Assembly (NCBI GenBank): GCA_963793095.1
Contig: CAWBYY010000011.1
Location: 277,034-341,033, forward strand
Source: an uncultured Chloroflexia bacterium
Lineage (GTDB): Bacteria > Chloroflexota > Anaerolineae > Anaerolineales > UBA4823
Direction of reading: 5' to 3'
Length of the DNA: 64,000 nt
Shown: positions 1 to 64,000 of the stretch, one piece after another
How the letters are laid out: each line of letters opens with the position of its first letter
How positions within the stretch are numbered: position 1 is the stretch's first letter
Made by a program: the position numbers and the translations under genes
The notes under the pieces: model-generated
What the model saw: the letters and a program-made list of their open reading frames with translations, nothing else
What the model was told of the DNA's origin: nothing
Database searches by the model: none

Positions 1-1155
1 GAGAAAAAAGCTGAACGCCTGCGGATTGAAGAGGAGTTCCACATAGAACGCGATCAATGGGAGCAGGAGCACGAGCTGGATGAATATGTGGATGTCCAGG
101 ATATCGCCGAAGTGGTTGCTCAGTGGACCGGAATCCCGGTCAGCCAGATGATGGAGACCGAAGCGGACAAACTGCTCCAGATGGAAGGGCGCCTGCATGA
201 GCGGATTATCGGCCAGCACGAGGCCATCACCGCCATATCGGACGCCATCCGGCGGGCGCGCTCCGGCTTAAAAGACCCCAAACGCCCGATTGGCTCATTC
301 ATCTTCATCGGCCCTTCCGGGGTTGGTAAAACCGAATTGGCCAAAGCCCTGGCCTGGTTTATGTTCGATGATCCCGATTCGCTTGTGCGTATTGATATGA
401 GCGAATATCGCGAGCAGCATACTGTTTCGCGCCTGTTCGGCGCTCCGCCCGGGTATGTCGGCTATGAGGAAGGCGGCCAGTTAACCGAGGCGGTCAGGCG
501 GCGCCCATACCGGGTAATCCTGTTTGACGAAATCGAAAAAGCCCACCCGGAAGTCTGGAACGCACTGCTGCAGATTCTGGACGACGGGCGCCTGACCGAC
601 GGCCAGGGACGGGTAGTTGATTTCCGCAACACAGTGTTGATTATGACCAGCAATTTGGGCACTGAATACGTGCGCAGGTCTGGCAGCATCGGGTTTATGC
701 TTGAAGGGGGTGAGCGGGAAGCCACCCAGGAGCAGGAAAAGATTATGAGTGCTCTCAAAAAGACTTTCAGACCCGAATTCCTGAACCGGATTGACGAGAT
801 TATCACCTTCTCGCCGCTTTCCGTTGAGCAAATGGGCTTGATTGTTGACCTGCAGATGCAGGAGATTAAGGAACGGCTGGCTGAACGCGGCCTGCAGGTT
901 GTGTTGAGCCCAGAAGCCAGGGAATGGCTCGCAAATGAGGGCTTCGACTCCGCCTTCGGCGCACGCCCGTTGAAACGGGCTTTACAGAAGAACGTTGAGA
1001 GCCCGCTATCGGTCAGTTTGCTTTCTGGCGAATTCGCTGAGGGGGCTGTGATTGAAGTCGGTGTTGATCAGGCAGAAAACAAGCTGGTGTTCCACCAGGT
1101 AGACCAGGTTTTACCGGCAGAAAAGCTGGATACGGTCGACGCCAATATTAAATAG
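1..1155 (+). CDS. Clp/Hsp100-family AAA+ chaperone ATPase (ClpC/ClpB-like), C-terminal D2 module; 5' end outside window
   Basis: Frame of ORF 88..1155 stays open back to base 1. Walker [16 protein letters not shown], Walker [18 protein letters not shown] sensor motif. Confidence 0.9.
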
Positions 1156-1175
1156 GTTTGGAAGGGTAGAAACTT

Positions 1176-1210
1176 ATACCCCGGCATAAATTCCGCCGGG
1201 GTATTTTTAT
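1176..1210 (+). terminator. Rho-independent terminator between convergent clp and SCP2 genes
   Basis: 10-bp GC-rich stem AUACCCCGGC/GCCGGGGUAU with about a 9-nt loop, followed by UUUUUAU, about 20 nt after the TAG stop. Confidence 0.8.
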
Positions 1211-1267
1211 AGCAAATTGGTAGTGGACAAGAATTTTAGCACGGGAGGAAATTGCTTAATATTTAAA

Positions 1268-1690
1268 TCAGTCTCCAAGGAATTCGCTGTCAATCCTGCT
1301 GATTGAATTGGCGACCGCCCGGATGAATTTTGCGTTCTGCATAATTTTGAGCATGTCTCCCTTGACCTTGAATACGCCCTTTACCACCAGGGCAAGAAAG
1401 TCTTTTTCCCCTTGAACGACTGACCTGTAATCCGGGTATGTGCCGGTGACCACAAAACCCGGCTCCACTTCCTCCGGATCACTAAGCATACGGGCTTCAG
1501 AGCACCTGCCAGCGGAGGCTGCCAGGAAAACATAGGCTGTCTCTTCCAGCCCGCCTCCGGGAGTGAGCACGAACAACCAGTCTCCATTAAAACTTACGCC
1601 CCATTTCGCGCCGGTTTTTAAGATCGCTTCATCCGCGTTGATCAGTTTTTTCCATTCATCGCACCATTCCTGCGAAGGGTAAAGGACCAT
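1268..1690 (-). CDS. SCP2 sterol-binding-domain protein
   Basis: 140-aa ORF. The C-terminal half (GEKDFLALVVKGVFKVKGDMLKIMQNAKF) looks like the SCP2 lipid-carrier fold. It lies directly downstream of an acyl-CoA dehydrogenase gene. Confidence 0.7.
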   Translation of the reverse strand: MVLYPSQEWCDEWKKLINADEAILKTGAKWGVSFNGDWLFVLTPGGGLEETAYVFLAASAGRCSEARMLSDPEEVEPGFVVTGTYPDYRSVVQGEKDFLALVVKGVFKVKGDMLKIMQNAKFIRAVANSISRIDSEFLGD

Positions 1691-1723
1691 TGTTTCCTCC
1701 TTGTTGACTTTTGGGTTTTTGTA

Positions 1724-2983
1724 TTAGAGCGTTTCCAGGTCATACCAGTAGCGGGCGTTCTCAAGCGTTTTGAGCCCTTTGCCTCCCATCCACAGCCCGA
1801 TCATCTTCTGGTCGCGCCAGTGTTTCTCAATATCGAACTCGCGCGAATAACCATATGAACCCATAAAATCCATCGCCCGGCTGCAAGCCCGTTCAACTGA
1901 ATTGCTGGCGTATAACGCCAAACCTCTGGCCTTTAACTCGTGCCTTTCGTCCCACGGGTTCCAGCCGCAGGTTTCCGGATAATCCAACCCCCTGGTGTAT
2001 GCCCACATCCAGGCGGAAGTCGATTCAATCAGCATGGCGACCTCGGAGAGCATGTCCGCTACAAGGCTGTGTTCTTTGAGCTTTTTGCCTGCGATCACCC
2101 TCTCGTCGGTCCATCTTTTAATGATCTCATACACGCTTTTCATCACCCCCACGCTCATCGCAGCCGAGGCGATGTTTCCCATCGTAATCGCCCGGGTCCA
2201 GTATTTCAGGTCATCGCCGGGGCCGTGCAAGCGGTATCTTTCCGGGACTCTAACTTCGCTGAACCATATATCCGAGTTTATATCGGCGGACATTCCGGCT
2301 TTCTGGTAAGGGTTGCCAACCGAGACCCCTTCCGTATCCGCCGGAACCAGTATCAATGCAAAATCGTTTGGGTCATCTGATCCTTTGCGGGTTGTACAGA
2401 CCAGGACAAACAAATCTCCCACTGTGCCGGAGTTGGACGACCAGATTTTATGTCCGTTGATCACCCAATGGTTCCCTTCAAGCCTGGCTGTGGTCTGGAT
2501 CGTCCTGCCGTGCATTCGTCCTACATTTTCAATGTCCGCGCCGCTGGCGGGTTCGGTCATGACATGGCCTCCGACATATAAATCCTCACCGCAGAACTTG
2601 GGCCCGAATTCCTCCAGCAGCACCATGTTGCGGTGGGGTTCCAGCAGGATGGGTATCAACCCCCAGATTGAGCAGATACAGGCTGTGGCGAAACCGGAGT
2701 CAATCCGGGCGAGCTCCTCGCACACGATATTGCTCAGCGCCATTGGCTCCGGCATCTCAGTGCCGCCGACTTCAGCCGGAAAAAAGGCCGCGTTGACCCC
2801 GAGGTCAACCAGCACTTCTTTCATCAGCGGCTTGATCAATTTGTGTTCGCGCCAGTCATCGTCAACATTCTGGCGAATGGGTACATAGCGGTCCTCACCC
2901 CACTGCCGGATCACTTTGCCCATGTCTTTCAGGAAGTCCGAGACCCATTCCCGGGGTCGGATGAAGTCGTCGATGGTAGCCAT
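1724..2983 (-). CDS. Acyl-CoA dehydrogenase family protein
   Basis: 419-aa ORF with ACAD-like middle and C-terminal regions (TEPASGADIEN, WSSNSG, DQKMIGLWMGG). Confidence 0.8.
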   Translation of the reverse strand: MATIDDFIRPREWVSDFLKDMGKVIRQWGEDRYVPIRQNVDDDWREHKLIKPLMKEVLVDLGVNAAFFPAEVGGTEMPEPMALSNIVCEELARIDSGFATACICSIWGLIPILLEPHRNMVLLEEFGPKFCGEDLYVGGHVMTEPASGADIENVGRMHGRTIQTTARLEGNHWVINGHKIWSSNSGTVGDLFVLVCTTRKGSDDPNDFALILVPADTEGVSVGNPYQKAGMSADINSDIWFSEVRVPERYRLHGPGDDLKYWTRAITMGNIASAAMSVGVMKSVYEIIKRWTDERVIAGKKLKEHSLVADMLSEVAMLIESTSAWMWAYTRGLDYPETCGWNPWDERHELKARGLALYASNSVERACSRAMDFMGSYGYSREFDIEKHWRDQKMIGLWMGGKGLKTLENARYWYDLETL

Positions 2984-3154
2984 TTACCCCTCCTTACAAT
3001 TCTTTATTCTGGTTAATAAATTAATGGCCGTCAAGAATAAAGGCATTCTGTAAAATTTTACCTTATGCATGGTATCTACTATAATTATTTAAATATCATA
3101 TCTTGAGATCCTAAATTTGGTTAATTGTTTCAAGGTCAAAACATTCAAATTTAT

Positions 3155-3442
3155 ATGGCTATATCAAACCTTCTCTTTGTAGGGACCGGGATTCTTTTTA
3201 TCGCTCTTTCAATTCCGCTGATCATGGGAAGAGTCAAGCCCAATCACTGGTACGGTTTCAGGTTTGCGGTTACCCTTAATAATCCCCGCATCTGGTACCC
3301 GGCTAATCGCCTGGGCGGTATAATGCTGCTCCTCTATGGACTGGCGGTGCTTGGAGGGGCGCTTGGTTTGACCCTGTTAATGCGATTTTTTATCTGCAGA
3401 TATCTGAACAGTTATTTTCTTACTGTCTTGTTTGTATTTTAA
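3155..3442 (+). CDS. SdpI/YhfL-like small membrane protein
   Basis: Hydrophobic ORF containing RVKPNHWYGFRF, typical of the SdpI family. ATG at 3155 is in frame with track ORF 3125..3442. Confidence 0.55.
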   Translation: MAISNLLFVGTGILFIALSIPLIMGRVKPNHWYGFRFAVTLNNPRIWYPANRLGGIMLLLYGLAVLGGALGLTLLMRFFICRYLNSYFLTVLFVF

Positions 3443-3481
3443 TCTCAGGCGCAGTCTTGATCTCTATTCTAAGCTGGCGTT

Positions 3482-4024
3482 ATGCCTGGGAACTGGAAAA
3501 GAAATTACAGCAAAATGGCTCAAATTAACTTCCACGAAGAACAGAGATTACGCCAGTGGTGGGTCTGGGTGCTGGTCGTAATCGGGGTTGGGTTAGGCTG
3601 GTGGGGATTCATCCAGCAGATTGTGCTGGATCAGCCCTGGGGAACAAATCCAGGACCGGAATGGGCGATCGTCCTGACATGGTTATTGACCGGGATTGGA
3701 CTACCGCTTTTTGTCATCTACGTAAAGCTGGATGTAACCGTTTCTGGCGAGTCGGTGGATATCAATTTCCGCCCGCTCACCCGGCGGGTTATACCGGTAG
3801 ACCAGATCGCCCATTTCAGAGCGCGCACTTATTCGCCGCTGGGAGAATACGGGGGCTGGGGGCTGCGCGGTCTGGGGCATAACCGGGCGTATAACATCAG
3901 CGGGAACCAGGGCGTGGAACTGGTGCTTATGGATGGCCGGATCGTTCTGATTGGTTCATTGCGGGCGGAAGAGCTGGCGGAGGCGATTTCAAGTTCGATA
4001 GAAAACCAAGAAAATGGGGACTAA
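3482..4024 (+). CDS. Hypothetical membrane protein (two TM helices plus a PH-like soluble domain)
   Basis: 180-aa ORF with GC-rich codon usage like the backbone and two hydrophobic segments. No motif recognised. Confidence 0.5.
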   Translation: MPGNWKRNYSKMAQINFHEEQRLRQWWVWVLVVIGVGLGWWGFIQQIVLDQPWGTNPGPEWAIVLTWLLTGIGLPLFVIYVKLDVTVSGESVDINFRPLTRRVIPVDQIAHFRARTYSPLGEYGGWGLRGLGHNRAYNISGNQGVELVLMDGRIVLIGSLRAEELAEAISSSIENQENGD

Positions 4025-4051
4025 TTTTTAAACTCACACGTTCGAATTGCA

Positions 4052-4101
4052 AAAAATCCAGAACTTACCTAATGAAACATAATGTATTATTCTGGATTTT
4101 T
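4052..4101 (+). terminator. Possible terminator (long-loop hairpin)
   Basis: AAAAAUCCAGAA ... UUCUGGAUUUUU, a 12-bp inverted repeat with a 26-nt loop just after the stop at 4024. The loop is unusually long. Confidence 0.35.
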
Positions 4102-4430
4102 CCTAACCATTTAGAGAACTTCTTCGGGAATTTTCTGAGAGTTATTTGCTTTAGCCTCTTTTGATAATTTCTTTCTAATAATCTGAGCGTTGCTCTAATG
4201 GTTGGATTGGTCACTTAAAAAATTAACCAATCTTCTTATATGATGTGATTTTATTTCACAGGTCATTACCTATAAATGTTTGTCTCTGTTGGAAGAACCC
4301 ACCAGCGATCATCATATGCATTTTGAAAGATAATGTACAAGAAATTTCCCCTTTTAAACGGATAAAAAATTTAGATTCTGAATAATTCTTGAGATTTTTA
4401 TTCTAATAGATTAGTTATTTCATCACTAAT

Positions 4431-5469
4431 TCAAAAATTCAGTCTAACAACAGATGTCAGATTGCGGGGTTTATCCGGGTCTAATCCATAACTGATAGAA
4501 CGATGATAGGCCATGAGTTGAAGAACAGGCATGTATAATACTCCTCGCACCAATTCTGGCAGGTCTGATTCGAAGTTAATATCAGCACCTTTGTCTGCTA
4601 TAACCAGAGTATTTCCGCCAATATTCTGTATCTCATTAATTACATCGGTTTCCATTTTTTGATTTTTCTCACCAAGAAGTCCAATTACTAAAGTTTTAGA
4701 ATCAACCATTGATATTGGACCATGGCGGAATTCAAGAAAATAGAAAGGCTCAGAAATGGCCAGCGACATCTCTTTTAATTTTAAGACTCGCTTCGCTTGC
4801 AAGCCCATAACGATATCCACTCCCCAAAAAGTAATACTTATTAATTTTATGATCGTTGCCTAATTCATATGCCAAATTCTCGTATTTATTGATCAGTACT
4901 TTCCCCATGGAAGGTAGTGGGTGAAGCGAGGAAAACATTCCAGCGTCATTACTCGAGAAACATGACAATGCACAAATAGCTACATAAAGCGATGCGAAAG
5001 AACGGGTCTGTGCGACACTTTCCTCCTGACCAGCAGGTATAACTAAGGAAAGATCTCCAAGAGAAACCAGATTTAAATCGCCATAATTAGTTAGCGTGAT
5101 TATTTCTCCACAATTTTTTTCTTTAAATCGCGCTGTGGCTTGTAAAGTTTCTGTAGTTGAACCTGATCGGGATATAGCAAACAACAAAGATTTTTTTTCA
5201 ATCGTGGGTAGAATTGTATTTGGCGAAAGTAATAGTTCAGATGCAGGAAAAGCTTTGCAGTTTTTCCCCGACATCGATTGCATAGTGGAAGCTGCTGCGA
5301 GAGACAGATAGTAGGTACTTCCACAACCAGTGAACAATATCTGGCTGTAATTATTCTTCCACAAATCTAAAAAATCAGGCTCAATTTCCTCAGAAACCTC
5401 AATTGCCTGCTTCCAAGCATTAGGCTGGGATTTTATCTCATTTAGGGTAGCAAATTGTCTGTCACTCAT
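4431..5469 (-). CDS. SIS-domain sugar isomerase (AgaS / GlmS-C-terminal-like), one frame break
   Basis: ORFs 4750..5469 and 4431..4820 are consecutive parts of one two-SIS-domain protein (FTGCGSTYY, SRSGSTTET, EFRHGP). The frames rejoin if the T4 run at 4773-4776 is one base shorter (..SLKIKEMSLAI..). Confidence 0.75.
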
Positions 5470-5647
5470 TAATTTATCCCTAATAATGGAATTGTATTTT
5501 AGTTGCCGGATTGAATTATTAAAACCTAAAAAAATCTCTTTATGGTGATATCACTATGTTATATGCTTATTCTATAAATTACCTGAATGCTTATAATTTA
5601 GTTATTGTCCATTTTCATTAAAAAGCCAAAATTATTGAAAAATCTTA

Positions 5648-6586
5648 TCAATCCCAATCTGAAAGTACTAAATCGAGCTCGGTCAAACTAATACACGCTA
5701 GCCCAACTTTTGTTCTGGCTGGGGAGTTGTCTGGAATATCTTCTAATCGCCCTCCTTCGTATATAAGGTACAAAAAATCCTGATATTCGAAAGGGGTTCC
5801 AAACCACACTGCGCCGTCATCCCAGTCACCCCTAGATCCTAGTTCAAAAACTGGATTATGAGAATATTTTTCCCAATCGATCAAATTTCTGGATCTTGCT
5901 AACCCGAATCCTATTGGTTTATCTTGTCGAGTGACATTATTACTACCTGCATAAAGCATGTAAAATTCTCCTCTACGCTTGATTATCCTTGGAGTTGTCA
6001 CCTCGTATTGATCCCACGAACCAGGTTCACCATTAAATAGAATTGGTTCGGGATTTGTTTGCTCAATATCTCCAGACATTGAAAGAATTGCTGAATAAAT
6101 CCTGTACCCTTCCGGAGGTTTTTTCTTTACAAAGAACAGATACAACCTGTCTGTATACAAACAAACTTCTGGTGACCTGCCATATAAAATCGATGATGTT
6201 TGTTTGGTGAATATCAATCCGTCAATACTTTTTGCCATACCAATTGAATCATCGCCTTCCCCGATTGCGCTATAAAACAACAATATATCATCATTAAGGG
6301 ATAGGGATGCAGGGTCAAAGACATGCCGGTTGTCAAATTGTTGAGGCCCAGGGGAAATTATCACCCTGGCATCGCTGGAAATAAAAGTTGCTACCCCCAT
6401 TTTCATCGCATCAAGGGGAAAAGATTGGCACAATATTCTTTCTTTTTCACTCGCAACTGCTCCAACAAATAAGTACAGATTATTCTGGTGTTCTAAGATA
6501 TCTGGTGTTGTCACCGCATCTGGAGCAACTGTGCCGGTTTTTGGTTCCAGGAATGGGCTGTTAGAAAATCTTTTAAATCTAATCAT
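5648..6586 (-). CDS. Beta-propeller glycosidase-like protein (GH43/GH130-like)
   Basis: 312-aa intact ORF. Repeated blade-like segments with conserved D/E and W (FDPASL, YSAIGEGDDSIGMAKS, YAGSN, GLARSRNLIDWEK). Family assignment is tentative. Confidence 0.5.
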   Translation of the reverse strand: MIRFKRFSNSPFLEPKTGTVAPDAVTTPDILEHQNNLYLFVGAVASEKERILCQSFPLDAMKMGVATFISSDARVIISPGPQQFDNRHVFDPASLSLNDDILLFYSAIGEGDDSIGMAKSIDGLIFTKQTSSILYGRSPEVCLYTDRLYLFFVKKKPPEGYRIYSAILSMSGDIEQTNPEPILFNGEPGSWDQYEVTTPRIIKRRGEFYMLYAGSNNVTRQDKPIGFGLARSRNLIDWEKYSHNPVFELGSRGDWDDGAVWFGTPFEYQDFLYLIYEGGRLEDIPDNSPARTKVGLACISLTELDLVLSDWD

Positions 6587-6638
6587 ATATAGATTTTGAA
6601 ATTCACTCTATTGTTTAATTTTGTTTCCATTACAGGTC

Positions 6639-7969
6639 TTATTGGTTAGCAAGACGCCATAAGGTAACAGAAGTAATCTCAGCTAAGACTTTAAGGCCAT
6701 TGATATCCACAACATTAAAATCATCCATGTAAGTGTGTAGATAAGGCCAACTGGTTGATATGAGTTTTGCCAGGTAAGAAGTAGGTACTCCTGCCAAGAT
6801 GAACGGGCCATCATCAGAGGCATATTCCAGCAAGGTACCTCAATCATATAACCAAGTTCACTACAAATTTTTTCCAAGAACCCGTTAATTTCCGGAGAGT
6901 TCCGAACAAGTTTTCCAAGACAAATTGATTCGGTGATGTAGTATAAATGATCGCCATTCCCGATAATGTCCATTACAAGCGCAGCCTTGTATTTCGATGG
7001 ATCTGGTTTTACATACTTCTTAACATATGCTTCTGAGCCTATCTCACCGTATTCCTCTGCAGTAACTGAAATAAACTCGATAGTGCGTTTAGGAGGAGGG
7101 AGATTTGAAAGAACCCGTGCGGTTTCAAGGTTTACTGCAACGGCAGTTGCATTGTCGCAGGCACCCGGACCAAAGGCATTATCATGGTGCGCAACAAGGA
7201 CAACCTTTTCATCTGGTTTTTCAACACCTTTTATTGTCGCGATTATGTTCAAGCCATGGCTTTCAACCGATTCAGAATCGACGGTAAGCCTCAGTTTTAC
7301 GGGAATACAATTCCTGGGTTCGTTTGAACCATGAGGGTAAGGCATACCACTCACGCAGCAGTCTCTTTTAGCAGTTGGCCATCCTCATAAGTAACCGCCA
7401 CCGCGGGTACTGACAGACCTTTTGGACCAGAGAGCAGGTCGGTTTGTAATATATTTCCTTGTAATCGCGAATGCTCAATGAAACCAGCAACGCCACGTTT
7501 AATCAACATTTCTGTAGGACCCTGGGGCGCGGTTTCATCTGAAGCGTTGTCCAGACTTAGTGCTCGAGGGGGATCGCGCATAACAAAAGTGTTTTCAAGA
7601 TCAATGCCTTCATAATCTTCTAGCTTACCCTGTCCTACATAACGAAGCTCTGCAACTCTTCCCTCTGGGGGAGTTGAGCCTGAGCCAAGAATGGCAACCC
7701 CAAACAATTCGCGTTCAACAGGTTCGACAATCTGGACCCGGGTATCGTGAAGATACCAAGCATTTATCCCGGGCACTTTGTCCACGCTCACTTGAACGTC
7801 TAATTTCTTAAACTCGTCTTCCACATATCCAGCTGCTTTCCATTCATTCTCTGTCGCTGCATGCCGAGGCAAATTCAATGAGAGCTTTTACATCTTCAGC
7901 CATACGAGCTGATGATATTGAATCCCTGATTAAATTAATTCCTTTCTGATCCGAATCACTATCTTTCAT
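6639..7969 (-). pseudogene. M28-family (PA-domain) aminopeptidase, at least three frame breaks
   Basis: Pieces lie in three frames: MKDSDSDQKG..ALIEF, then 7351..7878, then 6683..7354 (HHDNAFGPGACDNATAVA metal-ligand region), then 6639..6833. Breaks are near 7866-7875, 7352-7357 and 6833-6845. Confidence 0.7.
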
Positions 7970-8050
7970 ATTCATCTCCTTGCAAAAGATATTTACAACA
8001 GAAAATCGGCACCACAATAACGAATATATAAATCAGTGAAATGAAATTTC

Positions 8051-8092
8051 CAAAAATGGGCGAGCCTGGAAGGGTGAACCTGAGGCTCGCCC
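8051..8092 (-). terminator. Rho-independent terminator downstream of the SBP gene
   Basis: Minus strand: GGGCGAGCCU ... AGGCUCGCCC, a 10-bp stem followed by AUUUUUG, about 25 nt after the stop at 8118. Confidence 0.75.
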
Positions 8093-8117
8093 ATACCCCA
8101 ATAAAACAGATTATGAA

Positions 8118-10418
8118 CTACTCAAGCGGCTTGTCAACCCAATATAAAAGATCCTCGCGTGCAAGGAATTTTTCAAACCACTCATTGAGCGGGTTCTGGC
8201 GCAGATAATCAGCATCTTCAGGCAGGTCCTGAGATCTTTCAACATAATACGAGGCCGAATCCTCCCAGTATAGCGGTGATTCAGGGTTGAAGGCTGTCTC
8301 AGCATCCTGCTGGTAAGTGCGAAAATCCAGGAATGTGTCGAAGATAAACTTCAACTCATCCGGGTCAGTGGCCACACCGGAATGGGCATTCATGGCTTCT
8401 ACAACAATTGGTAAAACTTTTTCAGGCATCTCTTGGACGTAACGATTGAAAAGGTAGGAGAGAGCCATTATACGTAATGCAGCTTCTTCATTAGAAGCCA
8501 GCCATTCTTCTGTAGAGGCGATATTGCTGTACCACAGACCGGCAGGACCGAGAATTTCTGCTCCTCCAATCAGCTTGAATTCATCCGGATGGTTCATCAG
8601 CAGGTTAATTTCGGATGGCAAACCGCCCATATAGAAATCACCTTCCCCGCCAATCATGGCAAGAGCAGCTTTTTCATCGTCTGGGAAGTTGATTGTGGTG
8701 ACATCATCCAGTGTGAGGTCGGCCTGCTCCAGGACTGCAGTGAGCAGAGGTTCATAGTTAGCAAGGTAGATTGGGAAGGTTTTTCCCTCGAGCTGTTTGA
8801 TTGTAGCGACTTTGGCTGCTTCAGGGTCGCCCAGTTCATCGAGGAATTCCTCATAAGATTTGGATTCGCCCTGACGGCCTAAGACTACGAAGCCTTTGAA
8901 TTGGTTGACGTTGAGGAAGTTCTGCATCTCTGGGACAAATTCATAGAACGGGAAGTTGCAGACAACACAGGTGTTAACAGTATCTAGAGAGCCGTTAGCA
9001 AGGGCCTGGATGGAAGGACCGCTTTGGGTGAGCCATTCGAACTGCAGGTCGAATTCCTGAACTCTTCATCCCAACCGAACTCATCAGCAACACTCCAGAA
9101 TTGGTAGTCAAAGAAGGGTGTGTTACCAACCCGGATAACATATGGTTCAGAGGGTATTTGTACCTGAGGAGGTGGGGGCGGTGCTGGTTCAGTTCCAATA
9201 GTTCCCAATTCGGCATCTACCCAAGCAGTCAAATCCTCATTCTGGAGGAATTTTTCAAACCACTCATTGAGCGGGTTCTGGCGCAGGTAATCGGCGTCTT
9301 CAGGCAGTTCCTGAGATCTTTCAACATAATACGAGGCTGAATCCTCCCAGTATAGCGGCGATTCAGGGTTGAAGGCTGTCTCAGCATCCTGCTGGTAAGT
9401 GCGAAAATCCAGGAATGTGTCGAAGATAAACTTCAACTCATCCGGGTCAGTGGCCACACCGGAATGGGCATTCATGGATTCTACAACGATAGGAAGCACA
9501 GCATCCGGATATTCTTGAACGAAACGATTAAATCGGTATGAAAGCGCAGCAATCTTCTGCGCAGCTTCTTCATTAGAAGCCAGCCATTCTTCTGTAGAGG
9601 CGATATTGCTGTACCACAGACCGGCAGGACCGAGAATTTCTGCTCCTCCAATCAGCTTGAATTCATCCGGATGGTTCATCAGCAGGTTAATTTCGGATGG
9701 CAAACCGCCCATATAGAAATCACCTTCCCCGCCGATCATGGCAAGAGCAGCTTTTTCATCGTCTGGGAAGTTGATTGTGGTGACATCATCCAGGGTGAGG
9801 TCGGCCTGCTCCAGGACTGCAGTGAGCAGAGGTTCATAGTTAGCAAGGTAGATTGGGAAGGTTTTTCCCTCGAGCTGTTTGATTGTAGCGACTTTGGCTG
9901 CTTCAGGGTCGCCCAGTTCATCGAGGAATTCCTCATAAGATTTGGATTCGCCCTGACGGCCTAAGACTACGAAGCCTTTGAATTGGTTGACGTTGAGGAA
10001 GTTCTGCATCTCTGGGACAGATTCATAGAACGGGAAGTTGCAGACAACACAGGTGTTAACAGTATCTAGAGAGCCGTTAGCAAGGGCCTGGATGGAAGGA
10101 CCGCTTTGGGTGAGCCATTCGAACTGCAGGTCGAAGTCCTAACTCTTCATCCCAACCGAACTCATCAGCAACACTCCAGAATTGGTAGTCAAAGAAGGGT
10201 GTGTTACCAACCCGGATAACATATGGTTCTTCCCCTACCGGCTCTTCTTCAGCCGGTTCTTCAGACTCTGGCTCCTCCACATTCGTCTCTTCTGCAACAG
10301 GCTCCTCAGCTGCTGGAGCTTCTGTTGGCGCAGGAGCTGGTTGGCATGAGCCTAACAACATACCAAGAACCAAGAGAATGGCTATTGATAAGTAAACAAA
10401 GCTTATACGAACGTTCAT
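8118..10418 (-). pseudogene. Lipoprotein ABC substrate-binding protein (NMT1/THI5-SsuA-like) with an internally duplicated SBP domain; two frame breaks
   Basis: ORFs 10077..10418 (signal peptide with LLGSC lipobox, acidic linker), 8984..10009 and 8118..8927 join into one reading frame. Domain 1 runs through a PAPPPPPQVQ linker into domain 2 with no stop between them. Each domain is broken between GWDEE and DFDLQFEW. Confidence 0.7.
8160..10229. repeat. Tandem direct duplication, two units of about 1 kb with a period of about 1082 bp
   Basis: 8879-8938 and 9961-10020 are identical except for the last base, and 9120-9148 equals 10201-10229. Long stretches are near-identical, with a more diverged patch around 8420-8500 / 9500-9580. 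Confidence 0.9.
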
Positions 10419-10545
10419 TTTCTACTCCTTTTTAAATAATTCTAAATAAAATCGAATTTATAAAAAATCTTGATATTATTTTGTTATCACCTCCTTATTC
10501 TGATGAAAAAAATGTTTAACCTCATAACTGGTTGTTTCTAAAAAT

Positions 10546-11370
10546 TCACTTTGTACCCACAATTGATGCCACAACGCCGATGCTGGATCGTCGTTCTGTC
10601 CAAGAAGTAATTCTTCTTTCAATATAGGCAATAATCGTATCCATTATCACCGCCAGAATGCTATAGACAATAACCAGCAAAATTATGCCTGCAGTTCTAA
10701 GGTAAGTCTGTTGCAGGATGATTAAATAACCCAAGCCTTGTTGTGATCCCATAAATTCAGCTGCCACATCCAATCCCCATGATGCAGCCGCAGCCACACG
10801 GATGGCACCGATCAGGTGAGGAATGATGTAAGGCACAATCACAGTGGAGTAAATTCGCTGCCGGTCTGCCCCCAGAGTGAGTGCTGCCCGAATATAAATG
10901 GTTGGTACATTTCTGATAGCTTCAAGAGTGGTGACACCTAAAATAACTGAAGTGCCCAGAGCAATTAATGCAATTTGTGGTTCTCGTCCAATACCGAACC
11001 AGAGGATAAATAATGGAATAAGCGCAAAAACGGGAACTGGGCGCAAAAAATCAAACACTGTGCCCATTGTCTCTCTTACAGCTCGGCTGTATGCCATAAT
11101 TAACCCGGATATTGTTCCAAATATTACGCCAATTGCAAAACCAGTAAGGACCATTAATACGGAGGTCAATATGGCAGCAGGTAGGATTTTGTACAATCCC
11201 TTAAAAGTTACCCACAAATCTGCAGGAGTGGGAATAAATAATGGCTTGACAAGTCTAAATTCTGATATAAACACCCAGATAATTATCAATGCGACCGGAA
11301 CGATTAATTTTGGTAATACCTGAATTGTGGAGAACTTACCTAAAAATTTTTTCTTCGAATATGTTTCCAT
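10546..11370 (-). CDS. ABC transporter permease (NitT/TauT-type)
   Basis: 274-aa polytopic ORF with a binding-protein-dependent transport inner-membrane signature (EAIRNVPTIYIRAALTLGA). Confidence 0.85.
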   Translation of the reverse strand: METYSKKKFLGKFSTIQVLPKLIVPVALIIIWVFISEFRLVKPLFIPTPADLWVTFKGLYKILPAAILTSVLMVLTGFAIGVIFGTISGLIMAYSRAVRETMGTVFDFLRPVPVFALIPLFILWFGIGREPQIALIALGTSVILGVTTLEAIRNVPTIYIRAALTLGADRQRIYSTVIVPYIIPHLIGAIRVAAAASWGLDVAAEFMGSQQGLGYLIILQQTYLRTAGIILLVIVYSILAVIMDTIIAYIERRITSWTERRSSIGVVASIVGTK

Positions 11371-11470
11371 ATATACCCATTATTGTTTTTAGTTAAATAA
11401 AGATGTAGATTTTTAAGCCGCTTTGAATTACTAAAAAATAAATACTTATAAGAGGAGTACTGTGAACCAG

Positions 11471-12238
11471 TTAAATTTCATCAGAAGAGCCTAAAAGGAC
11501 AAAACCCAAATCGCGTCTCATTTCCTGAAATTCTGGTTGAGTTTTCAGGTCTGGAGGCCTCGGCCTTTCGAAAGGTATATCGACAATGCATTTCACTTTT
11601 CCGGGCTCATTTGACATAACAACAACTCGATCTGACATATATAGTGCTTCTTCCAAATCGTGGGTAACAAATATCACGGTGATTGGATTATTGCTCCAAA
11701 TATTTAAAAATTCAGTTTGTAATTTAGCTTTTGTTAGGACATCTAAAGCAGCAAAAGGCTCATCCATCAGTAATACTTCTGGACTAGTTGCAACAGCTCT
11801 GGCAACATCAACTCTTTTGCGCATGCCTCCTGATAATTGCCGCGGGAACAAGTTTTCAGCATCTTTCAATCCAACTAAATTAATGTGATGGTCTGCGATC
11901 CTTTTCATTTCCTCAGGTTGTAATTTTTGGATCCTCAACCCGTATTCAATGTTTTGTCTGACCGTATACCAAGGGAAGACTGCATCATCTTGAAAAACCA
12001 TTGTTCGATCTGGTCCCGGATGAGTTATTTCATTGCCTTTTAAAAAGACTTTCCCTTCTGAAGGTGGTAAAAGCCCAGCAATAATATTTAATAATGTTGA
12101 TTTTCCACAACCCGAAGATCCAACAATTGTGACAAATTCTTGATCGAGGATGTTCAAATGAAAATCTTCAATAATCCAATGATGATCGTAGCGGAAATAA
12201 ATATGCTCTAAATTAATAATGACTTTCTCTTCAATCAT
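11471..12238 (-). CDS. ABC transporter ATP-binding protein
   Basis: Walker A GSSGCGKST, signature LSGGMRKR, Walker B LLMDEPF. Confidence 0.9.
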   Translation of the reverse strand: MIEEKVIINLEHIYFRYDHHWIIEDFHLNILDQEFVTIVGSSGCGKSTLLNIIAGLLPPSEGKVFLKGNEITHPGPDRTMVFQDDAVFPWYTVRQNIEYGLRIQKLQPEEMKRIADHHINLVGLKDAENLFPRQLSGGMRKRVDVARAVATSPEVLLMDEPFAALDVLTKAKLQTEFLNIWSNNPITVIFVTHDLEEALYMSDRVVVMSNEPGKVKCIVDIPFERPRPPDLKTQPEFQEMRRDLGFVLLGSSDEI

Positions 12239-12304
12239 AATTGCATAATAATAGGTGTTGATCCGGGTCTTTTTGTGTGAGTGCTGAATAAATTATTAAA
12301 ATAT

Positions 12305-13072
12305 TTAAATTTTGGCTAAGATTAATTTGACTCCCAGATGACGAATCCGTTCAGCATCACCAGCTGAAATATTAGTATCGGTAATGAGATAGTCGACCTC
12401 TTCAACAGGCGCGATTAATGCTGTTCGGACGATGCCAAATTTTGAACTATCTGTTACCACAATCAAATTGCGAGCAATGCTGATGATATTGCGATCCGTT
12501 TCTGCATCTTTTAAAGATTCTGAAGTGATTCCCTGATCAATATCAATTGCAGAGACACCCATGACTGCCTTGTCTATTCGCAAACGGTTAAGCGTAAAGT
12601 TACCTATTTCACCTACAAGAGTCAGGTGTTTAGGTACGAGTGTGCCTCCTGGAACTATGACCGCAATTTCCGGGAAGTTAACCATGTAATTAATGATGTT
12701 AATTGCGCAGGTTATGACAGTAATACCATGTTTATTGGTTAAATTTCTTGCTACCTCCTTTGTGGTCGTACCGCCACTCAAAAAGATGGTGTCCCCATTT
12801 TCTACAAGATTGGCAGCATATCTGCCTACTGCTTCCTTTTCTTTGCGATTAAGTTGAGCGCGGGTCAAGATTGGCAATTCGAGTTCGAATTGGTAATAGG
12901 TGCTTGCCCCACCTCGATTTCGTTGTATGAGATTTTTTTCAGACAGGTCTCTTAAATCACGGCGAATTGTAGCTTCGCTTACTCCAAAACGTGCACTCAG
13001 ATCATCAACACCAATATCTTCAGTTTCGCGAATGAGGCTCAGAATTTGCCGTCTTCTTTGATTAACTTTCAT
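12305..13072 (-). CDS. DeoR/GlpR-family transcriptional repressor
   Basis: N-terminal HTH (VSEATIRRDLRDL) plus a C-terminal DeoR sugar-phosphate sensor domain. Confidence 0.85.
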   Translation of the reverse strand: MKVNQRRRQILSLIRETEDIGVDDLSARFGVSEATIRRDLRDLSEKNLIQRNRGGASTYYQFELELPILTRAQLNRKEKEAVGRYAANLVENGDTIFLSGGTTTKEVARNLTNKHGITVITCAINIINYMVNFPEIAVIVPGGTLVPKHLTLVGEIGNFTLNRLRIDKAVMGVSAIDIDQGITSESLKDAETDRNIISIARNLIVVTDSSKFGIVRTALIAPVEEVDYLITDTNISAGDAERIRHLGVKLILAKI

Positions 13073-13381
13073 TGAATATATAAAATTACTAAACGGATAT
13101 TTAAGAAATCATCAAAATATGATAATATAATAGCAATATTATGATCAATTGTCAATCAAAATAAACAAAAATTTGACTATTATGTGCAAATTGGATATAA
13201 ACTGATCAATTTAGGTTCCCATTATTATATAAAACTGATTTTTGTATGAACATCAATATAATGTGTATGAGATCATATTTCTATTCTGGTTGATCCTCAT
13301 CCTTGCTTAAAAATTAATCGTAAAAAAGGACTAAATTTGATAAAAGTAAAAACCGAAATTATTTTGCATAATGGAGTTTAA

Positions 13382-14285
13382 TTGATGAGCAATAAAGATG
13401 TCGATATTCTCGTGGTGGCGGAAATCAACCCAGATATCATTCTTACTGGGAATGTTGAGCCAGATTATTCCCAGGTTGAGACTCTAATTGGTGATTATTC
13501 TCTTACAATTGGGAGTTCGGGTGCAATCTTTGCATGTGGTGCAAGCCGATTGGGATTGAAAGTTGCTCTCATTGGAATTGTTGGAGATGATTACTTTGGC
13601 CATTTTATGCTAGATAGTTTAAAGTTGCGAGGTGTTGATGTAACAGGGTGCATAATTGATCCCCAAAAAAAAACAGGAATTAGTGTCATCCTTAATACGC
13701 GGAGAGGATCGTGCTATTCTTACATATACAGGTACAATCCAGGCTTTACGTAGTCAAGATGTTGACCGGTCATATTTAAGACGCGGACAACACCTGCATG
13801 TATCCAGTTGTTTTTTACAAGAGGCACTGCGCCCCGGGCTCCCCAAGTTATTAACCGATGCACATCATAATGGCATGAGTGTCTCTGTAGACACAAATTT
13901 TGATCCAAAAAACGAGTGGAATCATAATATTTTAAAAATTCTCTCCCAAACGGATATTTTCTTCCCAAACGAGCATGAAGCATGTGCAATAAGTCGGCAG
14001 CAAGATGTTTATAATGCTCTATCCTTTCTTGCAGGTATTGTTCCAGTTGTGGCAATTAAAAGAGGTAGATTAGGAGCAATTGTCCAAGATAACCAAAATC
14101 AGTATTCTTGTGAAGCTTTTCCTGTAGAAGTTGTCGACACTACGGGTGCTGGTGATAGTTTTAATGCAGGTTTTTTATATGGATATTTGCATTCTTTTCC
14201 AATAAATGATGCGCTGCAATTGGGTTGTGCTTGTGGTGCAATATCCACCCAATCCATCGGGGGAACCGATTCTAACCGACTTTAA
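13382..14285 (+). CDS. PfkB-family carbohydrate kinase, one frame break
   Basis: ORFs 13382..13753 and 13656..14285 are the N- and C-terminal parts of one kinase (DTTGAGDSFNAGF motif). The frame changes between ..GISVILNT and GEDRAILTY near 13697-13703. Confidence 0.75.
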
Positions 14286-14412
14286 ACGAGACTTTAGAAT
14301 TTATATCAAAACAGGAATCTCAACCTCAAAATAATCGATAGTAAACAATAAGGTTATTTGGTTGGTCAGGATTTTCTAATGGTAATTGCAATTAAAATCA
14401 AAAGGTAATCGT

Positions 14413-15738
14413 TTGGTGTATCCTGACCCAATTTCTAATTTAACCTCACTACAAAAAAGGTTTTCCAGTTGGCATATGTTCAGTATGTTCATACAACCCT
14501 TATGAATTGGAAGCAGTTTTGCGAAAAGCCAAAAAAGACGGAAAACCAGTACTGGTAGAATCAACTTCCAACCAGATCTACCAGATTGGGGGTTAAACAG
14601 GAATGACTCCAATCTTGTTTGTGAGTTTATTAAAGAACTTAAGGAAAGAATAGGAATTAATTCTGATCAGGTGATGTTGGGCGGAGATCATCTTGATCCC
14701 TACTCAAGGCTAAATGAATCTGCAAGTGTTGCTATGGAAAAAGCGACTCAATTGGTTATAGATTATGTACAAGCACGTTATTTAAAAATTCATTTGGATG
14801 CAAGTATGTGCCTGGGCGGAGATATGAAAAGCGTGCTACCAGTCGAGATTGTAGCAGAACGCACCGCTGTTTTATGCAGAGAAGCAGAAGAAACCTGGAA
14901 CAGATTATCAGATGTGAAGATCCTCCATATTATGTGATTGGAACAGAAGTGCCAGCCCCGGGTGGTGCCCTTAATGAAGTTGATGATTGATTTAGATGTA
15001 ACAAGTGTTGAAAGCGAGAAAGAGATGCTAGAGGCCACTAAAAAATCCTTTGTAAGAAATGGTATACATTCAACTTGGGAACGTGTCATTGCTTTGGTTG
15101 TCCAACCTGGTGTGGAGTACAGTGTCACATCCGTTCATTCCTATAATTGAATCGCAGCTGAAGAATTATGAGAATATGTTAAAAATGTCCAAGGTCTGGT
15201 GTTTGAGACACATTCTACAGATTATCAGAAGCGTAGCGCACTCAAAAAAATGGTAGAAGATCAATCTGCAATATCTGAGGGTTGGGCCAGCACTTACATT
15301 TGCCTTTAGAGAAGCTGTTTTTGATTTAGAATTAATTGAGAATGAGTTGTATTCTGGTGATAAAAAATTTACGCTTTCAAAGTCACAGGCTATAGTTGAG
15401 ATGGAGATGATGAGAATTCCAGCATAATGGGAGTCATACTATAAAGGAACTCTGAACAGCAAAGGTTTGCCCGTCGTTTAAATCTTAATGACCGGATTTG
15501 ATATTGCTGGGCAAAACCAAGGGTCAAATCATCTTTTAATTGTTTGTTTGAGAATCTACAAAAACAGCCAACCCCGCTTTCACTTATAAGCCAGTGTCTA
15601 CCTTATCAATATCGGAAAGGGTTTAATAGACAAGCCAATTTACGCATTTCACCATTAGAATTGATTGTGCATAAGATCAATGGAGTGGTGGATGACTATT
15701 ATTATGCTTATTATCTGGATGTCCGGGAGATTAAATGA
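14413..15738 (+). pseudogene. GatZ/KbaZ/AgaZ-like tagatose-bisphosphate aldolase subunit, heavily degraded
   Basis: Collinear with E. coli GatZ across several frames (PVGICSVCS, VLVESTSNQ, GGDHL, KIHLDASM, VIGTEVPAPGG, VVQPGVE, ETHSTDYQ, VGPALTFA). In-frame TAA at 14594-14596 and 15425-15427, TGA at 15499-15501, and at least five frame changes. Confidence 0.8.
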
Positions 15739-16098
15739 AAAGTTGATTTGCTACCCGAGAATTCAAATGCCGAAGAGCATCAGATTAATAAATACAATGC
15801 TGGCAAGTTTCTGATATTTGGATTGATTATCAAAAGGATTTAGCACCTCTGTATTCTAACCCTAGATGCTGGTATACACATCACATTCCCAGATGTGCAA
15901 GGTAATTGATTATTAAGGTTTTTTCCAAGTAATTTCTGAAAATCCAAACAGCAAATATATATATACACAAAATAAAAAACCCATAATGTGTGGTGCTTTT
16001 AAACTTAAATCTGGTATTGAATATTCTTGGCACTTTCAGCAATTATTTTTACATTAAATATCTTGAATTTACCAAGTTTCAAACCAAAAGTTATAAAA

Positions 16099-17799
16099 TC
16101 ACTCGTTCAGGTTGTAGATTCTGACGTAATCGATTCCATTAATTCTGACGGTATGTTCCGGTGATAGATCGCCCAGGTGGTCCATCAGTTTCTTGGGGGA
16201 ATCGTGCTGCCACTGGTTGATATAAATCACTGCATAATCGGCGGACAAATAATCCCTGAGGCGCCAATCACTGATTTCTTCATCCAGAAAGAGCGGGTCA
16301 GCGATGAAACCAAGCGAGGCGCTGTACCAGTTGAACGCGAGCGGAAACCAGGCGATTACCCGTTTATCCTGTATCGCTGGTTTCTGGCGCAGGTAAATGG
16401 CGGCTTCGCTGAGCCCTTCGCCCCAGCCTGTGTCAAGACCGTCCCTGAGTGCTTCGTCAGGGCTTCCCATAATTGGATTGAAATAAGTCAGGTAATAAGG
16501 ATGGTGCGGGATAATTATTACAAGCTGCACAACCAGCAGGATTCCGATGATTCCGTACCTGATTAAATTCGGATTCAAATTTAACCAGCGGGAATTTATC
16601 CAATCCGCAGTGGCGATCCAGCCGATTCCAGCGATTAAATTCAAGGGCAGAAAAACAGGCAGGAGATAACGATCGTATTTTTTAGCCCCAACGCTCATTA
16701 CCAGGGTGAAAATAATCACATAAAGAAGTAAGTAGAGCACATAAAACCGGCGTTCATACGCCAGGGCAGGGGGTTTTTTCCGAATTATAAAAATCAGAGC
16801 CAGAATACACCCCACCCAGACCAGGAAGGTGCTGCGCCAGAGATATGCTTTGATATAGAACAGAACCGGATTTACCGGATCAGGATCTGCCAAACCGGAG
16901 GCTGGTTCGTTATCACTTGCAGCAACGCCTACCACCGTTGCGGTAAAAGTATCCCTGTAAAGGGAGGTGATTAATTCAAAGGGGGTAACCCACATCGCCG
17001 GCCAGAACAGGGTGAAGAAGATGATGATCAATAAAATCCACCCAAAGAATGGAAACACATATTTTTTTAGAGCCAACCGCAGTCTGTCACGGTTTGACCT
17101 GCGCCAGGTTCGAAAGAGTTCCAGCAGGGTGAGCAAACCGACGACCGGTAGGAAAATCAAACCCTGGGTCACGGTCAGGATGGCGAGACTGGTAGCAATA
17201 CTCGAAACAATCAGCCCATGCAAGCGGTTCTCTTTTAAAAAATAAATATAGGACAGCAGCGCCAGGAACAAAAAACTGCTGATCAGTCCGTTGGTATGGA
17301 AAACGCGCGAGTGGGCGATGTGAAAGGGGTCCAGGGCGATCACGATAAAGCCGGGAATGACATACCAGAGGCTGAAGATTTTGCTGGAGTAATAAAAACT
17401 GACCAGCAGTGTAAGGATGATAACCACCGCCTGAATTAAGCGGGCAGTGGACAGGACCTGAATCAATGGCGGGCCGTGCCTCGAAAAAAGCTGCTGCAGT
17501 TTTGTATCACCCAGCGAAGTCTGTCCAACCTTGCTGTACCTGGGAAACCGGAGTTTAAAGGCTGCGGAGCCAATCCAGTAGCTGGTCACTCCCGGATGCC
17601 CTGACTGGTAAGTTGAGGCATAATCATTATGTGAGATTGCATAGAAGAAGTTAGCTGACCTTTTCCCCCAGGTTGGTTCATCGGCTGTTACGAACTGCCC
17701 GGGCTGGATCAACCTGGGAAGAGCAAGCAGAACTGCCAGTCCTGCCAATACCAGCAGGAATCCCGCCAGAGTTTTTCTGTCCATGAGTGATTGTTGCAT
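16099..17799 (-). CDS. GT-C fold glycosyltransferase (PMT / ArnT-like, GT39/GT83 type)
   Basis: 566-aa ORF with more than 10 TM segments, an acidic first-loop motif (TADEP) and a C-terminal soluble domain. Confidence 0.7.
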   Translation of the reverse strand: MQQSLMDRKTLAGFLLVLAGLAVLLALPRLIQPGQFVTADEPTWGKRSANFFYAISHNDYASTYQSGHPGVTSYWIGSAAFKLRFPRYSKVGQTSLGDTKLQQLFSRHGPPLIQVLSTARLIQAVVIILTLLVSFYYSSKIFSLWYVIPGFIVIALDPFHIAHSRVFHTNGLISSFLFLALLSYIYFLKENRLHGLIVSSIATSLAILTVTQGLIFLPVVGLLTLLELFRTWRRSNRDRLRLALKKYVFPFFGWILLIIIFFTLFWPAMWVTPFELITSLYRDTFTATVVGVAASDNEPASGLADPDPVNPVLFYIKAYLWRSTFLVWVGCILALIFIIRKKPPALAYERRFYVLYLLLYVIIFTLVMSVGAKKYDRYLLPVFLPLNLIAGIGWIATADWINSRWLNLNPNLIRYGIIGILLVVQLVIIIPHHPYYLTYFNPIMGSPDEALRDGLDTGWGEGLSEAAIYLRQKPAIQDKRVIAWFPLAFNWYSASLGFIADPLFLDEEISDWRLRDYLSADYAVIYINQWQHDSPKKLMDHLGDLSPEHTVRINGIDYVRIYNLNE

Positions 17800-17834
17800 G
17801 CGTGAATTATAAACCCGCTGAAGAATTACAAATT

Positions 17835-17931
17835 AGGAGTGCTACTCCTGATTTACGGTATTCATGGGCCATTTGTATCCGGGACCGTTTACAACAGGTA
17901 CAGGGTTCAATAGTGAAGGAGTAGCACTCCT
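17835..17931. repeat. Pair of 15-bp self-complementary elements in inverted orientation
   Basis: AGGAGTGCTACTCCT at 17835-17849 and its exact reverse complement AGGAGTAGCACTCCT at 17917-17931. Each can form a hairpin with a 6-bp stem and 3-nt loop. Confidence 0.85.
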
Positions 17932-17973
17932 TGTAGGAAAGCAGTTGAATCCTGGCTGTTTGGCTAGATCAAT

Positions 17974-18864
17974 TCAGGGGTGGTCGAATTCCAGAACCTG
18001 GACCACACATTCGCCCAGGTTGTTGTCCTCAGTGCAGAGTGTGATGGTGGCTTTGTAGGTATTTGTGACCGGGGACATACCGGAAAATGCAGATCCTATA
18101 TAGGCTCCTTCACCAGGCAGCAGGCTTGTTTCGCCGGGAGGGCAAACTGATGCTGAATCCGTAAACGGCGAATTGGGGAACAGCGTCCCGGTGCCGGCCA
18201 GGTCTGTATCCAGGTTCTGGATGTTGATTCTGGCGGATTCAAAGGGCGTCTGCCCGGTATTGATCACCTGGATCATGGCAGCCGAGGAACCATCGCAAAG
18301 CTGAACTCTTGAAAAGGACGCTCCGAACGCAATCTCCGCACTCACCGGCGGAGGCGGGGGTTCAACAACCTCCAGGGCGCTGGTTTCTCCCTGCACACTG
18401 GTCGTCCCTCCCCACACCCAGCAGAAAGCTCCCGGTTTTGCGGGATTCTCGATGTACCACCAGGTGCTTTCAGGATTGCGCCCGGCGACAACCGATTCCT
18501 GGCTGGTCAGCAGGTAACCAAGAATATCGTATGCCTGGCTGGGACCCAGGCGGCAGTTTGTGTTTTCGCGGGCGCTTATTGTGGGTACCTCAGGACCCCC
18601 TTCGGTTTCAGCGGGCAGGCTGCCCCCCGGGGTAACTACTGGAACCGGGGCAGTCTCTTCCGTAGGAAAGGGTTGGCCGGAAGCCGCGGTTTGCTTGATA
18701 GATAGGGCGTCTGCGGTCATCACCAGCGCGGTGCTGGTGGCGGAGGTCTGGTTTGATTGGGCGCGCTGGGCGAAAAAAATATAGGCGCTGAAACCGACAA
18801 CCAGGCAGAAAATCAGGGCGACCAGCGCAAGGATCACAAGCCACAGTATTTGCTTGGGCGTCAT
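17974..18864 (-). CDS. Membrane-anchored secreted protein: Thr/Pro linker, SH3b-like domain, Cys-containing C-terminal domain
   Basis: N-terminal TM helix. NTNCRLGPSQAYDILGYL..WWYIENP..FCWVW resembles bacterial SH3. Paralog of 18880..19764. Confidence 0.65.
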   Translation of the reverse strand: MTPKQILWLVILALVALIFCLVVGFSAYIFFAQRAQSNQTSATSTALVMTADALSIKQTAASGQPFPTEETAPVPVVTPGGSLPAETEGGPEVPTISARENTNCRLGPSQAYDILGYLLTSQESVVAGRNPESTWWYIENPAKPGAFCWVWGGTTSVQGETSALEVVEPPPPPVSAEIAFGASFSRVQLCDGSSAAMIQVINTGQTPFESARINIQNLDTDLAGTGTLFPNSPFTDSASVCPPGETSLLPGEGAYIGSAFSGMSPVTNTYKATITLCTEDNNLGECVVQVLEFDHP

Positions 18865-18879
18865 GGTACTGGCTGGATT

Positions 18880-19764
18880 TTAAGGGGCGGGCATGGCGAA
18901 TTGAACCGTCTTTTCGCCGCAAGAACCGCCAAGACTTTCCTGGGTGCATACTTTGATTGTAGCCTGCATCATGGCAGCCGGCAGGCTCAGGCGGGTTACT
19001 TTGCCAGCGATATATCCAACCGCACCGGCAGGCAGGGTACCCACCCCGGGCGGGCAGTCGCTGTCGGAAGCCAGGAATGGACTGTTGCTCTGTTCTGGAC
19101 CAAAAACTGTATCGCCTTCAGTCAAATCCTTGATCGTCAACCTGACAGATTCAAGATCGGGACCGCTGCTGTTGTCGATCTGGAAAAAAAGAGCCGGATC
19201 AGGGCCGCACATGGTAAATGTGGAAAAACCCACCGCGATTTCAACATCCGGAAGAGGCGGGGGCTCGATCTCCGCGACAGCGCTGGTATCGCCGCTGACT
19301 GTGGTCGTCTCCGCCCAGACCCAGCATTCATCGCCTGGTTTATCGGGATTTTGGATCACCCACCAGTTGCCTGTTTCGTCCTTTCCGATCACCGTGGAAG
19401 ACTGGTTTTTCAAAAGGTAACCTTCAATCTCATAATCCTGGCCGGGTCCTTCGCGGCAGTTTGTATTCACGCTGGCGCTGATGGTCGCGGCGCCGGGTTC
19501 CGCCGGAGGCGAGGATTCGGTTTCAACGGCCTCTTCTGGTTCGGGCGATTCTGTCTCCTGGGCAGGTTCAACCTGCGGCTGGGTTTGAGTTGGCTGTTCA
19601 ACGGCAGCCTGCAGCGCGGTTGCAGTATTCGAAAGAGCGACCCTGGTCCCCAGAAGGTCCTCCTCTTCTGAGGATCCGCCAAAAATGCTGCATGCAAGTG
19701 ATACAGAAAGCAGAACAAAACCTAAGAGCAGCAGATAACTGGGGCGGTTTTTTAAGTTTTTCAT
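18880..19764 (-). CDS. Lipoprotein paralog: acidic/Pro linker, SH3b-like domain, Cys-containing C-terminal domain
   Basis: Signal peptide with SVSLAC lipobox. NTNCREGPGQDYEIEGYL..WWVIQNP..ECWVW. Same architecture and conserved CPPG / LP.G motifs as 17974..18864. Confidence 0.65.
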   Translation of the reverse strand: MKNLKNRPSYLLLLGFVLLSVSLACSIFGGSSEEEDLLGTRVALSNTATALQAAVEQPTQTQPQVEPAQETESPEPEEAVETESSPPAEPGAATISASVNTNCREGPGQDYEIEGYLLKNQSSTVIGKDETGNWWVIQNPDKPGDECWVWAETTTVSGDTSAVAEIEPPPLPDVEIAVGFSTFTMCGPDPALFFQIDNSSGPDLESVRLTIKDLTEGDTVFGPEQSNSPFLASDSDCPPGVGTLPAGAVGYIAGKVTRLSLPAAMMQATIKVCTQESLGGSCGEKTVQFAMPAP

Positions 19765-19871
19765 CTTCAGCTCCTCCTTAAAAGAAAAACAGAGATCGTT
19801 AATTGGTTCAGGAATTAATAAACCAGGTTATCCCGGGGTGTATCCGGATTTATACTGCTTGCGGTCTCTAT

Positions 19872-19901
19872 TATATGCGAATATATGCGAATATATGCGA
19901 A
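19872..19901. repeat. Tandem decamer repeat (TATATGCGAA x3)
   Basis: Three perfect 10-bp units in the divergent intergenic region between 19764 (minus-strand start) and uvrA. Confidence 0.9.
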
Positions 19902-20040
19902 TTCTGGAGGGCGCACATGCTGGATTTGCCGTTTAATTGGCTGAGGCGTTTATGTATACCTAATTAACATAAATTTTTAAGGGATTTGTTCCAGGCAAAG
20001 CCAGGTTGACTAACCCTTCTTGGAGATTCCAGTCCGCGGT

Positions 20041-20112
20041 TGGTATAATGAAAGTTTGCTAATGGGCCATTTCTGGCCGGGCAATAAATAAAACATTTGT
20101 GCTATAATGAAA
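20041..20112 (+). promoter_or_regulatory. Two candidate extended -10 promoters upstream of uvrA
   Basis: TGGTATAATGAAAG (TATAAT 20044-20049) and TGCTATAATGAAAG (TATAAT 20103-20108). Both match TGnTATAAT. Confidence 0.4.
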
Positions 20113-20145
20113 GGTCGCGGCAGAAATAAGATTCGATGAGGTTTT

Positions 20146-23124
20146 ATGTCTGATAAAGTCATCCGGGTAGTGGGGGCACGCGAGCATAATTTAAAGAATA
20201 TTTCGGTCGAGATACCACGCGATAAGTTTGTGGTCATCACCGGGCTTTCCGGCTCCGGCAAGTCCTCCCTTGCGTTTGATACCATCTTTGCTGAGGGGCA
20301 ACGGCGCTATGTTGAGTCCTTATCGTCTTATGCCCGGCAGTTCCTCGGCCAGATGGAAAAGCCGGATGTGGATTATATTGATGGATTATCGCCGGCAGTC
20401 TCAATCGACCAGAAAGGCACATCTCACAACCCGCGCTCTACAGTCGGCACGGTTACGGAGGTTTATGATTACCTGCGGCTGCTCTACGCCCGAGCCGGCA
20501 TCCCTCACTGCCCTGACTGCGGAAGGGTTGTAACAAAACAATCAGCCCAGGAGATCGTAGACCGGATTGAAGCCCTTCCGGAGGGCGCCCGCCTGTTGAT
20601 TTTGTCCCCGCTGGTGCGCAGCCGTAAAGGCACCCACCAGTCCGTCCTGGAGGAGATCCAGAAAGCTGGTTTTGTGCGGGCCAGGGTGGATGGCAGGGTT
20701 TTTGAACTGGAAGAGGATATCCCGCTGGATCGCTACAAAAACCACACGGTTGAGGCTGTGGTTGACCGCCTGGTTATCCACACTGGTCCGCAGGATGAGG
20801 GGGATGCCAATTCCGCCCGCTCCCGGTTGACCGATTCGATTGAAACAGCCCTGAAATTTGGAGACGGGTATGTAACCATCCACTGGATGAACCCGCCTGT
20901 TGAAAAGGGACAGTTCAACGGGATGCCTGAAGAAGACGGCCAGGCACCGGAGAGAGATGAAACCCAGGGAAAAGACCTGCTGTTTTCAGAGCACCTCGCC
21001 TGCCCGGAGCACGGATCAATATTAACCGAGATCGAACCGCGCACATTCTCTTTCAATACCCCCCACGGCGCCTGTCCGGAGTGCCAGGGCTTGGGTGGGA
21101 TGCTTGAAATCGATCCCGATTTGTTGATCCCGGATAACAGCCTGTCATTTGCGGAAGGCGCGATTGCAGCCACAGAGTGGAGCGGGCCGCGTGAAGAAGG
21201 CGGTTATTACTGGCAGACATTAAACGCGATGGCTGACGAATACGGTATCGACCTAACAAGGCCGGTGCGGCATTTAAAAAATAATGAACTTGACCTGGTT
21301 CTTTACGGCACCAGAGGCAAGCGAATTACAGTCCATTACCGGAACCGGGAGGGGCGCCAGGCGACTTTTCAAACTACATTTGAAGGGGTGATCAGCAATC
21401 TCCAGCGCCGCTATAAGGAGACCAATTCCGAGTATATCCGTGAAAAGCTCTCTGAATTTATGAGCGAGCAGGTCTGTTCAGCTTGTAATGGCTCACGTCT
21501 GCGGAGGGAAGCCCTGTCGGTGACCATTGCAGACAGGAATATCATCGAAGTGACGCGCTGGCCTGTCCTGCGAACTCTGGACTGGGCTAAAAGCCTGAGC
21601 GGGGAAGATTCGCCCCTGAATAACCGCCAGCGCTTGATTGCAGAGCGGGTCTTGAAAGAGATCGTGGACAGGCTCGGGTTCCTGGTGGATGTAGGGTTGG
21701 ATTACCTAACCCTGGACCGCACTGCCGCTTCGCTTTCGGGAGGAGAGGCCCAGCGCATACGCCTGGCGACCCAGATTGGTTCGCGGCTGATGGGGGTATT
21801 GTATGTCCTGGATGAGCCATCCATTGGGCTGCACCCGCGCGATAACAACCGCTTGCTGCGTACCCTGGAGGGCTTGCGCGATCTGGGAAACACGGTCCTG
21901 GTGGTCGAACACGATACGGATACAATCAGGACCTCAGATTGGGTTATTGACCTGGGTCCCCGGGCCGGTGAGCACGGCGGAGAGGTGGTCTGTGAAGGTA
22001 AACTGGATGCAATCCTGGCCTGCGAAGAATCGCTGACCGGCGCATATCTGACCGGTAAATTGAAGGTTCCAATACCTTCAGAGCGGAGGGGCGGCAACGG
22101 AAACCACATCAGCATAATAGGGGCGCGCCAGAACAATTTAAAGAATATCGATGTTGAAATTCCACTCGCAAAGCTGGTCTGCATAACGGGGGTCTCCGGT
22201 TCTGGCAAATCCACCCTGATGGTTGAGATACTTTACAAAGCGCTGGCACGCGCTCTTAACCGGGCCAGAATCCAGCCCGGGGAACATGATTCAATTGAGG
22301 GATTGGAAAATCTGGATAAAGTGATCAATATTGACCAGACGCCGATTGGCCGTACGCCGCGCTCCAATCCCGGCACCTATACCGGTCTGTTTGACCATAT
22401 ACGCAGTTTGTTTGCGGAACTGCCAGAGAGCAAAATCAGGGGATATAAACCGGGCCGGTTTTCATTCAACGTGCACGGCGGGCGCTGCGAGGCCTGCCAG
22501 GGTCAGGGCCAACTGCGGATTGAGATGCAGTTCCTGCCGGATGTGTATGTCCCCTGCGATGTTTGCAAAAGGGCGCGCTTTAACCGTGAGACGCTGCAGG
22601 TCAGGTTTAAGGATTTTAATATCGCCGAGGTTCTTGATATGACCGTCGACAGGGCTCTGGAGGTGTTTGGGGCGTTTCCCAGGATGGTAAGCCGGCTGCA
22701 AACCCTGCAGGACGTTGGCCTCGGGTACATCCGGATCGGCCAACCCGCGCCGACATTATCCGGAGGCGAAGCCCAGCGGGTTAAACTTGCCCGCGAGCTC
22801 TCAAAACGGTCAACCGGCAGGACGCTTTATGTGCTTGACGAGCCATCAGTCGGCCTGCATGCCGCTGATGTGCATAAATTAATCGAGGTGCTGCAGCGAC
22901 TGGTTGAGGGCGGCAACACGGTTTTGATTATCGAGCACAATCTGGATATTATTAAGGTCGCCGATTACCTGATTGATCTTGGACCGGAGGGCGGCGACAG
23001 GGGCGGGGAGGTGGTGGTGCAGGGCACCCCGGAAGAGGTCTGTGAGCGGGACGATTCCTATACCGGTCAGCACCTGCGCCCGTTTATCTGCGATAGGGAT
23101 GTGGTTTTTAACCCGGCAAAGTAA
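20146..23124 (+). CDS. uvrA: Excinuclease ABC subunit A
   Basis: 992 aa. Two ABC ATPase modules ([18 protein letters not shown], two LSGGEAQR signatures) and zinc-finger Cys clusters. Confidence 0.97.
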
Positions 23125-23147
23125 AAACCACCAGCCGGAACGTGTAA

Positions 23148-23930
23148 TTATTCCGGTTGTTTTAAGTTCCTCTGGCGAACAACCTCAAAGATGAGCACCG
23201 CAGCGGAAGAAGCCGCATTGAGCGATTCCATTTCCCCTGCCATGGGGATATGTACCCGCTCATGGGCGAGGTCGCGGGCTTCAGGGCTGGCTCCTTCAGC
23301 CTCTCCGCCGATGATTAAAGCCAGCGGAACCTGCAGGTTTAACCGGTAATAGGGGGTTCCTTTATGGGGTGAGGCAAGCAATAAACTGAGCCCGGAAATC
23401 TTCCGGGTTATTTCTCTCCATTTTAGGCTGGCGACTGGCAGGCGGAAATGCGCACCCATCCCGGCCCTGAGGACTTTTGGCGCATATGGGTCGGCTGTTC
23501 CCGGAGTGATAAAAACAGCCTGGCACCCAGCCGCTGCGGCGGTCCGCAGGATCGCGCCCAGGTTGCCGGGATCCCTGATAGAGTCCAGGACCAGGGCAAA
23601 GTCCAGTTTATCCGGCAGCGAAGGCGGTTCAATTGGCACTACGAGCAGCAAACCCTGGGGAGTCTGGGTGTCGCTGGCAGCCCGCATTACCCGGGGCGAG
23701 ACTGCCTCGATCTCCGTTCCCGTGCCGGCCAGCGCTTCCAGGGCTGATTCACCCCGGGGGCTGAGCTCTGGAGTGTGCAGCGCCAGCCGCGGTTGGATTC
23801 CGCAGGAGAGGGCTTCTTCCGCCATCCGAACCCCCTCCACAACACAGGCACAGGCTTCGCGGCGGAGGCGCCCGTCCGCCTGCAGCGACCGGACCCACTT
23901 TATCTTCTTATTCTGCAGGGAGGTGATCAT
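23148..23930 (-). CDS. TrmH/SpoU-family RNA 2'-O-methyltransferase
   Basis: SPOUT motifs GNLGAILRTAAAAG, IGGEAEG, IPMAGEMESLNAASSAAV. Confidence 0.85.
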   Translation of the reverse strand: MITSLQNKKIKWVRSLQADGRLRREACACVVEGVRMAEEALSCGIQPRLALHTPELSPRGESALEALAGTGTEIEAVSPRVMRAASDTQTPQGLLLVVPIEPPSLPDKLDFALVLDSIRDPGNLGAILRTAAAAGCQAVFITPGTADPYAPKVLRAGMGAHFRLPVASLKWREITRKISGLSLLLASPHKGTPYYRLNLQVPLALIIGGEAEGASPEARDLAHERVHIPMAGEMESLNAASSAAVLIFEVVRQRNLKQPE

Positions 23931-23947
23931 ATAAACCTGGGGTATTC

Positions 23948-24293
23948 CTATCCCATCGGGTAGCGCACCGGCTGACCGCCAATTAAATGCAGGTGCAGGT
24001 GGAATATGGTCTGGTTGGCATCCCGCCCGGTATTGATAATCAGGCGGTACCCTGAATTCGCTATGCCCTCTTTTGAGGCCAGCTGGCTGGCGACAAAAAT
24101 AAGGTGGCCGACCAGCCCTTCATCCCCGGGGGAGAATCTTATTAATCGATTCGATGTGTTTGTTCGGGACAACCAGAATATGGGTTGGGGCGACCGGGTG
24201 AATATCCCGGAATGCAGTCGTTTCCCCGTCCTGATATACAATTTGGCCCGTGAGTTCACCCGAGATGATTCTGCAGAAAGTGCATTTATTCAT
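23948..24293 (-). CDS. HIT-family (histidine triad) protein, one frame break
   Basis: ATG at 24293 gives MNKCTFCRIISGE..HILVVPNKHIESINKILP, then the frame shifts into ..GDEGLVGHL..HLHLHLIGG (track ORF 23948..24259). Removing one C/G from the C4G5 run at 24124-24132 restores ILPGDEGLV. Confidence 0.8.
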
Positions 24294-25662
24294 AACTCAA
24301 ACCCGGCCCTGGTTGGAACTTCGCGGGATCCGACTTTCGCCCATATCGATCTCCTGAGCCAGGCGCCGCCCATCCGGGTTCAATTACTCCGCTAATACCC
24401 TGCCCGTCCAGCCGCTGCAGCAGGACCGGGGTGATCTGGTTCGAGAGGTCTCCGGGTGCATGGCAGGTTACGCGCAGATAGTTATCGGTCAGCCCGGATA
24501 ACTTCCAGGTGTTCGGGCCGTTCTGGAGGGCGCTTTCCCATAGAACCGGCAGTGTGCTGCCCAGGAAATTGTGGCGGTAATCCGCGCTGGATTTTTCGAG
24601 CGCCTGGCGGATGCGGGCGTTTCTAATTTTGCGGGTTTGCAGGGGAACCTGCGCTGGCATGCTGGCTGCCGAGGTTCCGTCCCGGGCGGAGAAGGTGAAG
24701 ACATGGCCACCGGCGAACCCCATCTCTTCGATAAATTGAAGGCTTTCAATAAATTCGGCTTCGCTCTCACCCGGGAAACCGGCGATGATGTCAGTTGTAA
24801 CCGCGACTCCGGGGATCATTTCCCGGGCAGTTCGCACAAGGTGGGCGTATTCGCCCGGAGTGACACCGCGTGCCATGCGCCTGAGAACAGCCGCGCTGCC
24901 GGATTGAAGCGGGAGGTGGAGCTGGCGGCAAAGGCGCGGATTCTCCCACAGGCGGAAAAAATCTTCGTCCAGATGCCAGGGTTCGATCGAAGACAGCCGT
25001 ATTCTTTCAGCGCCAGCATCGTCCAGGACCGACCGCACCAGGTCGACCAGGTTCAGATCCGGAGCCAGATCCCTGCCCCAGGAGCCCATATGCACCCCGG
25101 TCAGCACAACCTCCTTTGCGGAGGAACCGCCCCGGGTACTGCAGGCAGCCTGTATGTCTGCGAGCACATCCGGGATTGGGCGGCTGCGCCCCCGGCCGCG
25201 TGCGATTGTTGTGATGCAGAAGGCGCAGCGGTTATCGCAGCCGTCCTGCACTTTTATAAAAGCGCGCGTCCGCAGGCGTTCTCCCGGGATAGGCTGGCGT
25301 TCGGTTGGTTCGAGATCAAAGGTTTCCTTCGGAAGGGAAAACATCTCTGGTACCAGATCATCTTTGCGGTTATTCGGGATAATCCGCTGGACACCGGGAA
25401 GACCAGCGGCGGATTCCGGGTTTAGGGTCGCCCAGCAGCCGGTCAGGGTGATTTCAGCGACCCCTTTGCGCCAGAGTTGGCGCACTTTCTGGCGCGAATC
25501 GGAGGCGGCAGCGGAAGTGACGCTGCAAGAATTTACTACCGCCAGGTCGGCCTCTTCGGGATTCCCAACCAGGGTATAGCCCAGCGAAACGAGCTGGCGT
25601 GCATATGCCTCAATTTCGGCCTGATTCAGCCGGCATCCGACCATGTCCAGAAAGATCTTCAT
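24286..25662 (-). CDS. mtaB: Radical-SAM methylthiotransferase, MiaB/MtaB family
   Basis: N-terminal UPF0004 Cys triad region, radical-SAM CDNRCAFC and a TRAM-like C-terminus. The stop overlaps the HIT start by 8 nt. Confidence 0.8.
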   Translation of the reverse strand: MKIFLDMVGCRLNQAEIEAYARQLVSLGYTLVGNPEEADLAVVNSCSVTSAAASDSRQKVRQLWRKGVAEITLTGCWATLNPESAAGLPGVQRIIPNNRKDDLVPEMFSLPKETFDLEPTERQPIPGERLRTRAFIKVQDGCDNRCAFCITTIARGRGRSRPIPDVLADIQAACSTRGGSSAKEVVLTGVHMGSWGRDLAPDLNLVDLVRSVLDDAGAERIRLSSIEPWHLDEDFFRLWENPRLCRQLHLPLQSGSAAVLRRMARGVTPGEYAHLVRTAREMIPGVAVTTDIIAGFPGESEAEFIESLQFIEEMGFAGGHVFTFSARDGTSAASMPAQVPLQTRKIRNARIRQALEKSSADYRHNFLGSTLPVLWESALQNGPNTWKLSGLTDNYLRVTCHAPGDLSNQITPVLLQRLDGQGISGVIEPGWAAPGSGDRYGRKSDPAKFQPGPGLSYE

Positions 25663-25737
25663 AAAATATTTGTATCCTGAGGCAAATTAGTAGCACCTCA
25701 ACCGTTTTTGAGGAGATTGGTTAACTGGTTCGCGGTA

Positions 25738-26406
25738 TTACGGCTGCCGGACGATAAAATTGTCAAAACGGATGTCGGTCCCCGGCTCGTTGTAAGTGCC
25801 GGCGATCAATCCAACATCGCCGGAGACCAGCTCGCTGTCGCTGACCTCACCAATTTTTACCCCGTTGACATACAGAGCCAGCCGGTCTCCAATACATTCA
25901 GCTCTGATCCTGTTGATGGCTGAACCCTTCTCGATATCCTCGCTGGGTAAAAGCGCATCCGTTCCGATCAGCTCGTAAAATTCCCCCTTGACCTTGCCGA
26001 TCCCGTAGTATCCGTCGCTGCTGATGATGAAGGTGTAAAAAGTGTCTTCGCTGGCTGCCCGGCAGATCACCCCAAAGCGGTTATCGCGGACCCCGCCAAC
26101 TTTAAACGCCTCCACTTCAATGACCGCATCTTCAAAGCTCTGACCGGGTTTAGACCAGATGTCGGTGTTGGATTCATTGACCAGAATCCGGTATACTCCA
26201 TCGTCATATTCCGTCGACCCGGTATCAGTTGAGACCTGGTTCCAGCCGCTGGATGGGTCACTGAAATCGTCCTGGAATAAAACCGCCCCGGTCTGAACCG
26301 GCTGTTCTTCCGGGATCAGGAATTTGCAGGAAAGGGTCGCCCCGGCTGAAGCAGCCAGAACAGCCAGGAGCGGGAAAAATTTGCGGAGGGTCAAAGCCAA
26401 ATTCAC
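25738..26406 (-). CDS. Secreted lipoprotein, concanavalin/LamG-like (DUF1080-like) domain
   Basis: Track ORF 25738..26475 overlaps the apgM stop. GTG at 26406 gives a signal peptide ending in the lipobox ATLSC. The start is uncertain. Confidence 0.5.
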   Translation of the reverse strand: MNLALTLRKFFPLLAVLAASAGATLSCKFLIPEEQPVQTGAVLFQDDFSDPSSGWNQVSTDTGSTEYDDGVYRILVNESNTDIWSKPGQSFEDAVIEVEAFKVGGVRDNRFGVICRAASEDTFYTFIISSDGYYGIGKVKGEFYELIGTDALLPSEDIEKGSAINRIRAECIGDRLALYVNGVKIGEVSDSELVSGDVGLIAGTYNEPGTDIRFDNFIVRQP

Positions 26407-26413
26407 TTTTAAT

Positions 26414-27622
26414 TTACGCTCCGAATTTTCCGAGGCGTTTGGCATGAGCCAGGGCGAGCGGCATAATGTCAACATGCCGGATCAAACCAAGGCTGCCGGT
26501 CGCACAGTTGGTCTCTCCAAATGGCATAGATTTGCCATAGCGGGCCCATTCCGCCCAGATTAAAACCGGCACCCGGTGCCAGCTGTGGCGCTTCATCAGG
26601 GATGGAGTTGAATGGTCTCCGGTGATGGCTATCACATCCGGTTTCAGTTCAAGCAGCCCGGGCAGGGCCTGGTCCACCTCTTCAATTACCCCGACTTTAG
26701 CGTCAAAATTCCCGTCCTCGCCGTAACTATCGGTCTTTTTGACATGAACGAAGAAGAAGTCGTAATCGTCCCAGTTTTCTTTAACCACTTCAAATTCCTG
26801 GGCAGGCGTTTCCGCATCGTGCTGGATAACGTCCATGCCTACCAGTCTTGACACGCCTTTATACATCGGGTAAACCGCAACAGCGGCTGATTTAATCCTG
26901 TATACCTCCGGGAAGCGCGGCAGACCGGGGTCCTTGGCATAGCCACGCAGGGTGCAGCTGTTTGCGGGTGGGTGGTCGGCGAGCAACCGGTTGGCTTCAT
27001 CCCACCACTGGCGCAGGATGGAGGCTGTTTTTTCTGCCGCAGGGTCTGCAGCCTCAATCGGGCGGGGCGGAACGCCGGTCATCTGGGGATCGGTCTCCCT
27101 TATCCGGGGATCCAGGCCTTCAGCGCGCAGGATCAGGGCGAAGCGGTACTCTTTTACCGGTTCCACAAAAATCTCAACACCGGGTATTTCAATCGTGCGC
27201 AGAATTTCCACCCGTTTTACACATTCTTCGGTGGGTATCCTGCCGGCGCGGCGGTCGCTGATGTTCCCGTCTGCATCCAGGGTGCAAAAATTACAGCGAA
27301 TTGCCAGGTCCTGCGGTTGGAGATTAAATCCGATTCCGAGCGCTTCGAGAACCCCCCGGCCAATGGTGTACTGGAGCGGTTCGTAGCCAAACAGGGCCAG
27401 ATGCCCGGGACCGCTGCCGGGGCTGAACCCGGGAGCGACAACTTCACTCAATCCCATCGACCCGCGCTGGCTGAGAGCATCCATATTGGGCGTGCGGGCA
27501 GCTTCCAGTTCGGTTAATCCGCCCGGTTCCAGCGGAACACCTCCCAGCCCGTCCATTAACAGCAGGACAATCTTTGAGCCGTTATCGACGGCCATCTCGT
27601 TGATCATCTGAAATTTATCCAT
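26414..27622 (-). CDS. apgM: Cofactor-independent phosphoglycerate mutase, archaeal-type (ApgM)
   Basis: 402 aa of the alkaline-phosphatase superfamily: LLLMDGLGG, TGDHSTP, FFVHVKKTDSYGEDG. Confidence 0.8.
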   Translation of the reverse strand: MDKFQMINEMAVDNGSKIVLLLMDGLGGVPLEPGGLTELEAARTPNMDALSQRGSMGLSEVVAPGFSPGSGPGHLALFGYEPLQYTIGRGVLEALGIGFNLQPQDLAIRCNFCTLDADGNISDRRAGRIPTEECVKRVEILRTIEIPGVEIFVEPVKEYRFALILRAEGLDPRIRETDPQMTGVPPRPIEAADPAAEKTASILRQWWDEANRLLADHPPANSCTLRGYAKDPGLPRFPEVYRIKSAAVAVYPMYKGVSRLVGMDVIQHDAETPAQEFEVVKENWDDYDFFFVHVKKTDSYGEDGNFDAKVGVIEEVDQALPGLLELKPDVIAITGDHSTPSLMKRHSWHRVPVLIWAEWARYGKSMPFGETNCATGSLGLIRHVDIMPLALAHAKRLGKFGA

Positions 27623-27713
27623 ATTGTTTTTACCTTCCGGTTTTGAAATCGCCTTATTATAGCTTTTATCCGAATAGTTACCAAATTTGATTTTACCAGC
27701 CGGAAAGGATTTA

Positions 27714-27742
27714 TTGCCTTGAACCTTTTCCGGGGCTATAAT
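27714..27742 (+). promoter_or_regulatory. Candidate sigma70-type promoter for the acd-etfBA operon
   Basis: TTGCCT, a 17-nt spacer, then TATAAT (27737-27742), 36 nt upstream of the ATG at 27778. Overlapped by the inverted repeat 27700-27708 / 27724-27733. Confidence 0.5.
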
Positions 27743-27777
27743 TACAGTTCTTAAGCCAACTACAGGAGTTAAAGAAT

Positions 27778-28992
27778 ATGGATTTTACTCTGAGTGAAGA
27801 GCATCGCATGGTGCAGAAAATGGTGCGCGATTTTGCCCAGAAGGAGGTCGCGCCGGTAATCAAAGAACACGACCGCGCCCAGGAGATGGCCCAGTTCATC
27901 CTGCCGCGTATGGGAGAACTTGGCATTCTGGGCATTTGCATTCCAGTCCGTTACGGCGGCCAGGGGATGGATTATATCTCCCTGGGAGTCGCCTGCGAAG
28001 AGCTGGAAGCGGTCGATTCGACCCTGCGGGTGGTGATGTCGGTTCACATGGGATTAAACAGCATGGGTCTGTTGCAGTGGGGCACGGAAGAGCAGAAACA
28101 GCGTTTTCTCGCCCCGCTGGCACGCGGCGATAAAATCGGCTGTTTTGGGCTGACTGAGCCGGGAGCGGGTTCGGATGTCGCCGGGATAACAAGCACAGCC
28201 CGTCTGGAGGGAGAGGATTATGTGATCAACGGGGAGAAAATGTGGATTTCGCTGGCTACCAAGGCTGACTACTGCCTGTGGGTGGCGCGGACAGACAGCA
28301 AGGTTGATGACCCGCATGATGGATTGAGCGCTTTTCTGGTTGAGCTTGACCGTCCGGGAATAACAACCGGTGATATAAAAGGCAAGCTGGGCGTGAGAGC
28401 AGGGTCCACCGGGTGGATCGCAGCCCAGGATGTCCGGATTCCCCTCGGGAACCGGATCGGACTTGAGGGCGATGGTTTCAGAATAGCTATGTCCTGCCTT
28501 GATAACGGGCGCTACACAGTCGCGGCTGGCGCTACCGGTCTTATCCGGGCCTGCCTTGAGGCAAGTGTTAAATACGCCAATGAGAGGCGCGCATTCGGGC
28601 GCGAAATCGGTAAGTTTCAGCTTATCCAGCAAAAAATCGCCGGAATGGTACAATCCTACGAGGCAGCCAGATTGCTGTACCTGCAGGCTGGCTGGATGAA
28701 AAACCAGGGTTTGCGAAATACACGCGAGACCTCGCTCGCGAAGTGGTTTGCGACTGAAAAGTCCTTCGAAGCGGCCTCCGAGGCGATCCAGGTCCATGGA
28801 GCGTACGGTTTCAGCGATGAGTATGATGTTGAACGTTACCTGCGTAATTCCAAGGGTGCGGTTATTTACGAGGGCTCGAATGAGATCCACCAGTTAATCC
28901 AGGCTGGCTTTGCCCTCGGATACCGCGATGATGCCCCTCTGAAAAGTGAACTCCCCCAGTATGACCCTTCATACTGGCAGGATAACGGTTAA
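27778..28992 (+). CDS. Acyl-CoA dehydrogenase (short/medium-chain type)
   Basis: 404 aa: GLTEPGAGSD, KMWISLA, YEGSNEIHQL. Confidence 0.9.
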   Translation: MDFTLSEEHRMVQKMVRDFAQKEVAPVIKEHDRAQEMAQFILPRMGELGILGICIPVRYGGQGMDYISLGVACEELEAVDSTLRVVMSVHMGLNSMGLLQWGTEEQKQRFLAPLARGDKIGCFGLTEPGAGSDVAGITSTARLEGEDYVINGEKMWISLATKADYCLWVARTDSKVDDPHDGLSAFLVELDRPGITTGDIKGKLGVRAGSTGWIAAQDVRIPLGNRIGLEGDGFRIAMSCLDNGRYTVAAGATGLIRACLEASVKYANERRAFGREIGKFQLIQQKIAGMVQSYEAARLLYLQAGWMKNQGLRNTRETSLAKWFATEKSFEAASEAIQVHGAYGFSDEYDVERYLRNSKGAVIYEGSNEIHQLIQAGFALGYRDDAPLKSELPQYDPSYWQDNG

Positions 28993-29035
28993 TTTGACAC
29001 CAAAATCTTCAGACAATAAACTACAGGAGGTTAAA

Positions 29036-29815
29036 TTGAACATCGTAGTATGCATTAAACAGGTGCCTGACAGCGCTGCAAAGGTTGTAGCGGAAGGCGG
29101 TAAGGCAAACTGGGGGGAGGCGCCTCTGGTGATGAACCCCTGGGATGAGTACGCCGTTGAGACCGCCCTGTTGCAGCAGGAACAGCACGGAGGCCAGGTT
29201 ACCGCAGTCAGCGTGGGAGGCCCGGCAGCGACGGAGGCGTTAAAATCTGCGCTGGCGATGGGCTGCAGCCAGGCTTATCTGGTGTCGGACCCGGCATTGT
29301 CATCCGCGGACAGCCAGGCGATCGCCCATGTACTTGCTGGGGCGATCCGAAAGATCGCTGAGGTTGACCTGGCGGTGTTTGGCAAACAGGCGATTGACAG
29401 TGATATGGGCGTCACGGCTCCCCAGACCGCCCGGGTGCTGGGCTGGCCAGTGATTTCCCTGGTATCGGCGGTTAGAGAAATTGATACCGGAAAAGGGAAC
29501 ATCGTGGTTGAGCGCTCGGTTGAGGATGGCCGCCAGATTGTGGAAGGCAGGCTGCCGGTTGTGATCACTGTATCCAAAGACATCGCCGAGCCGCGCTACC
29601 CATCATTTATGGGCATCCGGAAAGCCGCCAAGGCCGAGATCCCGGTCTGGACGCTGGCAGACCTGGAAGTTGCGACCCCAACCCCGGTTGTACACTGGCC
29701 GGAAGTTGAGAACCCGCCTTCGCAGGCCATTTCAACTGAAATGATATCGGGTGAGGATCCGCAGGAGATCGCTGATACGCTGGTTGACAGAATTCTAAAT
29801 GAGAAGGTGTTCTAA
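29036..29815 (+). CDS. etfB: Electron transfer flavoprotein beta subunit
   Basis: TTG at 29036 preceded by AGGAGG gives NIVVCIKQVPD.., a typical EtfB N-terminus. In frame with track ORF 28946..29815. Confidence 0.9.
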   Translation: MNIVVCIKQVPDSAAKVVAEGGKANWGEAPLVMNPWDEYAVETALLQQEQHGGQVTAVSVGGPAATEALKSALAMGCSQAYLVSDPALSSADSQAIAHVLAGAIRKIAEVDLAVFGKQAIDSDMGVTAPQTARVLGWPVISLVSAVREIDTGKGNIVVERSVEDGRQIVEGRLPVVITVSKDIAEPRYPSFMGIRKAAKAEIPVWTLADLEVATPTPVVHWPEVENPPSQAISTEMISGEDPQEIADTLVDRILNEKVF

Positions 29816-30855
29816 TGAGCGGCAAAATACTTGTTTTTATTGATCAGAGCAAAGGGCAGGCGATCCCGGCTTCCTGGGAATTGATAGGCGCAGCGAAGGT
29901 GCTTGAAGAAAGTTTTTCCGGAGGGATCGCTGCGGTTGTCGCCGGTGAAAATTCGAAAGAAGTGGCAAAGTCTGCCTTCAAGTACGGCGCGGGTGAAGTC
30001 TATTACTGTGATGACCCTGCTCTGACTGAATACCGCCCGGAACCGTATACAGACCTGGTTGTAAAAGCGGCAAGGGAACTGGAGCCGGAGTTGATCCTGT
30101 TTCCAACAACCACACGCGGCCGCGAGCTGGCTGCAATGGCCGCGCTTGACCTGAAGAGCGGGATTATGCCGGATGTGATAAAACTGGAAATTCAGGATGG
30201 GAGGCTGATCGCCACCAGACCTGTGTATGCCGGCAAGCTGCTGGCGAAGACCTACTGTGATTCGAGCCCGCAGATTATCAGCGCACGCTCGCGAGCTTTT
30301 ACAGCGCCAGAAATGGATGATTCTAAGGATGGAGAGCCCGTACGGGTTGCAATTGAATACTCGGAAGATAATATCCGCACAAAAGTTACCGGTTACAGCC
30401 AGGCTGAGGCGGGTGTAAGCCTTATGGATGCGAACGTTATCGTCTCCGGCGGGCGCGGGGTTTCCAATAATCCCTCGTTGTCGCCTCCCGGGGAAATGGA
30501 TGACAAACAGGCTGAAATCTGGCGCGCCCAGCAGGGATTTGCCATGCTTGAAGAGTTGGCAAAAGTGCTGGGAGGCGCGCTGGGTGCAAGCCGGGCGGCG
30601 GTGGATGCAGGATATATTCCCTATGAACACCAGGTTGGACAAACCGGAAAGGTGGTGTCACCGGATCTGTATATCGCCTGCGGGATTTCTGGGGCGATCC
30701 AGCACCAGGCCGGGATGCGCACAAGCAAGATGATCGTAGCGATCAACAAAGACCCGGACGCCCCCATATTCAAACTGGCCCGGTTTGGCGTGGTCGGGGA
30801 TATTCATGAAATTGTACCGGCGTTAACCGAATCCTTCCGGAAAAAATTGGCTTAA
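29815..30855 (+). CDS. etfA: Electron transfer flavoprotein alpha subunit
   Basis: 346 aa with the FAD-binding C-terminal region (GQTGKVVSPDLYIACGISGAIQH). The start overlaps the etfB stop (TAATG). Confidence 0.9.
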   Translation: MSGKILVFIDQSKGQAIPASWELIGAAKVLEESFSGGIAAVVAGENSKEVAKSAFKYGAGEVYYCDDPALTEYRPEPYTDLVVKAARELEPELILFPTTTRGRELAAMAALDLKSGIMPDVIKLEIQDGRLIATRPVYAGKLLAKTYCDSSPQIISARSRAFTAPEMDDSKDGEPVRVAIEYSEDNIRTKVTGYSQAEAGVSLMDANVIVSGGRGVSNNPSLSPPGEMDDKQAEIWRAQQGFAMLEELAKVLGGALGASRAAVDAGYIPYEHQVGQTGKVVSPDLYIACGISGAIQHQAGMRTSKMIVAINKDPDAPIFKLARFGVVGDIHEIVPALTESFRKKLA

Positions 30856-30885
30856 TTCCCCCGATTTTTAAGAAATATTTTTATT

Positions 30886-30913
30886 ACTCGCCGCTGATTA
30901 ACCAGCGGCGAGT
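30886..30913 (+). terminator. Possible terminator after etfA
   Basis: 10-bp GC-rich stem CUCGCCGCUG/CAGCGGCGAG with a 6-nt loop. The 3' U tract is weak. Confidence 0.45.
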
Positions 30914-31058
30914 TCAGTCATATGTCCTGTTTCATATTAAAAGCTTGATAAATTACTTACAGCGAGTGATTTTTGTCCAGTCGATCAGGAAGATTGCCAC
31001 ATGGTCGATTCAGGCCTGTTCGGTACAATTTTTATTATCCGCAACAGGAATTTCTGAA

Positions 31059-31544
31059 ATGTTTAAAAATTCAACCAGGGATTTGAGCCTATTTGAAGGC
31101 TTCAATAGCGATCAGTTGGAACAAATGCAGGCGCTGTTTGTACCCTGTCAGGAAGGAGAGGGCTCGGTGCTTTTCTTTCAGGGCGCACTTGCTGACCATT
31201 TCTATGTCCTCGTAACCGGGGAGGTCGGGATAAGGTACAAGCCCGAGGATGGCCCGGAAATTTGTGTAACCAGGGTCCGGGGGGAAGGGGTTGTCGGGTG
31301 GTCAGCAGTCCTGGGCAACCAGACCTATTCATCGTCAGCGGTTTGCGAGACAGGATGCGAAATGCTGCAGGTGGACAGCAGCGATCTGCATGATTTCTAC
31401 GTGACCCATCCGGAAACCGGGAGGATTATCCTCGAAAGACTGGCTGAATTGATCGCAGAACGACTGCGGAATACCCACCACGAGGTGATATCCCTGCTGG
31501 AACAGGGACTGAGAAGCCGTCCAAAACCAGAATTTTCCAAGTGA
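31059..31544 (+). CDS. Cyclic-nucleotide-binding (CAP effector) domain protein
   Basis: FEGFNSDQLEQM..GSVLFFQGALADHFYVLVTGEV.., a typical cNMP-binding beta-barrel. ATG at 31059 lies within track ORF 30945..31544. Confidence 0.65.
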   Translation: MFKNSTRDLSLFEGFNSDQLEQMQALFVPCQEGEGSVLFFQGALADHFYVLVTGEVGIRYKPEDGPEICVTRVRGEGVVGWSAVLGNQTYSSSAVCETGCEMLQVDSSDLHDFYVTHPETGRIILERLAELIAERLRNTHHEVISLLEQGLRSRPKPEFSK

Positions 31545-31624
31545 TCAGGTTTTTCCGGGTTTTTTACCTGGCTCCCGGTAACAGGGTATAATGTTTAATC
31601 AAGCTGGAATAGGGAGAAAAAGGG

Positions 31625-31876
31625 ATGGCCGAGGATAATCTATCTCAGGAGTATACAGAGGAAGAACAGTTGCGGGTTCTGATTGATAAGATCAGCGCTT
31701 ATATAGAACAGTACCACGGCGGCTCAGTTGAGATGATCTCTTTGGAGGGCAAGATTTTGAAAGTGAGGCTGCTGGGGGCGTGTGAAGGCTGCCCGCTTTC
31801 ACCGGTCACACTGCACGGTTGGATCGAAGGGACAGTGCACCAGTTCTTTCCTGATATTAAGGTGGTTGAAGCGTAA
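31625..31876 (+). CDS. NifU C-terminal-like Fe-S scaffold domain protein
   Basis: 83 aa with HGGSVEMISLEG..LGACEGCPLS motifs. Confidence 0.75.
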   Translation: MAEDNLSQEYTEEEQLRVLIDKISAYIEQYHGGSVEMISLEGKILKVRLLGACEGCPLSPVTLHGWIEGTVHQFFPDIKVVEA

Positions 31877-31902
31877 TCACAGGCAATACCGGGTTGATCA
31901 TT

Positions 31903-31938
31903 AAACCGGGCATCCCATATAGTTGAGATGCCCGGTTT
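31903..31938 (+). terminator. Rho-independent terminator after the nifU-like gene
   Basis: AAACCGGGCAUC ... GAUGCCCGGUUU, a 12-bp stem with a U-containing tail. Confidence 0.6.
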
Positions 31939-31966
31939 GTGCGGTTAAAATACGAAAGGGAAAAGT

Positions 31967-32734
31967 ATGCGGATAATCGTTTTTTCGGATGTGCACGGAA
32001 ACCGCTACGCCTGCCAGGCTGTGCTTAAGGCAATCCGGGCGGAGGGGGACTGTGAGGCGGTCGTGGCGGCTGGCGACCTGTGCCTGGGCGGCAGCGACCC
32101 GGCGGCATGTGTGGACATGCTGGCGGAGTTTGGAGTCCAGGGGGTATACGGCAACACCGAGGAATACCTTTTTTATCCTGAGCGGGTACCCCCGGATCAA
32201 CTGCATAAAGAAATGTGGGACAGGGTCCATCCGGTCGCGCTGTGGGTGCTTGAAAGGCTGTCGCAGGCCCAGCTCGGCTGGCTGCAGGCGCTGCCTTTTG
32301 AACTTAACTTTTTACCATCCAGTCTCGAAAGGGGGAATCTTCAGGTCGTGCATGCCAATCCCTGCAATAATGAATTGATGATACTTCCGGGGGAAGCCGA
32401 ACAGAATTCTCTGTGGGATGAAATCCGGCAGCCGGACGACGACCCGGACCTTGCTGCGGTTCTGTCTGGAGTTAAAGCCGGGATTCTGGCGTTCGGCCAT
32501 TTCCATTACACCTTTGAGCGCGTGTGGAAAGACCTGCGCCTGGTGGACGTCGCCCCGTGCAGCATGCCCGGGGTTGACTTCGATCTGCGGGCGCGCTATA
32601 CCATTTTTGAATATGCCGAGGGTAGCTGGAATATCACCCGCAGGTGGGTGCCTTACGAATCCAGCCTGGAAATGGCAGCCCTGAAGGGAAGCGATATGCC
32701 CTTTAAAGATGATTTTTTGCGCTACTTCCAGTAA
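31967..32734 (+). CDS. Calcineurin-like metallophosphoesterase
   Basis: Motifs SDVHGN, AAGDL, GNTE, GHFH. Confidence 0.8.
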   Translation: MRIIVFSDVHGNRYACQAVLKAIRAEGDCEAVVAAGDLCLGGSDPAACVDMLAEFGVQGVYGNTEEYLFYPERVPPDQLHKEMWDRVHPVALWVLERLSQAQLGWLQALPFELNFLPSSLERGNLQVVHANPCNNELMILPGEAEQNSLWDEIRQPDDDPDLAAVLSGVKAGILAFGHFHYTFERVWKDLRLVDVAPCSMPGVDFDLRARYTIFEYAEGSWNITRRWVPYESSLEMAALKGSDMPFKDDFLRYFQ

Positions 32735-32808
32735 GGGTTTGTTTATTCAGTGGGGGATACCTGGCAAGAATAGATTTTTGGTCCAATTTCTCCACAACCA
32801 TCTAACCG

Positions 32809-34460
32809 TCAGTAAGTCATGGCGCAGCCGTCGGCCCTTGGATCGCTGCCAGCGCAAAGCACCCCGTCTTGCGGATTTCTGAGGATGATCTGTCCCAGGC
32901 CGTATAAGTGAAACAACCCCTCCGACCCGGGCTGGATATCGTGACCTATATCAGAAAGTTTCCGGAAAACTTCAGCAGGCATGCCGCTTTCAAGCGCCAG
33001 CTGCCCTCCCGCTTCTCCGTTAGTAATGCAGAAGCGTGGGCGGTCAAGAGCGGATTGAGGGTCCAGGCCGTCGTCGATCAGCCCGGTGAGCACCTGCACA
33101 TGCCCCTGAGGCTGCATGAACCCGCCCATAACTCCGAAACAGGCGTACAGTTCTTCCTTAGGATCGCCTCTAGTTCTGCCCTCAAGCGGGGTTGTGACCA
33201 GCCCGGGGATGATCGTGTGGTAAGGGCGTTTTCCCGGTTCGAGCGCATTGGGGTGGGCAGGGTCCAGGCTGAAGTTTGCGCCGCGGTTCTGCAGGCTGAA
33301 TCCCCAGCCAGGCGGCACAATGCCGGTGCCGAAGCCCATATAGTTACTGTTGATGAAAGAACAGGCGTTGCCAGCCCCATCCATAACGCTCAGGTATACC
33401 GTATCTGATGAAGCAAAAGGGCTGCCTTTAACCTGGTCAAGGGTGGCTCTTTCCCGGTCGATCAATTTGCGTCTCTGTTCTGCGTAATCTTTTGAAAGCA
33501 GGGCTTCGACCGGCGCCGGATTAAATTCCGGATCGGCGATATACCCGCACGCATCTGCAAAAGCCAGCCGCATTGCCTCAATCTCAAGGTGGAGCCGGGA
33601 GGCGGAAAGCGGTTCAAGCGAACCCAGGTCAAAGCCTTCCAGGATGTTGAGCGCCAGCAGGGCGGCCAGCCCCTGCCCGTTGGGGGGGCATTCCCAGACC
33701 CGCAGCCCGCGGTAGATGGTGCTGATTGGCGTCACCCATGCGCTGCGGTGGGCGCCAAGGTCTTCTTCACTCAGGCAGCCGCCCGCTGTCCGGACCACAT
33801 TCACAACTGCGCGCCCGATCTCCCCGCTGTAAAACCCGTTTTTTCCCTCCCTGGCGATGACTTTGAAGGAGCGCGCCAGGCCGGGGTTTCTGAACAACTG
33901 GCCCGCCTGGGGGGCTTCCCATTGACTGTCAATTCAAGGCCTCCCGGAGCTGTCCGGAGTTGTTTTTCAAACCCTTTTTCCCAGAAGTGGGCGGTCACCG
34001 GCGAGACCGGAAAACCATTTTCAGCCAGGCGGATCGCCGGGCTCAGCACCTCAGCCATGGACAGGGTCCCGAAGCGTTCAACCAGGTCGCACCAGCCGGC
34101 CGGTGCGCCCGGGACTGTGATCGTGTAGGGATGGAATGGTGGCAGTTCCCGGTCCAGGCCTTCCCGGCGCAGGCGCTCTATTGTCAAGCCTTGCGGGGCG
34201 CGACCGGAACCATTGAGGGCGTGGACACTGCCGGAATCGGCCTGATAATAAAGGGCAAAACAATCCCCGCCCAGTCCGGTTGAGGTGGGCTCGGTGACAT
34301 TCAGGGCTGCAGCTGTCGCAACGGCCGCGTCAGCGGCGTTCCCGCCGCCTGACAGGATCTCGAGCCCGGCCGCGACCGCCAGCGGTTGGGAGGTCGCAAC
34401 CATGCCGCGCGTCCCGTAAACCGGTGAACGTGCGCTATTATTCGAGCTATAGGACTTCAA
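32809..34460 (-). CDS. ggt: Gamma-glutamyltransferase, one frame break
   Basis: ORFs 33801..34460 (N-terminal) and 32809..33897 (contains the SDTVYLSV autoprocessing Thr region) are consecutive. The break is at the G6 run 33909-33914. Confidence 0.85.
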
Positions 34461-35516
34461 TTCCAGCGCCTTCGATTACCTCCCCGACAAGCCACAGTTC
34501 CTGCCCTGCCGCTGACCCTGCCTGGAGCATATCATTCAGCCGGTCTGCAGGGACGGAAATCAGCAAACCGCCGCTGGTCTGGGCGTCAAACAGCAGCATC
34601 CTGGAGGGCTCATCAATTTTGGAGGCAAAATCCACATATTCAGCATAATAAAGCCGGTTATCAATGGATCCCCCAGGAAATACCCAATCCTTTGCATACC
34701 CTGCTGCACCGGAAAGAAAGGGGATGCTTTCAAAGTCGAACCGGAACCTGACCCCAGAGGCGGACGCCATTTCATAAGCATGACCCAGCAGGCTGAAACC
34801 GGTGATGTCAGTACCCGAGCGGACTCTAAACCGGCTGGCGAGTTCTGAAGCGGTTTTGTTCAGGCGTTTCATCCAACCAACGGCATTCTCCAGATATTCG
34901 GCTTGAACAATCCCGCGCTTGAGCGCAGTGGAGATCGTCCCGGTGCCGATTGGTTTGCTGAGTACCAGCCTTTCCCCGGGTGCGGCGTTCATTTTTGTAA
35001 TGATTTTGTCCGGTTCGACAAAACCAAGCACGATCAGGCCGTATTTCGGTTCTTTGTCCTGGATTGTGTGACCGCCGGCGAGCACAACGCCGGCCTCCTG
35101 AGCCTTTTCTGCGCCGCCGCGAAAATCTCAGCGCTGATCTCGCCGGGGAGGTCCGGAGGCAGGGCGGCGATATTCAAGGCCAGGAAGGGCTGCCCGCCCA
35201 TGGCGTAAACGTCTGACAAAGCGTTGGCAGCCGCGATCGCGCCGTAGTCATAGGGGTCATCCACAACCGGGGTGAAGAAATCCGTGGTCGCAACCAGGGC
35301 GCGATCGTCGTCGATCCGCCAGACCGCGGCGTCGTCGCTTTCACCCAGGCCGACCAACAAATCGGGGTAGTCTGCAGATTGGTATATCTCTTTCAGCGGG
35401 CGCAGCACCTGCGCCAGAGCTTCAGCGCTCAGTTTCGAAGCTCAACCGGCGCAATCCGAAAGACTGGTCAGGCGGATCATTTTCCCGGAAGGGGATTTGG
35501 TTCCGTTGTCATCCAT
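34447..35516 (-). CDS. selD: Selenide, water dikinase (selenophosphate synthetase); in-frame UGA (Sec) at 35442-35444; one frame break
   Basis: ATG at 35516 gives [38 protein letters not shown].., in frame with track ORF 35034..35408. The UGA aligns with Cys17 of E. coli SelD (GAGCGCK). AIR-synthase-like body. The frame break at the A4 run 35122-35125 joins it to ORF 34447..35085. Confidence 0.8.
35417..35444 (-). other. SECIS-like hairpin starting within the selD UGA
   Basis: Minus strand: U-GAGCUUC-GAAACUGAGCGCU-GAAGCUC, a 7-bp stem with a 13-nt loop. Confidence 0.55.
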
Positions 35517-35595
35517 TTTTCACCATTTACGGGTCAAATTATAAACCCAAACACCCATATGATAAAAACGGCTTGGTTGAAGGAAAAAAGGATGT

Positions 35596-36393
35596 GTGTT
35601 AATATCCCCAATCGTGAAGATTCTGGCATTTTTTGCGCATCCGGATGATGAAACCATGCTCTCTGGGGGAGCGCTTGCGATCCTGGCTCAATCGGGGATA
35701 GAGGTTCATTACTTAATTGCGACAAGAGGCGAAGGGGGCGAGAGAGGCGAACCGCCTCAATGCGAGCCAGAGCAACTCGGGGAACTGCGTGAAAGGGAAG
35801 TTGCCTGCGCGGTTGAGAATCTGGGCGGTAGCAGCCTGGCTAACCTGGGTTATCCCGACCCGGTTGTTGGACCCAGCCAGGAACTGTACCCGTTCACAAC
35901 CGACCTGGCGCGTTTAGCCGCTCAGGTCACCGGCCAGGTAAAAAGGGTGCAGGCGGATGTCTTAATTTCACACGGCACAAACGGCGAGTACGGTCACCCG
36001 GCGCACCTGCTCTGCAATAAGGCCGCTCGCCTGGCGGCCGCCTCCCACAAGGACCATCCTTTCTGGCTGTATACAGTTGCCGCCGCATACCCGGGCCACC
36101 CCAAACCGCGTATCCTGAACCGGTCTGATCCGGCTCACCTTGTAATTAATGTCCGGACGGTTCTATATAGAAAAATTCAGGCTGCCTTGTGCCATAAAAC
36201 CCAGCAGGCTTTATTCATCAGGCGCGCTTCAATCGAGGCGGGGCGCAGGCTGAAAGTGCCGGAAGTTATTTTAAAGGAGGAGAGTTTGCACCGGGCTTAC
36301 CCGGCGAAGGGGGGTGCGGGGGGTGATCCGCTGGAGGAGTTTTTATCAGCCTGGGCAATCCGCCAGCCAATTAACTTTCAATCCAGATCGTAA
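35596..36393 (+). CDS. PIG-L/LmbE-family N-acetylglucosaminyl deacetylase
   Basis: [17 protein letters not shown] zinc-binding motif. The start may be GTG a few codons downstream of 35596. Confidence 0.8.
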
Positions 36394-36808
36394 CAGGCCC
36401 ATCGTTTGCGATTTCGACCAGCATATGAGCGCCAAACTCTCCCGTTCGGGTCGGCACCCCTCTGGACTGCAGCAGAGCTGCAAATTTTTCAACTATTGGT
36501 GCGGCAATCTCAGGCGAGGCGGCGTCGGTAAATGAAGGTCGCCTGCCTTTGCGAGTATCGGCATAAAGCGTAAATTGAGATACAACCAGGGCCTCGCCCC
36601 CAGCATCCAGGATTGAGCGGTTGATTTTGCCAGCCTGGTCTTCGAAAATCCTCAGGTTTGCGATCTTATCAACAAGGTACTTGACCTGTTTGTCATTATC
36701 CGCGGGTCCGACCCCCAGCAGGATAACCAGGCCGGGTCCGATCTCTGCGACAGACCGGCTTGCGACAGTGACCCGCCCCCATAGTACTCGCTGGATTAAT
36801 GCCCGCAT
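36371..36808 (-). CDS. dtd: D-aminoacyl-tRNA deacylase
   Basis: 145 aa: MRALIQRV.., [17 protein letters not shown]. Confidence 0.9.
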
Positions 36809-36867
36809 TTAAGCAAAACCGGATGCGGCATGGTAATGAGCTAGGCAACAAAATTCTGTTTTTGAGT

Positions 36868-37872
36868 TCAAGATGGTGGCAGGGGCAGGCCGATGGCCTC
36901 TTTCACTTGCCGGATAGTCTCTCTGGCGATCAGGCTGGCCCGTTTCTGTCCGTCGCTGAGAATATCCCACACCAAACCGGGGTCCCGCGCCAGTTCCGCC
37001 CGCTTCTCCCGGAAAGGTCCCAGGTGGGCGTTCAGGCTGCCGGCGAATAAACGTTTGCAGTCAACGCAGCCAATTTCAGCCCGGCGGCATTCAAAGTTTA
37101 TTTTTTCGACTTCAACTTCGGATGTGAAGATCTTATGCATTGAAAAAACGTTGCAAACATCCGGGTCTCCCGGATCAGATCTGCGCTTGCGTTGGGGGTC
37201 TGTAACCATCATCATCACCCTGCGGGTGGTCTCTTCGGGGGTTGCAGCCAGTTCAATGTGATTATCCAGGCTCTTGCTCATTTTTTGCATGCCATCGATG
37301 CCGAGCACTTTGGGTACCTCAGTCGCTTTCATCCGGGGTTCGACCAGTACATTCGTGTTGTAGCGGTGGTGGAACGAGCGAACCACCTCGCGGGCAAACT
37401 CGAGATGGGGAGCCTGGTCGACACCTACCGGCACGGTATCGGCTTTATATAATGCAATGTCAGCCGCCATCAGGACCGGGTATCCAACCAGCCCGTAGTT
37501 AATGTTCTGGGGCTGCATGCGGACCTTATCCTTGAATGTCGGCAGGTCGGTCAACTTGCCAAGCGGTGTGACCATTGAGAAGAAAATATGCAGTTCGGTG
37601 ACTTCCGGAACCTGGGATTGGATGAAGACAATCGTCTCTTCCGGCCGGATGCCAGCTGCCAGCCAGTCGAGAGCCATCTCATACGTGTTCTGGTTAAGAT
37701 CCTCAGTGGTTTTAACGGTTGTCAGGGCGTGAATATCGACAATGCAGTACACACAGTCATATTCATCCTGCAGGGCGACATAATTTTTAATCGCGCCCAG
37801 ATAATTCCCCAGGTGCTGTTTGCCGGTCGGTCTGGCTCCGGAGAACACCCTGCCTTTCTTCTTATTGGTCAT
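36868..37872 (-). CDS. trpS: Tryptophan--tRNA ligase
   Basis: 334 aa with a class I HIGH-like PTGKQHLGNYLGA and KMSKS. Confidence 0.95.
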   Translation of the reverse strand: MTNKKKGRVFSGARPTGKQHLGNYLGAIKNYVALQDEYDCVYCIVDIHALTTVKTTEDLNQNTYEMALDWLAAGIRPEETIVFIQSQVPEVTELHIFFSMVTPLGKLTDLPTFKDKVRMQPQNINYGLVGYPVLMAADIALYKADTVPVGVDQAPHLEFAREVVRSFHHRYNTNVLVEPRMKATEVPKVLGIDGMQKMSKSLDNHIELAATPEETTRRVMMMVTDPQRKRRSDPGDPDVCNVFSMHKIFTSEVEVEKINFECRRAEIGCVDCKRLFAGSLNAHLGPFREKRAELARDPGLVWDILSDGQKRASLIARETIRQVKEAIGLPLPPS

Positions 37873-38120
37873 GCGTGCTCCTTGAGATAATTGCGTACCA
37901 GTTTGTTGATCTCGCCTTTATCAACATGGCGGTTTGTCCCCAGTTTCGAATACAAAAGGTCGCCGTTAACCGAAAATTCAAACCGGCCTCCATCTGAAGG
38001 AACCAGGGTGAACGAGTCTGTTTTGAATTCGAATTCACTCAACACATCGGCCATCACACTGACAGCTCTATCAGTGTAATGTCAAGCAGCGCAGTAGACC
38101 AGTTCAATTTTCATTAACAT
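37869..38120 (-). CDS. SelW/Rdx-family selenoprotein (CxxU), in-frame UGA at 38082-38084
   Basis: ATG at 38120 with AAAGGAG 7 nt upstream gives MLMKIELVYCAA-U-HYTDRAVSVMADVLSEF..GGRFEFSVNGDLLYSK... The track shows only the part after the UGA (37869..38057). The stop overlaps the trpS start (ATGA). Confidence 0.75.
38052..38084 (-). other. SECIS-like hairpin immediately 3' of the selW-like UGA
   Basis: UGA-CAUUACACUGA-UAGAGCUG-UCAGUGUGAUG, an 11-bp stem (one G-U pair) with an 8-nt loop. Confidence 0.65.
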
Positions 38121-38124
38121 GATT

Positions 38125-38472
38125 TTTCTCCTTTAATCGCGGTGTTAAAGAATAAACCCGTCGGTGATGCGACGGGATTTGGAGCCAGCTTCACTACAAA
38201 TTCGGAAGTTATTTGATGTTTTTGGACAGTAAAAATCAATGACCGCGCTTGATAAAGCGCATACAAACTTCCGGTCTGAGCCTGGTAACGGCGGCAATTC
38301 CGGCCCGGGATACTTGCCCATTCCTGGAGAATACGACAGTCAGAAATTGATGGGGGTTCACCCTGCAGCTCAGAGGTCCATTCAACGCTGACGTAAGGGT
38401 GGATCTTTCACCATCGTCCACTCTCTGTACCTCCGTTTCGGCGCTTACTCGTCCTCTTCAAGGCTTTTTTTC
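38125..38472 (-). promoter_or_regulatory. T-box-like leader RNA with Trp (UGG) specifier upstream of selW-like/trpS
   Basis: Minus strand: AGUA (38446-38449), AGAGAG (38421-38426), GGUGAAAG distal-loop-like (38405-38412), GAA-UGG-A specifier-like (UGG 38378-38380), T-box-like AGCUGGCUCC (38181-38190), then a terminator. Confidence 0.55.
38147..38176 (-). terminator. Leader terminator of the T-box-like element
   Basis: CCCGUCG-CAUCAC-CGACGGG followed by UUUAUUCUUU, 27 nt upstream of the selW-like ATG. Confidence 0.7.
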
Positions 38473-38478
38473 GTTGAA

Positions 38479-38507
38479 ATTGTAAGTGTAGTATATCACA
38501 ATATAAA
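38479..38507 (-). promoter_or_regulatory. Candidate promoter for the T-box leader
   Basis: TTTATA, a 17-nt spacer, then TACAAT on the minus strand. Confidence 0.4.
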
Positions 38508-38556
38508 CGGACAGCGGTGATGGTCGCCAGCAGGCAGACGGGGGATTAAATCAGGT

Positions 38557-38829
38557 TTAATTTACGATTTCCCAGCTGATCAGGGTCTGCCGAAGCTCTG
38601 ATTTGCTGTGCAGGTCGAACTTGTCGAGAATGTTTCGAACGTGAATTTTTACCGTCTCGCGTGAAATACCGAGTTTCTCCGCAATCTGGGGGTTGGTGAT
38701 CAACCTGCTGCCGTTCTCCTGGCAGATAAGTCTGGCGATCTCCCGTTCGCGCGGGGTCAGTTTTTTCCAGGAAGACCACGGAGAAAGTCTAGCGGTTCGG
38801 TTAATCACATATGCGAATGCATCATCCAT
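38557..38829 (-). CDS. LuxR/GerE-type HTH DNA-binding protein
   Basis: LTPREREIARLI..ITNPQIAEKLGISRETVKIHVRNILDKF. ATG at 38829 lies within track ORF 38557..38943. Confidence 0.75.
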   Translation of the reverse strand: MDDAFAYVINRTARLSPWSSWKKLTPREREIARLICQENGSRLITNPQIAEKLGISRETVKIHVRNILDKFDLHSKSELRQTLISWEIVN

Positions 38830-39108
38830 AAACGATTTACTCCTGAACCAAATAATGAATAAAAACCTGCGCAAATTAGCGCCCATTAATAAATTTCTTA
38901 ACCTGGCAGGTAAAAATCCGCCTGGCTGATTATTTTGTTGCAAGGTTTGTACCTCTCACCTTCCCGGTCTGTTCCAGCGGCCATTGATTATGCTAGAATC
39001 TTATATGGGACGACCGGTAATTGTTTTTGTTGGATAAAGGATCGTAAAGGATCCAAAAATTTCAGCTGGCAGGGTTTTTGGAAACAGGATATAAAAAGGG
39101 AGAAAAAT

Positions 39109-39981
39109 ATGAAAGAGCAGTTAGACACCCGCCCTTCAGCCATCGCCGGCCAATGGTATTCTTCGGATTCCCGGGTTCTGGCGGGTGAAGTGGATAGATA
39201 TATTAACAAGGCGAAGACGCCGGAGTTGGACGGGGAAGTGCTGGCTGTGGTAGCGCCGCACGCCGGGCACCAGTACTCAGGCCAGGTCGCCGGGCACGCA
39301 TTTGCCATTCTGAAGGGTTTATCCCCGGAGGTGGTGGTAGTGGTTTCGCCGATGCACCAGCCCTATTATGAAAAACTGCTGACGACCGGACATGCGGCAT
39401 ACGAGACTCCATTGGGGATTATTCCGGTTGAGAAAAAAGCCCTCATGGAATTGAGCGCCAGCCTGGAGAAAACCTCTGGGATCAGGATTACTCCCATCTC
39501 CAGGGACAGCGAGCATTCTCTTGAAATTGAACTGCCGTTCCTGCAGCGTGCGCTGGGCAAGCCGTTCCGGATTCTGCCGGTGATGGTGCGAGACCAGAGC
39601 GCGCAGGTGGCGCAAGCGCTGGGATCCGGGCTGGCGGACCTGTTCCGGGGAAGCGGCGTGTTAGCCGGTTCGCGCCCTTTGCTAGTCGCCAGCACTGACC
39701 TGTCACATTTTTACACCCAATCCCAGGCGAACGCCCTGGACCAGAAAATGCTGGATGCGATCCAATCTTTTGATCCTGAACAGGTTATCAGGCTGGATGA
39801 AAGCGGGCAGGGTTTCGCCTGCGGCAGAGGGGCGGTGGCGGCGGTATTGTGGGCGTCAAAAGCGCTGGGTGCGGATAAGGTCCACATTCTGGACTATGCA
39901 ACCTCCGGAGACGTAAGCGGGGATTATTCAAGTGTGGTGGGTTACGGGTCAGCAGCGGTAACCCGTAAGAAGGACCATTAA
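39109..39981 (+). CDS. MEMO1-family protein (AmmeMemoRadiSam system protein B-like)
   Basis: RPSAIAGQWY, VAPHAGHQYSG, EHSLEIELPFLQ. ATG at 39109 after GGGAGAAAAAT. Confidence 0.8.
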   Translation: MKEQLDTRPSAIAGQWYSSDSRVLAGEVDRYINKAKTPELDGEVLAVVAPHAGHQYSGQVAGHAFAILKGLSPEVVVVVSPMHQPYYEKLLTTGHAAYETPLGIIPVEKKALMELSASLEKTSGIRITPISRDSEHSLEIELPFLQRALGKPFRILPVMVRDQSAQVAQALGSGLADLFRGSGVLAGSRPLLVASTDLSHFYTQSQANALDQKMLDAIQSFDPEQVIRLDESGQGFACGRGAVAAVLWASKALGADKVHILDYATSGDVSGDYSSVVGYGSAAVTRKKDH

Positions 39982-40000
39982 TAAATATAAAGCAGGTGAT

Positions 40001-41332
40001 ATGGAAGGAACAATTGCGCTCGATATTCTTGGTTTATTTGCCCTAGGGATTCTGGTGCTCTCCAATGCTTTCTTTGTGGCAGCGGAATTTTCACTGGTCA
40101 GTGTGCGCAGAACCCGGATAGCAGAACTTGTTGAAAACGGGAACACTGCAGCGGCTTCTGTGCAGCAGGCGATCAACAATCCCGACCGGGTGATCGCCGC
40201 TACCCAGCTGGGGATAACCCTCTCCAGCCTGGCGCTGGGTTGGATTGGCGAACCTGCCCTCAGCCATTTGCTTGATCCGCTGGTTTCGCTTTTACCAGAC
40301 CGGTTTCAATCCGGGTTTTCCCACGGCCTCTCCGCAGCGATCGCATTCACGATCATTACTTTTTTGCATGTGGTGGTCGGGGAGTTAATGCCGAAATCAA
40401 TCGCTTTACAGGACCCGGAAGGCACCTCCCTTGTCGTGGCCCGCCCTACGTTGTTTACAGAGAAGGTTTTTAAACCCGCCATCTGGGCATTAAACGGCAC
40501 CGGGAATTGGCTGCTTCGTTTAATAGGAATCCAACCCGCCGAAGGTCACAATCTTGTTCACTCCGTTGAAGAACTCAGGATGCTTGTAACCGCGAGTATG
40601 GAGGAGGGCGTTTTCCTGCAGGACGAAGGGGAAATGCTGCACGCGCTGTTTGATTTTGGCAGGCTGGTTGTCCGCCAGGTGATGATTCCACGAACGGAAA
40701 TGATCGCGGTGGAAGCGGATGTAAACCTGCAAGAAGTCATTGACCTGGTTGTGAAGTCCACCTTCACAAAATTTCCAGTCTACGATGACGACCTGGACAA
40801 TATCATTGGCATATTGCATATCAAAGACCTGTTGAACGCGCTGAGATCGGACCAGGCCGGAAGCTGGACCGGGCGTGATTTTTTGCGAGAGGCGCTGTTT
40901 GTCCCTGAGACGATTTCGGTCAACATGCTCCTGCGTCACTTTCGTGATAACCGCCAGCATATCGCAATTGTTCTGGACGAATACGGCGGGACAGCCGGGC
41001 TTGTGACCCTGGAGGATCTGGTGGAGGAAATCCTGGGCGAGGTCAGCGATCCATTTGATGTCGTCACCCCCGAAATCCAGGCCCAGCCGGATGGGTCGTT
41101 TTTGATCGATGGGCGGGCGCGGCTTGAGGAGGTTAACGAACATCTTGAACTGGCATTGAGCGAACCGAATTATGACACGATCGCCGGATATATCATGGGG
41201 AAATTAGGCCGTATGCCGCAACTGTATGATGAGGTAAAAGGAACGAATGTACGCATGCGGGTGGAAAAAATGGACGGTATGCGAATTGATAAGATATTGC
41301 TCTGGATTCTGGGAGAGAAACCAGGCAAATAA
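40001..41332 (+). CDS. CNNM/HlyC-CorC-family membrane protein (DUF21 + CBS pair + CorC_HlyC)
   Basis: 443 aa: N-terminal TM domain, central CBS region and a C-terminal transporter-associated domain. Confidence 0.85.
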   Translation: MEGTIALDILGLFALGILVLSNAFFVAAEFSLVSVRRTRIAELVENGNTAAASVQQAINNPDRVIAATQLGITLSSLALGWIGEPALSHLLDPLVSLLPDRFQSGFSHGLSAAIAFTIITFLHVVVGELMPKSIALQDPEGTSLVVARPTLFTEKVFKPAIWALNGTGNWLLRLIGIQPAEGHNLVHSVEELRMLVTASMEEGVFLQDEGEMLHALFDFGRLVVRQVMIPRTEMIAVEADVNLQEVIDLVVKSTFTKFPVYDDDLDNIIGILHIKDLLNALRSDQAGSWTGRDFLREALFVPETISVNMLLRHFRDNRQHIAIVLDEYGGTAGLVTLEDLVEEILGEVSDPFDVVTPEIQAQPDGSFLIDGRARLEEVNEHLELALSEPNYDTIAGYIMGKLGRMPQLYDEVKGTNVRMRVEKMDGMRIDKILLWILGEKPGK

Positions 41333-41409
41333 TAATCCCTTTATCTCCCTGAGGCGATAACGGGAAGCATGCGGGTTCAGCCCAACGGAATCGAGTAATT
41401 TATTAACTA

Positions 41410-43929
41410 ATGACAGTTTATGTTGAAATAGCCGTCAATATCCCGCAGGTGACGGGTGCATTTCATTATCATTTGCCAGCCGGGCTGGAAGGCGTGGTCC
41501 AGGCAGGCCATCTGGTGGTTGTGCCCTTTGGAAGACAGCGTGTCCAGGGAGTGGTTCTGCGGCAGATTGACCAGCCTGAAGTATCCGAAACGCGCGCGGT
41601 GATTGAGCTGGTAGACCCGGATGCGGTCCTGACCCAGGCTCAGCTTAAACTGGCGAGATACCTCTCAGACCAGTTTTTGGCACCGGTCGCATCCTGTGTG
41701 GCGTTGATGCTGCCCCCGGGGCTCTCCCAACATGCGGACGTGGTTTATTCAGTGCAGGCCCAGGACTTTAGAAAATTGACCCGCAGCCAGGAGCAGTTGC
41801 TGAACTTACTCGAACGCAGGGGGGCCCTGCGGGGGTCGCAGATCGACCATCATTTAAAACACACCAACTGGAGGGCGAGCGCTCGTTCGCTGGCCAAAAA
41901 AGGGTTGATCGTCACCCATTCAACATTACCCCCGCCGAAGGTCAGGCCAAAAAGAGTCCGTACCGTCCGGCTTACATGCTCCCCCCAGCAAGCTGTTGAC
42001 GCTATGCCCGGCTTGGCAAAAGAGGGCACAATAACTCTTCAGCGCAGGCAGGCAGCCCTGCGGTTTATCATCCGGGAAGCAGGTCCTGTAGATGTATCCA
42101 GAGTGTATTCCAGCAGCGAGGCGAATCTGGCTGACCTGCGGAAATTAGAAAAGCTCGGCCTGGTTGCGATCGGAGAGCAGCAAGTCTGGCGTGATCCCTT
42201 GGATAGTTATTTGTTTGTGCCGGATGAACCACCGCAGCTAACCGCAGACCAGGGTAAAGTTTGGGTTGAAATTGAAGCGAGCCTGCGCGCTGCGTACGCT
42301 GGAGTTGAGACGAAACCGCTGCTGCTGCACGGAGTCACCGGGTCCGGCAAGACGGAGATTTACCTGAAAGCCGTCGAACAGGTGGTCGAGGCGGGCAGGC
42401 AGGCTATTGTACTGGTTCCGGAGATCTCGCTCACACCCCAAACAGTTAAACGGTTTCTGAACCGGTTTCCGGGACTGGTAGGTTTGATCCATTCCCGTTT
42501 GTCAGCGGGAGAACGATATGATACTTGGCGCAGGGTGCGGATCGGAGAACTGAAAATTGTGGTCGGCCCGCGCAGCGCACTTTTTGTGCCCTTCTTAAAC
42601 CCCGGGATAATTATCCTGGATGAATGCCACGACGATTCCTATTACCAATCAGAACCGCTTCCGTATTACCAGACCAGGCTTGCAGCGGTAGAATACGCTG
42701 GATACTGCGGCGCAGTCTGCCTGATGGGATCGGCCACTCCCAATGTCTCCAGCATTCAAACCTGCCAAAAAGGCAATTGGACTTATCTGGAACTGCCCAG
42801 GCGTATTCTGGCTCACAGGGCGGCTGTAACTTCCCAGCTTGAAAGACTTGGTAAAACAGGCAGCCATTTTTACCCGCTGGAAGGCCAGGCGCAGGCCGCT
42901 GACCTGCCGCATGTATCGGTTGTTGATATGCGCCAGGAGTTAAGACAGGGCAACCGCTCGATATTCAGCCGGGAGCTGTCCGCTTCCCTTGAACGGGTGA
43001 TTTCAGCCGGTCAGCAGGCGATTCTGTTCCTCAACCGGCGCGGGTCAGCCACTTATGTTTTCTGCCGCGACTGCGGTTTTTCACTGAAATGCCCTCGCTG
43101 CGATACACCGCTGATTTTTCATACTGCCGGGAAGGAAAACCTGGTCTGCCACCGCTGCGGTTACCGGCGGAATATGCCCCGCAGGTGCCCCCAGTGCGGG
43201 AGCGCCAGGATCCGCCAATACGGGACCGGCACCCAGAAGGTGGAGGTTGAAGTTCAGAGACTTTTTCCCGGAGCGCTAACTATTCGCTGGGACCACGAAA
43301 CCACCCGCAAAAAAGGTGCCCACGAATTTATCCTGGAAGAATTTATCAGCCGGAGGGCAAATATCCTGATTGGGACCCAGATGCTTGCCAAAGGCCTGGA
43401 CCTGCCGTTTGTCACCCTGGTGGGAATCATCCTTGCGGATGTTGGTTTAAACCTGCCCGATTACCGGGCGGGCGAGCGGACCTTCCAGGTGCTCACCCAG
43501 GTGGCAGGCCGGGCGGGAAGGAGTCCGCTCGGGGGAGAGGTCATCCTGCAGACATTTCAACCGGGACATTATGTAATCCAGGCGGCTTCACAACATGATT
43601 ACGAACAATTCTCCAGGCAGGAATTGGAGTACAGGCGCAGTCTGGCCTACCCGCCATTCACCAACCTGGTGAGGATGGAATTTCGCCACAATAATTTTGA
43701 AGTAGCCAAGGGAGAATCCGGGCGAATGGCCGCTGCTTTACAGAGGTTAATTGAAACGGAAGGCCGCCGGGCTACCAGCCTGATTGGACCGGCGCCCTGT
43801 TTCTTCTCCAGGATCGGCGGCCGATACCGCTGGCAGATAATTCTAAAGGGTCCGGACCCGGTTTCGCTTTTGAAAGGCGGCGGTTTTGGCGCCTGGAAGA
43901 TCGAATTGAACCCGCCTTCACTGTTGTGA
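41410..43929 (+). CDS. priA: Primosomal protein N' (replication restart helicase)
   Basis: 839 aa: Walker A GVTGSGKTE, DECHD, Cys4-Cys4 zinc region CRDCG..CPRCD..CHRCG..CPQCG. Confidence 0.95.
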   Translation: MTVYVEIAVNIPQVTGAFHYHLPAGLEGVVQAGHLVVVPFGRQRVQGVVLRQIDQPEVSETRAVIELVDPDAVLTQAQLKLARYLSDQFLAPVASCVALMLPPGLSQHADVVYSVQAQDFRKLTRSQEQLLNLLERRGALRGSQIDHHLKHTNWRASARSLAKKGLIVTHSTLPPPKVRPKRVRTVRLTCSPQQAVDAMPGLAKEGTITLQRRQAALRFIIREAGPVDVSRVYSSSEANLADLRKLEKLGLVAIGEQQVWRDPLDSYLFVPDEPPQLTADQGKVWVEIEASLRAAYAGVETKPLLLHGVTGSGKTEIYLKAVEQVVEAGRQAIVLVPEISLTPQTVKRFLNRFPGLVGLIHSRLSAGERYDTWRRVRIGELKIVVGPRSALFVPFLNPGIIILDECHDDSYYQSEPLPYYQTRLAAVEYAGYCGAVCLMGSATPNVSSIQTCQKGNWTYLELPRRILAHRAAVTSQLERLGKTGSHFYPLEGQAQAADLPHVSVVDMRQELRQGNRSIFSRELSASLERVISAGQQAILFLNRRGSATYVFCRDCGFSLKCPRCDTPLIFHTAGKENLVCHRCGYRRNMPRRCPQCGSARIRQYGTGTQKVEVEVQRLFPGALTIRWDHETTRKKGAHEFILEEFISRRANILIGTQMLAKGLDLPFVTLVGIILADVGLNLPDYRAGERTFQVLTQVAGRAGRSPLGGEVILQTFQPGHYVIQAASQHDYEQFSRQELEYRRSLAYPPFTNLVRMEFRHNNFEVAKGESGRMAAALQRLIETEGRRATSLIGPAPCFFSRIGGRYRWQIILKGPDPVSLLKGGGFGAWKIELNPPSLL

Positions 43930-44093
43930 AGCTGTCCCCTGGTTGTAATAGGGGGATAAATTCAAACACCAAGAGGACTGTTCTCTTGCTATAATTACGG
44001 GAATACTTTTTTGGGCGCAATGAGGTTTTGCCAGCTTAAACCGGCGGGGCATCGGGAGTTATGCCCCAGATGAATTGACAGCAGGAGTTCACC

Positions 44094-44600
44094 ATGCAGC
44101 CTTTACGAAACGAGGTTATATCATGGGATGATGTGGACAAGCTGATTGACCACCTGGTTCCCCAATTCGAGCAGGAATTTGAAGCGATGGTTATGATCAC
44201 ACGCGGCGGGATAATACCCGGCGGGATGCTGGCTGAATCGATGGGTATTACCCATATCCTGACCGCTGCAGTAGATTTTCCAGCTCAAATGGAAAAGGAA
44301 AGAGGCAAGTTAATGGCCTGGCCCGAATTTATCCAGTTTCCAGGAGAGGATGTGCTGCGGGCTCGCAAGACCCTGGTTGTCGATGATGTTTGGGGATCAG
44401 GCAGGACGATAACATCCGTAAAAATCAAAGTATCCGCGGCGGGAGGCTTTCCATACACCTGCGTACTGCACTTCAATCCTTACCGCAACCTGTTTAGCTC
44501 AGCCCGGCCGGATTATTATGCCGCTATCACCGACGCCCATATTATTTATCCCTGGGAGATCGACCGCGGCCCCGACAGGGTTAAACTGGGCGAATTTTGA
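44094..44600 (+). CDS. Purine phosphoribosyltransferase (Gpt-like)
   Basis: PRPP-binding motif LVVDDVWGSGRT. Confidence 0.75.
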   Translation: MQPLRNEVISWDDVDKLIDHLVPQFEQEFEAMVMITRGGIIPGGMLAESMGITHILTAAVDFPAQMEKERGKLMAWPEFIQFPGEDVLRARKTLVVDDVWGSGRTITSVKIKVSAAGGFPYTCVLHFNPYRNLFSSARPDYYAAITDAHIIYPWEIDRGPDRVKLGEF

Positions 44601-44667
44601 GGGCAGATTTTCGTGTTTTACTTGCCGGGTATTCCGAAATTCGATTTCTACCTGAAAACAATGTGAT

Positions 44668-46290
44668 TTACAGGGTCGATATCGCTGAAGCGAGGTTGCG
44701 CCTGAATTCCGGCTGGACGAATTTCGCCCAGGCTTCAGGGAAAGTTGACAGCAGCCTGTCGCGTTCTTCAATTTTATATACAAGGTAAGATTCAATACCC
44801 TCCAGGGGTATCCCCTCTTTTTTAATAGCCTTATTACCCAGAAACTTTCCCAGGAGTTCAATCGCGACCTGGGCATCTACCAGATCGCCGAGGTGGTCCT
44901 GCATTTGTTTAAACTGGTCGATTAATTCTTTTGATTCCGGGCCCAGGACCTCCCGGAAGTACTCGACCGTGTAGCGCAATTTCTTAATTTCCAGGCGGAG
45001 CGCGTGGAGAAGGTCTAAGTCAGCATCTTCAATAAAGGGGTCGAATGAGCGCACGACCGCCAGCCGCTCGTAGATCAGAACAGGAGCCAGCTCGGTGACC
45101 GTCCTTGGAAAGGGGATATCCGTTCGCATCTTGCGGACACCCGCCCCAGGCGTCTTGAGAAAGATATTGAATTTGCGCTTGAAGTCAGAGTAGTCTTCGC
45201 TGTCCAGATACTCAAGCATCTCGGCGCGAGCAGACTGGCGCTGGTTGCGCCAGGATTCCAGGAGTGGGTCCAGATCCGATTTTGCCTCATCGGGCAGCGA
45301 ATCCAGGTAAACCTGGGATTTCTCCATAAAAACATCCAGGTCCCTGACACTGCCAAGTTTGCGTCCGGTCGACCTGAGCCCTTTTAAATGGGGTTTTAAG
45401 GAGCCGGGTTTAAAAGCGGTTGCGAATACTTCAAAAGCCGCCCGCAGGCGCCGGGTGGCAACCCGCATATCATGAAGCCCTTCGATGTCTTCCCCTAATC
45501 TTGTGGCTTCTTCGTGGCTGAGCATCGCTGCGAACTGGTAGCTCATAATTTTACGTCCGGCTTCAGCAAGCTGGTCGCCTGATTCGACCCCGGGATTTTC
45601 CATCGGTTTCGGAAAGGGCACCATTTTGGTTGCGGCTTCCTCCACTTCCATCACCTTTATCTTTGGAAAACCGATCTTGAACCACAATCTGGCGCTCTGC
45701 TGGGCTTCTGCTGCATCAGCCGTCGCCTCAGGTCCTTCCACGACTATCCAGATTCCATTTCTGGACGATTCAATATGGATAATGCTTGTGCTCTGGGTGC
45801 CGCAGAAGTTCAAGCCCTCCGCTATACAAAGAAGGGCGCTGATTGTCTGAGCTTCACGCTGTTGAATTGGGGAGAGATTCAGATTATTCAAATCCTTGCG
45901 TTTAACATTCCCCTGCTGGATGGCGATAACCGCAGCGAGCACATTCAATTCATCCCGCGATAGTTCCCGGTCTATATTTTCAGATACAAACAGCTTGATG
46001 TCTTTGAACGGGTTTTTCTTCTTGCCTGGAAGCGGGCTGTCGAATAAAAGGCAGGCATACCCCAGGATTACCCGGGAGCTGTCCTCCAATTCGTGAAGAG
46101 GCCTTGTGCGCTCAAAAAGGGTTAGAGCCTGTTCTTTTATATATTCGTTGTTTGGCGAGCTTGGTATTGTTGGCTCCCGATACACTAATTCCTGAGTTAC
46201 AGCGGATACATCTTCCTGGGGTGCTGAGCTCTCAGGACTTTGGGTAGCCTCTTCAAATTCCTCTTGGGAGTTTATTTTATCTTCATCCAT
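44668..46290 (-). CDS. CHAD-domain protein
   Basis: C-terminal half has CHAD-type helical repeats (HDMRVATRRLRAAFEVF, LGSVRDLDV, LHALRLEIKKLRY). The N-terminal 250 aa are unassigned. Confidence 0.75.
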   Translation of the reverse strand: MDEDKINSQEEFEEATQSPESSAPQEDVSAVTQELVYREPTIPSSPNNEYIKEQALTLFERTRPLHELEDSSRVILGYACLLFDSPLPGKKKNPFKDIKLFVSENIDRELSRDELNVLAAVIAIQQGNVKRKDLNNLNLSPIQQREAQTISALLCIAEGLNFCGTQSTSIIHIESSRNGIWIVVEGPEATADAAEAQQSARLWFKIGFPKIKVMEVEEAATKMVPFPKPMENPGVESGDQLAEAGRKIMSYQFAAMLSHEEATRLGEDIEGLHDMRVATRRLRAAFEVFATAFKPGSLKPHLKGLRSTGRKLGSVRDLDVFMEKSQVYLDSLPDEAKSDLDPLLESWRNQRQSARAEMLEYLDSEDYSDFKRKFNIFLKTPGAGVRKMRTDIPFPRTVTELAPVLIYERLAVVRSFDPFIEDADLDLLHALRLEIKKLRYTVEYFREVLGPESKELIDQFKQMQDHLGDLVDAQVAIELLGKFLGNKAIKKEGIPLEGIESYLVYKIEERDRLLSTFPEAWAKFVQPEFRRNLASAISTL

Positions 46291-46420
46291 GGCTCTTTGG
46301 TCAATTCCTTCCCGGATAAGCTATTCTTTTAGTTGTGGCCAACTTTTATTATATATTGTTTCTGGATCGAATTGAAGAAAATTAAGGAAATCGAATAGTT
46401 AAAGAAAACCGGATTTTGCT

Positions 46421-48574
46421 TCATTCCCCGTAAGTTTTTCTGTGCCAGTCGATCAACCAGGTCTGGACATCCAACGGCGTCTCACCATCTTTCGGATTGA
46501 TAAAGGTGTAAGTCCCATCCGGATTCATACTGCGCACCTTCCGGTTGGCGATAAAGTAAGCGTCCAGCACTTCGGAATGCAGGTAATGAATAAGGCGCGC
46601 ATCCTGGACCGGGAAGAGTACCTCAACCCGGCGGTTGATATTGCGCGGCATCAAGTCCGCGCTGCCCAGGTAAATTTGCGGCTCTCCGCCGTTGCGGAAA
46701 TAATAAATGCGGCTGTGCTCCAGAAAGCGGCCGACCACACTGGTCACCCGAATATTATCGCTAATCCCCCTGACTCCCGGTCTAAGGCAGCAGATGCCGC
46801 GTACGATCAGATCAATTTTTACTCCAGCCTGAGAGGCTGTATAAAGATTGCGGATGATGCGTGGATCCACCAGGGCGTTCATCTTGAAAATCAGGTGCCC
46901 TTCCTCTCCGTTTCTGGTGTGCAGGATCTCGCGTTCGATCAACCATTCCATCTTTTCACGCAGGTTTATCGGGGCGACCAGCAGTTTGCGGTATTCCTGC
47001 TTGGCAGAATAACCGGTGAGGTAGTTGAACAGGTCGGTCGCATCCGCGCCGATGTCCTCGTCACAGGTGAACATGCCAATGTCTTCATAAAGCTGGGCAG
47101 TGATGGCGTTGTAGTTGCCGGTCGCCAAGTGGACATAACGGCGGATATGCTCTCCTTCTTTGCGGATAACCAGGGCGATTTTTGAATGCGTTTTTAATCC
47201 CAGCAACCCGTAAATAACATGGACACCCTCTTTCTCCAGCATCCTGGCCCAGCCGATATTGCTCTCTTCGTCAAAGCGGGCTTTTAACTCGACCAGAACC
47301 GCGACCTGCTTGCCATGCTCGCGCGCTTCCATTAATGTTTTGACGACCGGCGAGTTGCTGCCAACCCGGTAAAGGGTCTGCTTGATCGCCAGCACATTGG
47401 GATCGCGGGAAGCGGTTTTCAGGTAGTCAACAACCGGTTGGAAGGAATGGTAGGGGTGGTGGACCAGGATATCTTCGCGGCGCATCGTCAAAAAAATATT
47501 ACTGTCATGAAGTTCGTGTCTCAAAAGGGGTTGGATTACCTGTTTTAATGGAGGATCCTTTAAATCGTACCGGTCTATTTTGTGCAGGATTATCAAGCCG
47601 CCCAGACCCAGATGGCCATTAAGATTGTAGATATCGTTGCGGTCGATGGCGAGGTTTTCAATCAGGATCTCGCGTACATGGGAGGGCATGGCGTCGTTAA
47701 ATGCAAGGCGCACCACTGAGCCAAATCGCCGCTGGCGGACGCTTTGCTCCATGGTCTCCAGTAAGTCGGAGGCTTCCAGTTCCTGGATAACCATATCCGC
47801 ATCGCGCGTGACCCGGAACGGGTGCGATTCAACGATCTCCATACCCGGAAAGAGTTTTTCCAGGTTTGCAGCGATCAGCTCTTCCAGCCAGATGAAGTAG
47901 TGGTTAAACGGCGTGGTGCCATTTTTTCTAACCGCTCCAGAGGATCTTTTTATGGGAATCAGGCGCGGCAGGCTGGTCGGCATTTTTATCCGGGCGAAAT
48001 GTTCCTGCCCGGATTCATCCCGGATCACAACCGCCAGGTTTAAACTGAGATTGGATATATGCGGAAATGGGTGACCCGGATCAAAGGCAAGAGGGGTCAG
48101 GACAGGAAAAATGACCTCCTCAAAATAAGTATCGACATTTTCCCTCTGGCGGCTGCTCAGCGCATCATAGTCCAGCAGGTGGATCCCGTTTTCATCGAGC
48201 TGCGGGATGAGTTTTTCCTGCAGACATACTCTGGCTTCAATCATCAAGTCCAGCGCAACCCTGCGGATTTCAGCCAGCTGTTGTGCTGGAGTCATCCCGT
48301 CAGCCGGGACGTCGATAACACCGGCCGCAATCTGCTTTTTTAACCCGGCCACCCGGACCATAAAGAATTCATCCAGGTTGGATCCCAGAATTGAAATGAA
48401 CTTCACTCTCTCCAGCAGAGAGTTGCTCTCATCCTGGGCTTCCTGCAGCACCCGGCGCTGGAATTCGAGCAGTCCCAGCTCGCGGTTCACATAAAGCTGG
48501 GGGTCCATCAGGTCTGGCAAGTCGCTGGTCTCAATTTGATCAACAGTTATTTCGCTCATGCGTGCTTCCAACAA
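46421..48574 (-). CDS. ppk: Polyphosphate kinase 1
   Basis: 717 aa with the PPK1 N/H/C1/C2 layout (NLDEFFMVR, THSKIALV). The start may be the ATG at 48559. Confidence 0.95.
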   Translation of the reverse strand: MLEARMSEITVDQIETSDLPDLMDPQLYVNRELGLLEFQRRVLQEAQDESNSLLERVKFISILGSNLDEFFMVRVAGLKKQIAAGVIDVPADGMTPAQQLAEIRRVALDLMIEARVCLQEKLIPQLDENGIHLLDYDALSSRQRENVDTYFEEVIFPVLTPLAFDPGHPFPHISNLSLNLAVVIRDESGQEHFARIKMPTSLPRLIPIKRSSGAVRKNGTTPFNHYFIWLEELIAANLEKLFPGMEIVESHPFRVTRDADMVIQELEASDLLETMEQSVRQRRFGSVVRLAFNDAMPSHVREILIENLAIDRNDIYNLNGHLGLGGLIILHKIDRYDLKDPPLKQVIQPLLRHELHDSNIFLTMRREDILVHHPYHSFQPVVDYLKTASRDPNVLAIKQTLYRVGSNSPVVKTLMEAREHGKQVAVLVELKARFDEESNIGWARMLEKEGVHVIYGLLGLKTHSKIALVIRKEGEHIRRYVHLATGNYNAITAQLYEDIGMFTCDEDIGADATDLFNYLTGYSAKQEYRKLLVAPINLREKMEWLIEREILHTRNGEEGHLIFKMNALVDPRIIRNLYTASQAGVKIDLIVRGICCLRPGVRGISDNIRVTSVVGRFLEHSRIYYFRNGGEPQIYLGSADLMPRNINRRVEVLFPVQDARLIHYLHSEVLDAYFIANRKVRSMNPDGTYTFINPKDGETPLDVQTWLIDWHRKTYGE

Positions 48575-48612
48575 GAACTTTCTCGATTGTCAAAGATAGG
48601 GAGAAATTTCTT

Positions 48613-49386
48613 TTACTTTTTCTCCTTCTTTTTCTTTTCAGCGCTTTTCAGGTTGCGTTTTTCTCTTTTGAACGGGTCGGTTTCGAGTTCAAGGATAAAT
48701 TTGTCGACGATGGTTCTCAGAATCTTTATGCGGGCATAATATTTTGAATCGCCCTCGACCACAGTCCAGGGCGCGGTGATCGTGCTGGTTTTAAGCAGCA
48801 TCTCATTGACCGCGGCTTCATACTGATCCCATTTTTCCCGGTTGCGCCAATCTTCATCGGTAAGCTTCCAGGCTTTAAGTTTGTCCACATTGCGGGCTTC
48901 AAACCGCCTCAGTTGTTCTTCCTTGCTGATTTGCAGCCAGAATTTAAACAGGATTGTCCCAAAGTCGACAAGCTGGCGTTCAAAATAGTTGATCTCGCGG
49001 TAGGCGCGTTTCCATTCCTTTTCGGTGCAGAAACCTTCGATTCTTTCGACCATCACCCGCCCGTACCAGCTGCGGTCAAATATGGCGATTTGACCGGTCT
49101 CCGGCAGCCGGCGCCAGAAACGCCACAGGTAATGGCGCACAGCCGAATCGCCTTTTGGAGCCGCAATCGGGTATACCACAAAACCACGCGGGTCAATTTT
49201 CTCCGTAATCCTGCGGATCGCGCCGCCCTTACCGGCCGCATCCCATCCTTCGAACACGATTATCACCGGACGCTCCTGGACATATACCTGGTAAGCCAGT
49301 TCGTGCAGGGCGACCTGATACTTGATCAGTGAGGTTTTATATTCTTCATGCTCCAGAGCTGGCGAGAGGTCGATTGTTTGCAGCAT
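48613..49386 (-). CDS. Polyphosphate kinase 2 family protein with a Lys-rich C-terminal tail
   Basis: FEGWDAAGKGG P-loop, DRSWYGRV. Tail KREKRNLKSAEKKKKEKK. Confidence 0.9.
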   Translation of the reverse strand: MLQTIDLSPALEHEEYKTSLIKYQVALHELAYQVYVQERPVIIVFEGWDAAGKGGAIRRITEKIDPRGFVVYPIAAPKGDSAVRHYLWRFWRRLPETGQIAIFDRSWYGRVMVERIEGFCTEKEWKRAYREINYFERQLVDFGTILFKFWLQISKEEQLRRFEARNVDKLKAWKLTDEDWRNREKWDQYEAAVNEMLLKTSTITAPWTVVEGDSKYYARIKILRTIVDKFILELETDPFKREKRNLKSAEKKKKEKK

Positions 49387-49387
49387 T

Positions 49388-50209
49388 TTATTCTCCGGAT
49401 GTCACTTCAGCTTGCTCTTCTTCCACCCTCCATTCTGGCTGGGAAGCATGTTCTTCGGAAACCGGCGTGGTTTTTGGCGTTAGTTCTAAGGGTTCGGATT
49501 CCAATCCGAGAGCAGGTTCGAGGGCGTTTATCACTGTTTTATAAATTTTGACCCAGGTATGGCGGCGATCGGTCGCCTCCACGATAGTCCAGGGGCCCCA
49601 TTCAGTTTCGGTTCTCTCAAAAGCCTCTTCGTATGCCAGGGTCCACTCGTCATAATTGCGGTGGTGCTCCCAGTCCTCGGCTGTGACATGCCAGGCGGTC
49701 AGGGGGTCTTTGGTCAATTTTTTGAAACGGCGTTTCTGTTCCTCCCTGCTGATGTGCAGGAAAAATTTGATGATCAGGTACCCGTCGTCGGCCAGCGTGC
49801 GTTCGAAGTCAACGATATCCCGGTAAGCCCGGCGCCATTCCCGTTCCGGTATGAGGTTCTCAACCCTTTCAACCAGAACACGCCCGTACCACGAGCGGTC
49901 GAAAATCACCCATTCACCCAGCCTGGGTATTTTCAACCAGAAACGCCATAACCAGGGCCTTTTTTTCTCATACGTGCGGGCAGCCCGGATGGGATAGAGT
50001 TTGTAGCCGCGCGGGTCGAGATGCTGGGTCAGTTTCTGGATGGAAGTCCCTTTCCCGGCGGCATCCCATCCTTCAAACAGGATAATCACCGGTATATTCG
50101 CGTCCCAGGACAATTTCTGGATCGTATAAAGGCGGTTGGCAAGCGTTGGCATGATTTGTTTGTAGGTCGCCTTCTCGATCTTCTGGTTCAGATCAATTTT
50201 GTCCAGCAT
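49388..50209 (-). CDS. Polyphosphate kinase 2 family protein
   Basis: FEGWDAAGKGT P-loop, DRSWYGRV. 1-nt spacer to the next PPK2 gene. Confidence 0.9.
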   Translation of the reverse strand: MLDKIDLNQKIEKATYKQIMPTLANRLYTIQKLSWDANIPVIILFEGWDAAGKGTSIQKLTQHLDPRGYKLYPIRAARTYEKKRPWLWRFWLKIPRLGEWVIFDRSWYGRVLVERVENLIPEREWRRAYRDIVDFERTLADDGYLIIKFFLHISREEQKRRFKKLTKDPLTAWHVTAEDWEHHRNYDEWTLAYEEAFERTETEWGPWTIVEATDRRHTWVKIYKTVINALEPALGLESEPLELTPKTTPVSEEHASQPEWRVEEEQAEVTSGE

Positions 50210-50456
50210 GAATAGCTTTTCCTTTTAAATCGAACGGGTAATTTTTTAAATGTATATTTTCGCGTAAAGCGGGCGTTTTGTAAATAACCCATTAATTGGA
50301 CGGTTTATTATTGTAACTGATTAACCGAATATCCCCCTTGAATAAACGCTTAAATAAGCCAGATTAACCGTTTGAGCTGGGTGGGTGGGGGAGGCTCACA
50401 TTCTTTGATACTGGAATCACCGGATTTTTTCAGTGAGAAATTCCGAAGCGTTGGCG

Positions 50457-51368
50457 CTACTGGATTTCGATGCCCCTTTCAAGCGGGTCCATTAATGCAA
50501 TCAATCCAATCGCCCCGATGTCCGCAAAGAGCAGCGGGGCCAGGAAAGGGGCGCCCCGGATGAAACGTTCTCCGACAATAACCCCGCTGGCGGTCAGGTT
50601 TTCAGCGATATGCAGTCCCAGGCCGGTGACGCCTACTGCAATCATCGCCAGCATGGCTGCTGTGAAGGTAAAAATGTCGCTGCGGGAGGGGTTTTCAAGG
50701 GCGCCGAGAACAACCGCCACTACAGTGGCGAATACGCCAATTCCGGTTGGGACCCACAGCCAGGGATTTAAAAAATCTGTCCGGGCGTGATCGAGTACGC
50801 TGCTGATGACTGTCGCCAGGGATGCCATCCCGGTGATGAAGAAATATGCCCTGGTTTTACTGTATGGAAGGGAGATAATCCTGCCGCCGAGCAGAGCCAG
50901 GATCCCGCTGTCGGGCGGATTCTCAACCCAGGCTGCGCTGAGGCCCAGCAAGCCCACCAGCGAGAAGGTAAGCGGGCCGAGGACCGGCGGCGCCCAGACA
51001 AGCAGCGGCACAGAAAACTGGCTGCCAGGATCCGCATAGGGCAGGATCGCCCGGACTGTGTGAAAATAAGCTCCCAGCAGGCCGACCAGGATGCTGGCAA
51101 GGAATACAGTGGTGGCGATCACAGTCGCCAGCGGGCGGTTGCGCACAGCCAGCAGACCTGCCAGCAGCAGCAAAATTCCGGCGGTTGGCCCGAAAATTAT
51201 CGGAATCCATTCATATGGAACGATGCTTCCGCTGATCAGGTGGGCGATGAGTGTTTCCAGCCCGAGCAGCAGTAAATTGAGGGCAGCCATTAACAGCATC
51301 ATCTGGTCGCGGGTGAGCGGTATTTTTCTCTCTCTCACCCGGGGGAACATAACTGCGAGCGGGTACAT
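50457..51368 (-). CDS. Polytopic membrane protein of unknown function, partner of the octaheme cytochrome
   Basis: ATG at 51368 is 2 nt after the cytochrome stop (MYPLAVMF..). Roughly 8 predicted hydrophobic helices. The track ORF extends to 51530 only because of overlap. Confidence 0.6.
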   Translation of the reverse strand: MYPLAVMFPRVRERKIPLTRDQMMLLMAALNLLLLGLETLIAHLISGSIVPYEWIPIIFGPTAGILLLLAGLLAVRNRPLATVIATTVFLASILVGLLGAYFHTVRAILPYADPGSQFSVPLLVWAPPVLGPLTFSLVGLLGLSAAWVENPPDSGILALLGGRIISLPYSKTRAYFFITGMASLATVISSVLDHARTDFLNPWLWVPTGIGVFATVVAVVLGALENPSRSDIFTFTAAMLAMIAVGVTGLGLHIAENLTASGVIVGERFIRGAPFLAPLLFADIGAIGLIALMDPLERGIEIQ

Positions 51369-51370
51369 AA

Positions 51371-52654
51371 TTAATTCGAAGGGCCTTCTTCGGCTTCCTG
51401 TAATTTTTCTTCGACCATCTCGCGCAGCTCTGCGAGGTCGTGCAGGACCTCGTATGCGCCGTGCCACTGCGAATAATCCGGGCCCTGCATCCAGACCCCG
51501 AATTTGGCGGTGCGCCCCCAGTGGTGCCACAGGTTGAAGAAGGTGAAGTCTATCGTCTCATCGAAGGGCTCGGAAGTCAGCAGCCCCTGGTCCCTCAGAG
51601 GCTGGATGATATCCTGGCTCTCCACCACCCATTCGTTAACCCTTTCAGTGGCTTTATCAGCTGCCGGGTAGAAGTCATCAATAAAGGTTTGTGAGTGGCA
51701 TTCCAGGCATACTCCCTGCATGCGGACTTTGTTGTCCTGCCAGGCTGGTCTGCGGGTGCTTACCGGAGCAAAAAGGTACCAGGTCAGCCGGTCGCCGATG
51801 TCGTGAGATGTACCGCTTGTGCCAAATCCGCTCATATGGCAGATTGCGCAGGTGGGGGCCGGGAAGTCCTCGACAGTCAGAGTGCCAGGTTCCGCCTCCC
51901 AGTTCCAGGTATATCCCATGGTATTGTAGGCAATTCCGTGAGGGGACTCGATATATATCTCGTACTGCGGGTGGTCGGGGCCGATATGGCAGTAGTTGCA
52001 GGTTTCCGGCTTTCGGGCCTGTTCCAGGCTGAATTCATGCCTGAGATGGCACATCTGGCACTGGCCGGGAGAACCATCCACCCCGGGTTTACCTATATCG
52101 TGGCAGGCCTCGCAGGTGAAGCGGGTCATCGCTTCGCCTTCAAGCCTGTGAATGTCGTTGCGGGATTTATCCGGCGAATAGCTTCCTTCCGGTATGGCTT
52201 CGTACATTGCAAGCAGCTCCGGGGACAGGTCTTCGGAGCCTGCATAGGCTACATAAGCCGGTATGCTGTGACGGCTCTGGTGGAATTGGGCCACTTCAGC
52301 AGCGTGGCATTTCTGGCACATTGTGGTTGTGGGCGAATTCAGGACGTGGGTGCCCTCGTGTTCAATCGCGCCGGGGTAGTCCGCCGCCACTTCGTGGCAG
52401 TCCTGGCAGGCAACCTCGGCAGCCGCCATTGAACTGTGGCTGTACTGTTCGATAATGCCCGGTGAGGTTTTGCGGTGGCAGATAACGCATTCGTTATCGC
52501 TGTTGGCGAGCACATCAATTTCTTCAGTCTCGACCGGCGTGCCTGCCCTCCCGATCGCCATGATGATCAAAGCTGCTCCCAGCACAACAATCACCGCAAC
52601 CAGTCCGATTATGAGCGCTTTTAAAAATCCTCTGCTGTCCGAACCTTCACTCAT
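51371..52654 (-). CDS. Octaheme c-type cytochrome, hydroxylamine-oxidoreductase (HAO)-family-like, N-terminal membrane anchor
   Basis: Eight CxxCH motifs (CVICH, CQDCH, CQKCH, CEACH, CQMCH, CNYCH, CAICH, CLECH), an N-terminal TM helix and an HAO-like C-terminal helical region (FFNLWHHWGRTAKFG). ATG at 52654 after GGAG. Confidence 0.8.
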   Translation of the reverse strand: MSEGSDSRGFLKALIIGLVAVIVVLGAALIIMAIGRAGTPVETEEIDVLANSDNECVICHRKTSPGIIEQYSHSSMAAAEVACQDCHEVAADYPGAIEHEGTHVLNSPTTTMCQKCHAAEVAQFHQSRHSIPAYVAYAGSEDLSPELLAMYEAIPEGSYSPDKSRNDIHRLEGEAMTRFTCEACHDIGKPGVDGSPGQCQMCHLRHEFSLEQARKPETCNYCHIGPDHPQYEIYIESPHGIAYNTMGYTWNWEAEPGTLTVEDFPAPTCAICHMSGFGTSGTSHDIGDRLTWYLFAPVSTRRPAWQDNKVRMQGVCLECHSQTFIDDFYPAADKATERVNEWVVESQDIIQPLRDQGLLTSEPFDETIDFTFFNLWHHWGRTAKFGVWMQGPDYSQWHGAYEVLHDLAELREMVEEKLQEAEEGPSN

Positions 52655-52721
52655 TTTGGATTCTCCAAACAATTGTATTAATGTTTTCCCAGTATTCCCC
52701 TAATATTATTTTAATGCTTCT

Positions 52722-52740
52722 GATTTGTAAAGTACAAATC
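52722..52740. promoter_or_regulatory. Perfect 8-3-8 palindrome, candidate operator upstream of the cytochrome operon
   Basis: GATTTGTA-AAG-TACAAATC, about 70-85 nt upstream of the ATG at 52654. Confidence 0.45.
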
Positions 52741-52783
52741 GATATTATGATTGGACACGATTGCAATCTGGGAGATCGGCGAA

Positions 52784-53900
52784 CTATTTAACCACCAAAT
52801 CGTGGTCAAACCCGGTCAGAAGAAGCGGGTCGCCGTCTGTGACAACCAGGATATCCTCGATGCGGATCCCGAATTTTCCCGGAAGGTAAACCCCCGGTTC
52901 AACCGAAAAGACCATACCCGGGGCAAGAACTGTCTGGCTGGTTGAAGTCACCCAGGGCGGTTCGTGGCCCTCCAGGCCAAGCCCGTGCCCTGTCCGGTGG
53001 ACAAAATACTGGTCAAGGCGGTTTCTCCTGAGGGAGGGCGCGGGCTGCCCGGTCGACATTTGAGGCGGTGCTTCCGGACAGCGCGGCCGCTCTCCCGGCC
53101 ACATTGGCATCAAGTACAGCCTCGTAGGCCTCTGAAACTTCCTGCGGGGGGTCACCCAGGCAGACCATCCTGGTGATGTCGGACTTATATCCCCTGAGCG
53201 TCGCCCCGATGTCAAGGATGACCGGTTCGCCTGTTTTCAACACCCGGTCGCTGGTCTGGTGGTGAGGGAAAGCGCCGTTGGGCCCGGACGCAACCAGGCT
53301 GAAATCAACTTTTTCGGCGCCATTATCGTAGAAAAAATTAGCAATCTGGTTAGCCACCTGCCTTTCAGTGGCTCCGGGAACACATGCATCTATACCTGCC
53401 TGCATGGCTCTGTCTGCCAGCGCCGCCGAACGGGCCAGTATATCGATTTCATCCTGGGATTTGATAATTCTAAGGCTGGAAATGATCTCCCCGGCCGGCA
53501 GCGATCTTACCGGCAGGATTTTACTCTGGACCAGCAGCAGGTGCTCAGCCCGCATGCTGTTATCCGCCGCCAGGACTATACTGGATGGGAGCGCCAGCTG
53601 GCTGAGGGCGGCATCGATCGCATCCAGGGGACCGTGTTCATCCGCCCACCGTCTAACAACCAGGCCGGTATGGGCTTCAACCTGGTCGGCATTGAGGTCA
53701 GGCACAACCAAACTGAAACCATTCTGGCTTACCAGCAGCGCGCAGAAACGCTCGTCCATCATCGGGGCAAAACCGGTCAAGTAGCGCATGTTGGCGGTCG
53801 GGGCGATAAGGGTTAGATCGACCTCGGACCGGATCATTATTTCCTGCAGGCGTACAATCCGTTCTTGAAAGACAGCGGTAACCTTCATGGTAATGTTCAC
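52784..53900 (-). CDS. M24-family Xaa-Pro peptidase, one frame break
   Basis: ORF 53013..53900 (N-terminal and start of the pita-bread fold) plus ORF 52784..53215 (HRTGHGLGLEGHEPP, VEPGVY, IRIED). The break is near the G3 runs at 53032-53038. Confidence 0.8.
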
Positions 53901-54100
53901 GCTCCTCGTCTTGTGGATGGTTCGTTATTGTGATGGGATTTTATCGTTAAACTCCGGCGGGAAAGGGGCAGGAGCGATTTCTTAATCTTCCCGTGCAGCA
54001 GGACTTGGAGATGGGTGCAGACCTGGCGCCGTAATTAAATAGTGGCGGAATAACCCGGAAATAATTTTATCGTGGGTTGGATGGCAGCTAAACGAGGCGC

Positions 54101-55255
54101 CTAATAAATTGGAAGGGAGGGGTCGATTTCCTGCGCCCAGGCGTTGATGCCGCCTTTGAGGTTCTTCACCTTGCGAAAACCGGCGCTCACCATCAACTCG
54201 AGAGCTCTGGCGGAGCGTGTACCCGATTTACAGAACACCACCATTTCATCGGCGCTGTCCAGTTCAGAGAGGCGGGCGGCTAACTGTCCGAGCGGGATCA
54301 GGGTCGCCCCTTCCAGACTGGATATTTCCAGCTCGTGCGGTTCGCGCACATCAAGCAAGGTCAGGTGGTTTCCACCCTGCATGCTGTCGGAAAGCTGCCT
54401 GGCGCTGATATCCCAGCCCTCTCCGGCGGAACCCGTTTCGTGGTCGTGGGCCGGGACACCGCAGAATTCCTCGTAGTCTATCAATTGCGTGATTTCCGGT
54501 TCAGGACTGCAAACCTTACAGTTCGGGTTTTTTCGCAGGTTAACAAAATCGAAGGACATATCCAGGGCGTTAAAAACCAGCAGCCGGCCAATCATTGGCG
54601 TACCAATCCCCAGTATTATCTTCAGGGCTTCTGCCGCCTGCAGCGAGCCGATTATTCCGGGCAGAACCCCCAGGACGCCGCCCTCCGCGCACGAAGGGAC
54701 CAGCCCGGGCGGGGGCGGTTCGGGGAAAAGGCAGCGGTAACACGGACCTGAGCGGGCGTCGAATACGCTTAACTGCCCGTCGAACCGGAAAATCGAGCCG
54801 TAAACGTTCGGTTTGCCCAGTAGCACACACAGGTCATTGGTCAGGTAGCGGGTTGGGAAGTTGTCGGTCCCGTCAATGACCAGGTCATAATCCGATGCGA
54901 TCTCAAACGCGTTTTCGGAAGTGAAAGGCTGGTTGTAAATATCGGCCTGGATTTCCGGGTTGATGTCGAGCATTCTGTCACGGGCGGATTCGACCTTTTT
55001 TACTCCCAGCGAAGATGTCCCGTGGATCACCTGGCGCTGCAAATTGGAAAAATCGACCACATCGTAATCCACTATACCGATCCGGCCGACGCCTGCCGCG
55101 GCCAGGTACATCAAAACAGGCGATCCCAGCCCGCCGGAGCCGATAACCAGGACTGAGGCGGTTTTCAATTTGCGCTGCCCTTCAAGGCCTACCTCCGGGA
55201 TCAGCAGATGGCGGGAATAGCGCAGTATTTCGGAATGAGATAAATCCGGGGACAT
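54101..55255 (-). CDS. moeZ: MoeB/ThiF-type adenylyltransferase fused to a rhodanese domain (MoeZ-like sulfur-carrier activating enzyme)
   Basis: GSGGLGSP nucleotide loop, CYRC/CKVC zinc motifs, C-terminal rhodanese with CKSGTRS. Confidence 0.85.
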   Translation of the reverse strand: MSPDLSHSEILRYSRHLLIPEVGLEGQRKLKTASVLVIGSGGLGSPVLMYLAAAGVGRIGIVDYDVVDFSNLQRQVIHGTSSLGVKKVESARDRMLDINPEIQADIYNQPFTSENAFEIASDYDLVIDGTDNFPTRYLTNDLCVLLGKPNVYGSIFRFDGQLSVFDARSGPCYRCLFPEPPPPGLVPSCAEGGVLGVLPGIIGSLQAAEALKIILGIGTPMIGRLLVFNALDMSFDFVNLRKNPNCKVCSPEPEITQLIDYEEFCGVPAHDHETGSAGEGWDISARQLSDSMQGGNHLTLLDVREPHELEISSLEGATLIPLGQLAARLSELDSADEMVVFCKSGTRSARALELMVSAGFRKVKNLKGGINAWAQEIDPSLPIY

Positions 55256-55552
55256 TTAAGGATCCATATGGATGGGCCTTGATCCGCCGGCGATACTTGG
55301 AAGAATCATCAGGCGGTCGTTTTCGCCCAGCCGCGTTTCAAGCCCCTCCAGGTCATTGATATTATCTTCATTCAGGAACAGGTTAATGAAAGGGCGCAGG
55401 GCTCCTTCATCATTAAAAATGTGTTGTTTCATTTCCGGGTACTGCTCCACCAGGTCGTCCATTGCTTCGGATACGGTTGACCCGCAGAGTGTGATTTCAC
55501 TCTGCCCGGCGGTGTAGTTCCTCAATGGTGTGGGTATTCGTAAATTTGGCAT
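55256..55552 (-). CDS. cysO: MoaD/ThiS-family sulfur carrier (CysO-like) with an 8-residue extension after the Gly-Gly
   Basis: MPNLRIPTPLRNYT...LPSIAGG-SRPIHMDP, 98 aa. The internal ATG of track ORF 55256..55729 was chosen by family length. The stop abuts the moeZ start. Confidence 0.75.
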   Translation of the reverse strand: MPNLRIPTPLRNYTAGQSEITLCGSTVSEAMDDLVEQYPEMKQHIFNDEGALRPFINLFLNEDNINDLEGLETRLGENDRLMILPSIAGGSRPIHMDP

Positions 55553-55613
55553 TGATTTACTCGAAATTGAACAGGATACAGGTTTTATTTTGGTATATAA
55601 ATATACTCCATTT

Positions 55614-55904
55614 TCAGCAGCCTGCTCGCTTGACGACAGATTCACAGGAGGAAGCAGGCCATATTTCGATCCTGCCAGCCTGTTTAAAAGGCTGCATAAA
55701 ACCTTCAATTTGGGCGGGGTTATCAGCATCCATAATCAGCACAAAGGTGTGTCTGTCATCCAGGACCGCCTCGCTGAGTATCTGCAGGCCGAATTTTTCA
55801 GCGTTTGCTCTATCGATGTGCTTCATAAGCATTTCCCCCTGCTGGGGGTCTTTTGCCGGACATGCCTCCGGATTGTGCTGGTGCTGTACAAAATAAAGCG
55901 ACAT
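55614..55904 (-). CDS. Small conserved-looking hypothetical protein (96 aa) inside the cysteine operon
   Basis: Intact GC-rich ORF between mec and cysO. Cys at ..PEACPAKDP.. and ..SSCESVVKRAGC-stop. Confidence 0.5.
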   Translation of the reverse strand: MSLYFVQHQHNPEACPAKDPQQGEMLMKHIDRANAEKFGLQILSEAVLDDRHTFVLIMDADNPAQIEGFMQPFKQAGRIEIWPASSCESVVKRAGC

Positions 55905-55931
55905 AGTAAAACTCCTCTGGCGGGGATGAGA

Positions 55932-56375
55932 TCAAGTCCCGGACACGATTTCCGAAATATGGATTGGCTCTTCATTGAAGTGCTGGCGGTCCTCTGAAAG
56001 GCGCCACGACCGGCTGCCAGCCGCTTTTCCACCATTAACGCTGGTAATCATGTAAGAAAACCAGGGCAGCGCCCACTGGCGGTCGAATTCTGAAGGCTGG
56101 TCCGGGTGATCGGGATGGGAGTGAAAAACTCCAAAAACATCCATGCTGCGGGCTGCAGCCTCCTTTTCGCCTCGCAGCAGATCCTGGGGGGAAATCAGAT
56201 AACGGTTTCGCCTGGTTTCCACCCGGCTGGTATTGGTCAATTCAAGCACAGCCTGTACCTGGCGTGTCTCTCCGTTAACCTGTCCAATCAACAGGCCGGC
56301 GCCTTCTTCTGGGTAAGTATTCTCGGCGTGTTTTTCTATCCTAGTAAGGATGTCTCTGGTCAGTATTATTGTCAT
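55932..56375 (-). CDS. mec: JAMM/MPN+ metalloprotease (Mec-like)
   Basis: JAMM motif HSHPDHPDQPSEFD plus an upstream EEGAG glutamate. Confidence 0.85.
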   Translation of the reverse strand: MTIILTRDILTRIEKHAENTYPEEGAGLLIGQVNGETRQVQAVLELTNTSRVETRRNRYLISPQDLLRGEKEAAARSMDVFGVFHSHPDHPDQPSEFDRQWALPWFSYMITSVNGGKAAGSRSWRLSEDRQHFNEEPIHISEIVSGT

Positions 56376-56402
56376 CAGGTTGTTGAGATTCCAGTATCGT
56401 GC

Positions 56403-57359
56403 TTATAGCTGCTGGTCCTTCCAGATGTTTTTATCGCTGAGGTATTTATAACCTGCGTCTGGAAAAACCGTGACTATCAGGCCTTGCTCCAGTTCCCGGG
56501 CGACTTGAAAGGCAGCCGCCGCGGCCGCCCCGGAGGATACACCGACGAATAAACCTTCCTCGCGTGCCAGCCGGCGCACCATATTGTGAGCCTGCTCGGT
56601 TGAAACGGTTTTAATCCTGTCGGGCAGATCCGGGTCGTAGATTTCTGGCAGGATGGTTGACCCCAGGTGCTTTAATCCTTCCAGGCCATGCAGGGCGTTA
56701 TCCGGTTGCAAAGCGATCACACGTACCTCGGGTTTGTACTGGCGCAGGAAGCGAGTCACACCGGTTATCGTCCCGGTTGTGCCCATCCCAGCGATGAAGT
56801 GGGTGATTTCCCCACCGGTCGCCTGGTAAATCTCGGGTCCGGTTGTATTAAAATGGGCCAGCCAGTTGGCTGGATTATCGTACTGGTTTGCGTAGAAATA
56901 GAGATCCGGGTGTTCTTCGAAAAGCTGGCGGGCTGTCCGGATTGCCCCGTCGGAACCTTCCAGGGGGTCGCTCAGAATCAGCTCAGCGCCCAGGGCGCGC
57001 ATAATGGTCACTCTTTCGGGGCTGGCGTTAGCCGGCATTACAAGGGTGGCGGGAATCCCCAGGGAAGCGCAGAAGGTGGAATAAGAGATGCCCATGTTCC
57101 CTGAGGTAGAATCAAGCAGTCGTTTTCCCGTGACCAGAGAACCGTCGGCGAGAGCTGTGCGGATGATATTCAGAGCGGGGCGGTCCTTTACCGAGCCAGC
57201 CGGGTTAAACCACTCCGCCTTTGCATATACTCTGACACGCGGCGAGAGCTGGCGGGTGAGGTTGTTCAGGGGCAGCAGGGGGGTATCCCCGACGTTGGTT
57301 TCGAGCCCGTCGAGCGGGCGGATCGCTATATCCAGATTTTGAATTGCACTTATTTCCAT
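56403..57359 (-). CDS. cysM: Cysteine synthase B-type (CysM, thiocarboxylate-dependent)
   Basis: PLP lysine motif NPAGSVKDRPA and GTTGT loop. Its context with cysO/mec/moeZ matches the CysO-dependent pathway. Confidence 0.85.
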   Translation of the reverse strand: MEISAIQNLDIAIRPLDGLETNVGDTPLLPLNNLTRQLSPRVRVYAKAEWFNPAGSVKDRPALNIIRTALADGSLVTGKRLLDSTSGNMGISYSTFCASLGIPATLVMPANASPERVTIMRALGAELILSDPLEGSDGAIRTARQLFEEHPDLYFYANQYDNPANWLAHFNTTGPEIYQATGGEITHFIAGMGTTGTITGVTRFLRQYKPEVRVIALQPDNALHGLEGLKHLGSTILPEIYDPDLPDRIKTVSTEQAHNMVRRLAREEGLFVGVSSGAAAAAAFQVARELEQGLIVTVFPDAGYKYLSDKNIWKDQQL

Positions 57360-57401
57360 CTAAATACTCCAGAAAGTTAATTAAAACGACCAGCAGGTAA
57401 C

Positions 57402-57640
57402 AAAAAAGGGTGGTTTCCGGCGCATTCTGTCCTGGTGCACAGACAGTCACTGCGCTCCACTTCCGCATGAGGGAGCGGGGAAGCGACCACCCTTCATCAA
57501 CTTGCTGGTCAGATCAGATAAACTTTTTCCCTGTTTATCTTAACGTGGCGAGAGGGTGATCAGAATCCCCGCTTCAAACACGTACAATTTTTCATAAAAA
57601 ATTTTCTCCGGTTTTTACCAATAATTATGATAAAGTAGAT
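57402..57640 (-). promoter_or_regulatory. Structured 5' leader of the cysM operon with alternative helices and an intrinsic terminator (unclassified riboswitch or attenuator candidate)
   Basis: Minus strand: segment B AAGGGUGGUC (57485-57494) can pair with A GAUCACCCU (57553-57561) or with C ACCACCCUU (57406-57414). C is followed by a U6 run. An extra helix joins AGCGGGGA (57566-57573) and UCCCCGCU (57474-57481). Confidence 0.5.
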
Positions 57641-57644
57641 ATAT

Positions 57645-57672
57645 ATTATATATAAAGTCGGGTATTTGTCAA
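57645..57672 (-). promoter_or_regulatory. Near-consensus sigma70-type promoter for the cysM operon
   Basis: TTGACA (57667-57672, overlapping the kamA-like stop codon), a 16-nt spacer, then TATAAT (57645-57650). Confidence 0.6.
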
Positions 57673-59042
57673 GCGTTATCAGAGGCGGAGGCGCTTTGGT
57701 CCTCCACCTGAGGGCTCTCTTCCTCTCCCGGGCCGATGCCGAGCGGCTGCCATTTTTTTTCGTCCCTTAAACGGTGCTGGATGCCGCCGCGCTCGTGGAC
57801 AACATCAAATCCCTCCGGCTTAATAAATAACTGGTCCCCTTCCAGCAGGGCGGTGATGCCCTGCTGGCCCGGCTCGGGCCTCTGTTGTCCCCGGAATCTG
57901 GCTTTGAGGGCGGGCGTATAATCGACCGGCTCCTCATAAGTAGTGATAAATCCCTCGAAATTACGCAGGATAATCTTGTGGTCCGACATGCTCAGCATAT
58001 AGTTGGGCGAGACCGGGATTTTGCCGCCCCCTCCCGGTGCATCGATAATATACTGGTGGACCGCAAAGCCGGAAGTGTGGCCGCGCAGCCCCTCCATTAT
58101 TTCGATTCCCTTCGCGACCGCGGTCCGGAAATGGCCTGCTCCTTCCACCAGGTCGCACTGGTAAAGGTAATAGGGCCTCACCCGGATTCTGACTAATTTC
58201 TGGACGAGTTCGCGCTGGATATGGACATCATCATTTACACCAGCCATGAGGACTGCCTGGTTTCCAAGCGGTATCCCAGCCCTGGTCAGGCGGTCGCAGG
58301 CTGCTTCCAGTTCTGCGGAGATCTCATTTGGGGAGTTGACATGGATATTCAGCCAGAATGGATGGTATTTCTGGAGCATATCCGTAAGTTCGTCTGTGAC
58401 GCGCATAGGAAGGAATACCGGCACCCGTGAACCTATCCTCAGGATTTCGATATGAGGGATCTCTCGCAGGCGGCTGAGGATCTCCTCCAGAATACGCGGC
58501 GCCAGGACGAGCGGATCTCCTCCGGATAACAGCACATCCCTGATCTGGGGAGTGGCGCGGATATATTCAAGCTGCATTTCAAATTCTTCACGCGAGAAGG
58601 TCGCCGAAGGATCGCCCACGATTCGAGAGCGGGTGCAGTACCGGCAGTACGAGGCGCACTGGGTAGTTACGAGCATCAAAACCCGGTCAGGGTAGCGGTG
58701 CACCAGACCCGGCACCGGCGAATGCCGGTCTTCCGCCAGCGAGTCCTCCATCATGGATGTGAAAGGGACCATCTCGGCCGCGGTTGGGACAACCTGCTTG
58801 CGGATCGGGTCATCCGGGTCTTCCGGATCGATGAGGGAGATAAAATAGGGTGTGATATCGACCCGAAATAAATGGGCAGCCGAAAGAGCCTTGCGTTCAC
58901 TTTCGGTGAGAGGCAGTACTTTTTCAAATTCCTCGACGGTGTTTATGCGGTTGCTAAGCTGCCAGCGCCAGTTGTTCCACTTTTCATCGGGAACATCTGC
59001 AAAATAAGGTGCCCTCCTGGAAGGAAATTTTGAATTATTCAT
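57669..59042 (-). CDS. KamA-family radical-SAM aminomutase (lysine 2,3-aminomutase-like)
   Basis: 457 aa: CASYCRYCTRSR radical-SAM cluster motif, PLP-binding region and an acidic C-terminal tail. Confidence 0.85.
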   Translation of the reverse strand: MNNSKFPSRRAPYFADVPDEKWNNWRWQLSNRINTVEEFEKVLPLTESERKALSAAHLFRVDITPYFISLIDPEDPDDPIRKQVVPTAAEMVPFTSMMEDSLAEDRHSPVPGLVHRYPDRVLMLVTTQCASYCRYCTRSRIVGDPSATFSREEFEMQLEYIRATPQIRDVLLSGGDPLVLAPRILEEILSRLREIPHIEILRIGSRVPVFLPMRVTDELTDMLQKYHPFWLNIHVNSPNEISAELEAACDRLTRAGIPLGNQAVLMAGVNDDVHIQRELVQKLVRIRVRPYYLYQCDLVEGAGHFRTAVAKGIEIMEGLRGHTSGFAVHQYIIDAPGGGGKIPVSPNYMLSMSDHKIILRNFEGFITTYEEPVDYTPALKARFRGQQRPEPGQQGITALLEGDQLFIKPEGFDVVHERGGIQHRLRDEKKWQPLGIGPGEEESPQVEDQSASASDNA

Positions 59043-59201
59043 GGGTTGAACTCCTGAAGGGGTTGTCTGGTTGTTTAAACAATTGGAAGTATAGAATATT
59101 GAATCTTTCCAACATGGAGTTGTTCAATATGGTATCACCGTTGGAAGGGTTGGAAAAGGGGATTCTGTTTCAAACAAATTGCCCGGGAGGTTGGGTATCA
59201 T

Positions 59202-60212
59202 TTAAGGGTTAAGGATAATCTTTATGCTATTAAGATACAGGATCTGGTCCCCATTGGCTCCGGTTGTAAAGACCAGAAGCCGGGCGGGGGTTCTTGCGGC
59301 GGTCGAATAGGGCACTTCTACGCTGTAACTGCGGGGTCCGCGCTCCTGGTTCCCCGAATCCTCAACCCATTTATATCCCAACCGCCTGCCTGCGCTGGAG
59401 ATCAGTTCCACCTGCAGCGGAAAAGGCACTTCGGGTTGGAGGGCGCCGGATACAGTCAGTGAGCCGCCTGAGATAATCTCACCTGCGCCGGGCTTGAGGA
59501 TAGTGATTGGCTCCGGCCCGTTTTGGGCTTCCAGCAGCACCTGATCGCCGTCCTTAAGCAGCGTGATACCGGTCGAGGTAAGCGCCAGTACGCGCCCGTA
59601 AAGGTCATCGGCACTGATGAACAGGCGGGCAGGCTGTTCGTCAGCCCGAATCTCAAACAGCAGGGGGATGGATAAAGTTGCTGAAGACCAGGGGAACTCG
59701 CCGGTGGATTTTAAGACTCTGGACAGCAGCCGCCCGTCCTCCCCGCGCAGTTCAATCCGGATCAGATTTGCATCTGTGAGATTGAGCTGGGCAACGACCT
59801 GGATGGGAGAGGTCACCCTGGATCCAGGATTAGGATTGAATATCTGGATTGGAGCGGCGCTTGAAAGGCCTGGTTGTGAGGATTCATCCTGTTCCGGGGG
59901 GGATCCAGATGGGGTTGGTGTGGATTCAGTCAGGCTTGAGGGTGGGCTGGTGGGGTTTTCGCTTCGCGTGGTTAAGGGTTTGGAAGCGCGGGTGTTCTGA
60001 CCTGGAGTGTCCGTCAAAACAACACGAATGGGTCCAGCTTGCGGTTCTGTTTCCGTCGATTGTTGAGGGAGGGCGTTTTCAATTTCGGACGGTCTGGAAT
60101 CCGGTGCGCATCCGGCGAATACGATGATTAAAAGGAAAATAAAATAGATAAGCCGGGAAGATATTCGCACAGGCAGAAAATTCCGTTTCGATTTTTCTTT
60201 ATGAATAAGCAA
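59202..60212 (-). CDS. Lipoprotein with a Ser/Thr/Pro-rich linker and two Gmad2-like Ig-fold domains
   Basis: Lipobox VFAGC. Two repeats of I..P.PG..V.SP..V.G (IQIFNPNPGSRVTSPIQVV; ITILKPGAGEIISGGSLTVSG). Confidence 0.6.
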   Translation of the reverse strand: MLIHKEKSKRNFLPVRISSRLIYFIFLLIIVFAGCAPDSRPSEIENALPQQSTETEPQAGPIRVVLTDTPGQNTRASKPLTTRSENPTSPPSSLTESTPTPSGSPPEQDESSQPGLSSAAPIQIFNPNPGSRVTSPIQVVAQLNLTDANLIRIELRGEDGRLLSRVLKSTGEFPWSSATLSIPLLFEIRADEQPARLFISADDLYGRVLALTSTGITLLKDGDQVLLEAQNGPEPITILKPGAGEIISGGSLTVSGALQPEVPFPLQVELISSAGRRLGYKWVEDSGNQERGPRSYSVEVPYSTAARTPARLLVFTTGANGDQILYLNSIKIILNP

Positions 60213-60268
60213 AGCCTCCCGGTTAGTGCTGGTTTTGCCCGGAAGGCTTTGCGGTTCAGGCGACCGGA

Positions 60269-61771
60269 TCAGAGCTTATAAATCTGGCTGTATTTATTAT
60301 TCAGATACCGCATATACGGTACCGGATCAATCTTCGACCCGGTGATGCGCATTATCAGGTCCTGGGGTTCGTACTTTGCCCCATGGCGGTGAACCTTACG
60401 CCTCAGCCATTCCAGCAGTTCGCCGAATTGCCCTTTTCGGACCTGATCAGGGAGATTGGGGATGTCCTGCTGGATCAATTCCCACAACTGGAGCGAGATA
60501 AGATTGCCGAGGGCATAGGTCGAGAAATATCCAATCAGCCCGCTTGACCAGTGTACATCCTGGAGCACTCCATCGGCATCATTCGGCGGGGTCACCCCCA
60601 GAAACTGCTCCATTTTCGCATTCCAGGCTTCAGGCAGGTCTTTCACTTCCAGGCTTCTTTCCATCAGTGCGATCTCAAGTTCTAGCCGCAGCATAACGTG
60701 CAGGTTGTAAGTGGCCTCGTCCGCTTCAACTCTTATCAACGAGGGCTCTACCTTATTAATGCCACGGTAAAAATCCTCAAGGCTGACGTTGCCGAGCTGG
60801 GCTGGGAAAGTGTCCTGCAGGCGTGGGTAATAAAATTCCCAGAAAGGCATCGATCTGCCGAGCAGGTTTTCATACATACGGGATTGGGATTCGTGCAGCG
60901 CCAGGGAAGCGCCGGAGGCAAGCGGTGAGCGGGCAAGAGCGTGGTCGACACCCAGTTCGTAAAGGGCATGCCCGGCTTCATGCATGCTTGAAAACATCCC
61001 TGCGGTCAATTCATCCGGGTAAATGCGGGTTGTAATCCTGACGTCATCGCTGCCATTTGACTCGGTGAACGGATGGGCGGCTCTGTCCTGCCGGCCGCGG
61101 TTCCAGTCATAACCGAAAGCCGTTATCACGCTTACCCCAAAATCCCATTGTTTGCGGTCGTCAAACTCTCCTCTTAAAAAGGAGTCGTCCACCTGTGGCT
61201 TTTCAGAAATCGCTTTTATCAGTTCCACCTGTTGCGGGCGCAGCGTTTTGAAAATTTCCTGCACATCCGCAGTTTTCAGACCGGGTTCAAAATCGTCCAG
61301 AATGGGGTCATAGACGTGCTCGTATGGAACAAAAAAGGCCGAATACTCCCGGCGCAGTTCAAAAATTCGCTCCAGGTTGGGCTGGAAACCTGCAAAATTG
61401 TTCTCTGACCTGGCTTTCTCCCAGACCTGGTGGGCAACCGTGGTCTCGCGGGCAAAATTTTCCACCCATTCCGAAGTGACCCTGGTCTGCTTTTTGTACT
61501 CCCGGTCGCTTACTTTGATCAGGCAGGCATCATCCGAATCTGGATCAAGCTGTTTTAGATCAGCGACCAGATCTTCGATTAATTGCCCGACCTGATCGGA
61601 GGTGAATTTATTATGGGCGATCTTCTCGAGTGTTGCGATTTGGTGTCCGCGGCCTTCAGCACCGGCGGACGGCATGTATGTTTGTTGATCCCAGCCAAGC
61701 AGTGCCGCCGCTGAAGAAAGATCATAGACCTCGGCGAGGATGGCTTTAAGCTGGTCCAGTTTTTCCTGCAT
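60269..61771 (-). CDS. M32 carboxypeptidase (Taq-type)
   Basis: 500 aa: HEAGHALYE zinc motif, HESQSR, DVHWS. Confidence 0.9.
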   Translation of the reverse strand: MQEKLDQLKAILAEVYDLSSAAALLGWDQQTYMPSAGAEGRGHQIATLEKIAHNKFTSDQVGQLIEDLVADLKQLDPDSDDACLIKVSDREYKKQTRVTSEWVENFARETTVAHQVWEKARSENNFAGFQPNLERIFELRREYSAFFVPYEHVYDPILDDFEPGLKTADVQEIFKTLRPQQVELIKAISEKPQVDDSFLRGEFDDRKQWDFGVSVITAFGYDWNRGRQDRAAHPFTESNGSDDVRITTRIYPDELTAGMFSSMHEAGHALYELGVDHALARSPLASGASLALHESQSRMYENLLGRSMPFWEFYYPRLQDTFPAQLGNVSLEDFYRGINKVEPSLIRVEADEATYNLHVMLRLELEIALMERSLEVKDLPEAWNAKMEQFLGVTPPNDADGVLQDVHWSSGLIGYFSTYALGNLISLQLWELIQQDIPNLPDQVRKGQFGELLEWLRRKVHRHGAKYEPQDLIMRITGSKIDPVPYMRYLNNKYSQIYKL

Positions 61772-61816
61772 TTATTACCTCCTGAAATTTAATAGTTTTG
61801 TTAAACTCCGCGGTTT

Positions 61817-62758
61817 TTATACTATCTCCCAGCGGAGAGGTTTCCCTTCCAGCGCTGCAAGCACTTCCTCTGCGATATCCTGTGCGATGCGCAGCGAGGC
61901 AGACCGGGTCTGGGCGCCGATATGGGGGGTGGCGATTACATTTGGATGTGTGACCAGATCGCTCTCACCGGGTGGTTCCTGGTCGAAAACATCCAGCGCG
62001 GCCCCGGCAACATGGCCGGAATTGAGTCCTTCAAGCAGGGCAGCTTCATCGATAATGCCGCCGCGAGAAGTGTTCACAATATAGACGCCTGTTTTCATCC
62101 GGGCGATAGCCGCCCGGTCGATCATCCCGCGGGTTTCCCCTGTCAGTGGAACGTGGAGGGTCAAAAAATCAGACATGGAGAACACCTCCTCCGGGGAGGA
62201 TGCATCTGCGCCGCTGCTTTTTATCTGGCTGGCGGGTTTGCAGTTATCGCAACCCAGGACAACCATGCCCAGCCCATCGGCCATTCTGGCAACCAGCGAG
62301 CCGATATTGCCCACACCGATAATACCGATCGTCCTGCCAAACAGTTCGATTCCGGTGAGCTGTTTCTTTGGCCACAGACCGGACTTCATCTGGCTGCTGG
62401 CGAAGGGGATGGAGCGGGCAAGCGCGAACAGCAGGCCGATTGTCAGCTCAGCCACAGACTGGCTGCTGGCAGTCGGGGTGTTAACCACTTTTATCCCTTT
62501 TTGCCTTGCCGATTGAATATCAATATTATCCACCCCAACCCCGGCCCTGCCGATCACTTTCAGCTGCCTGGCTGAATTGATCAATTCTGCATCCACTCTG
62601 GTGCGCCCGCGCACGATCAAAGCATCGTAATCCGCTATAATTTTCAGTAGATCGCCCGGGGGGATACCTGAACGGTCATCAACCCGGGCTCTGTTGTTCA
62701 ATATATCCTTGCCGGTTTCTTTCACGCCGTCGGTGATGAGTATTTTCCAGTCGGGCAT
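61817..62758 (-). CDS. D-isomer-specific 2-hydroxyacid dehydrogenase (phosphoglycerate dehydrogenase-like, short form)
   Basis: GIIGVGNIG NAD-binding loop, RGGIIDE, TPHIGA. Confidence 0.8.
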   Translation of the reverse strand: MPDWKILITDGVKETGKDILNNRARVDDRSGIPPGDLLKIIADYDALIVRGRTRVDAELINSARQLKVIGRAGVGVDNIDIQSARQKGIKVVNTPTASSQSVAELTIGLLFALARSIPFASSQMKSGLWPKKQLTGIELFGRTIGIIGVGNIGSLVARMADGLGMVVLGCDNCKPASQIKSSGADASSPEEVFSMSDFLTLHVPLTGETRGMIDRAAIARMKTGVYIVNTSRGGIIDEAALLEGLNSGHVAGAALDVFDQEPPGESDLVTHPNVIATPHIGAQTRSASLRIAQDIAEEVLAALEGKPLRWEIV

Positions 62759-62973
62759 ATCCGCATACTGCGCTGTGGTTGTTTACGGTTCGTGGATGGA
62801 AATTCCGCTCCAGGCGCCTACCGATTTTACCGCAGATTATCTCTTCCGGATGTCCGCTAAAAAGTTATCTGGAAACTGGCCGGTTGGATTTATTTATAAT
62901 CCTTAGCACCTGCTCCGTATTAAGGGAAAATACTTGAGAAATATTCAATAAAGGAAAATGTGGAGATAGTTTA

Positions 62974-63333
62974 ATGACCGACCAGTCAAAAACAGAGTTT
63001 TGTGTTGTCCTGATCACCGCGCCGTCTGAAGAAGTCGCCCGGAAAATTGCTTCTGACCTGCTGGCGAAGAAACTGGCGGCATGTGTGAATTTGGTACCGA
63101 CGGTGAGTTCTCTCTACCACTGGAAGGGAGAAATCGTTGAGGACCAGGAAACCCTGATGATCGTAAAATGCCGGAGCGAATTATTTGAAGGAGAAGTTGT
63201 AGCGGCTGTCAGGCAGAGCCACCCTTATGAAGTTCCGGAAATTATCGCGCTGCCGGTGGTTCAGGGGGCGCCGGATTACCTTGCCTGGATGAGAGAGGTG
63301 ACAGCAGGCCGGGACAGGCCAATTCACTCGTAG
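62974..63333 (+). CDS. cutA: CutA1 divalent-cation tolerance protein
   Basis: 119 aa: LAACVNLVP.VSSLYHWKGEI, HPYEVPEI. Confidence 0.85.
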   Translation: MTDQSKTEFCVVLITAPSEEVARKIASDLLAKKLAACVNLVPTVSSLYHWKGEIVEDQETLMIVKCRSELFEGEVVAAVRQSHPYEVPEIIALPVVQGAPDYLAWMREVTAGRDRPIHS

Positions 63334-64000
63334 CGCAGGGCTTCAACCGGCTCAAGGCTGGCAGCCCGGTTTGCTGGATAAAGCCCGAAGAACAGTCCCA
63401 CGGCGGCCGAAAACAGAGTGGCAAGCAGGATCGTGTCCACCCCAATCGAAGGGTTCAGCGGGGTGTCGTTTGCCGCGGCTATCTGCCCAACAGCCTGTGA
63501 AATCAGCACACCCAACCCAATCCCGATGATTCCCCCAAACATGCTCAGCAAAGCCGATTCGGTCAGGAACTGGACGAGAATATCCGCCCTGCGGGCGCCC
63601 AGAGCTTTGCGCAGGCCGATTTCGCGGGTGCGCTCTGTGACAGATACAAGCATGATATTCATGATGCCAATCCCGCCGACAAGCAGCGATATCGCTGCAA
63701 TCCCGCCCAGAAAGATTGTCAGCACACCGGTGATCGTGCTGGCTGTGTCGAGGAAGTCCTGCTGGGTCAGGATGGTGAAATCGTCCGCTCCGATTGCGGT
63801 CCGGTGGCGGGTGCGCAGGATGTTGGATATTTCTTCGCTGGCGAACGGAACCGCCTGCGAGTCAAACGCCTGGACAATTACTGCATCGACCTGATCCGGG
63901 TTTGTCCGCCGCAGCAGGCGCGTTTGGGCGGTGCTGAGCGGGACGAGCACCTGGTCATCTTCATTGCCAAAAGTAGAGCCCCCTTTCGATTCCAGGATCC
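63324..64000 (-). CDS. MacB/FtsX-family ABC transporter permease, C-terminal part; 5' end outside window
   Basis: The frame stays open to base 64000. FtsX domain with TM helices and the REIGLRKALGA motif. Confidence 0.85.
   Translation of the reverse strand, partial: ILESKGGSTFGNEDDQVLVPLSTAQTRLLRRTNPDQVDAVIVQAFDSQAVPFASEEISNILRTRHRTAIGADDFTILTQQDFLDTASTITGVLTIFLGGIAAISLLVGGIGIMNIMLVSVTERTREIGLRKALGARRADILVQFLTESALLSMFGGIIGIGLGVLISQAVGQIAAANDTPLNPSIGVDTILLATLFSAAVGLFFGLYPANRAASLEPVEALRYE

Follow-up and report, generated by a model that had tools for sequence, protein, structure and literature searches.

A block of low GC content at positions 4025-16098 of the window, the 64,000-nt stretch of an uncultured Chloroflexia genome (G000, contig C11) analyzed here, raises the question of whether it was acquired horizontally and is now decaying, as the initial annotation proposed. 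Our best explanation is that the block is probably an accessory island carrying a degenerate copy of a conserved operon in a mosaic variant. The features on which this rests are collected in Table 1.

Table 1. Genes, pseudogene and spacers of the block and its two flanking genes (window coordinates).
Feature	Position	Strand	Basis or remark
DUF6141 membrane protein gene, left flank, native	3482..4024	+	Pfam PF19638; convergent with GT-C gene
Left junction spacer, 29.6% GC	4025..4430		Gene remnants, tRNAs and repeats: none recognised
SIS-domain sugar-phosphate isomerase/deaminase gene, AgaS/GlmD-like	4431..5469	-	Pfam SIS
GH130-like ("GH43-DUF377") five-bladed propeller protein, 312 aa, intact	5648..6586	-	Full-length alignment to 315-aa homologues
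PA-domain M28 aminopeptidase gene, four frame breaks	6642..7975	-	Pfam, homologue alignment
Lipoprotein substrate-binding protein (SBP) gene, NitT/TauT (NMT1-like), two tandem SBP domains	8118..10418	-	Pfam NMT1, homologue alignment
ABC permease gene, TauC/SsuC-like, intact	10546..11370	-	Pfam BPD_transp_1
ABC ATPase gene, intact	11471..12238	-	Pfam ABC_tran
DeoR/AgaR-type repressor gene, intact	12305..13072	-	Pfam, homologue alignment
Divergent deoR/pfkB control region, 23% GC	13073..13384		Near-consensus sigma-70-like site
PfkB sugar kinase gene, two frame breaks	13385..14341	+	Pfam, homologue alignment
GatZ/KbaZ-like pseudogene, no start codon	14453..15738	+	Homologue alignment
Right junction spacer	15739..16098		No LacD-type aldolase remnant or mobility genes
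GT-C-like membrane glycosyltransferase gene (name from the initial annotation), right flank, native	16099..17799	-	Orthologue in G002:C6

Composition of the Block

The block had 40.3% GC compared to 52-58% in the flanks, and the GC fraction in 1-kb steps was 0.35-0.49 across 4001-16000 and 0.46-0.60 elsewhere in the window. The spacers within the island were 55-406 nt long with 21-37% GC. Both measurements agree with the initial description of a block far more AT-rich than its surroundings, with long, A/T-rich spacers. Within the first ~890 kb of contig C11, the only 12-kb windows below 44% GC were those overlapping the block, in surroundings of 50-54% GC. Genome-wide, its GC ranked only at about the 5th percentile (genome mean 48.2%, sd 6.3% per kb) because the host genome is compositionally heterogeneous, spanning 41-56% GC at the 50-kb scale. 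The tetranucleotide signature fell at the 12th percentile, which is not an outlier, and was similar to the genome's own low-GC pool. On contig C4, a ~100-kb region of 39-42% GC had a syntenic and just as AT-rich counterpart in a congener. Since the genus has native syntenic regions of ~40% GC, AT-richness alone is no proof of foreign DNA here, and the compositional argument originally made for a foreign origin is not supported in that form. Intact island genes also had a low GC3 (0.30-0.38); the AT-richness is therefore not a product of drift after decay.

Synteny and Distribution

Contig C6 of G002, a genome of the same genus, was collinear with window positions 1-1206, 3155-4004, and 16093-64000. 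In this contig the block was absent, and the same two convergent flanking genes lay ~20 bp apart: the DUF6141 orthologue (73% identity) directly adjoined the GT-C orthologue (75% identity). The GT-C-like gene itself returned no match in a Pfam search. This empty site, flanked left and right by perfect synteny, comes from one congener only (the congeners are MAGs, 89-90% complete); it bears out the accessory insertion that had been proposed, and for which a synteny comparison with relatives had been suggested as a check. GH130-like and M28 orthologues were sought in the congeners G001 and G002 and were not found. At an orthologue-level cut-off of E<=1e-30, GH130-like matches were present in 3 of the 300 same-order genomes searched and in none of the 31 same-family genomes searched. 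No second assembly was found with the P0001 or P0066 proteins (each protein cluster had n=1 member).

At the borders, an integrase, a tRNA, an Rfam match, and flanking direct repeats were all sought and none was found, and none of the ORFs examined in the block had a Pfam or homologue match indicating a mobility gene. The block is an ordinary genomic island. As part of the explanation that we consider probable as a whole, it is an accessory island that entered this lineage where the 3' ends of two convergent native genes face each other. It shares with strain-specific islands carrying decaying catabolic operons a conserved site that is empty in a congener, a deviant local composition, a patchy distribution, and a pseudogene. 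It differs from this generic class in having no integrase, tRNA target, flanking repeats, or IS, and in the genome-wide composition test, which was not significant because of the wide GC span of the host genome itself. The original suggestion of horizontal acquisition has the empty site and the patchy distribution on its side; the lack of mobility signatures and the unremarkable tetranucleotide signature speak against it.

It is very unlikely that the block was instead ancestral to the genus, precisely deleted in G002 and lost in G001, with its AT-richness reflecting native heterogeneity. The native AT-rich compartments shared by congeners, the tetranucleotide signature near the low-GC pool, and the lack of mobility genes would all fit such a history. 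However, searches of both congeners and of 31 same-family genomes did not find the island genes, the nearest relatives of its modules were on unrelated contigs that otherwise carry no genes close to those of G000, and no other segment in ~890 kb of contig C11 fell below 44% GC.

Gene Content and the Tandem Substrate-Binding Protein

Pfam searches and alignments with intact homologues bore out the gene content given by the initial annotation. The permease, ATPase, DeoR, and glycosidase-like genes, which it had described as intact, all aligned full-length to intact homologues. The permease was 72% identical to that of the intact relative L024 across residues 1-273 of 274, and the ATPase showed 63% identity across residues 10-255 of 265. 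The importer is of the NitT/TauT family, with an NMT1-type SBP (Pfam NMT1 24-26 bits, cut-off 20.5), a TauC/SsuC-like permease, and a TauB/NtrD-like ATPase (BPD_transp_1 and ABC_tran exceeding their cut-offs), and its best NCBIfam matches (ntrCD, SaoA/SaoP, TauC) were under equivalog cut-offs. The GH130-like protein had sub-threshold Pfam matches to PF04041 and PF04616, a nearest relative at 58% identity, and only remote PDB matches. DeoR shared 84% identity with its counterpart on the AT-rich contigs L120/L121 but only 36-38% with that of the canonical operon; it is from a different module than the transporter cassette. The sigma-70-like site between deoR and pfkB lies at 13155-13127 on the minus strand, and the total of promoter-like sites was at chance level.

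The SBP gene had been reported as broken twice. It is broken, but it is really a tandem SBP pair with three indels, one of them present in both copies. Copy A (9149-10418) and copy B (8118-9148) have a tandem period of ~1082 nt and are 99-100% identical, except for the 3' end and a patch of ~85 nt at ~60% identity. The two domains are connected in frame by a Pro-rich linker. An additional C at CGAC[C]TGCAG was common to both copies (~10132 and ~9050), and copy B had one more extra C at ~9058. Homologous operons encode a single 393-aa SBP. The tandem is probably a two-domain fusion homogenized by gene conversion.

An assembly artefact, in which either the whole block is a foreign mis-join or the SBP duplication represents two strain alleles laid in tandem, is extremely improbable. 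G000 is a metagenome-type assembly with an estimated contamination of 3.8%, and the SBP copies show a mosaic of 100%, 99%, and 60% identity, both of which would fit such an error. Against this, both junctions fall exactly within the ~20-bp gap between the convergent genes with synteny running on either side, and the copies are joined by a unique 66-nt linker, found nowhere else, placed exactly where the first SBP domain ends. This in-frame, unique linker at a domain end makes the tandem look like a real fusion. Tandem substrate-binding-domain fusions occur in ABC importers, for example in GlnPQ of Lactococcus, which shares with the SBP here two complete domains in one frame with a linker between them. 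In contrast to GlnPQ, the two domains here follow a lipoprotein signal and are joined to one another rather than to the permease, and both contain a frame break in this assembly.

Frame Breaks: Decay or Consensus Error

Five of the nine genes had been reported as broken. The GatZ copy is a real pseudogene; the other four carry 1-2-nt indels only. GatZ, said to be broken many times including by nonsense codons, has in-frame stops at 14594 (TAA), 14935, 15148 and 15169 (TGA), 15425 (TAA), and 15499 (TGA), making six nonsense codons (three TAA and three TGA), along with at least three frameshifts, and is certainly dead. An intact GatZ paralogue is present elsewhere in the genome (G000:C11:811147-812415), and the copy in the block would be an old pseudogene, redundant through this native paralogue.

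Ten indels were identified in the other four genes (SIS one, M28 four, SBP three, PfkB two), and no nonsense codons were found in any of them. The single break reported in SIS corresponds to one +1 indel at ~4782 (A3 -> A4 in ATTAAAAGAG), with tblastn alignments to intact 344-aa homologues spanning two frames. The "at least three" breaks of M28 were refined to four, at ~7869 (-2), 7363 (+1), ~7313 (net +1), and 6840 (-1); apart from these, the protein shared 78-88% identity with an intact homologue of marine origin (L112, 42% GC). PfkB, 61-78% identical to the L120 PfkB, is broken as reported, but at two sites rather than one (+1 at 13696 and -1 at ~14274).

The indel density in the block (10 in 8.9 kb) was 15 times the assembly background of ~1 per 15 kb, measured in GC-rich and native AT-rich syntenic DNA (7 in ~108 kb; P ~ 7e-10). 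The long-ORF retention of the block was at about the 5th-9th percentile, and other AT-rich windows mostly keep their long ORFs. The ratio of nonsense codons to indels was 0:10 in the four genes vs. 6:3 in GatZ (Fisher P = 0.003). In relative-rate tests, whose power is limited by long branches, neither M28 (17 vs. 24 unique changes) nor PfkB (26 vs. 19, or 19 vs. 20) showed extra amino-acid changes on this lineage, and none of the differences was significant. Conserved genes in the flanks (GGT-like, with C7 -> C6; SelD-like; and an M24 peptidase) and native C4 DNA also carried such indels, so indel errors probably exist in the assembly, and some of these background frameshifts in conserved genes look like consensus errors.

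The ten breaks may be mutations that inactivated the genes very recently, under relaxed selection, or long-read consensus errors concentrated in a strain-variable, poorly covered island, and we consider real recent decay and consensus error about equally likely. For the locus as a whole, the earlier claim of pseudogenization stands for GatZ but not in the same way for the four indel-only genes, which have neither nonsense codons nor excess divergence. A rival reading, with somewhat less than even chances, is that the island is accessory yet functional, with only the redundant GatZ dead, and that the ten indels are long-read metagenome consensus errors clustered because only some members of the population carry the island (lower coverage) or because it differs between strains. 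The indel-only spectrum and the lack of acceleration in M28 and PfkB are consistent with it, as is the finding that M28, the gene most often broken, is also the best conserved. The frameshifts of conserved flank genes, including the C7 -> C6 run, argue in the same direction, and +1 shifts predominate in the background and the block alike. In addition, the intact operons L032 and L036 have no GatZ or aldolase within the fetched operon region, and the absence of these genes therefore need not kill the pathway. However, a 15-fold local excess requires a special cause, and native AT-rich DNA showed the background rate only. The indels also missed the four intact genes, totaling 3.3 kb (P ~ 0.01), and an identical indel occurred in both SBP copies at a motif that is not prone to errors at other sites: 76 of 100 GACCTGCAG sites were within long ORFs, and break-site motifs had no systematic association with broken ORFs genome-wide.

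The Intact Operon and Its Predicted Pathway

The same operon was present in Chloroflexota, intact and on a single strand, both in MAGs and in metagenome contigs (L022, L024-L026, L031-L036), encoding DeoR, the ABC transporter, M28, the GH130-like protein, SIS, a LacD-type aldolase, PfkB, and GatZ. The GH130-like protein would be a glycosidase or phosphorylase, and the aldolase would act on tagatose-1,6-bisphosphate. The window copy is a rearranged mosaic of this arrangement, with its kinase-GatZ part inverted relative to the canonical order and no aldolase; a LacD-type aldolase was sought in the window and the rest of G000, and none was found. It would comprise at least two modules, one with the transporter, M28, GH130-like protein, and SIS, and another with DeoR divergent from PfkB-GatZ, whose nearest relatives are on AT-rich (~40% GC) metagenome contigs; the low GC of the block would follow from this derivation. 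One of these contigs, L120 (39.6% GC), had other genes without a close orthologue in G000. In L024, an AT-rich ATPase-to-GH130 cassette sits inside a GC-rich operon.

By homology, the operon would import an amino-sugar-containing conjugate and trim it, and the product would enter glycolysis via a ketose-6-phosphate (tagatose-6-P or fructose-6-P). The initial guess of an amino-sugar or tagatose-like pathway fits the NCBIfam matches of the intact operon (AgaR-like, AgaS/GlmD-like, LacD-type, AgaZ/GatZ), although in L024 only the aldolase subfamily PRK12858 scored above its curated cut-off (257 bits vs. 184), compared to AgaR 203 (cut-off 260), AgaS family 114 (529), GlmD 162 (580), and agaZ_gatZ 541 (569). 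The best NCBIfam matches of PfkB (IolC, ribokinase, and tagatose kinase) were likewise all under cut-off. The locus resembles an aga/gam-type amino-sugar regulon without belonging to it, having no equivalog-level AgaR, AgaS, or AgaZ/GatZ.

The tagatose-6-phosphate pathway comprises LacC and LacD, along with GatZ-family tagatose-6-P enzymes. The intact relatives share with it a PfkB-family kinase, a LacD-type aldolase, and a GatZ-family protein, whereas the window copy lacks the aldolase and its GatZ is a pseudogene. With the E. coli aga/gam regulon for GalNAc/GalN catabolism (AgaR, AgaS, AgaZ/KbaZ, KbaY), the operon shares an AgaR-like DeoR-type repressor, a two-SIS-domain AgaS/GlmD-like enzyme, a GatZ/AgaZ-family protein, a tagatose-bisphosphate aldolase step, and the same logic from amino sugar to ketose-6-P to triose phosphates. 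It differs in using a TauT/NitT-type ABC importer instead of PTS uptake, in having neither an AgaA/NagA deacetylase nor a class II KbaY (the aldolase of its relatives, absent in the window, is of the class I LacD type), and in its additional PA-M28 aminopeptidase and GH130-like genes. For AgaS, a function as GalN-6-P deaminase/isomerase has been proposed (PMC3668189).

A more speculative reading is that the ten-gene Chloroflexota operon is an undescribed pathway for an amino-sugar-bearing glycosylated amino acid or peptide, with sub-cassettes exchanged between lineages as units and the window copy caught during loss. The AT-rich cassette in L024 and the two-module mosaic in the window point to this reading, which we regard as tentative.

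Implications

The main value of the locus is as a cautionary case on calling islands and pseudogenes. In this genus, AT-richness is no marker of foreign DNA, and island calls require synteny evidence, which is present here. "Pseudogene-rich" islands in long-read MAGs are not safe at face value: single-base indels interrupt conserved genes elsewhere in this assembly; the nonsense-to-indel spectrum, set against a syntenic background rate, is a usable read-free flag for consensus error. The intact operon, with its M28 aminopeptidase, GH130-like protein, AgaS-like deaminase, and TauT-type importer, recurs in Chloroflexota without a characterized counterpart and is a reasonable target for substrate discovery.

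Synteny and Distribution of the Block

The block between the DUF6141 membrane protein and GT-C-like glycosyltransferase genes (window 4025–16098) was compared with congeneric genomes. In one of these, G002, both flanking genes have orthologues (73% and 75% identity, respectively) that lie tail to tail with ~20 bp between them. Window 1–1206, 3155–4004, and 16093–64000 were collinear with contig C6 of G002, at 72–93% protein and 81% DNA identity, and this contig contained no counterpart of 4005–16092; the block is accessory. Orthologues of the island GH130-like and M28 genes were found in neither G002 nor the other congener, G001. Matches to the GH130-like protein at E ≤ 1e-30 occurred in 3 of the 300 same-order genomes and 0 of the 31 same-family genomes searched. 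The parsimonious reading is a gain of the block in the lineage of G000, the genome under study. No tRNA or Rfam family was detected in window 1–20000, the block borders carried no flanking repeat, none of the ORFs checked matched a mobility family, and a megablast search of E. coli genomes with the block returned no hit. Window 1207–3154 (50–55% GC; Table) forms another, smaller indel with respect to G002; at that site in G002:C6, ClpB and an SdpI-like gene are ~57 bp apart.

Table. Features of the window, the intact homologous operon, and related loci. Plain positions are window positions; identity ranges apply jointly to the genes that share them.
Feature	Position	Strand	Intact operon	Identity to L024 (%)	Observation
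SCP2-like	1268–1690	−			missing in G002:C6
Acyl-CoA dehydrogenase	1724–2983	−			missing in G002:C6
DUF6141 membrane protein	3482–4024	+			left flank
SIS		−	344 aa; order with GH130-like variable	44–53	+1 at ~4782
GH130-like		−	315 aa; order with SIS variable	44–53	full-length
M28 peptidase		−	439 aa	67–82	−2 at ~7869, +1 at 7363, net +1 at ~7313, −1 at 6840; start ATG at 7975, preceded by AAGGAG
SBP		−	393 aa	67–82	common break at 10120–10140 and 9040–9060
Permease		−	present	67–82	full-length
ATPase		−	present	63	full-length
DeoR		−	present	36	full-length
PfkB		+	318 aa	44–53	+1 at 13696, −1 at ~14274
GatZ		+	about 410–420 aa		no start codon; six in-frame stops (3 TAA, 3 TGA); at least 3 frameshifts
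DeoC/LacD-type aldolase			324 aa		
GH114			in only some loci		
GT-C-like glycosyltransferase	16099–17799	−			right flank
GGT-like	32809–34460				C7 to C6
SelD/AIR-synthase-like	34447–35408				CC/T-run
M24 Xaa-Pro peptidase	52784–53900				CC to CCC
PfkB-like gene near GatZ paralogue	C11: ~810092–810769
GatZ paralogue	C11:811147–812415			46	intact, full-length
Low-ORF region	C11:968000–984000				39–42% GC
Native-region pseudogene	C4:103383–104228				five in-frame stops vs. G001 orthologue
ATPase-to-GH130 cassette	L024:1689–7085				42–44% GC
Truncated SIS gene	L111:1542–2105				lacks first ~119 codons; frameshifted

Composition of the Block and the Genome

The assembly is of the MAG type (4.54 Mb, 12 contigs, completeness 90%, contamination 3.8%). 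On its contig C11 the window occupies 277034–341033 and the block 281058–293131. GC content per 1-kb step was 0.35–0.49 over 4001–16000 and 0.46–0.60 elsewhere in the window, and 40.3% for the entire block, which bears out the AT-rich block described in the initial annotation. Its spacers are 55–406 nt long with 21–37% GC; by gene coordinates, those of intact homologous operons range from a 16-nt overlap up to 176 nt. The deviation was clear locally, as the block is the only segment below 44% GC in the first ~890 kb of contig C11, but genome-wide it reached only about the 5th percentile for GC and the 12th for tetranucleotides (correlation of 0.87 with the genome; 0.93 with its low-GC pool vs. 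0.81 with its high-GC pool). Genome GC per kb averaged 48.2% (sd 6.3%), and ~22% of 12-kb windows fell below 44%. GC falls from ~53% to ~41% along C11 and C2. Taken at contig scale, gradients on C2, C4, and C11 run from about 53–56% to 41–43% across hundreds of kb. Heterogeneity of this degree within one genome is uncommon and seems native to the genus.

AT-rich compartments are native to the genus, because ~100 kb of C4 (39–42% GC) is gene-for-gene syntenic with contig C17 of G001, itself at 39.5% GC. The step from AT-richness to foreign origin therefore fails here without synteny evidence. Another AT-rich 12-kb stretch, at 1405–1417 kb of C11, is missing in both congeners. Long-ORF coverage (ORFs ≥200 aa) reached its genome-wide minimum, 0.28, in a further region of C11 (Table), possibly one more island, either decayed or non-coding.

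Drift after pseudogenisation was considered as the source of the low GC and rejected, since GC3 is equally low in the intact island genes (0.30–0.38 vs. 0.58–0.64 in the flanks) and ORF intactness correlates only weakly with GC genome-wide (r = 0.17). The low GC3 of the intact genes shows that the AT-richness was inherited from AT-rich sources and is no product of decay.

Intact Homologous Operon and Proposed Function

Homologous loci were reached from the GH130-like protein: metagenome contigs L022 and L024–L026, and loci L031–L036 in Chloroflexota/Anaerolineae MAGs. A single-protein search of genome contigs gave no match; the MAG loci came from a profile search. In the intact loci all genes lie on one strand (content in Table). 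For L024, the best NCBIfam matches were AgaR for the regulator, TauT/NitT-type transporter parts, and GlmD/GlmS-C/AgaS for the SIS protein; the aldolase matched tagatose-1,6-bisphosphate aldolase above cut-off, and GatZ matched agaZ_gatZ just under it. The M28 product, an aminopeptidase with a PA domain, has 2ek8 and YwaD as its nearest solved structures; those related to the GH130-like protein are all remote.

In the E. coli aga/gam pathway, AgaS has been proposed as a GalN-6-P deaminase/isomerase (PMC3668189). By analogy, the operon would import an amino-sugar conjugate, which the peptidase and glycosidase would trim; the amino sugar could then be deaminated and isomerised to a ketose-6-phosphate, which would be cleaved to triose phosphates.

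The five-gene ATPase-permease-SBP-M28-GH130-like cassette of L024 differs in GC from the surrounding genes (DeoR, SIS, GH114, aldolase, PfkB, and GatZ; 54–65%), which suggests that it moves as a unit.

Rearrangement of the Operon in the Block

In the block, DeoR, ATPase, permease, SBP, M28, GH130-like, and SIS genes follow in this order on the minus strand, with PfkB and GatZ on the opposite side of deoR. The LacD-type aldolase was absent from the block and the entire assembly, and no remnants of it, of GH114, or of reference-operon neighbour genes were found in the block, even at E ≤ 50. Promoter-like and terminator-like sites occurred at chance level only.

Identities to the canonical operon, L024, are uneven across the genes (Table). 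The island DeoR shares 84% identity with that of metagenome contigs L120/L121 (39.6% GC), where it is likewise divergent from a PfkB gene (61–78% identical to the island's) and sits in a different operon of URO-D-like genes, a B12-binding protein, and a CUT1 ABC transporter; G000 lacks close orthologues of the remaining genes of these contigs. The island M28 is 78–88% identical to that of marine contig L112 (42% GC), whereas the GH130-like and SIS proteins of L112 share only 51–57% identity with those of the island. These nearest relatives point to separate modules. Modular exchange is also seen elsewhere, in the GC of the L024 cassette vs. the rest of its operon.

Frame Breaks and the GatZ Pseudogene

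Breaks were mapped by comparison with intact homologues. The permease, ATPase, DeoR, and GH130-like genes, initially annotated as intact, proved full-length. The single SIS break stood, while the counts for M28 ("at least three"), SBP (two), and PfkB (one) became four, three, and two. The SBP gene comprises two complete domains in tandem (period 1081/1082 nt), joined by an in-frame Pro-rich linker at the extreme end of domain A. As periods >500 nt are beyond the reach of Tandem Repeats Finder, this was detected by a separate repeat search. The copies are 99–100% identical except for a ~85-nt patch (~60% identity) and the 3' end, a pattern that points to gene conversion having homogenised an older duplication. 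The same extra C, in CGAC[C]TGCAG, is present in both (~10132 in copy A and ~9050 in copy B), and copy B has one further extra C at ~9058. The common break lies inside an 18-nt near-palindrome, TTCGACCTGCAGTTCGAA, with a CTGCAG core.

Six nonsense codons do not arise from consensus errors, so the island GatZ is certainly a pseudogene; the nonsense codons reported initially were upheld. An intact paralogue, apparently part of a native sugar locus, with a PfkB-like gene nearby, makes the island copy redundant and so dispensable. A real nonsense-type pseudogene also occurs outside the island, in the native AT-rich region of C4 (Table).

For the ten indels of SIS, M28, SBP, and PfkB, the balance between real decay and consensus error is roughly even. 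Their density (ten in 8.9 kb) exceeds that of the background, where 7 frame-splits were counted over ~108 kb (P ~ 7e-10; 3 in ~48 kb of GC-rich flanks vs. G002 and 4 in 59.6 kb of native AT-rich C4 vs. G001), which speaks for decay, as do the absence of indels from the four intact island genes (P ~ 0.01), the indel common to both SBP copies, break-site motifs that are not error-prone elsewhere in the genome, and the long ORFs mostly kept in other AT-rich windows. Also for decay, on contig L111, which carries the nearest relative of the island's GH130-like gene (58% identity), the SIS gene downstream is truncated and frameshifted too; the operon may be decaying in a second lineage too, or L111 may itself contain errors. 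The background splits, however, fall in conserved genes and resemble consensus errors. The GGT-like, SelD-like, and M24 genes in the GC-rich flanks each carry one single-base indel (at ~33912, ~35100, and ~53037, respectively) relative to intact G002 orthologues; these splits are probably consensus errors and provide a yardstick for the assembly. Also against decay, the four genes contain 10 indels and 0 nonsense codons vs. 3 and 6 in GatZ (P = 0.003), amino-acid change on the lineage showed no excess for M28 or PfkB, and the +1 bias in the block equals that of the background. The insertion/deletion spectrum (8 +1-class vs. 2 −1-class in the block; 5 vs. 2 in the background) was no discriminator, and relative-rate tests, of low power, showed no acceleration.

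Two specific sources of error were rejected. TAAAAGAGA is common to the SIS and M28 breaks, CAGGAATT to the M28 and SBP copy B breaks, and GACCTGCAG occurs at the SBP break, but the frequency with which these motifs fall within long intact ORFs matches the genome background, which speaks against motif-specific systematic basecalling errors. Nor is AT-rich DNA error-prone per se, the split rate in native AT-rich C4 being equal to that of the GC-rich flanks.

Status of the Block

The block is probably a horizontally acquired, accessory mosaic operon of amino-sugar type, with one gene (GatZ) certainly dead and one step missing. The initial view of a horizontally acquired catabolic locus in decay holds in these respects; its count of five broken genes among nine may overstate the decay, as the breaks in the four other genes are about as likely to be consensus errors as real. 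In this genus, arguing foreign origin from composition needs evidence from synteny.

Follow-up and report, generated by a model that had tools for sequence, protein, structure and literature searches.

A gene on the minus strand of the window (the whole stretch of DNA that was analyzed, 64,000 nucleotides) appeared to carry a substrate-binding protein (SBP) domain twice and to lose its reading frame at the same place in both copies. The locus thus raises the question of whether a two-domain protein is encoded and whether the breaks are real. Our results showed that a genuine two-domain substrate-binding lipoprotein is encoded here, belonging to an ABC importer of the NitT/TauT type (SsuA/TauA/ThiY-like). 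The explanation of the whole locus that we prefer, a genuine two-domain SBP whose units are kept alike by conversion and whose breaks are consensus errors, is probable, with appreciable room for doubt.

Deletion of three extra bases from the gene resulted in an ORF of 2298 nt, or 765 codons plus a stop codon. No internal stop was found in this repaired ORF, whose sole stop codon was terminal. Its product starts with a lipoprotein signal and an acidic linker; binding domains 1 and 2 follow in this order, separated by a Pro-rich linker. The gene and its parts were as follows.

8118..10418, minus strand: two-domain substrate-binding lipoprotein, whole gene, from three-frame translation; 2301 nt as assembled
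10425..10431, minus strand: Shine-Dalgarno-like AAAGGAG, read from the sequence, 6 nt before the start codon (ATG, 10418-10416)
10344..10418, minus strand: putative signal peptide and lipobox (..LLGS, then C), with Cys25 at 10346-10344, from translation
10227..10343, minus strand: acidic Pro/Glu/Ala-rich tether (QPAPAPTEAPAAEEPVAEETNVEEPESEEPAEEEPVGEE), from translation
9215..10226, minus strand: binding domain 1 (unit 1), from alignment with single-domain homologs, tblastn and repeat analysis
9146..9214, minus strand: Pro-rich inter-domain linker AELGTIGTEPAPPPPPQVQIPSE, in frame and stop-free
8121..9145, minus strand: binding domain 2 (unit 2), without its own signal peptide, from translation and alignment
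8050..8094, minus strand: intrinsic-terminator-like hairpin, then AUUUUUGG, ~25 nt past the stop codon

The Shine-Dalgarno-like sequence and the terminator-like hairpin bounded the gene. The central helix of the hairpin was ~12 bp (GGGCGAGCCU...), and the whole 86-nt fold of the terminator region had a minimum free energy of -27.6 kcal/mol (z = -3.2), with 0 of 200 shuffles as good. A pattern scan missed this hairpin owing to its loop size. A ..L.AC.P motif at the putative signal/lipobox was also present in the aligned homologs, and a lipoprotein anchor is usual for binding proteins of bacteria lacking an outer membrane. In the AF2 model of the homolog P0001, the region equivalent to the tether was of low confidence (pLDDT <50 for most of residues 26-58), which is expected of a disordered tether. 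Finally, three-frame translation bore out the claim of an earlier note on this DNA that the domain junction, ..WVDAELGTIGTEPAPPPPPQVQIPSEP followed by YVIRVGNTPFF.., is free of stop codons.

The same fusion was carried by L001, an 81-kb ENA contig that was syntenic with the window at ~75% nucleotide identity (~0.75 for the units compared between the genomes). Its SBP gene also contained two units with a 1080-nt period, and its linker, TELGTIGSEPEPTPPPVLTLGDQ / TELGTIGSEPEPTPPPV, was homologous to the Pro-rich linker of the window. Because the architecture is shared and the linkers are homologous, the fusion, as judged from these sequences, arose before the window lineage and at least one other, that of L001, diverged. 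L001 also backed the earlier note's reading of the gene as an in-frame tandem duplication (signal/lipobox, acidic linker, SBP, Pro-rich linker, SBP); that note had proposed a search for tandem-SBP homologs with the same Pro-rich linker, and the tandem gene of L001 has a homologous one.

Single-domain orthologs were identified in Anaerolineae/Chloroflexota MAGs (e.g., P0020, P0039, and P0093; loci L003-L007). All were 330-430 amino acid residues long, had the same signal/lipobox and tether, and were 65-85% identical to the domains of the window in amino acids across the whole domain. The linker was found in none of the single-domain homologs; the C-terminus of P0006 (..WVDRDLGTVGNEP, then stop) was like the start of the linker. 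Homolog search and modeling were performed with the junction-spanning ORF of the window, P0018, and with the intact homolog P0001. No two-domain member was found among ~200 family representatives from 1.84 billion proteins, and two long matches in the representative search, P0228 and P0248, were unrelated repeat proteins. A search with the junction-spanning peptide returned 16 fragments only, and no protein across the junction. Moreover, the five loci from a scan of GTDB genomes were all single-domain, and the 10 loci from a metagenome scan with the tail motif W-V-D-x-[ED]-L-G-T-[IV]-G were chance matches, none of which encodes this protein. Two substrate-binding domains per polypeptide were present in the window and in L001, though only after frame repair. 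Because both assemblies at hand break the gene, the architecture is unseen by gene callers.

Repeat search and pairwise alignment identified the two units as a head-to-tail direct repeat on the minus strand. The spacing was 1082 nt for two repeat families (8164-8463/9246-9545 and 8479-8778/9561-9860) and 1081 nt for a third (9060-9148/10141-10229). Tandem Repeats Finder, whose longest period is 500, reported nothing. Once the extra bases were removed, the period was 1080 nt (360 codons). The period of ~1082 bp given in the earlier note therefore matched the assembled spacing of 1081-1082 but not the true period. The same note had described near-identical units with one clearly diverged patch, and the alignment agreed: units 1 and 2 differed at 45 of 969 aligned columns, and most of these differences fell within a divergence island of 83 columns.

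9478..9560, minus strand: divergence island of unit 1 (..AAQKIAALSYRFNRFVQEYPDAVLPIVVES..), 34 of the 45 inter-unit differences in these 83 columns
8396..8478, minus strand: divergence island of unit 2 (..AALRIMALSYLFNRYVQEMPEKVLPIVVEA..), R to L at a family-invariant Arg

In both the window genome and L001, the units were 97-100% identical outside the island and 58-72% identical within it, and the island lay at one corresponding place (alignment columns 655-737 in the window and 630-774 in L001). Long stretches of the units were 99-100% identical, and the two domains were ~94% identical overall. The island comprised ~27 codons, which encode a helix-turn-helix segment that follows the second hinge strand. 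Two family-invariant positions were altered in it: unit 2 carries R295L, and unit 1 carries Y299F. With S133F and R295L, unit 2 departed from family-invariant residues twice; deviations at invariant positions numbered only 3-4. The divergence of the island (~80-150 nt) within a genome was the same as that of orthologs between the two genomes. For the island, no clear signal of positional orthology (unit 1 with unit 1 across genomes) was found: in all four cross-genome pairings, 23-26 of 35 residues were identical, with a DNA identity of 0.57-0.72.

That the units are alike except for a co-located island in two genomes points to concerted evolution sparing the island. We infer that intragenic gene conversion keeps the two 1080-nt units near-identical; the earlier note had suggested gene conversion or a mosaic origin, and the mosaic identity pattern recurs in L001. 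The island could persist through selection or because sequence divergence is a barrier to conversion. An origin of the island from a diversity-generating retroelement was considered and dropped, since the differences read from the alignment involve all four bases and are not adenine-specific. Short-read polishing could make the units look more alike outside the island than they are.

At the site where the frame is lost, intact homologs read GWD[KE]ELG[LI]DLQF in the alignment. The breaks were located as follows.

10133, minus strand: frame break 1, one extra base, GGA CTT [C] GAC CTG, where homologs read ELG-L-DLQF; +1 shift
9051..9059, minus strand: frame break 2, two extra bases, GAG TTC [A] GGA ATT [C] GAC, homolog-guided

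At break 1, the surplus base may be the T or the C of 'TC', since both CTT and CTC encode Leu, and L001 has CTC GAC there. At break 2, the first extra base is at 9059 or 9058 and the second, 7 nt away, at 9051. The family-invariant Leu at the first codon of break 2 favors TTA, and thus the C as the surplus base. As the earlier note had stated, frame is lost at homologous sites in the two units; the note was mistaken, however, in placing the loss between GWDEE and DFDLQFEW, where 'DF' and 'EF' are out-of-frame read-through. Its proposed repair, the lengthening of GG to GGG at both sites, failed as well: 23 stops remained, and frame was restored at site 2 only, with the addition of a residue absent from all family members. 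Each extra base falls at a third-codon position where units 1 and 2 differ, and the flanks of the extra C common to both units were 100% identical. Both units of L001, the loci L002-L006 and all aligned proteins were in frame at the homologous codons (CTC/CTG/ATC GAC in the loci).

With ~1 break per 5 kb across the window, chance would place another, independent break within a few bases of the homologous position in well <1% of cases. The coincidence therefore needs a cause, though the cause need not be biological. The earlier note had taken the same-site breaks to be unusual for random decay; the flanking genes have many single-base breaks and L001 is in frame, so the breaks do not point beyond error or decay. 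No sequence or methylation motif was common to the break sites: CAGGAATT was found at two of them, and CTGCAG/TCGAC at the SBP sites only.

Most of the recognizable breaks of the window (at least 12 of ~15) were in a low-GC island at 4.1-16.1 kb, whose GC content was 40%, vs. 54% elsewhere. In this low-GC island, there were three breaks in the M28 peptidase gene, at least four in the GatZ-like gene, one each in the SIS and PfkB genes and three in the SBP gene, whereas the permease, ATPase, DeoR and GH130-like genes were intact. The GGT, AIRS and M24 genes were likewise split. Some breaks were in homopolymers of 6-9 bases. The three SBP breaks and two M28 breaks (GAG[A]CTG and GAA[T]TGT) were non-homopolymer insertions, which differ from the classic nanopore homopolymer deletion, a point against reading them as errors. 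No in-frame nonsense codons were found beside the ~6 indels in the SBP and M28 genes. The broken genes had neither larger deletions nor raised divergence, and all M28 fragments were ~80-89% identical to the L001 protein. Moreover, both the window outside the low-GC island and L001 had an unusually high share of split genes. Those of L001 were its own and different (DeoR, SIS, ApbA and the SBP gene); the extra base in its SBP gene, CCG[C] vs. CCT, likewise falls at a third-codon position where its two units differ.

Thus, the three frame breaks are most likely absent from the DNA of the organism. They would be single-base consensus errors in an indel-prone, long-read-like assembly; frameshifts resulting from indels in long-read consensus sequences are well documented (PMC9262707). 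If reads of the near-identical units or of co-existing strains disagree at a third codon position, the consensus may keep both alleles, by which CTT/CTC would become CTTC, ATT/ATC would become ATTC and TTA/TTC would become TTCA. Such doubling at inter-unit differences would hit both units at the same site, and within the first 250 nt of the units such differences cluster nowhere else than at the break site. Indels without nonsense codons also fit an indel-only error process. If so, near-identical intragenic repeats in long-read metagenome assemblies can gain matching frameshift artifacts at homologous sites, and these artifacts can pass for meaningful parallel mutations.

The breaks might instead be real, and the gene a recent pseudogene in a decaying, horizontally acquired low-GC catabolic island. 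We regard this as unlikely, but as the most serious of the competing accounts. It holds that a single event gave rise to the extra C (TT[C]GAC), that gene conversion then transferred it to the other unit, and that the second base of unit 2 was added later; the 100% identical flanks of the shared C could have ridden such a conversion tract. The low GC content, the concentration of breaks at several per gene beside four intact neighbors, and the altered invariant residues of unit 2 all agree with decay. Clustering of breaks in the M28, GatZ-like and SBP genes is also a signature of real pseudogenes, and S133F and R295L could mean relaxed constraint; both count against the error reading. However, decay would be expected to leave nonsense codons, larger deletions or raised divergence, none of which accompanied the breaks, and both domains are 75-85% identical to intact orthologs over their full length. 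The first break, at codon 97, would truncate the protein to 113 residues, yet the 2 kb downstream are a perfect ORF. In addition, split genes are frequent in the rest of the window and in the independent L001, and the extra bases resemble doubled synonymous third positions where the units vary.

It is very improbable that the duplication itself is an assembly artifact, with one gene written twice, although the contig is clearly error-prone and the units are 99-100% identical over long stretches. The two units have separate 83-nt islands (58-72% identity) and different ends, the acidic tether vs. the Pro-rich linker on one side and the linker vs. the stop codon on the other; the linker is unique to the two-domain gene; and an independent assembly of a different organism (~75% nucleotide identity) contains the same two-unit gene. 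The assembly duplication that the earlier note had named as a possible refutation was thus answered in the negative. Known +1 frameshift sites include CUU UGA C of prfB and CUU AGG C of Ty1. Programmed recoding, in which ribosomes would shift +1 at CUU-CGA-C (site 1) and at both site-2 positions to make the full-length protein, is hardly credible: site 1 (AGGA CUU CGA C) loosely resembles those sites and tRNA-Leu could plausibly re-pair from CUU to UUC, but the site lacks conservation, with in-frame codons in L001 and five other loci; site 2 (UUC-A and AUU-C) does not show the resemblance and needs two consecutive +1 shifts with poor re-pairing at both; like extra bases occur in the unrelated neighboring M28 gene; and no stop or hungry-codon logic common to the sites was apparent.

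The family of the SBP was assessed with profiles and a structural model. Pfam NMT1 (PF09084) matched the repaired protein in two stretches (E = 7.4e-12, 46.1 bits vs. a cutoff of 20.5). The AF2 model of P0001, which is 85% identical to unit 2, had a pLDDT of 88, and Foldseek matched it with a probability of 1.0 to CmpA and to TauA (6ssy), SsuA (2x26/3uif), ThiY (3ix1) and Thi5 (4h6d), the latter four with TM scores of 0.54-0.74 normalized to the target. These results support a predicted SsuA/TauA/ThiY-like fold of the two-lobe periplasmic-binding-protein type, and the SsuA/ThiY-like assignment of the earlier note agreed with both the Pfam match and the comparison of the model with solved members. 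Identities to solved structures were only 13-17%, and sequence searches of the PDB, single-sequence and profile, returned nothing useful. The model for SsuA proper (TIGR01728) scored 22.4 bits vs. a cutoff of 163.5 and covered only the first 54 profile positions; the substrate should therefore not be called sulfonate. Candidate ligands suggested by the surrounding genes are amino sugars, fructosamines or small glycated peptides. Three genes upstream of the SBP gene were identified.

10546..11370, minus strand: ABC permease of the same operon (BPD_transp_1), a separate gene 127 nt upstream of the SBP start; best NCBIfam matches SaoP/TauC/SsuC, all below curated cutoffs
11471..12238, minus strand: ABC ATPase of the same operon (NitT/TauT-type); best NCBIfam matches NrtCD/SaoA/TauB, below equivalog cutoffs
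12305..13072, minus strand: DeoR-family regulator upstream of the transporter genes, by profile match; its syntenic counterpart in L001 is split by a frame break

The order of the permease and ATPase genes was the same in L001. In the cell, a genuine two-domain protein would offer two tethered binding sites to one permease and would thereby increase the receptor concentration locally; should the island affect binding or docking, specificity could, by analogy with GlnPQ, be broadened or tuned. A stronger, adaptive version of this idea is that conversion homogenizes the domains while selection keeps the island apart, in two lineages with ~25% DNA divergence, giving the domains different ligand or permease-docking behavior. 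On sequence comparison, such an adaptive two-site receptor is a speculative proposal and rather unlikely. If true, it would be a natural example of concerted evolution in which a specificity island is protected, and a free-standing lipoprotein counterpart of the GlnPQ principle in another binding-protein family. The recurrent divergence island is in any case a handle on the specificity or docking region of a poorly characterized binding-protein family.

Similar to the SsuA/TauA/ThiY/NMT1-Thi5 group (PF09084), the SBP of the window has the Pfam match, the fold predicted from P0001 and NitT/TauT-type operon partners. Different from that group, it has two domains per polypeptide, each of ~340 amino acid residues with extra C-terminal helices. 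In its tandem binding domains, carried on one chain at the membrane and serving one translocator, it is similar to GlnPQ of Lactococcus lactis and other Gram-positive bacteria. The two domains of GlnPQ are reported to differ in specificity and affinity (PMC8025302), which would provide a functional precedent for the diverged island found here. The binding domains of GlnPQ, however, belong to a different binding-protein family and are fused to the transmembrane domain, whereas the SBP of the window is a separate lipoprotein whose permease is encoded by a distinct gene. Moreover, its near-identical domains are not clearly differentiated, unlike those of GlnPQ. If the two-domain SBP is functional, tandem binding domains are not limited to permease-fused systems such as GlnPQ and also arise as free lipoproteins of the SsuA/TauA-like family in Chloroflexota-type bacteria.

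The coding path of the tandem substrate-binding protein (SBP) gene, which encodes a two-domain lipoprotein of an ABC importer, was traced at 8118-10418 of the minus strand by three-frame translation. The path and the direct repeats found in a repeat search are as follows:

From ATG at 10418, minus strand: frame 0, 5' part, with signal peptide, lipobox Cys25 and acidic tether, to ..YVIRVGNTPFFDYQFWSVADEFGWDEELGL
Middle part, minus strand: frame 1, DLQFEW.., remainder of domain 1, linker AELGTIGTEPAPPPPPQVQIPSE and start of domain 2 to ..GWDEEF
3' part, minus strand: frame 0 again, DLQFEW.. onward, stop at 8118-8120
8164-8463 and 9246-9545: direct repeat, spacing 1082 nt, 90% identity
8479-8778 and 9561-9860: direct repeat, spacing 1082 nt, 99% identity
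9060-9148 and 10141-10229: direct repeat, spacing 1081 nt, 100% identity

An SD-like AAAGGAG is found 6 nt upstream of the ATG, and a strong terminator-like hairpin follows the stop. Pairwise alignment showed that the two units, the repeated halves of the gene, were near-perfectly identical except for a patch of ~80 nt and the unit ends. The repeats and this alignment bear out the tandem duplication and the mosaic identity reported in the earlier note. The junction between the domains is open, as that note had also stated, since the linker is stop-free, and in the assembled sequence both units break at the homologous position. The exact placement of the breaks did not hold.

Homology searches returned 172 proteins, all of which were single-domain, ~330-430 aa long and annotated as nitrate/sulfonate/bicarbonate-type binding proteins. 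The best were 75-85% identical, and the few named ones came from Anaerolineae, Chloroflexota and similar metagenome-assembled genomes. The aligned homologues read GWD[KE]ELG[LI]DLQF[TE]W with no exceptions, which served as the guide for placing the extra bases:

Window 10133, minus strand: site 1, in unit 1, GAG TTA GGA CTT [C] GAC CTG, one extra base, +1 shift
Window 9058 or 9059, and 9051, minus strand: site 2, in unit 2, GAG TTC [A] GGA ATT [C] GAC CTG, two extra bases 7 nt apart

The first residue of each of the previously proposed readings DFDLQFEW and EFDLQFEW is out of frame, and with GG lengthened to GGG at both sites, as had been proposed, the sequence still contains 23 stop codons. 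Removal of the three extra bases gave a 2298-nt ORF of 765 codons with a single terminal stop, in which the units repeat every 1080 nt (360 codons) exactly.

Within their leading 250 nt there is a single cluster of differences between the units (TT-AGGAC versus TTCAGGAA), and the extra bases fall on it. Each can be read as a third codon position that appears in both of its alleles, one after the other. CTT and CTC both encode Leu, and CTC is found there in L001, a syntenic 81-kb ENA contig of ~75% nucleotide identity; ATT and ATC both encode Ile; for TTA/TTC, TTA is the codon of unit 1, and the family has an invariant Leu at this position. An extra C in the tandem SBP gene of L001 likewise falls where the two units of that gene have different third codon positions (CCG[C] versus CCT), and GAG[A] of the neighbouring M28 gene matches this pattern. 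If a consensus or polishing step keeps both alleles where reads from near-identical units or co-existing strains disagree, the same-site extra bases in both units would be its product.

The surroundings also argue against biological frame breaks, the main interest of the earlier note. Breaks of the M28 and SIS genes were located with the L001 proteins as guides and the others from Pfam fragments; the low-GC island stands last in the list:

6642-7878, minus strand: M28-family aminopeptidase gene, three breaks, near 7365 (extra A, GAG[A]CTG), 7312 (extra T, GAA[T]TGT) and 6839 (GGG to GG)
13382-14285, plus strand: PfkB-family sugar kinase gene, split into 123-aa and 209-aa ORFs
About 14400-15740 (roughly 14.4-15.8 kb), plus strand: GatZ/KbaZ-like (tagatose-bisphosphate aldolase subunit) gene, broken into four or more short ORFs that alternate in frame
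32809-34460, 34447-35408 and 52784-53900, minus strand: three genes outside the low-GC island, two pieces each
4100-16100: low-GC island, ~40% GC with stretches of 32-37%, versus ~54% in the remaining window

The M28 gene is otherwise ~80-89% identical to its intact 457-aa L001 orthologue, and the SIS gene of the window has one break. An A9 homopolymer (CCCCAAAAAAAAACAGG, about 13660-13680) lies where the two PfkB ORFs overlap. The GatZ/KbaZ-like ORFs match Pfam profile positions 82-165, 161-183, 184-236 and 366-418, and two of the breaks are only ~70 nt apart, restoring the same frame. Outside the low-GC island, a gamma-glutamyltranspeptidase gene breaks close to an A6 run, an AIR-synthase-related gene is in two pieces and an M24 peptidase/prolidase gene has a C6 run in the stretch where its two pieces overlap; the Pfam matches of each are complementary halves of one profile. 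A different set is split in L001 (DeoR, SIS, ApbA and the tandem SBP gene), and the DeoR gene of the window and the M28 gene of L001 are intact. No nonsense codons were found in the genes that could be aligned. Differing single-base breaks in two independent assemblies, together with this lack of nonsense codons, fit an error process specific to indels; frameshifts caused by indels are well documented in long-read consensus sequences (PMC9262707). The breaks in the tandem SBP gene are most probably ordinary assembly errors, and the previous interpretation, which also included the GG to GGG repair, is supported only in part.

Real pseudogenisation of the gene is possible but rather unlikely. 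The operon lies in the low-GC island, which carries at least 12 of the ~15 recognisable breaks of the window, concentrated in five genes with four neighbours intact, as real pseudogenes show; moreover, a real extra C could be copied between the units by the same gene conversion that homogenises them. However, nonsense codons and deletions are lacking, the fragments are uniformly and highly similar to intact orthologues, the share of broken genes is also high in the remaining window and in L001, and the doubled third positions better suit an artefact. The low-GC island, in which every gene of the cluster lies (SIS, GH130-like, M28, tandem SBP, permease, ATPase, DeoR, PfkB and GatZ/KbaZ-like genes), could be recently acquired or strain-variable, or a lower-coverage or chimeric assembly stretch. 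Programmed +1 frameshifting is hardly credible, as the site is not conserved, site 2 would require two poor shifts and the M28 gene has the same type of extra base.

What makes the gene notable is its conserved fusion and a divergence island that recurs in L001, rather than its frameshifts. We consider the duplication real with high confidence, because the units have private sequence (the divergence island and differing ends), the linker is absent from every single-domain homologue and the same layout is found on L001. Assembly duplication, with one gene written twice, is thus very improbable. Two homology matches, P0029 and P0002, are both on L001, where the gene order is DeoR regulator, ABC ATPase, permease, binding-protein gene, M28 peptidase and SIS-domain gene. 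Similar to that of the window, its binding-protein gene encodes signal/lipobox, tether, domain, linker TELGTIGSEPEPTPPPVLTLGDQ and domain, with a unit period of 1080 nt and both GWDKELGLDLQF sites in frame:

L001, 4848-7152: tandem SBP gene, unit 1 with a single extra C (AAT CCG [C] ATG) close to its end

This extra C led the gene caller to split the gene into P0029 and P0002, and public protein sets accordingly list two genes, of 389 and 383 aa, that overlap. Five species-representative genomes and the short Logan contig L002 had single-domain genes only, and no two-domain member was found among ~200 family representatives in 1.84 billion proteins; two long matches in that search were unrelated repeat proteins. 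On L002 (467-1678), the single-domain homologue P0006 ends ..WVDRDLGTVGNEP before its stop, a tail resembling the first part of the linker (..WVDAELGTIGTEP..). It may represent the type of C-terminal extension that gave rise to the linker, or the remnant of a lost second unit.

The two units of the window and the two of L001 were aligned as DNA. Among 969 columns, 45 differed between the units of the window, and one island accounted for 34 of these:

9560-9478 (unit 1) and 8478-8396 (unit 2), minus strand: divergence island, alignment columns 655-737

The L001 units differed at 71 columns, of which 48 were within columns 630-774. Outside the island, identities were 0.97-1.00 within a genome versus ~0.75 between genomes; inside it, within-genome identity fell to 0.58-0.72, no higher than between genomes. 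Many island differences are synonymous. Given that the linker is common to both contigs, the sequences argue for one ancestral fusion, and the within-genome identities imply repeated gene conversion in both lineages that would have spared the same island. No positional orthology was found for the island when the two genomes were compared (23-26 of 35 residues identical in all four pairings); selection, a divergence barrier to conversion or independent replacement may maintain it. In the AF2 model of the single-domain homologue P0001, the island encodes two helices after the last strand (roughly 283-302 and 304-319), including the family-invariant motif SYR.NRY. At island positions invariant in 44 homologues, the window has R295L in unit 2 and Y299F in unit 1. 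Unit 2 also has S133F (8727 region), at a position invariant or nearly so in these homologues. L001 unit 2 has no deviation at such positions, and L001 unit 1 has W278Y. Such changes may reflect a diverging function, loosened constraint or additional base errors.

Both domains matched Pfam NMT1, and PDB sequence searches gave no match. The P0001 model (pLDDT 88) matched TauA, SsuA, ThiY, Thi5 and CmpA/NrtA-type structures with a Foldseek probability of 1.0 at 13-17% sequence identity. The adjoining permease is TauC/SsuC/SaoP-like and the ATPase NrtCD/TauB-like, both below equivalog cutoffs. SsuA subfamily identity was rejected (22 bits, far below the cutoff of 163.5), and therefore no substrate was assigned. 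The transporter neighbours (window 4431-16100) encode a DeoR regulator, PfkB kinase, GatZ/KbaZ-like protein, SIS-domain GlmD/AgaS/FrlB-like protein, GH130-like protein and M28 aminopeptidase; the order from DeoR to SIS is kept at 1-13152 of L001. Judging by this context, the compound taken up and catabolised would be an amino sugar, fructosamine or glycated peptide rather than a sulfonate, nitrate or thiamine precursor. A further gene of the window, at 51371-52672 of the minus strand, encodes a multi-haem cytochrome c (Pfam Multi-haem_cyto, E=1.7e-31); it overlaps the first part of a 357-aa ORF without family match. No tRNA genes were found anywhere in the 64-kb window.

The tandem SBP is best placed in the SsuA/TauA/ThiY-like group, as a member with two domains. 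GlnPQ-type importers, as presented in PMC8025302, also possess two tandem binding domains, which have different specificities and are fused to the permease. Different from these, the tandem SBP is a separate lipoprotein of another binding-protein family, and its two domains are ~94% identical. It is not a GlnPQ family member.

Follow-up and report, generated by a model that had tools for sequence, protein, structure and literature searches.

The window examined in this study, meaning the whole stretch of 64 kb of DNA that was analysed, carries on its minus strand a selD gene with an in-frame UGA and a single-nucleotide frame break, together with ggt directly downstream of it and a second gene of the selenocysteine (Sec) type 2.4 kb away. 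The features of the locus, all on the minus strand, are as follows.

34447..35516, minus: selD (selenide, water dikinase), whole coding region, identified by translation, HMMs and PDB matches; carries the Sec-UGA as well as a frame break of 1 nt
35514..35516, minus: start codon ATG, the first start that follows the in-frame stop located two codons 5' of it
35538..35565, minus: promoter-like site TTATCA-16 nt-TATAAT (sigma-70-like), some 22 nt 5' of the ATG, from a consensus scan (10/12 matches)
35442..35444, minus: in-frame UGA, predicted Sec at residue 25, equivalent of E. coli SelD Cys17 by alignment to 3u0o and 2yye
35417..35443, minus: hairpin GAGCUUC(G)/(U)GAAGCUC of the sequence-only reading; species-specific, probably not a functional SECIS
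35399..35415, minus: SECIS-like hairpin GGCGCAG-GUG-CUGCGCC with a 7-bp stem, nt 30-46 from the U of the UGA, found by folding and conservation
35121..35122, minus: site of the missing G that breaks the frame (coding strand TTTT[G]CGC), located by alignment to near-identical contigs
32809..34403, minus: ggt (gamma-glutamyltranspeptidase), two overlapping ORFs, its start inferred from the gene call of contig L001
37869..38120, minus: Rdx/SelW-like selenoprotein gene, 83 aa, C10-A-A-U13 (CxxU), from its sequence and PF10262 Rdx (55.3 bits)

With one base inserted at the break, the minus-strand frame starting at ATG 35516 reads without interruption through a 356-aa SelD; in the sequence as given, this uninterrupted frame is not found. 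The repaired protein, queried with U replaced by C, scored 365.7 bits against TIGR00476 (cutoff 125; profile positions 1-309 of 311) and 341 bits against NF002098 (cutoff 299). Among PDB structures it matched E. coli SelD 3u0o at 7e-71 (residues 12-352) and Aquifex aeolicus SelD 2yye at 2e-64 (residues 12-356), and both proteins align gap-free over the break site. The sequence-only reading of this DNA had extended the ORF 35034..35408 upstream in the same frame, through a single TGA at 35442-35444 to the ATG at 35516, and all of these minus-strand coordinates proved correct. An earlier start is impossible due to the in-frame stop two codons 5' of this ATG, and translation does not begin at the internal Met13, because relatives keep an N-terminal extension of 12-16 residues with a conserved PSGK/R motif ahead of IRLT. 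The promoter-like site upstream is a pattern match alone.

The in-frame UGA and its conservation

In the HMMER alignment to 3u0o, Cys17 lies opposite the TGA codon (residue 25) and Lys20 opposite Lys28, which bears out the earlier proposal that the UGA lies at the catalytic Cys17 position, and the UGA also pairs with the G-C-A-A-K motif of 2yye. The codon at this position was then compared in 83 related loci, mostly from Anaerolineales/Chloroflexota. The alignment of Sec- and Cys-containing orthologs suggested by the sequence-only reading gave TGA in 64 loci and a Cys codon (TGC/TGT) in the remaining 19, Cys being the sole alternative to TGA and neither another stop nor a random residue ever being found; three closer Cys-type relatives likewise have Cys at this codon. 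The motif IRLT(S/T)LSxCAG*ASKL (also given as IRLTSLSSCAG*ASKL) is kept on both sides of the TGA in orthologous loci, and the 24 codons 5' of the UGA encode a peptide that is conserved over 60 or more loci with variable third positions. The same reading had held that orthologs without the N-terminal loop would speak against it; instead, the peptide 5' of the UGA is conserved and the PSGK/R extension is present in relatives.

Public annotation gives a different picture of these proteins. The ORF 35034..35408 begins at a GTG 12 codons past the TGA, and with the start called at GTG 35408 the catalytic loop is lost from gene-finder models of SelD. Among the 120 nearest database proteins, 117 are calls of 313-331 aa that cover 86-92% of the query, and two such short calls that were read in sequence (P0006 and P0013) begin directly after the UGA. 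The three full-length proteins among these 120 all have Cys. Since the public calls of the closest relatives begin past the UGA, and no Sec machinery was seen within the 64-kb window, the UGA might be taken as a true stop, with SelD beginning at GTG 35408 and the frame upstream being non-coding. However, the product would then lose the N-terminal loop with the equivalents of Cys/Sec17 and Lys20, and E. coli SelD mutants reportedly indicate that both Cys17 and Lys20 are needed for activity. The protein-level conservation of the 24 upstream codons, the presence of Cys rather than another stop or a random residue in homologs and a Sec-specific hairpin 3' of the UGA also argue against a true stop, which we consider highly improbable. 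We rejected an alternative genetic code in which UGA is read as Trp or Gly, since this codon, otherwise a stop in the window, terminates the neighbouring Rdx gene, and since homologs carry Cys at the site.

The Rdx gene is the second Sec-type gene of the same window. Its UGA (38082-38084) is directly followed by a 13-bp hairpin (38052-38081; -17.5 kcal/mol, z -2.6), and its public gene calls comprise just the 61 aa after the UGA. To judge from its sequence, this Rdx/SelW-like protein would also need Sec. Scans with ARAGORN, Rfam and NCBIfam found no selA, selB or selC within the 64-kb window: ARAGORN found no tRNA there, hence no tRNA-Sec, and neither SelA nor SelB turned up in an NCBIfam scan that covered ten ORFs, the nine longest of the window among them. 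A tRNA-Sec adjoins a TGA-type selD in three distant relatives only.

The central claim of the sequence-only reading, a UGA-recoded selD shortened by ORF finding, is thus supported by the Cys17 position, the 64/83 loci with TGA, the conserved upstream peptide and a covarying Sec-specific hairpin. We infer from this sequence evidence that selD is very probably a Sec-recoded gene in which Sec would be inserted at the UGA.

Hairpins downstream of the UGA

A 7-bp hairpin at 35399-35415 folds with -11.3 kcal/mol (z -3.1), and none of 200 shuffles was as stable. The bSECIS model calls for a stem of 4-16 bp, a loop of 3-9 nt with G in the first two loop positions, a distance of 16-37 nt to the UGA and an MFE <= -7.5 kcal/mol (PMC13188914). 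The hairpin agrees with this model in its 7-bp stem, its GUG (or G-GUG-C) loop, its energy of -11.3 kcal/mol and its UGA-to-loop spacing of 33 nt, the last lying towards the upper limit of the 16-37 nt range. In a simplified bSECIS scan (own script, ungapped stems) of the 2,192 TGA triplets of the window, 3.6% had any passing hairpin and 0.7% had one as stable.

Comparison among relatives points in the same direction. Cells of the stem 35399-35415 are paired in 74% of cases in 61 Sec genes versus 47% in 19 Cys genes, compensatory double changes occur at 5 of the 7 stem pairs, and 11 distinct, fully paired stem variants are present by our own count from the listed sequences. In three Cys-type relatives that are equally distant in sequence, only 1-3 of the 7 pairs form. 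RNAalifold selected this hairpin in the 25 closest sequences and gave no consensus structure over all 61 Sec-type sequences; the hairpin is lineage-specific and is absent from deltaproteobacterial and clostridial selD. No Rfam family matched the whole window at gathering thresholds or the region 35250-35600 at E <= 10, which means little if, as is probable, Rfam holds no selD SECIS model.

The sequence-only reading had instead placed the putative SECIS in the hairpin 35417-35443, which starts inside the UGA. This hairpin does exist, with 7-8 bp and -8.6 kcal/mol (z -1.35), but it is not unusual, 15 of 200 shuffles being equally stable. Nor is it the conserved element: its cells are paired in 56% of cases in Sec genes versus 51% in Cys genes, its A-U pair is found in 4 of 61 sequences, and its loop of 11-13 nt and its distance of 5-6 nt from the UGA both break the bSECIS model. 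Given this pairing, the overlong loop and the closeness to the UGA, it is probably not the functional SECIS. A further mini-hairpin, at nt 16-29 past the UGA, is present in many relatives and degenerate in the window (-2 kcal/mol); for this reason the functional SECIS may be a composite that includes it. This mini-hairpin appears conserved by eye, but its register varies between lineages, and 58-62% of its cells are paired versus 54-62% with partners slid by one column.

The hairpin 35399-35415, which overlaps the codons for A-Q-V-L-R, is thus probably the SelB-binding element, as far as folding and covariation can indicate. Translation would begin at ATG 35516, and SelB with Sec-tRNA(Sec) would decode the UGA at 35444-35442 as Sec, the recruitment being most likely through the 7-bp hairpin with its G-GUG-C apical loop. 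Sec25 and Lys28 would then occupy the places of E. coli Cys17 and Lys20 in the N-terminal loop.

The frame break and other split genes

The break lies at a T4 run of the coding strand (A4 on the plus strand, 35122-35125), where the sequence-only reading had located it; the lost base, however, is the adjacent G and not a unit of the run, whose length is unchanged. Contigs L001, L002, L003, L084 and L085 have the extra G and a frame intact at the break, and four of them (L001, L002, L003 and L085), 99% identical and derived from different samples and assemblers, have an intact selD. The view that the break is an error is favoured by these four independent assemblies. Besides the missing base, selD differs from that of L001 by one conservative V to L substitution and has no other lesion, and the UGA, the hairpin, the promoter-like site and the start codon are all untouched in the window.

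Programmed -1 slippage, with tRNA-Phe moving from UUC to UUU in A-UUU-UCG, might be thought to bridge the break, which sits at a U4C stretch, and a -1 shift there gives the exact SelD frame (E-I-F-R-G-G). Yet the near-identical contigs and 80 related loci need no shift and read EI(L/F)RGG in one frame, nearly all of these 80 loci matching as a single stretch across the break site in tblastn. Moreover, the site departs from the canonical X-XXY-YYZ heptamer, and similar single-base breaks are present in other genes of the window. Programmed frameshifting was therefore rejected, given the continuous frame in near-identical contigs and a slippery site and break that are not conserved, and we find it barely credible.

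Other genes of the window are split as well. The ggt gene is broken by a 1-nt deletion near 33905 (blastn) and is an intact gene of 531 aa in L001-L003, the M24 peptidase gene is broken relative to near-identical contigs, a split runs through the domain of the PfkB gene, and two SIS-domain ORFs that overlap are probably one gene. Relative to L001/L084, seven indels were counted over about 30 kb, four intergenic and three coding. A 157-aa ORF (55256-55729) gave no match in an exact-sequence look-up. Several Anaerolineae share the synteny of selD and ggt.

Since the window holds at least three, and probably four, split genes other than selD, the missing G in selD is likely to be an assembly error when judged from the sequences compared. 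Alternatively, the break might be real, in which case selD and ggt would both be inactivated, no selenophosphate would be made and the Sec genes (selD and Rdx) would be decaying. The adjacent selD and ggt are indeed both broken and, as a syntenic pair, were perhaps lost together as a module; the deleted base lies outside a homopolymer, and four of the seven indels against the sister contigs are intergenic, as real variation would give rather than random error. The indel pattern also fits real strain variation, with the three coding indels then being true pseudogenes. However, selD carries, beside the missing base, a single V to L change and no other lesion, its UGA, hairpin, promoter-like site and start codon are intact, and genes unrelated to it (M24 peptidase, PfkB and probably the SIS-domain gene) are split too. 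At least four, and probably five, of about 60 genes are split, a high load for a free-living bacterium, of the kind that residual indels typically leave in a long-read assembly, and four further assemblies of this species are intact. A real break is thus unlikely. The fuller form of this scenario, a natural selD knockout with ggt also broken, the UGA and SECIS signals still intact and Rdx orphaned, is decidedly improbable; if true, it would offer a snapshot of the loss of the Sec trait just after selenophosphate synthesis was lost. As a variant of the real-deletion reading, the pairing of selD and ggt in Anaerolineae may reflect the processing of glutathione-bound selenium for SelD by gamma-glutamyltranspeptidase.

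We return, with a probability of roughly 0.85, to the reading that the locus is an ordinary Sec-containing selenophosphate synthetase (SelD) gene of an Anaerolineae-type bacterium, with the break most probably an assembly indel error.

Relation to known systems and significance

Sec-type bacterial SelD proteins such as those of A. aeolicus (2yye/2zod) and Haemophilus influenzae belong to the same family as the SelD of the window and have the Sec/Cys at the same N-terminal position, and they share with it the annotation problem of N-terminal truncation. The SelD of the window has G-U-A-S-K where the crystallised A. aeolicus protein, presumably a Sec-to-Cys mutant, has G-C-A-A-K. The Anaerolineae clade differs from these proteins in having a Cys three residues ahead of Sec (C-A-G-U, a CxxU; C-A-G-C in Cys-type relatives), unlike the C-G-C-K / U-G-C-K arrangement, and in carrying its conserved hairpin 33 nt past the UGA. 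E. coli SelD (3u0o) resembles the SelD of the window in the Lys20 equivalent and in the conserved AIRS/AIRS_C fold regions, but it is the Cys17 form, so that its gene has neither recoding nor a SECIS.

The SECIS of E. coli fdhF is, like the hairpin 35399-35415, a stem-loop within the coding sequence just 3' of the UGA, and in both a GC-rich stem is capped by a G-G-U motif: CAGGUGCUG in selD of the window, and GCAGGUCUGC in fdhF. Counted from the U of the UGA, the selD loop begins at nt 37 and the fdhF loop at about nt 22, the selD loop lying 14-15 nt further from the UGA; unlike in fdhF, no bulged U is evident in the selD hairpin, for which SelB binding is predicted. Eukaryotic SEPHS2 (SPS2) is also both a selenophosphate synthetase and a selenoprotein (PMC13188914), with the same autoregulatory logic; it uses a eukaryotic 3'-UTR SECIS and other decoding factors, and the likeness to selD is drawn here independently of sequence comparison.

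SelD is the second most widespread selenoprotein family of prokaryotes (PMC13188914), and since Sec-containing SelD is already known as a widespread selenoprotein family, the locus adds a further member to it. The value of the finding is mainly practical, and selenium biology as known stays unchanged. The gene is correctly modelled as 35516..34447, with codon 25 read as Sec and the missing base put back, and the public calls of this clade, which are without the catalytic loop, mislead anyone who infers SelD activity or selenium use from them. For Chloroflexota-type selD, the likely SECIS is a 7-bp hairpin with a G-GUN-C loop about 33 nt past the UGA, and its clean Sec-versus-Cys contrast with Cys-type relatives is usable for training selenoprotein gene finders.

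Identity and recoded codon of selD

The sequence-only reading had taken selD (selenide, water dikinase) for a UGA-recoded gene truncated by the ORF track, and a re-reading of the sequence found that it had placed ATG, TGA, hairpin and homopolymer run correctly.

35516-35514, minus strand: ATG start of selD, opening the frame that on translation runs into the TGA
35444-35442, minus strand: in-frame TGA, codon of residue 25
34449-34447, minus strand: TAG stop, end of the repaired frame

No earlier start is possible because a stop two codons 5' of the ATG closes this frame, and a sigma-70-like promoter was matched by pattern just 5' of it (TTATCA-16-TATAAT, 35565-35538). The mechanical ORF list begins selD at GTG 35408, 12 codons past the TGA, and further cuts it into 35034..35408 and 34447..35085; one base inserted after the T4 run (35125-35122) yields a single 356-codon frame. 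UGA serves as a stop elsewhere in the genome, for example as terminator of the neighbouring Rdx gene.

With U replaced by C in the profile query, the repaired protein scored 365.7 bits against TIGR00476 selD (cutoff 125) and 341 bits against NF002098 (cutoff 299), and it matched E. coli SelD (3u0o, 7e-71) and A. aeolicus SelD (2yye, 2e-64) over nearly its full length, both alignments being gap-free at the repaired position. The proposed placement of the UGA at E. coli Cys17 was borne out by the 3u0o alignment, in which residue 25 pairs with Cys17 and Lys28 with Lys20. The matching site reads G-U-A-S-K in the window and G-C-A-A-K in the crystallised A. aeolicus protein, whose native enzyme presumably carries Sec there. 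While E. coli SelD has C-G-C-K, this Chloroflexota clade has CxxU or CxxC instead; in its selD genes a Cys stands three residues ahead of the Sec (in the window Cys22, 35451-35453, in C22-A-G-U25), and Cys-type relatives have C-A-G-C at the same site. Except for the broken frame of the window, the gene shows every tested property of the Sec-containing SelD family.

A search of a 5.8-billion-protein collection listed 120 relatives, 117 of which are 313-331 aa long and span no more than 86-92% of the query, and the two short calls whose sequences were read (P0006 and P0013) start right past the UGA. All 117 are N-terminally truncated gene calls without the catalytic loop; the only full-length proteins among the 120 nearest SelD matches listed, P0059, P0074 and P0105, all have Cys (CAGCASK or CAGCAAK). 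When one genome per GTDB species was scanned, 80 selD loci emerged, the nearest of them (60-70% identity) in MAGs of Anaerolineales and Anaerolineaceae. Together with three near-identical contigs and the window these made 84 sequences, and in the 83 where the motif could be placed the codon at the Sec site is TGA in 64 and TGC or TGT in 19, with IRLT(S/T)LSxCAG*ASKL kept on both flanks and third codon positions varying. TGA or a Cys codon at one site, between conserved peptide flanks, is the usual hallmark of a Sec codon. Sec- and Cys-type orthologs alike have the N-terminal peptide ahead of this codon, and the view of selD as recoded and truncated by the ORF track was upheld.

SECIS-like hairpins downstream of the UGA

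In the published bacterial SECIS (bSECIS) model, as the review PMC13188914 quotes it, the stem spans 4-16 bp and the apical loop 3-9 nt with a G in its first two positions, the UGA and the loop are 16-37 nt apart, and the MFE is at most -7.5 kcal/mol. The 7-bp hairpin at 35417-35443 (nt 2-28 from the U of the UGA), proposed as SECIS in the sequence-only reading, does fold in the window (-8.6 kcal/mol), but is unremarkable: its z-score is -1.35, its stability is matched by 15 of 200 shuffles, and its seven pairs are formed in 56% of cells in 61 TGA-type genes vs 51% in 19 genes of Cys type. Of the 61 TGA-type sequences, 4 have the A-U pair that involves the UGA, and the hairpin fails the bSECIS model because its loop of 11-13 nt begins only 5-6 nt past the UGA. 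The next hairpin passes every constraint.

35415-35399, minus strand: GGCGCAG-GUG-CUGCGCC, nt 30-46 from the U of the UGA

With 7 bp and a loop of GUG (or G-GUG-C) placed 33 nt from the UGA, this hairpin folds at -11.3 kcal/mol (z -3.1), a stability equalled by 0 of 200 shuffles. When the model was scripted in simplified form (ungapped stems) and run on the whole window, a passing hairpin followed only 3.6% of the 2,192 TGA triplets, and one as stable 0.7%. Across Sec genes 74% of the hairpin's cells are paired, vs 47% across Cys genes, and 5 of its 7 pairs show double (compensatory) changes. Eleven distinct fully paired stem variants were counted from the listed sequences, among them GACGCAG/CUGCGUC, GACUCAA/UUGAGUC, CGCACAA/UUGUGCG and UGCUCAG/CUGAGCA, arising in part via synonymous and in part via amino-acid changes. 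RNAalifold recovered this hairpin and not that at 35417-35443 from the window and its 24 best-scoring relatives; over all 61 TGA-type sequences it gave no consensus structure, and no Rfam model matched the hairpin region or the window. Three Cys-type Anaerolineae relatives that are equally distant in sequence (62-63% identity) form only 1-3 of 7 pairs at the equivalent place (-0.2 to -1.5 kcal/mol). This Sec-versus-Cys contrast at equal distance links the putative SECIS with the UGA rather than with the protein sequence, and among the loci compared the hairpin is lineage-specific. From Sec-type selD of Deltaproteobacteria and Clostridia (L062, L067, L071, L074, L076, L053, L055, L060, L064 and L072) the nt 30-46 hairpin is absent, and a small one (GGUCC-GGC-GGACC or GGGCC-GGA-GRCCC) occurs at nt 16-28, at fdhF-like spacing. 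This small hairpin is degenerate in the window, and its pair counts over the sequences compared are not clearly above controls. The distribution suggests lineage-specific SECIS types within one gene family.

The frame break and other split genes

Exact-protein look-ups located the same locus on contigs of four samples (ENA ERZ27256798, ENA ERZ27256783, Logan SRR6963591 and JGI 3300028840), about 99% identical to the window, and at the selD break all read GAG ATT TTG CGC GGC (E-I-L-R-G-G), of which a G is missing in the window. Over roughly 30 kb shared, the window differs from the near-identical contigs by seven single-base indels, four intergenic and three breaking genes intact elsewhere, namely selD and the first two of the following.

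32809-34460, minus strand: ggt (gamma-glutamyltranspeptidase), directly 3' of selD, 1-nt deletion near 33905
52784-53900, minus strand: M24 / Xaa-Pro peptidase gene, two ORFs, extra G at 53036; intact (367 aa) in the near-identical contig L084
13382-14285, plus strand: PfkB-family kinase gene, two overlapping ORFs at profile positions 4-109 and 98-298
4431-5469, minus strand: two overlapping ORFs with a SIS domain in each, probably one gene

The ggt break changes C7GGG to C6AGG relative to the near-identical contigs L001-L003, where ggt is an intact 531-aa gene. The split PfkB and SIS ORFs, candidates for further frame errors, lie outside the region shared with these contigs, in a low-GC stretch (36-42% at about 4000-16000 vs 51-58% in the remaining window) that may be a horizontally acquired island with sugar-metabolism genes (SIS, PfkB).

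At least four, probably five, of roughly sixty genes are thus broken in a sequence otherwise perfectly preserved, a pattern resembling residual assembly indel errors. That the selD break is an error had already been argued; the G and the intact frame in contigs of four samples agree with this reading, which we favour at a probability of about 0.7. A genuine break, making selD a true pseudogene, would fit a deleted base outside any homopolymer and the enrichment of indels in intergenic DNA, but is unlikely given so many broken genes in otherwise perfect sequence. Programmed -1 slippage on U-UUC would also restore the frame, but it was rejected as highly improbable, since no relative conserves anything at the site.

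Sec machinery, gene neighbourhood and significance

No tRNA was found within the 64-kb window, and of ten ORFs scanned, the window's nine longest among them, none is SelA or SelB. In three distant relatives a TGA-type selD has tRNA-Sec (anticodon TCA) as a neighbour no more than about 1.5 kb away.

L040, 1657-1753: tRNA-Sec near selD, Planomicrobium
L072, 4140-4236: tRNA-Sec near selD, Clostridia MAG
L081, 2698-2794: tRNA-Sec near selD, Verrucomicrobiia MAG

A second, putative selenoprotein gene, 2.4 kb upstream of selD, lends indirect support to Sec decoding in this genome.

38120-37869, minus strand: Rdx/SelW-like gene (PF10262, 55 bits), 83 aa, C10-A-A-U13

It stands directly 5' of trpS, its stop overlapping the trpS ATG, and in public gene calls it, too, is cut short, to its last 61 aa. 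Right after its UGA (38084-38082) comes a 13-bp hairpin (-17.5 kcal/mol) whose GAGC loop starts 13 nt past the UGA, too near for the bSECIS model, which asks for at least 16 nt. As for ggt, it occurs within about 3 kb 3' of selD on the same strand in the related loci L005, L007, L009, L012, L016 and Cys-type L087, directly adjoining selD in L009, L016 and L087; this conserved order hints at a functional link, perhaps through glutathione-bound selenium. Farther away, a polyphosphate gene cluster (44668-50209, minus strand) encodes a CHAD-domain protein, PPK1 (717 aa) and two tandem PPK2 genes; after it comes a gene for a multihaem cytochrome (51371-52672).

SelD with Sec is described as the prokaryotic selenoprotein family with the second-widest distribution (PMC13188914). 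The family has long been known and the gene described here is a further, not surprising, member, in which the CxxU arrangement and a hairpin near the far limit of spacing are minor variations only; the corrected selD gene model is useful for annotation.

Follow-up and report, generated by a model that had tools for sequence, protein, structure and literature searches.

In a window of 64,000 nucleotides (the whole stretch of DNA analysed here) from an uncultured Chloroflexia bacterium, the tryptophanyl-tRNA synthetase gene trpS is preceded on the minus strand by an open reading frame of 62 aa whose frame stays open upstream through a TGA. This locus raises the question of whether the TGA is read as selenocysteine (Sec) and, if so, what a selenoprotein gene would be doing in front of trpS. 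An earlier note, made from the letters alone, had proposed a hidden CxxU selenoprotein of the SelW/Rdx family that is translationally coupled to trpS. The picture reached here, which we hold to be very probable, is that of an 83-residue Cys10-x-x-Sec13 Rdx/SelW-like selenoprotein encoded by the first cistron of a T-box-led rdx-trpS-dtd operon and receiving its Sec by way of an in-frame SECIS element (Table 1).

Table 1. Observed and predicted features of the rdx-trpS-dtd region and of selD, in coordinates of the window.
Feature	Position	Strand	Basis or remark
Promoter-like site TTTATA-17-TACAAT	38479..38507	-	consensus scan, 9/12 positions; about 9 nt before leader; weak
Predicted T-box leader (tRNA-Trp-sensing), including intrinsic terminator	38147..38470	-	Rfam RF00230
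Predicted specifier codon UGG (Trp), context GAA-UGG-A	38378..38380	-	matches downstream trpS
T-box motif GUGAAGCUGGC with UGGC (38187..38184)	38184..38194	-	would pair with tRNA 3' end NCCA
Intrinsic terminator CCCGUCG-CAUCAC-CGACGGG, then UUUAUUCUUU	38147..38176	-	conserved, some compensatory changes in relatives
Shine-Dalgarno AAAGGAG of rdx	38128..38134	-	sequence; 7 nt 5' of ATG
rdx/selW-like selenoprotein CDS	37869..38120	-	83 codons including Sec13; Pfam PF10262, TIGR02174
C10-A-A-U13 redox motif	38082..38093	-	TGC 38093..38091 and Sec-TGA 38084..38082
Hairpin A, family-conserved bacterial SECIS candidate GCUGUCA-GUG-UGAUGGC	38050..38066	-	7 bp and GUN triloop; covariation
Hairpin B, proposed in the earlier note, 13 bp, GAGC loop	38052..38081	-	clade-specific; mutually exclusive with hairpin A
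Shine-Dalgarno AAGGAG of trpS	37878..37883	-	within last rdx codons (..LKEHA)
trpS, class I tryptophanyl-tRNA synthetase	36868..37872	-	phmmer to 2G36, E 1.7e-74
trpS Cys240/262/269/272 codons	37155..37153, 37089..37087, 37068..37066, 37059..37057	-	C-x21-C-x6-C-x2-C
dtd, D-aminoacyl-tRNA deacylase, third operon gene	36371..36808	-	Pfam Tyr_Deacylase on L001 orthologue
selD (selenophosphate synthetase)	34447..35516	-	own Sec-TGA 35444..35442; GGCGCAG-GUG-CUGCGCC hairpin 35415..35399

A SelW/Rdx-like frame across an in-frame TGA

The gene was found as the earlier note had drawn it. The 62-aa frame (37869..38057) is the part 3' of a single in-frame TGA (38084..38082), upstream of which the frame remains open to an ATG (38120..38118) with AAAGGAG at 38134..38128; this start, 9 codons before Cys10, is the most frequent one among relatives. 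The translation, MLMKIELVYCAA*HYTDRAVSVMADVL...KEHA* (83 codons; asterisks, TGA), also bears out the proposed family in profile searches: it exceeds the cut-offs of both Pfam PF10262 (55.3 bits, cut-off 22.6, E 7.6e-15) and TIGR02174 ('CXXU_selWTH'; 40.8 bits, cut-off 34.2), in each case over profile positions 1-74/74, and without the 21 upstream codons only a partial PF10262 match is left (22-74, 33.8 bits). It is not the Campylobacter equivalog NF041051 (60.2 bits, below the cut-off of 88). C10-A-A-U13 aligns to C-T-Q-C of 2FA8 and C-R-Q-C of 2P0G. The fold was read from an AF2 model of a homologue 68% identical to the window protein (P0002; pLDDT 95.6), in which beta-1 comprises residues 3-10 and a helix starts at residue 16. 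The top Foldseek matches of this model are all bacterial SelW-related structures (2OBK, 2FA8, 2P0G, 3DEX, 2OJL and 2OKA; TM 0.86-0.90, rmsd 1.1-1.8 A), with MIEN1, mouse SelW and thioredoxins ranking next, and the predicted fold is the thioredoxin-like beta-alpha-beta-beta-beta-alpha arrangement of the Rdx/SelW family.

The SelW-like/Rdx selenoprotein family, for which a redox role is presumed, has long been known from the surveys of Zhang and Gladyshev (PMC1088965, PMC1794560). Like its bacterial members, the window protein has about 80 residues, a thioredoxin-like fold and an N-terminal CxxU, its UGA is followed by a small hairpin with a loop G, and Cys homologues are few in Sec users. It differs from the solved CxxC Rdx proteins in that the Trp after the motif (C-x-x-C-N-W) is replaced by Tyr (U-H-Y) in the Anaerolineae subfamily, which is essentially Trp-free (87/88 loci).

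Of 479 genome relatives, we compared the best 80 (Anaerolineae/Chloroflexota). The Sec codon is TGA in 80/80 of these best-ranking genomes and in 6/7 metagenome loci, counts that are not phylogenetically independent since all related loci come from one class. Coding sequence is conserved on both sides of this UGA at the redox position, as expected for a Sec form: the upstream peptide M..[IL]x[LIV]xYCAx is kept, as the earlier note had anticipated, and no Cys (CxxC) homologue, which that note had thought might occupy the same position, was found at the locus in this set (best 80 of 479). Because the full-length Rdx match runs through the 21 upstream codons and the in-frame TGA recurs in relatives, the case for rdx goes beyond chance. 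We conclude that sequence comparison confirms the window gene as a genuine CxxU SelW/Rdx-family selenoprotein gene, which ORF callers cut short because the selenocysteine codon resembles a stop.

At the Sec position, database homologues that look full-length have W or G, and this first raised the idea that UGA might encode Trp or Gly here (genetic code 4 or 25). That idea was rejected, since TGA also ends 39/80 rdx genes at these loci as a normal stop codon (true stops in the 80 genomes: TGA 39, TAA 26, TAG 15). Read in the DNA, the W of one homologue (P0003/L088) is a TGA codon, and the G of another (L087) is a genuine GGA. Contigs no longer than about 1.3 kb are the source of the W-containing entries listed.

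It could also be argued that the UGA is a true stop separating a 12-residue leader peptide from a truncated Rdx-like protein of 61-62 aa that starts at a GTG or ATG. Gene callers and public annotations do give 61-aa products (entries named 'selenoprotein W-related' and 'Rdx family protein', with fragments of 55-62 aa), and in the window GTG 38057 and ATG 38054 are available 3' of the UGA. Such a protein would however lack strand beta-1 and the entire redox motif, matching the profile over 22-74 only, and it would leave unexplained a leader of which 12 codons are kept as protein in 86 loci, a codon that is never TAA or TAG and always TGA, and a covarying hairpin 3' of it. Nor do homologues generally begin at the Met after the UGA, an objection that the earlier note had foreseen: only 33/80 genomes have a Met anywhere 3' of the TGA, and 47/80 have none between the UGA and the PSDGG motif. 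We therefore regard termination at this codon as extremely improbable.

Two overlapping hairpins and the reading of UGA

Bacterial SECIS elements of the E. coli fdhF type are stem-loops within the coding sequence, just downstream of the UGA. Two such hairpins, A and B, overlap behind the rdx UGA (Table 1). Hairpin A, with its loop G 25 nt from the U of the UGA, is the one conserved in the family. In the alignment 88.8% of its cells pair, against 18-55% for slid partners, compensatory changes affect 5/7 pairs, and 0/500 shuffles reach the observed values; RNAalifold recovered the same helix, and all 79 sequences have G as the first base of the loop (alignment column 35). One subclade has its hairpin moved about 4 nt upstream (CCGGGC-CGUGA-GCCUGG). 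The covariation and the invariant loop G place hairpin A, as a prediction from the alignment, among the small-hairpin bacterial SECIS elements, for which a general description is available (PMC1088965). It shares with the fdhF type a stem-loop position just 3' of the UGA and a small apical loop with a conserved G (here G-U-N), and differs in being very small (7 bp and a triloop) with no bulged U identified.

Hairpin B exists as the earlier note described it, with 11 Watson-Crick/GU pairs and two more closing the GAGC loop, and its clade differs from known bacterial SECIS systems in having evolved a competing 13-bp hairpin. Its designation as a strong SECIS candidate did not survive comparison, since it is not conserved beyond the species-level clade. 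One may still suppose that hairpin B has become the functional SECIS of this organism, replacing the ancestral small hairpin. It is the minimum-free-energy structure (-17.5 kcal/mol, vs -6.2 kcal/mol for hairpin A, which is weak in the window with two G.U pairs), it begins directly after the UGA, its loop opens with a G 16 nt away from that codon, and the 90%-related L001-L007 share it unchanged with the window. Yet it is seen in the window and those loci only, and neither the next relative (L008) nor any other has it; across the 79 sequences 62.6% of its cells pair, which is the level of shuffles, and taken alone it is weakly unusual (z = -1.83; 10/200 shuffles fold equally well). Moreover, the same SelB must read selD, whose conserved hairpin is of the 7-bp/GUN type and not of the B type, and hairpin A remains formable in the window, where its two altered positions give G.U pairs and not mismatches. 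A takeover by hairpin B is accordingly doubtful in our view, and hairpin A most probably guides Sec insertion.

Sec use by the organism is supported by selD, located 2.4 kb from rdx, because this gene itself has a Sec-TGA followed by a hairpin. The in-frame TGA stands at the catalytic position in the window and 11 relatives, the motif CAG*ASKL was found in 11/11 relatives where selD is visible, and a hairpin of the same 7-bp/GUN design in 12/12 loci. Relative to L007, one nucleotide is missing from the window selD near 35120 (frameshift); if real and not a sequencing error, this deletion would disable Sec synthesis. A Pfam scan of ten large ORFs of the 64-kb window (UvrA, polyphosphate kinase, CHAD protein, M32 peptidase, radical-SAM proteins, multihaem cytochrome, GerE regulator) gave no selA or selB, nor were these found in the related loci; ARAGORN detected zero tRNAs in the window, and in 60 related loci it found neither tRNA-Sec nor tRNA-Trp. 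In the proposed mechanism, translation would start at ATG 38120, and SelB with Sec-tRNA(Sec) would be recruited at UGA 38084..38082 by the small in-frame hairpin, most probably 38066..38050, so that Sec would be inserted instead of termination.

The rdx-trpS-dtd core and its leader

The adjacency of a selW-like gene and trpS, pointed out in the earlier note, recurs in 68/80 genomes, and dtd lies downstream of rdx in 70/80 (best 80 of 479). Conservation of this core far exceeds that of the flanking genes (of 80: memo 30, cnnm 27, priA 26, pigL 17, selD 11, gerE 2). The rdx stop TGA (37871..37869) overlaps the trpS ATG (37872..37870) as ATGA, an overlap shared by the cultured relative Thermanaerothrix daxensis GNS-1 (L034). 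Of the translational coupling proposed in the earlier note the overlap thus stands, but the coupling is not as strong as that note suggests. The trpS gene comes with an AAGGAG of its own, nearly all relatives have a motif of the AGGAG type in front of their trpS, and ATGA itself is found in only 27/68 trpS-linked genomes.

That note did not contain the T-box(Trp) leader, dtd or the Fe-S type of the TrpRS, which change the reading of the rdx-trpS linkage. TrpRS of the window aligns over its whole length with that of Thermotoga maritima (2G36), and its four motif Cys all align with the cluster-ligand Cys in the anticodon-binding domain. By this motif it belongs to the [4Fe-4S] TmTrpRS type, with a predicted cluster, although its spacing is C-x21-C and not C-x22-C as in the C-x22-C-x6-C-x2-C motif of T. 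maritima (PMC2954223). Of the neighbouring trpS genes that are complete, 68/71 encode the four-Cys motif. In L044, L064 and L067 a TrpRS of about 40% identity without the Cys motif still directly follows rdx, which weakens the case for tying Rdx strictly to the Fe-S motif.

Upstream of rdx, the sequence 38470..38196 matches the T-box model RF00230 over 1-219/219 with 61.1 bits (E 9.1e-13), short of the gathering score of 93; at gathering thresholds Rfam gave no match in the whole window, and it took a permissive search of the leader to reveal the T-box. The six relatives' leaders tested score 48-63 bits, likewise below 93, and the shortfall lies in the 3' half of the model, where these leaders diverge from the Rfam consensus. 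Homologous leaders occupy the same position in 30/80 genomes (best 80 of 479), namely 30/68 trpS-linked loci vs 0/12 trpS-less loci. In all 30 distinct aligned leaders GAAUGG is invariant and trpS lies downstream, so that the putative UGG specifier agrees with the synthetase gene; GUGA[AG][AG]CUGGC is found in 29/30 (L022 has GUGGAGCUGGC) and UGGC in 30/30. Profile-iterated nhmmer added no further T-box copies, and Rfam gave neither a T-box nor another leader in six leaderless loci (including the three with divergent TrpRS and T. daxensis). The promoter-like site is supported solely by where it lies with respect to the leader start.

T-box leaders are documented in Chloroflexi (PMC2494555, PMC3766115), and UGGN:NCCA pairing is part of their mechanism (PMC2494555). 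The leader shares with known T-boxes the Stem I elements AGAGA and GGUGAAA, a specifier matching the synthetase, UGGN and a terminator directly 5' of the first gene; it differs from them in that the first gene regulated is a selenoprotein gene and not a synthetase gene. These likenesses suggest that it functions as a T-box, in which the terminator loop UCAC could pair with the T-box GUGA as an antiterminator alternative. The three genes rdx, trpS and dtd would be transcribed together through this Trp-specific leader, with rdx as first cistron. Termination at 38176..38147 would be prevented by uncharged tRNA-Trp paired to the specifier (UGG) and to the bulge (UGGC), so that a fall in tRNA-Trp charging would induce the selenoprotein, the Fe-S-type TrpRS and the D-aminoacyl-tRNA deacylase in concert.

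The family itself being known, the window gene is a new member of it and only the operon context appears new. A conserved rdx-trpS-dtd operon is unmentioned in the family surveys (PMC1088965, PMC1794560), and the T. maritima TrpRS paper has no mention of an Rdx or selenoprotein neighbour (PMC2954223). Our literature search on SelW/Rdx with trpS, T-box, Anaerolineae or Chloroflexi, whose scope left out most subscription-journal papers, found nothing relevant, and the rdx-trpS-dtd context appears undescribed.

Possible meaning of the linkage

The linkage of rdx and trpS may carry no functional meaning, an ancestral Anaerolineae gene order having been kept by inertia with the T-box serving trpS alone and rdx as a passenger. 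This possibility, to which we give slightly less than an even chance, agrees with the origin of 80/80 loci from a single class, with the 12/80 genomes in which trpS is gone from the locus while rdx-dtd stays, with the restriction of the T-box to loci where trpS is present, as expected if it serves that gene, and with the Shine-Dalgarno sequence that trpS has of its own; the biochemical rationale for a linkage is, besides, still hypothetical. Inertia accounts less well for a three-gene core to which no flanking gene comes close in conservation, and for stops and starts that overlap or lie <=30 nt apart in 50/67 measurable cases. Furthermore, rdx always stands between the promoter or T-box and trpS and would therefore necessarily be co-regulated, and the fact that the Cys-motif-less TrpRS of L044, L064 and L067 still follows rdx directly suggests selection on the adjacency itself.

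If the linkage is functional, a redox role of Rdx serving TrpRS can be hypothesized. In its most explicit form, which we put forward as an unlikely but concrete proposal, the SelW-like selenoprotein would be a dedicated redox partner of tRNA-Trp charging: damage to the oxygen-sensitive [4Fe-4S] TrpRS would let uncharged tRNA-Trp accumulate, the T-box would then switch on the operon, the co-induced CxxU protein would re-reduce the four ligand Cys or otherwise restore TrpRS, and DTD would clear mis-charged tRNA. If true, SelW/Rdx-family proteins would have their first defined physiological substrate, and a selenoprotein would for the first time be placed under the control of a tRNA-sensing riboswitch. 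If the linkage is merely historical, the finding is that of an ordinary missed selenoprotein.

The genes concerned are systematically mis-annotated, as 55-62-aa fragments or with W in place of Sec, and the conserved TGA followed by a 7-bp/GUN hairpin provides a simple repair rule for rdx annotation across Anaerolineae. SelW/Rdx proteins are widespread and their function is undefined; an operon with TrpRS and DTD across a whole class is a testable lead to a substrate, and a stronger one because this TrpRS is of the rare iron-sulfur type, the cluster of which is likewise without a known role.

A probable selenoprotein reading frame through a conserved TGA

Every feature described in the earlier note is present in the window sequence. 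The 62-aa ORF extends in frame upstream through a TGA to an ATG at 38120, which has AAAGGAG 7 nt before it, and the read-through product, MLMKIELVYCAA-U-HYTDRAVSVMADVL...KEHA, comprises 83 codons, its TGA stop overlapping the trpS start as ATGA. With U written as C for profile searches, this product matched the whole Pfam Rdx profile (PF10262, 1-74/74, 55.3 bits, E 7.6e-15), of which the 62-aa ORF reached positions 22-74 only (33.8 bits), and passed the NCBIfam model TIGR02174 (CXXU_selWTH; 40.8 bits, cut-off 34.2). Its CxxU aligns with the CxxC of the solved bacterial Rdx proteins 2FA8 and 2P0G. For the fold, a homologue with 68% identity was modelled with AlphaFold (pLDDT 95.6). In this model beta-1 ends at Cys10 and helix 1 begins at residue 16, and it superposes on 2OBK, 2FA8, 2P0G, 3DEX, 2OJL and 2OKA (TM 0.86-0.90), the next-ranked matches being MIEN1, mouse SelW and thioredoxins. 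Sequence and fold thus agree throughout in placing the predicted protein in the SelW-like/Rdx family of selenoproteins, already known from bacteria, as had been proposed.

Feature coordinates, with strand where reported
Feature	Position	Strand	Remark
rdx	38120..37869	-	Sec codon TGA 38084..38082
62-aa ORF	38057..37869	-	
trpS	36868..37872	-	
Candidate promoter	about 38507..38479		
RF00230 match	38470..38196		
Intrinsic terminator	38176..38147	-	ends 27 nt before rdx start
UGA-adjacent hairpin	38081..38052	-	
Conserved hairpin	38066..38050	-	GCUGUCA-GUG-UGAUGGC; alignment columns 28-34 with 38-44
Shifted hairpin (relatives)	about +14..+30 after UGA		CCGGGC-CGUGA-GCCUGG; GU still in loop
selD	35516..34447	-	in-frame TGA 35444..35442; ORFs 35408..35034 and 35085..34447
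selD hairpin	35399..35415	-	
Gamma-glutamyltranspeptidase	32809..34460	-	ORFs 33801..34460 and 32809..33897
CHAD-domain protein	44668..46290	-	adjoins polyphosphate kinase gene
Polyphosphate kinase	46421..48574	-	adjoins CHAD-domain protein gene
UvrA	20146..23124		
Multihaem cytochrome	51371..52672		

Scanning one genome per species gave 479 relatives; the best 80, all Anaerolineae/Chloroflexota, were examined. Every one of the 80 has TGA as its U codon, the true stops of the same genes being TGA (39), TAA (26) or TAG (15), and the 12 residues upstream of U are conserved at the protein level among relatives. Since only 33/80 genomes have a Met anywhere from the UGA to the PSDGG motif, the homologues do not start at a Met downstream of the UGA. 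Cys forms were absent from these best 80 of 479 relatives, in line with the published view that Cys homologues of SelW-like proteins are few in bacteria that use Sec (PMC1794560). On a metagenome contig of 664 nt (L087:124-186), GGA (Gly) takes the Sec codon's place (CAAGHY) in an rdx followed by a trpS-like gene; this variant would be redox-dead or differently functioning.

Close protein-search matches were either fragments of ~61 aa beginning after the UGA or 80-83-aa proteins that have W, in one case G, in place of U and stem from contigs no longer than ~1.3 kb. Among the W-bearing metagenome gene calls on short contigs are the database homologues P0002, P0003, P0007 and P0010. A real Trp variant was rejected for the W case at locus L088, which is TGA at the DNA level. 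The W-carrying entries, probably gene calls made under genetic code 4, risk being taken for genuine Trp variants, and rdx itself appears to be a real but mis-annotated selenoprotein gene.

Trp is absent from the rdx proteins of 87 of 88 loci; the solved CxxC homologues have Trp after the motif (C-x-x-C-N-W), whereas the Anaerolineae subfamily has Tyr there (U-H-Y). A Trp-poor Rdx is noteworthy for a protein that would be induced at low tRNA-Trp charging, but may instead reflect shared ancestry.

Hairpins downstream of the UGA in rdx and selD

The earlier note had proposed the UGA-adjacent hairpin as SECIS. It is present in the window (13 pairs including G.U, GAGC loop, -17.5 kcal/mol) and only mildly unusual against shuffles (z = -1.83). 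When 79 distinct sequences around the UGA are aligned without gaps, 62.6% of its cells pair, which does not surpass column shuffles (33/500; covariation 85/500), and only the window and related loci L001-L007 keep it intact. An overlapping, conserved hairpin has 88.8% of cells paired in the 79 sequences against 18-55% with slid partners, shows compensatory changes in 5/7 pairs (65 cells), beats all 500 shuffles and is found independently by RNAalifold; the loop invariably opens with G. Its unpaired cells belong mostly to one subclade with the hairpin ~4 nt further upstream (L025, L043, L054, L056, L060, L062, L066, L071, L073, L074, L076, L080, L085, L086), which represents SECIS turnover within the coding sequence, with amino-acid changes (AVSL to AVSLA/E). 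The selD UGA is likewise followed in the window and in L007-L081 (12/12 loci), at +29..+45, by GGCGCAG-GUN-CUGCGCC; a 7-bp, GUN-triloop SECIS design is common to both genes, as expected if a single SelB reads them. The original SECIS assignment is probably wrong. In the window, however, the conserved hairpin is weakened (-6.2 kcal/mol, two G.U pairs) and the clade-specific one far more stable, which leaves a minor share of probability to the UGA-adjacent hairpin being the SECIS used in this organism.

At alignment columns 30-33 and 39-42 (window 38064..38052), amino acids covary along the SECIS pairs, apparently driven by that pairing. Val (GUC) goes together with Thr/Ala (ACA/GCA), Ile (AUC) together with Met (AUG), and Ala (GCC) together with Ala (GCG).

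The selD gene lies ~2.4 kb downstream of rdx and carries a TGA in frame at the catalytic site (...SDCAG-U-ASKL), as in 11/11 relatives with selD visible; selA, selB and tRNA-Sec were not found in the 64-kb window or the related loci fetched. Relative to L007, the window selD has a 1-nt deletion near 35120 and is broken into two ORFs, and the adjacent gamma-glutamyltranspeptidase gene, a single 531-aa gene in L001, is split into two overlapping ORFs. Two frameshifts within 3 kb suggest indel errors in the window assembly, which we assume for both genes; otherwise the selD split would mean that the gene for the selenoprotein of the Sec pathway itself became a pseudogene very recently.

A predicted T-box leader and the proposed rdx-trpS-dtd operon

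The 436 nt that precede rdx are predicted to form a T-box leader. It matches the full RF00230 model with E 9.1e-13 and a score of 61.1 bits, short of the gathering score of 93, and has a GAA-UGG-A (Trp) specifier and the T-box motif GUGAAGCUGGC. Homologous leaders with invariant GAAUGG and UGGC occupy the same position in 30/80 genomes, namely in 30 of 68 trpS-bearing loci versus 0 of 12 without trpS, and the six relatives' leaders tested all match RF00230. Published work documents T-boxes in Chloroflexi as well as the UGGN:NCCA mechanism (PMC2494555, PMC3766115). In T-box-less loci, a conserved sequence resembling an extended -10 box, TGTTATACT or TGTTATAAT, lies 40-90 nt before rdx (L011, L014, L021, L023, L048, L075 and others, in the upstream 140 nt), suggesting that a simple promoter replaced the riboswitch in these lineages. 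In one relative, a few kb beyond the operon on its downstream side, there is a full-length cspA thermoregulator RNA (RF01766; L054:8585-8962, +), which at 94.7 bits exceeds the gathering score.

The adjacency recurs: trpS follows rdx in 68/80 genomes, and in the window dtd comes after trpS; dtd lies downstream of rdx in 70/80, directly after it in the 12 genomes without trpS at the locus. Flanking genes are far less constant (of 80: memo 30, cnnm 27, priA 26, pigL 17, selD 11, gerE 2), and the polyphosphate kinase, CHAD, UvrA and cytochrome genes look like ordinary housekeeping context. Translational coupling, as first proposed, stands in part. Stop and start overlap as ATGA in only 27/68, by 1 nt in 3, and are separated by 0-30 nt in 20, and trpS nearly always has its own AGGAG within the rdx 3' end, so that co-transcription is likely and obligatory coupling is not.

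The window TrpRS can be aligned over its entire length with 2G36, the T. maritima TrpRS, its Cys240/262/269/272 corresponding to the [4Fe-4S] ligands, and the four-Cys motif occurs in 68/71 complete trpS genes adjoining rdx. At L044, L064 and L067, a divergent rdx with a 2-residue insertion precedes a TrpRS that shares only ~40% identity with that of the window and has no such motif, then dtd; trpS may have been displaced in situ within the operon. The missing motif argues against a strict tie of Rdx to the Fe-S cluster, and the persistence of a divergent TrpRS beside rdx argues for selection on adjacency. Inertia is a serious rival, all the linkage data coming from one class, and we give it slightly less than an even chance against a functional link.

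Transcription would start at the candidate promoter, and the leader would sense uncharged tRNA-Trp and antiterminate. Sec would be inserted at codon 13 of rdx under SelB/SECIS direction, termination at ATGA would abut trpS initiation, and Fe-S-type TrpRS and DTD would be made from the same mRNA. We infer the biochemical role of the CxxU protein: that it keeps a redox-sensitive TrpRS working, a fall in charging inducing enzyme and repair factor together, is the most attractive proposal, though an unlikely one. SECIS, T-box and Fe-S TrpRS motif are each a known kind of element; a selenoprotein heading a T-box(Trp)-controlled, class-wide rdx-trpS-dtd operon was not found described in the literature covered, most subscription-journal papers lying outside it. 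The operon context is richer than the earlier note supposed and offers a testable lead on SelW/Rdx function.
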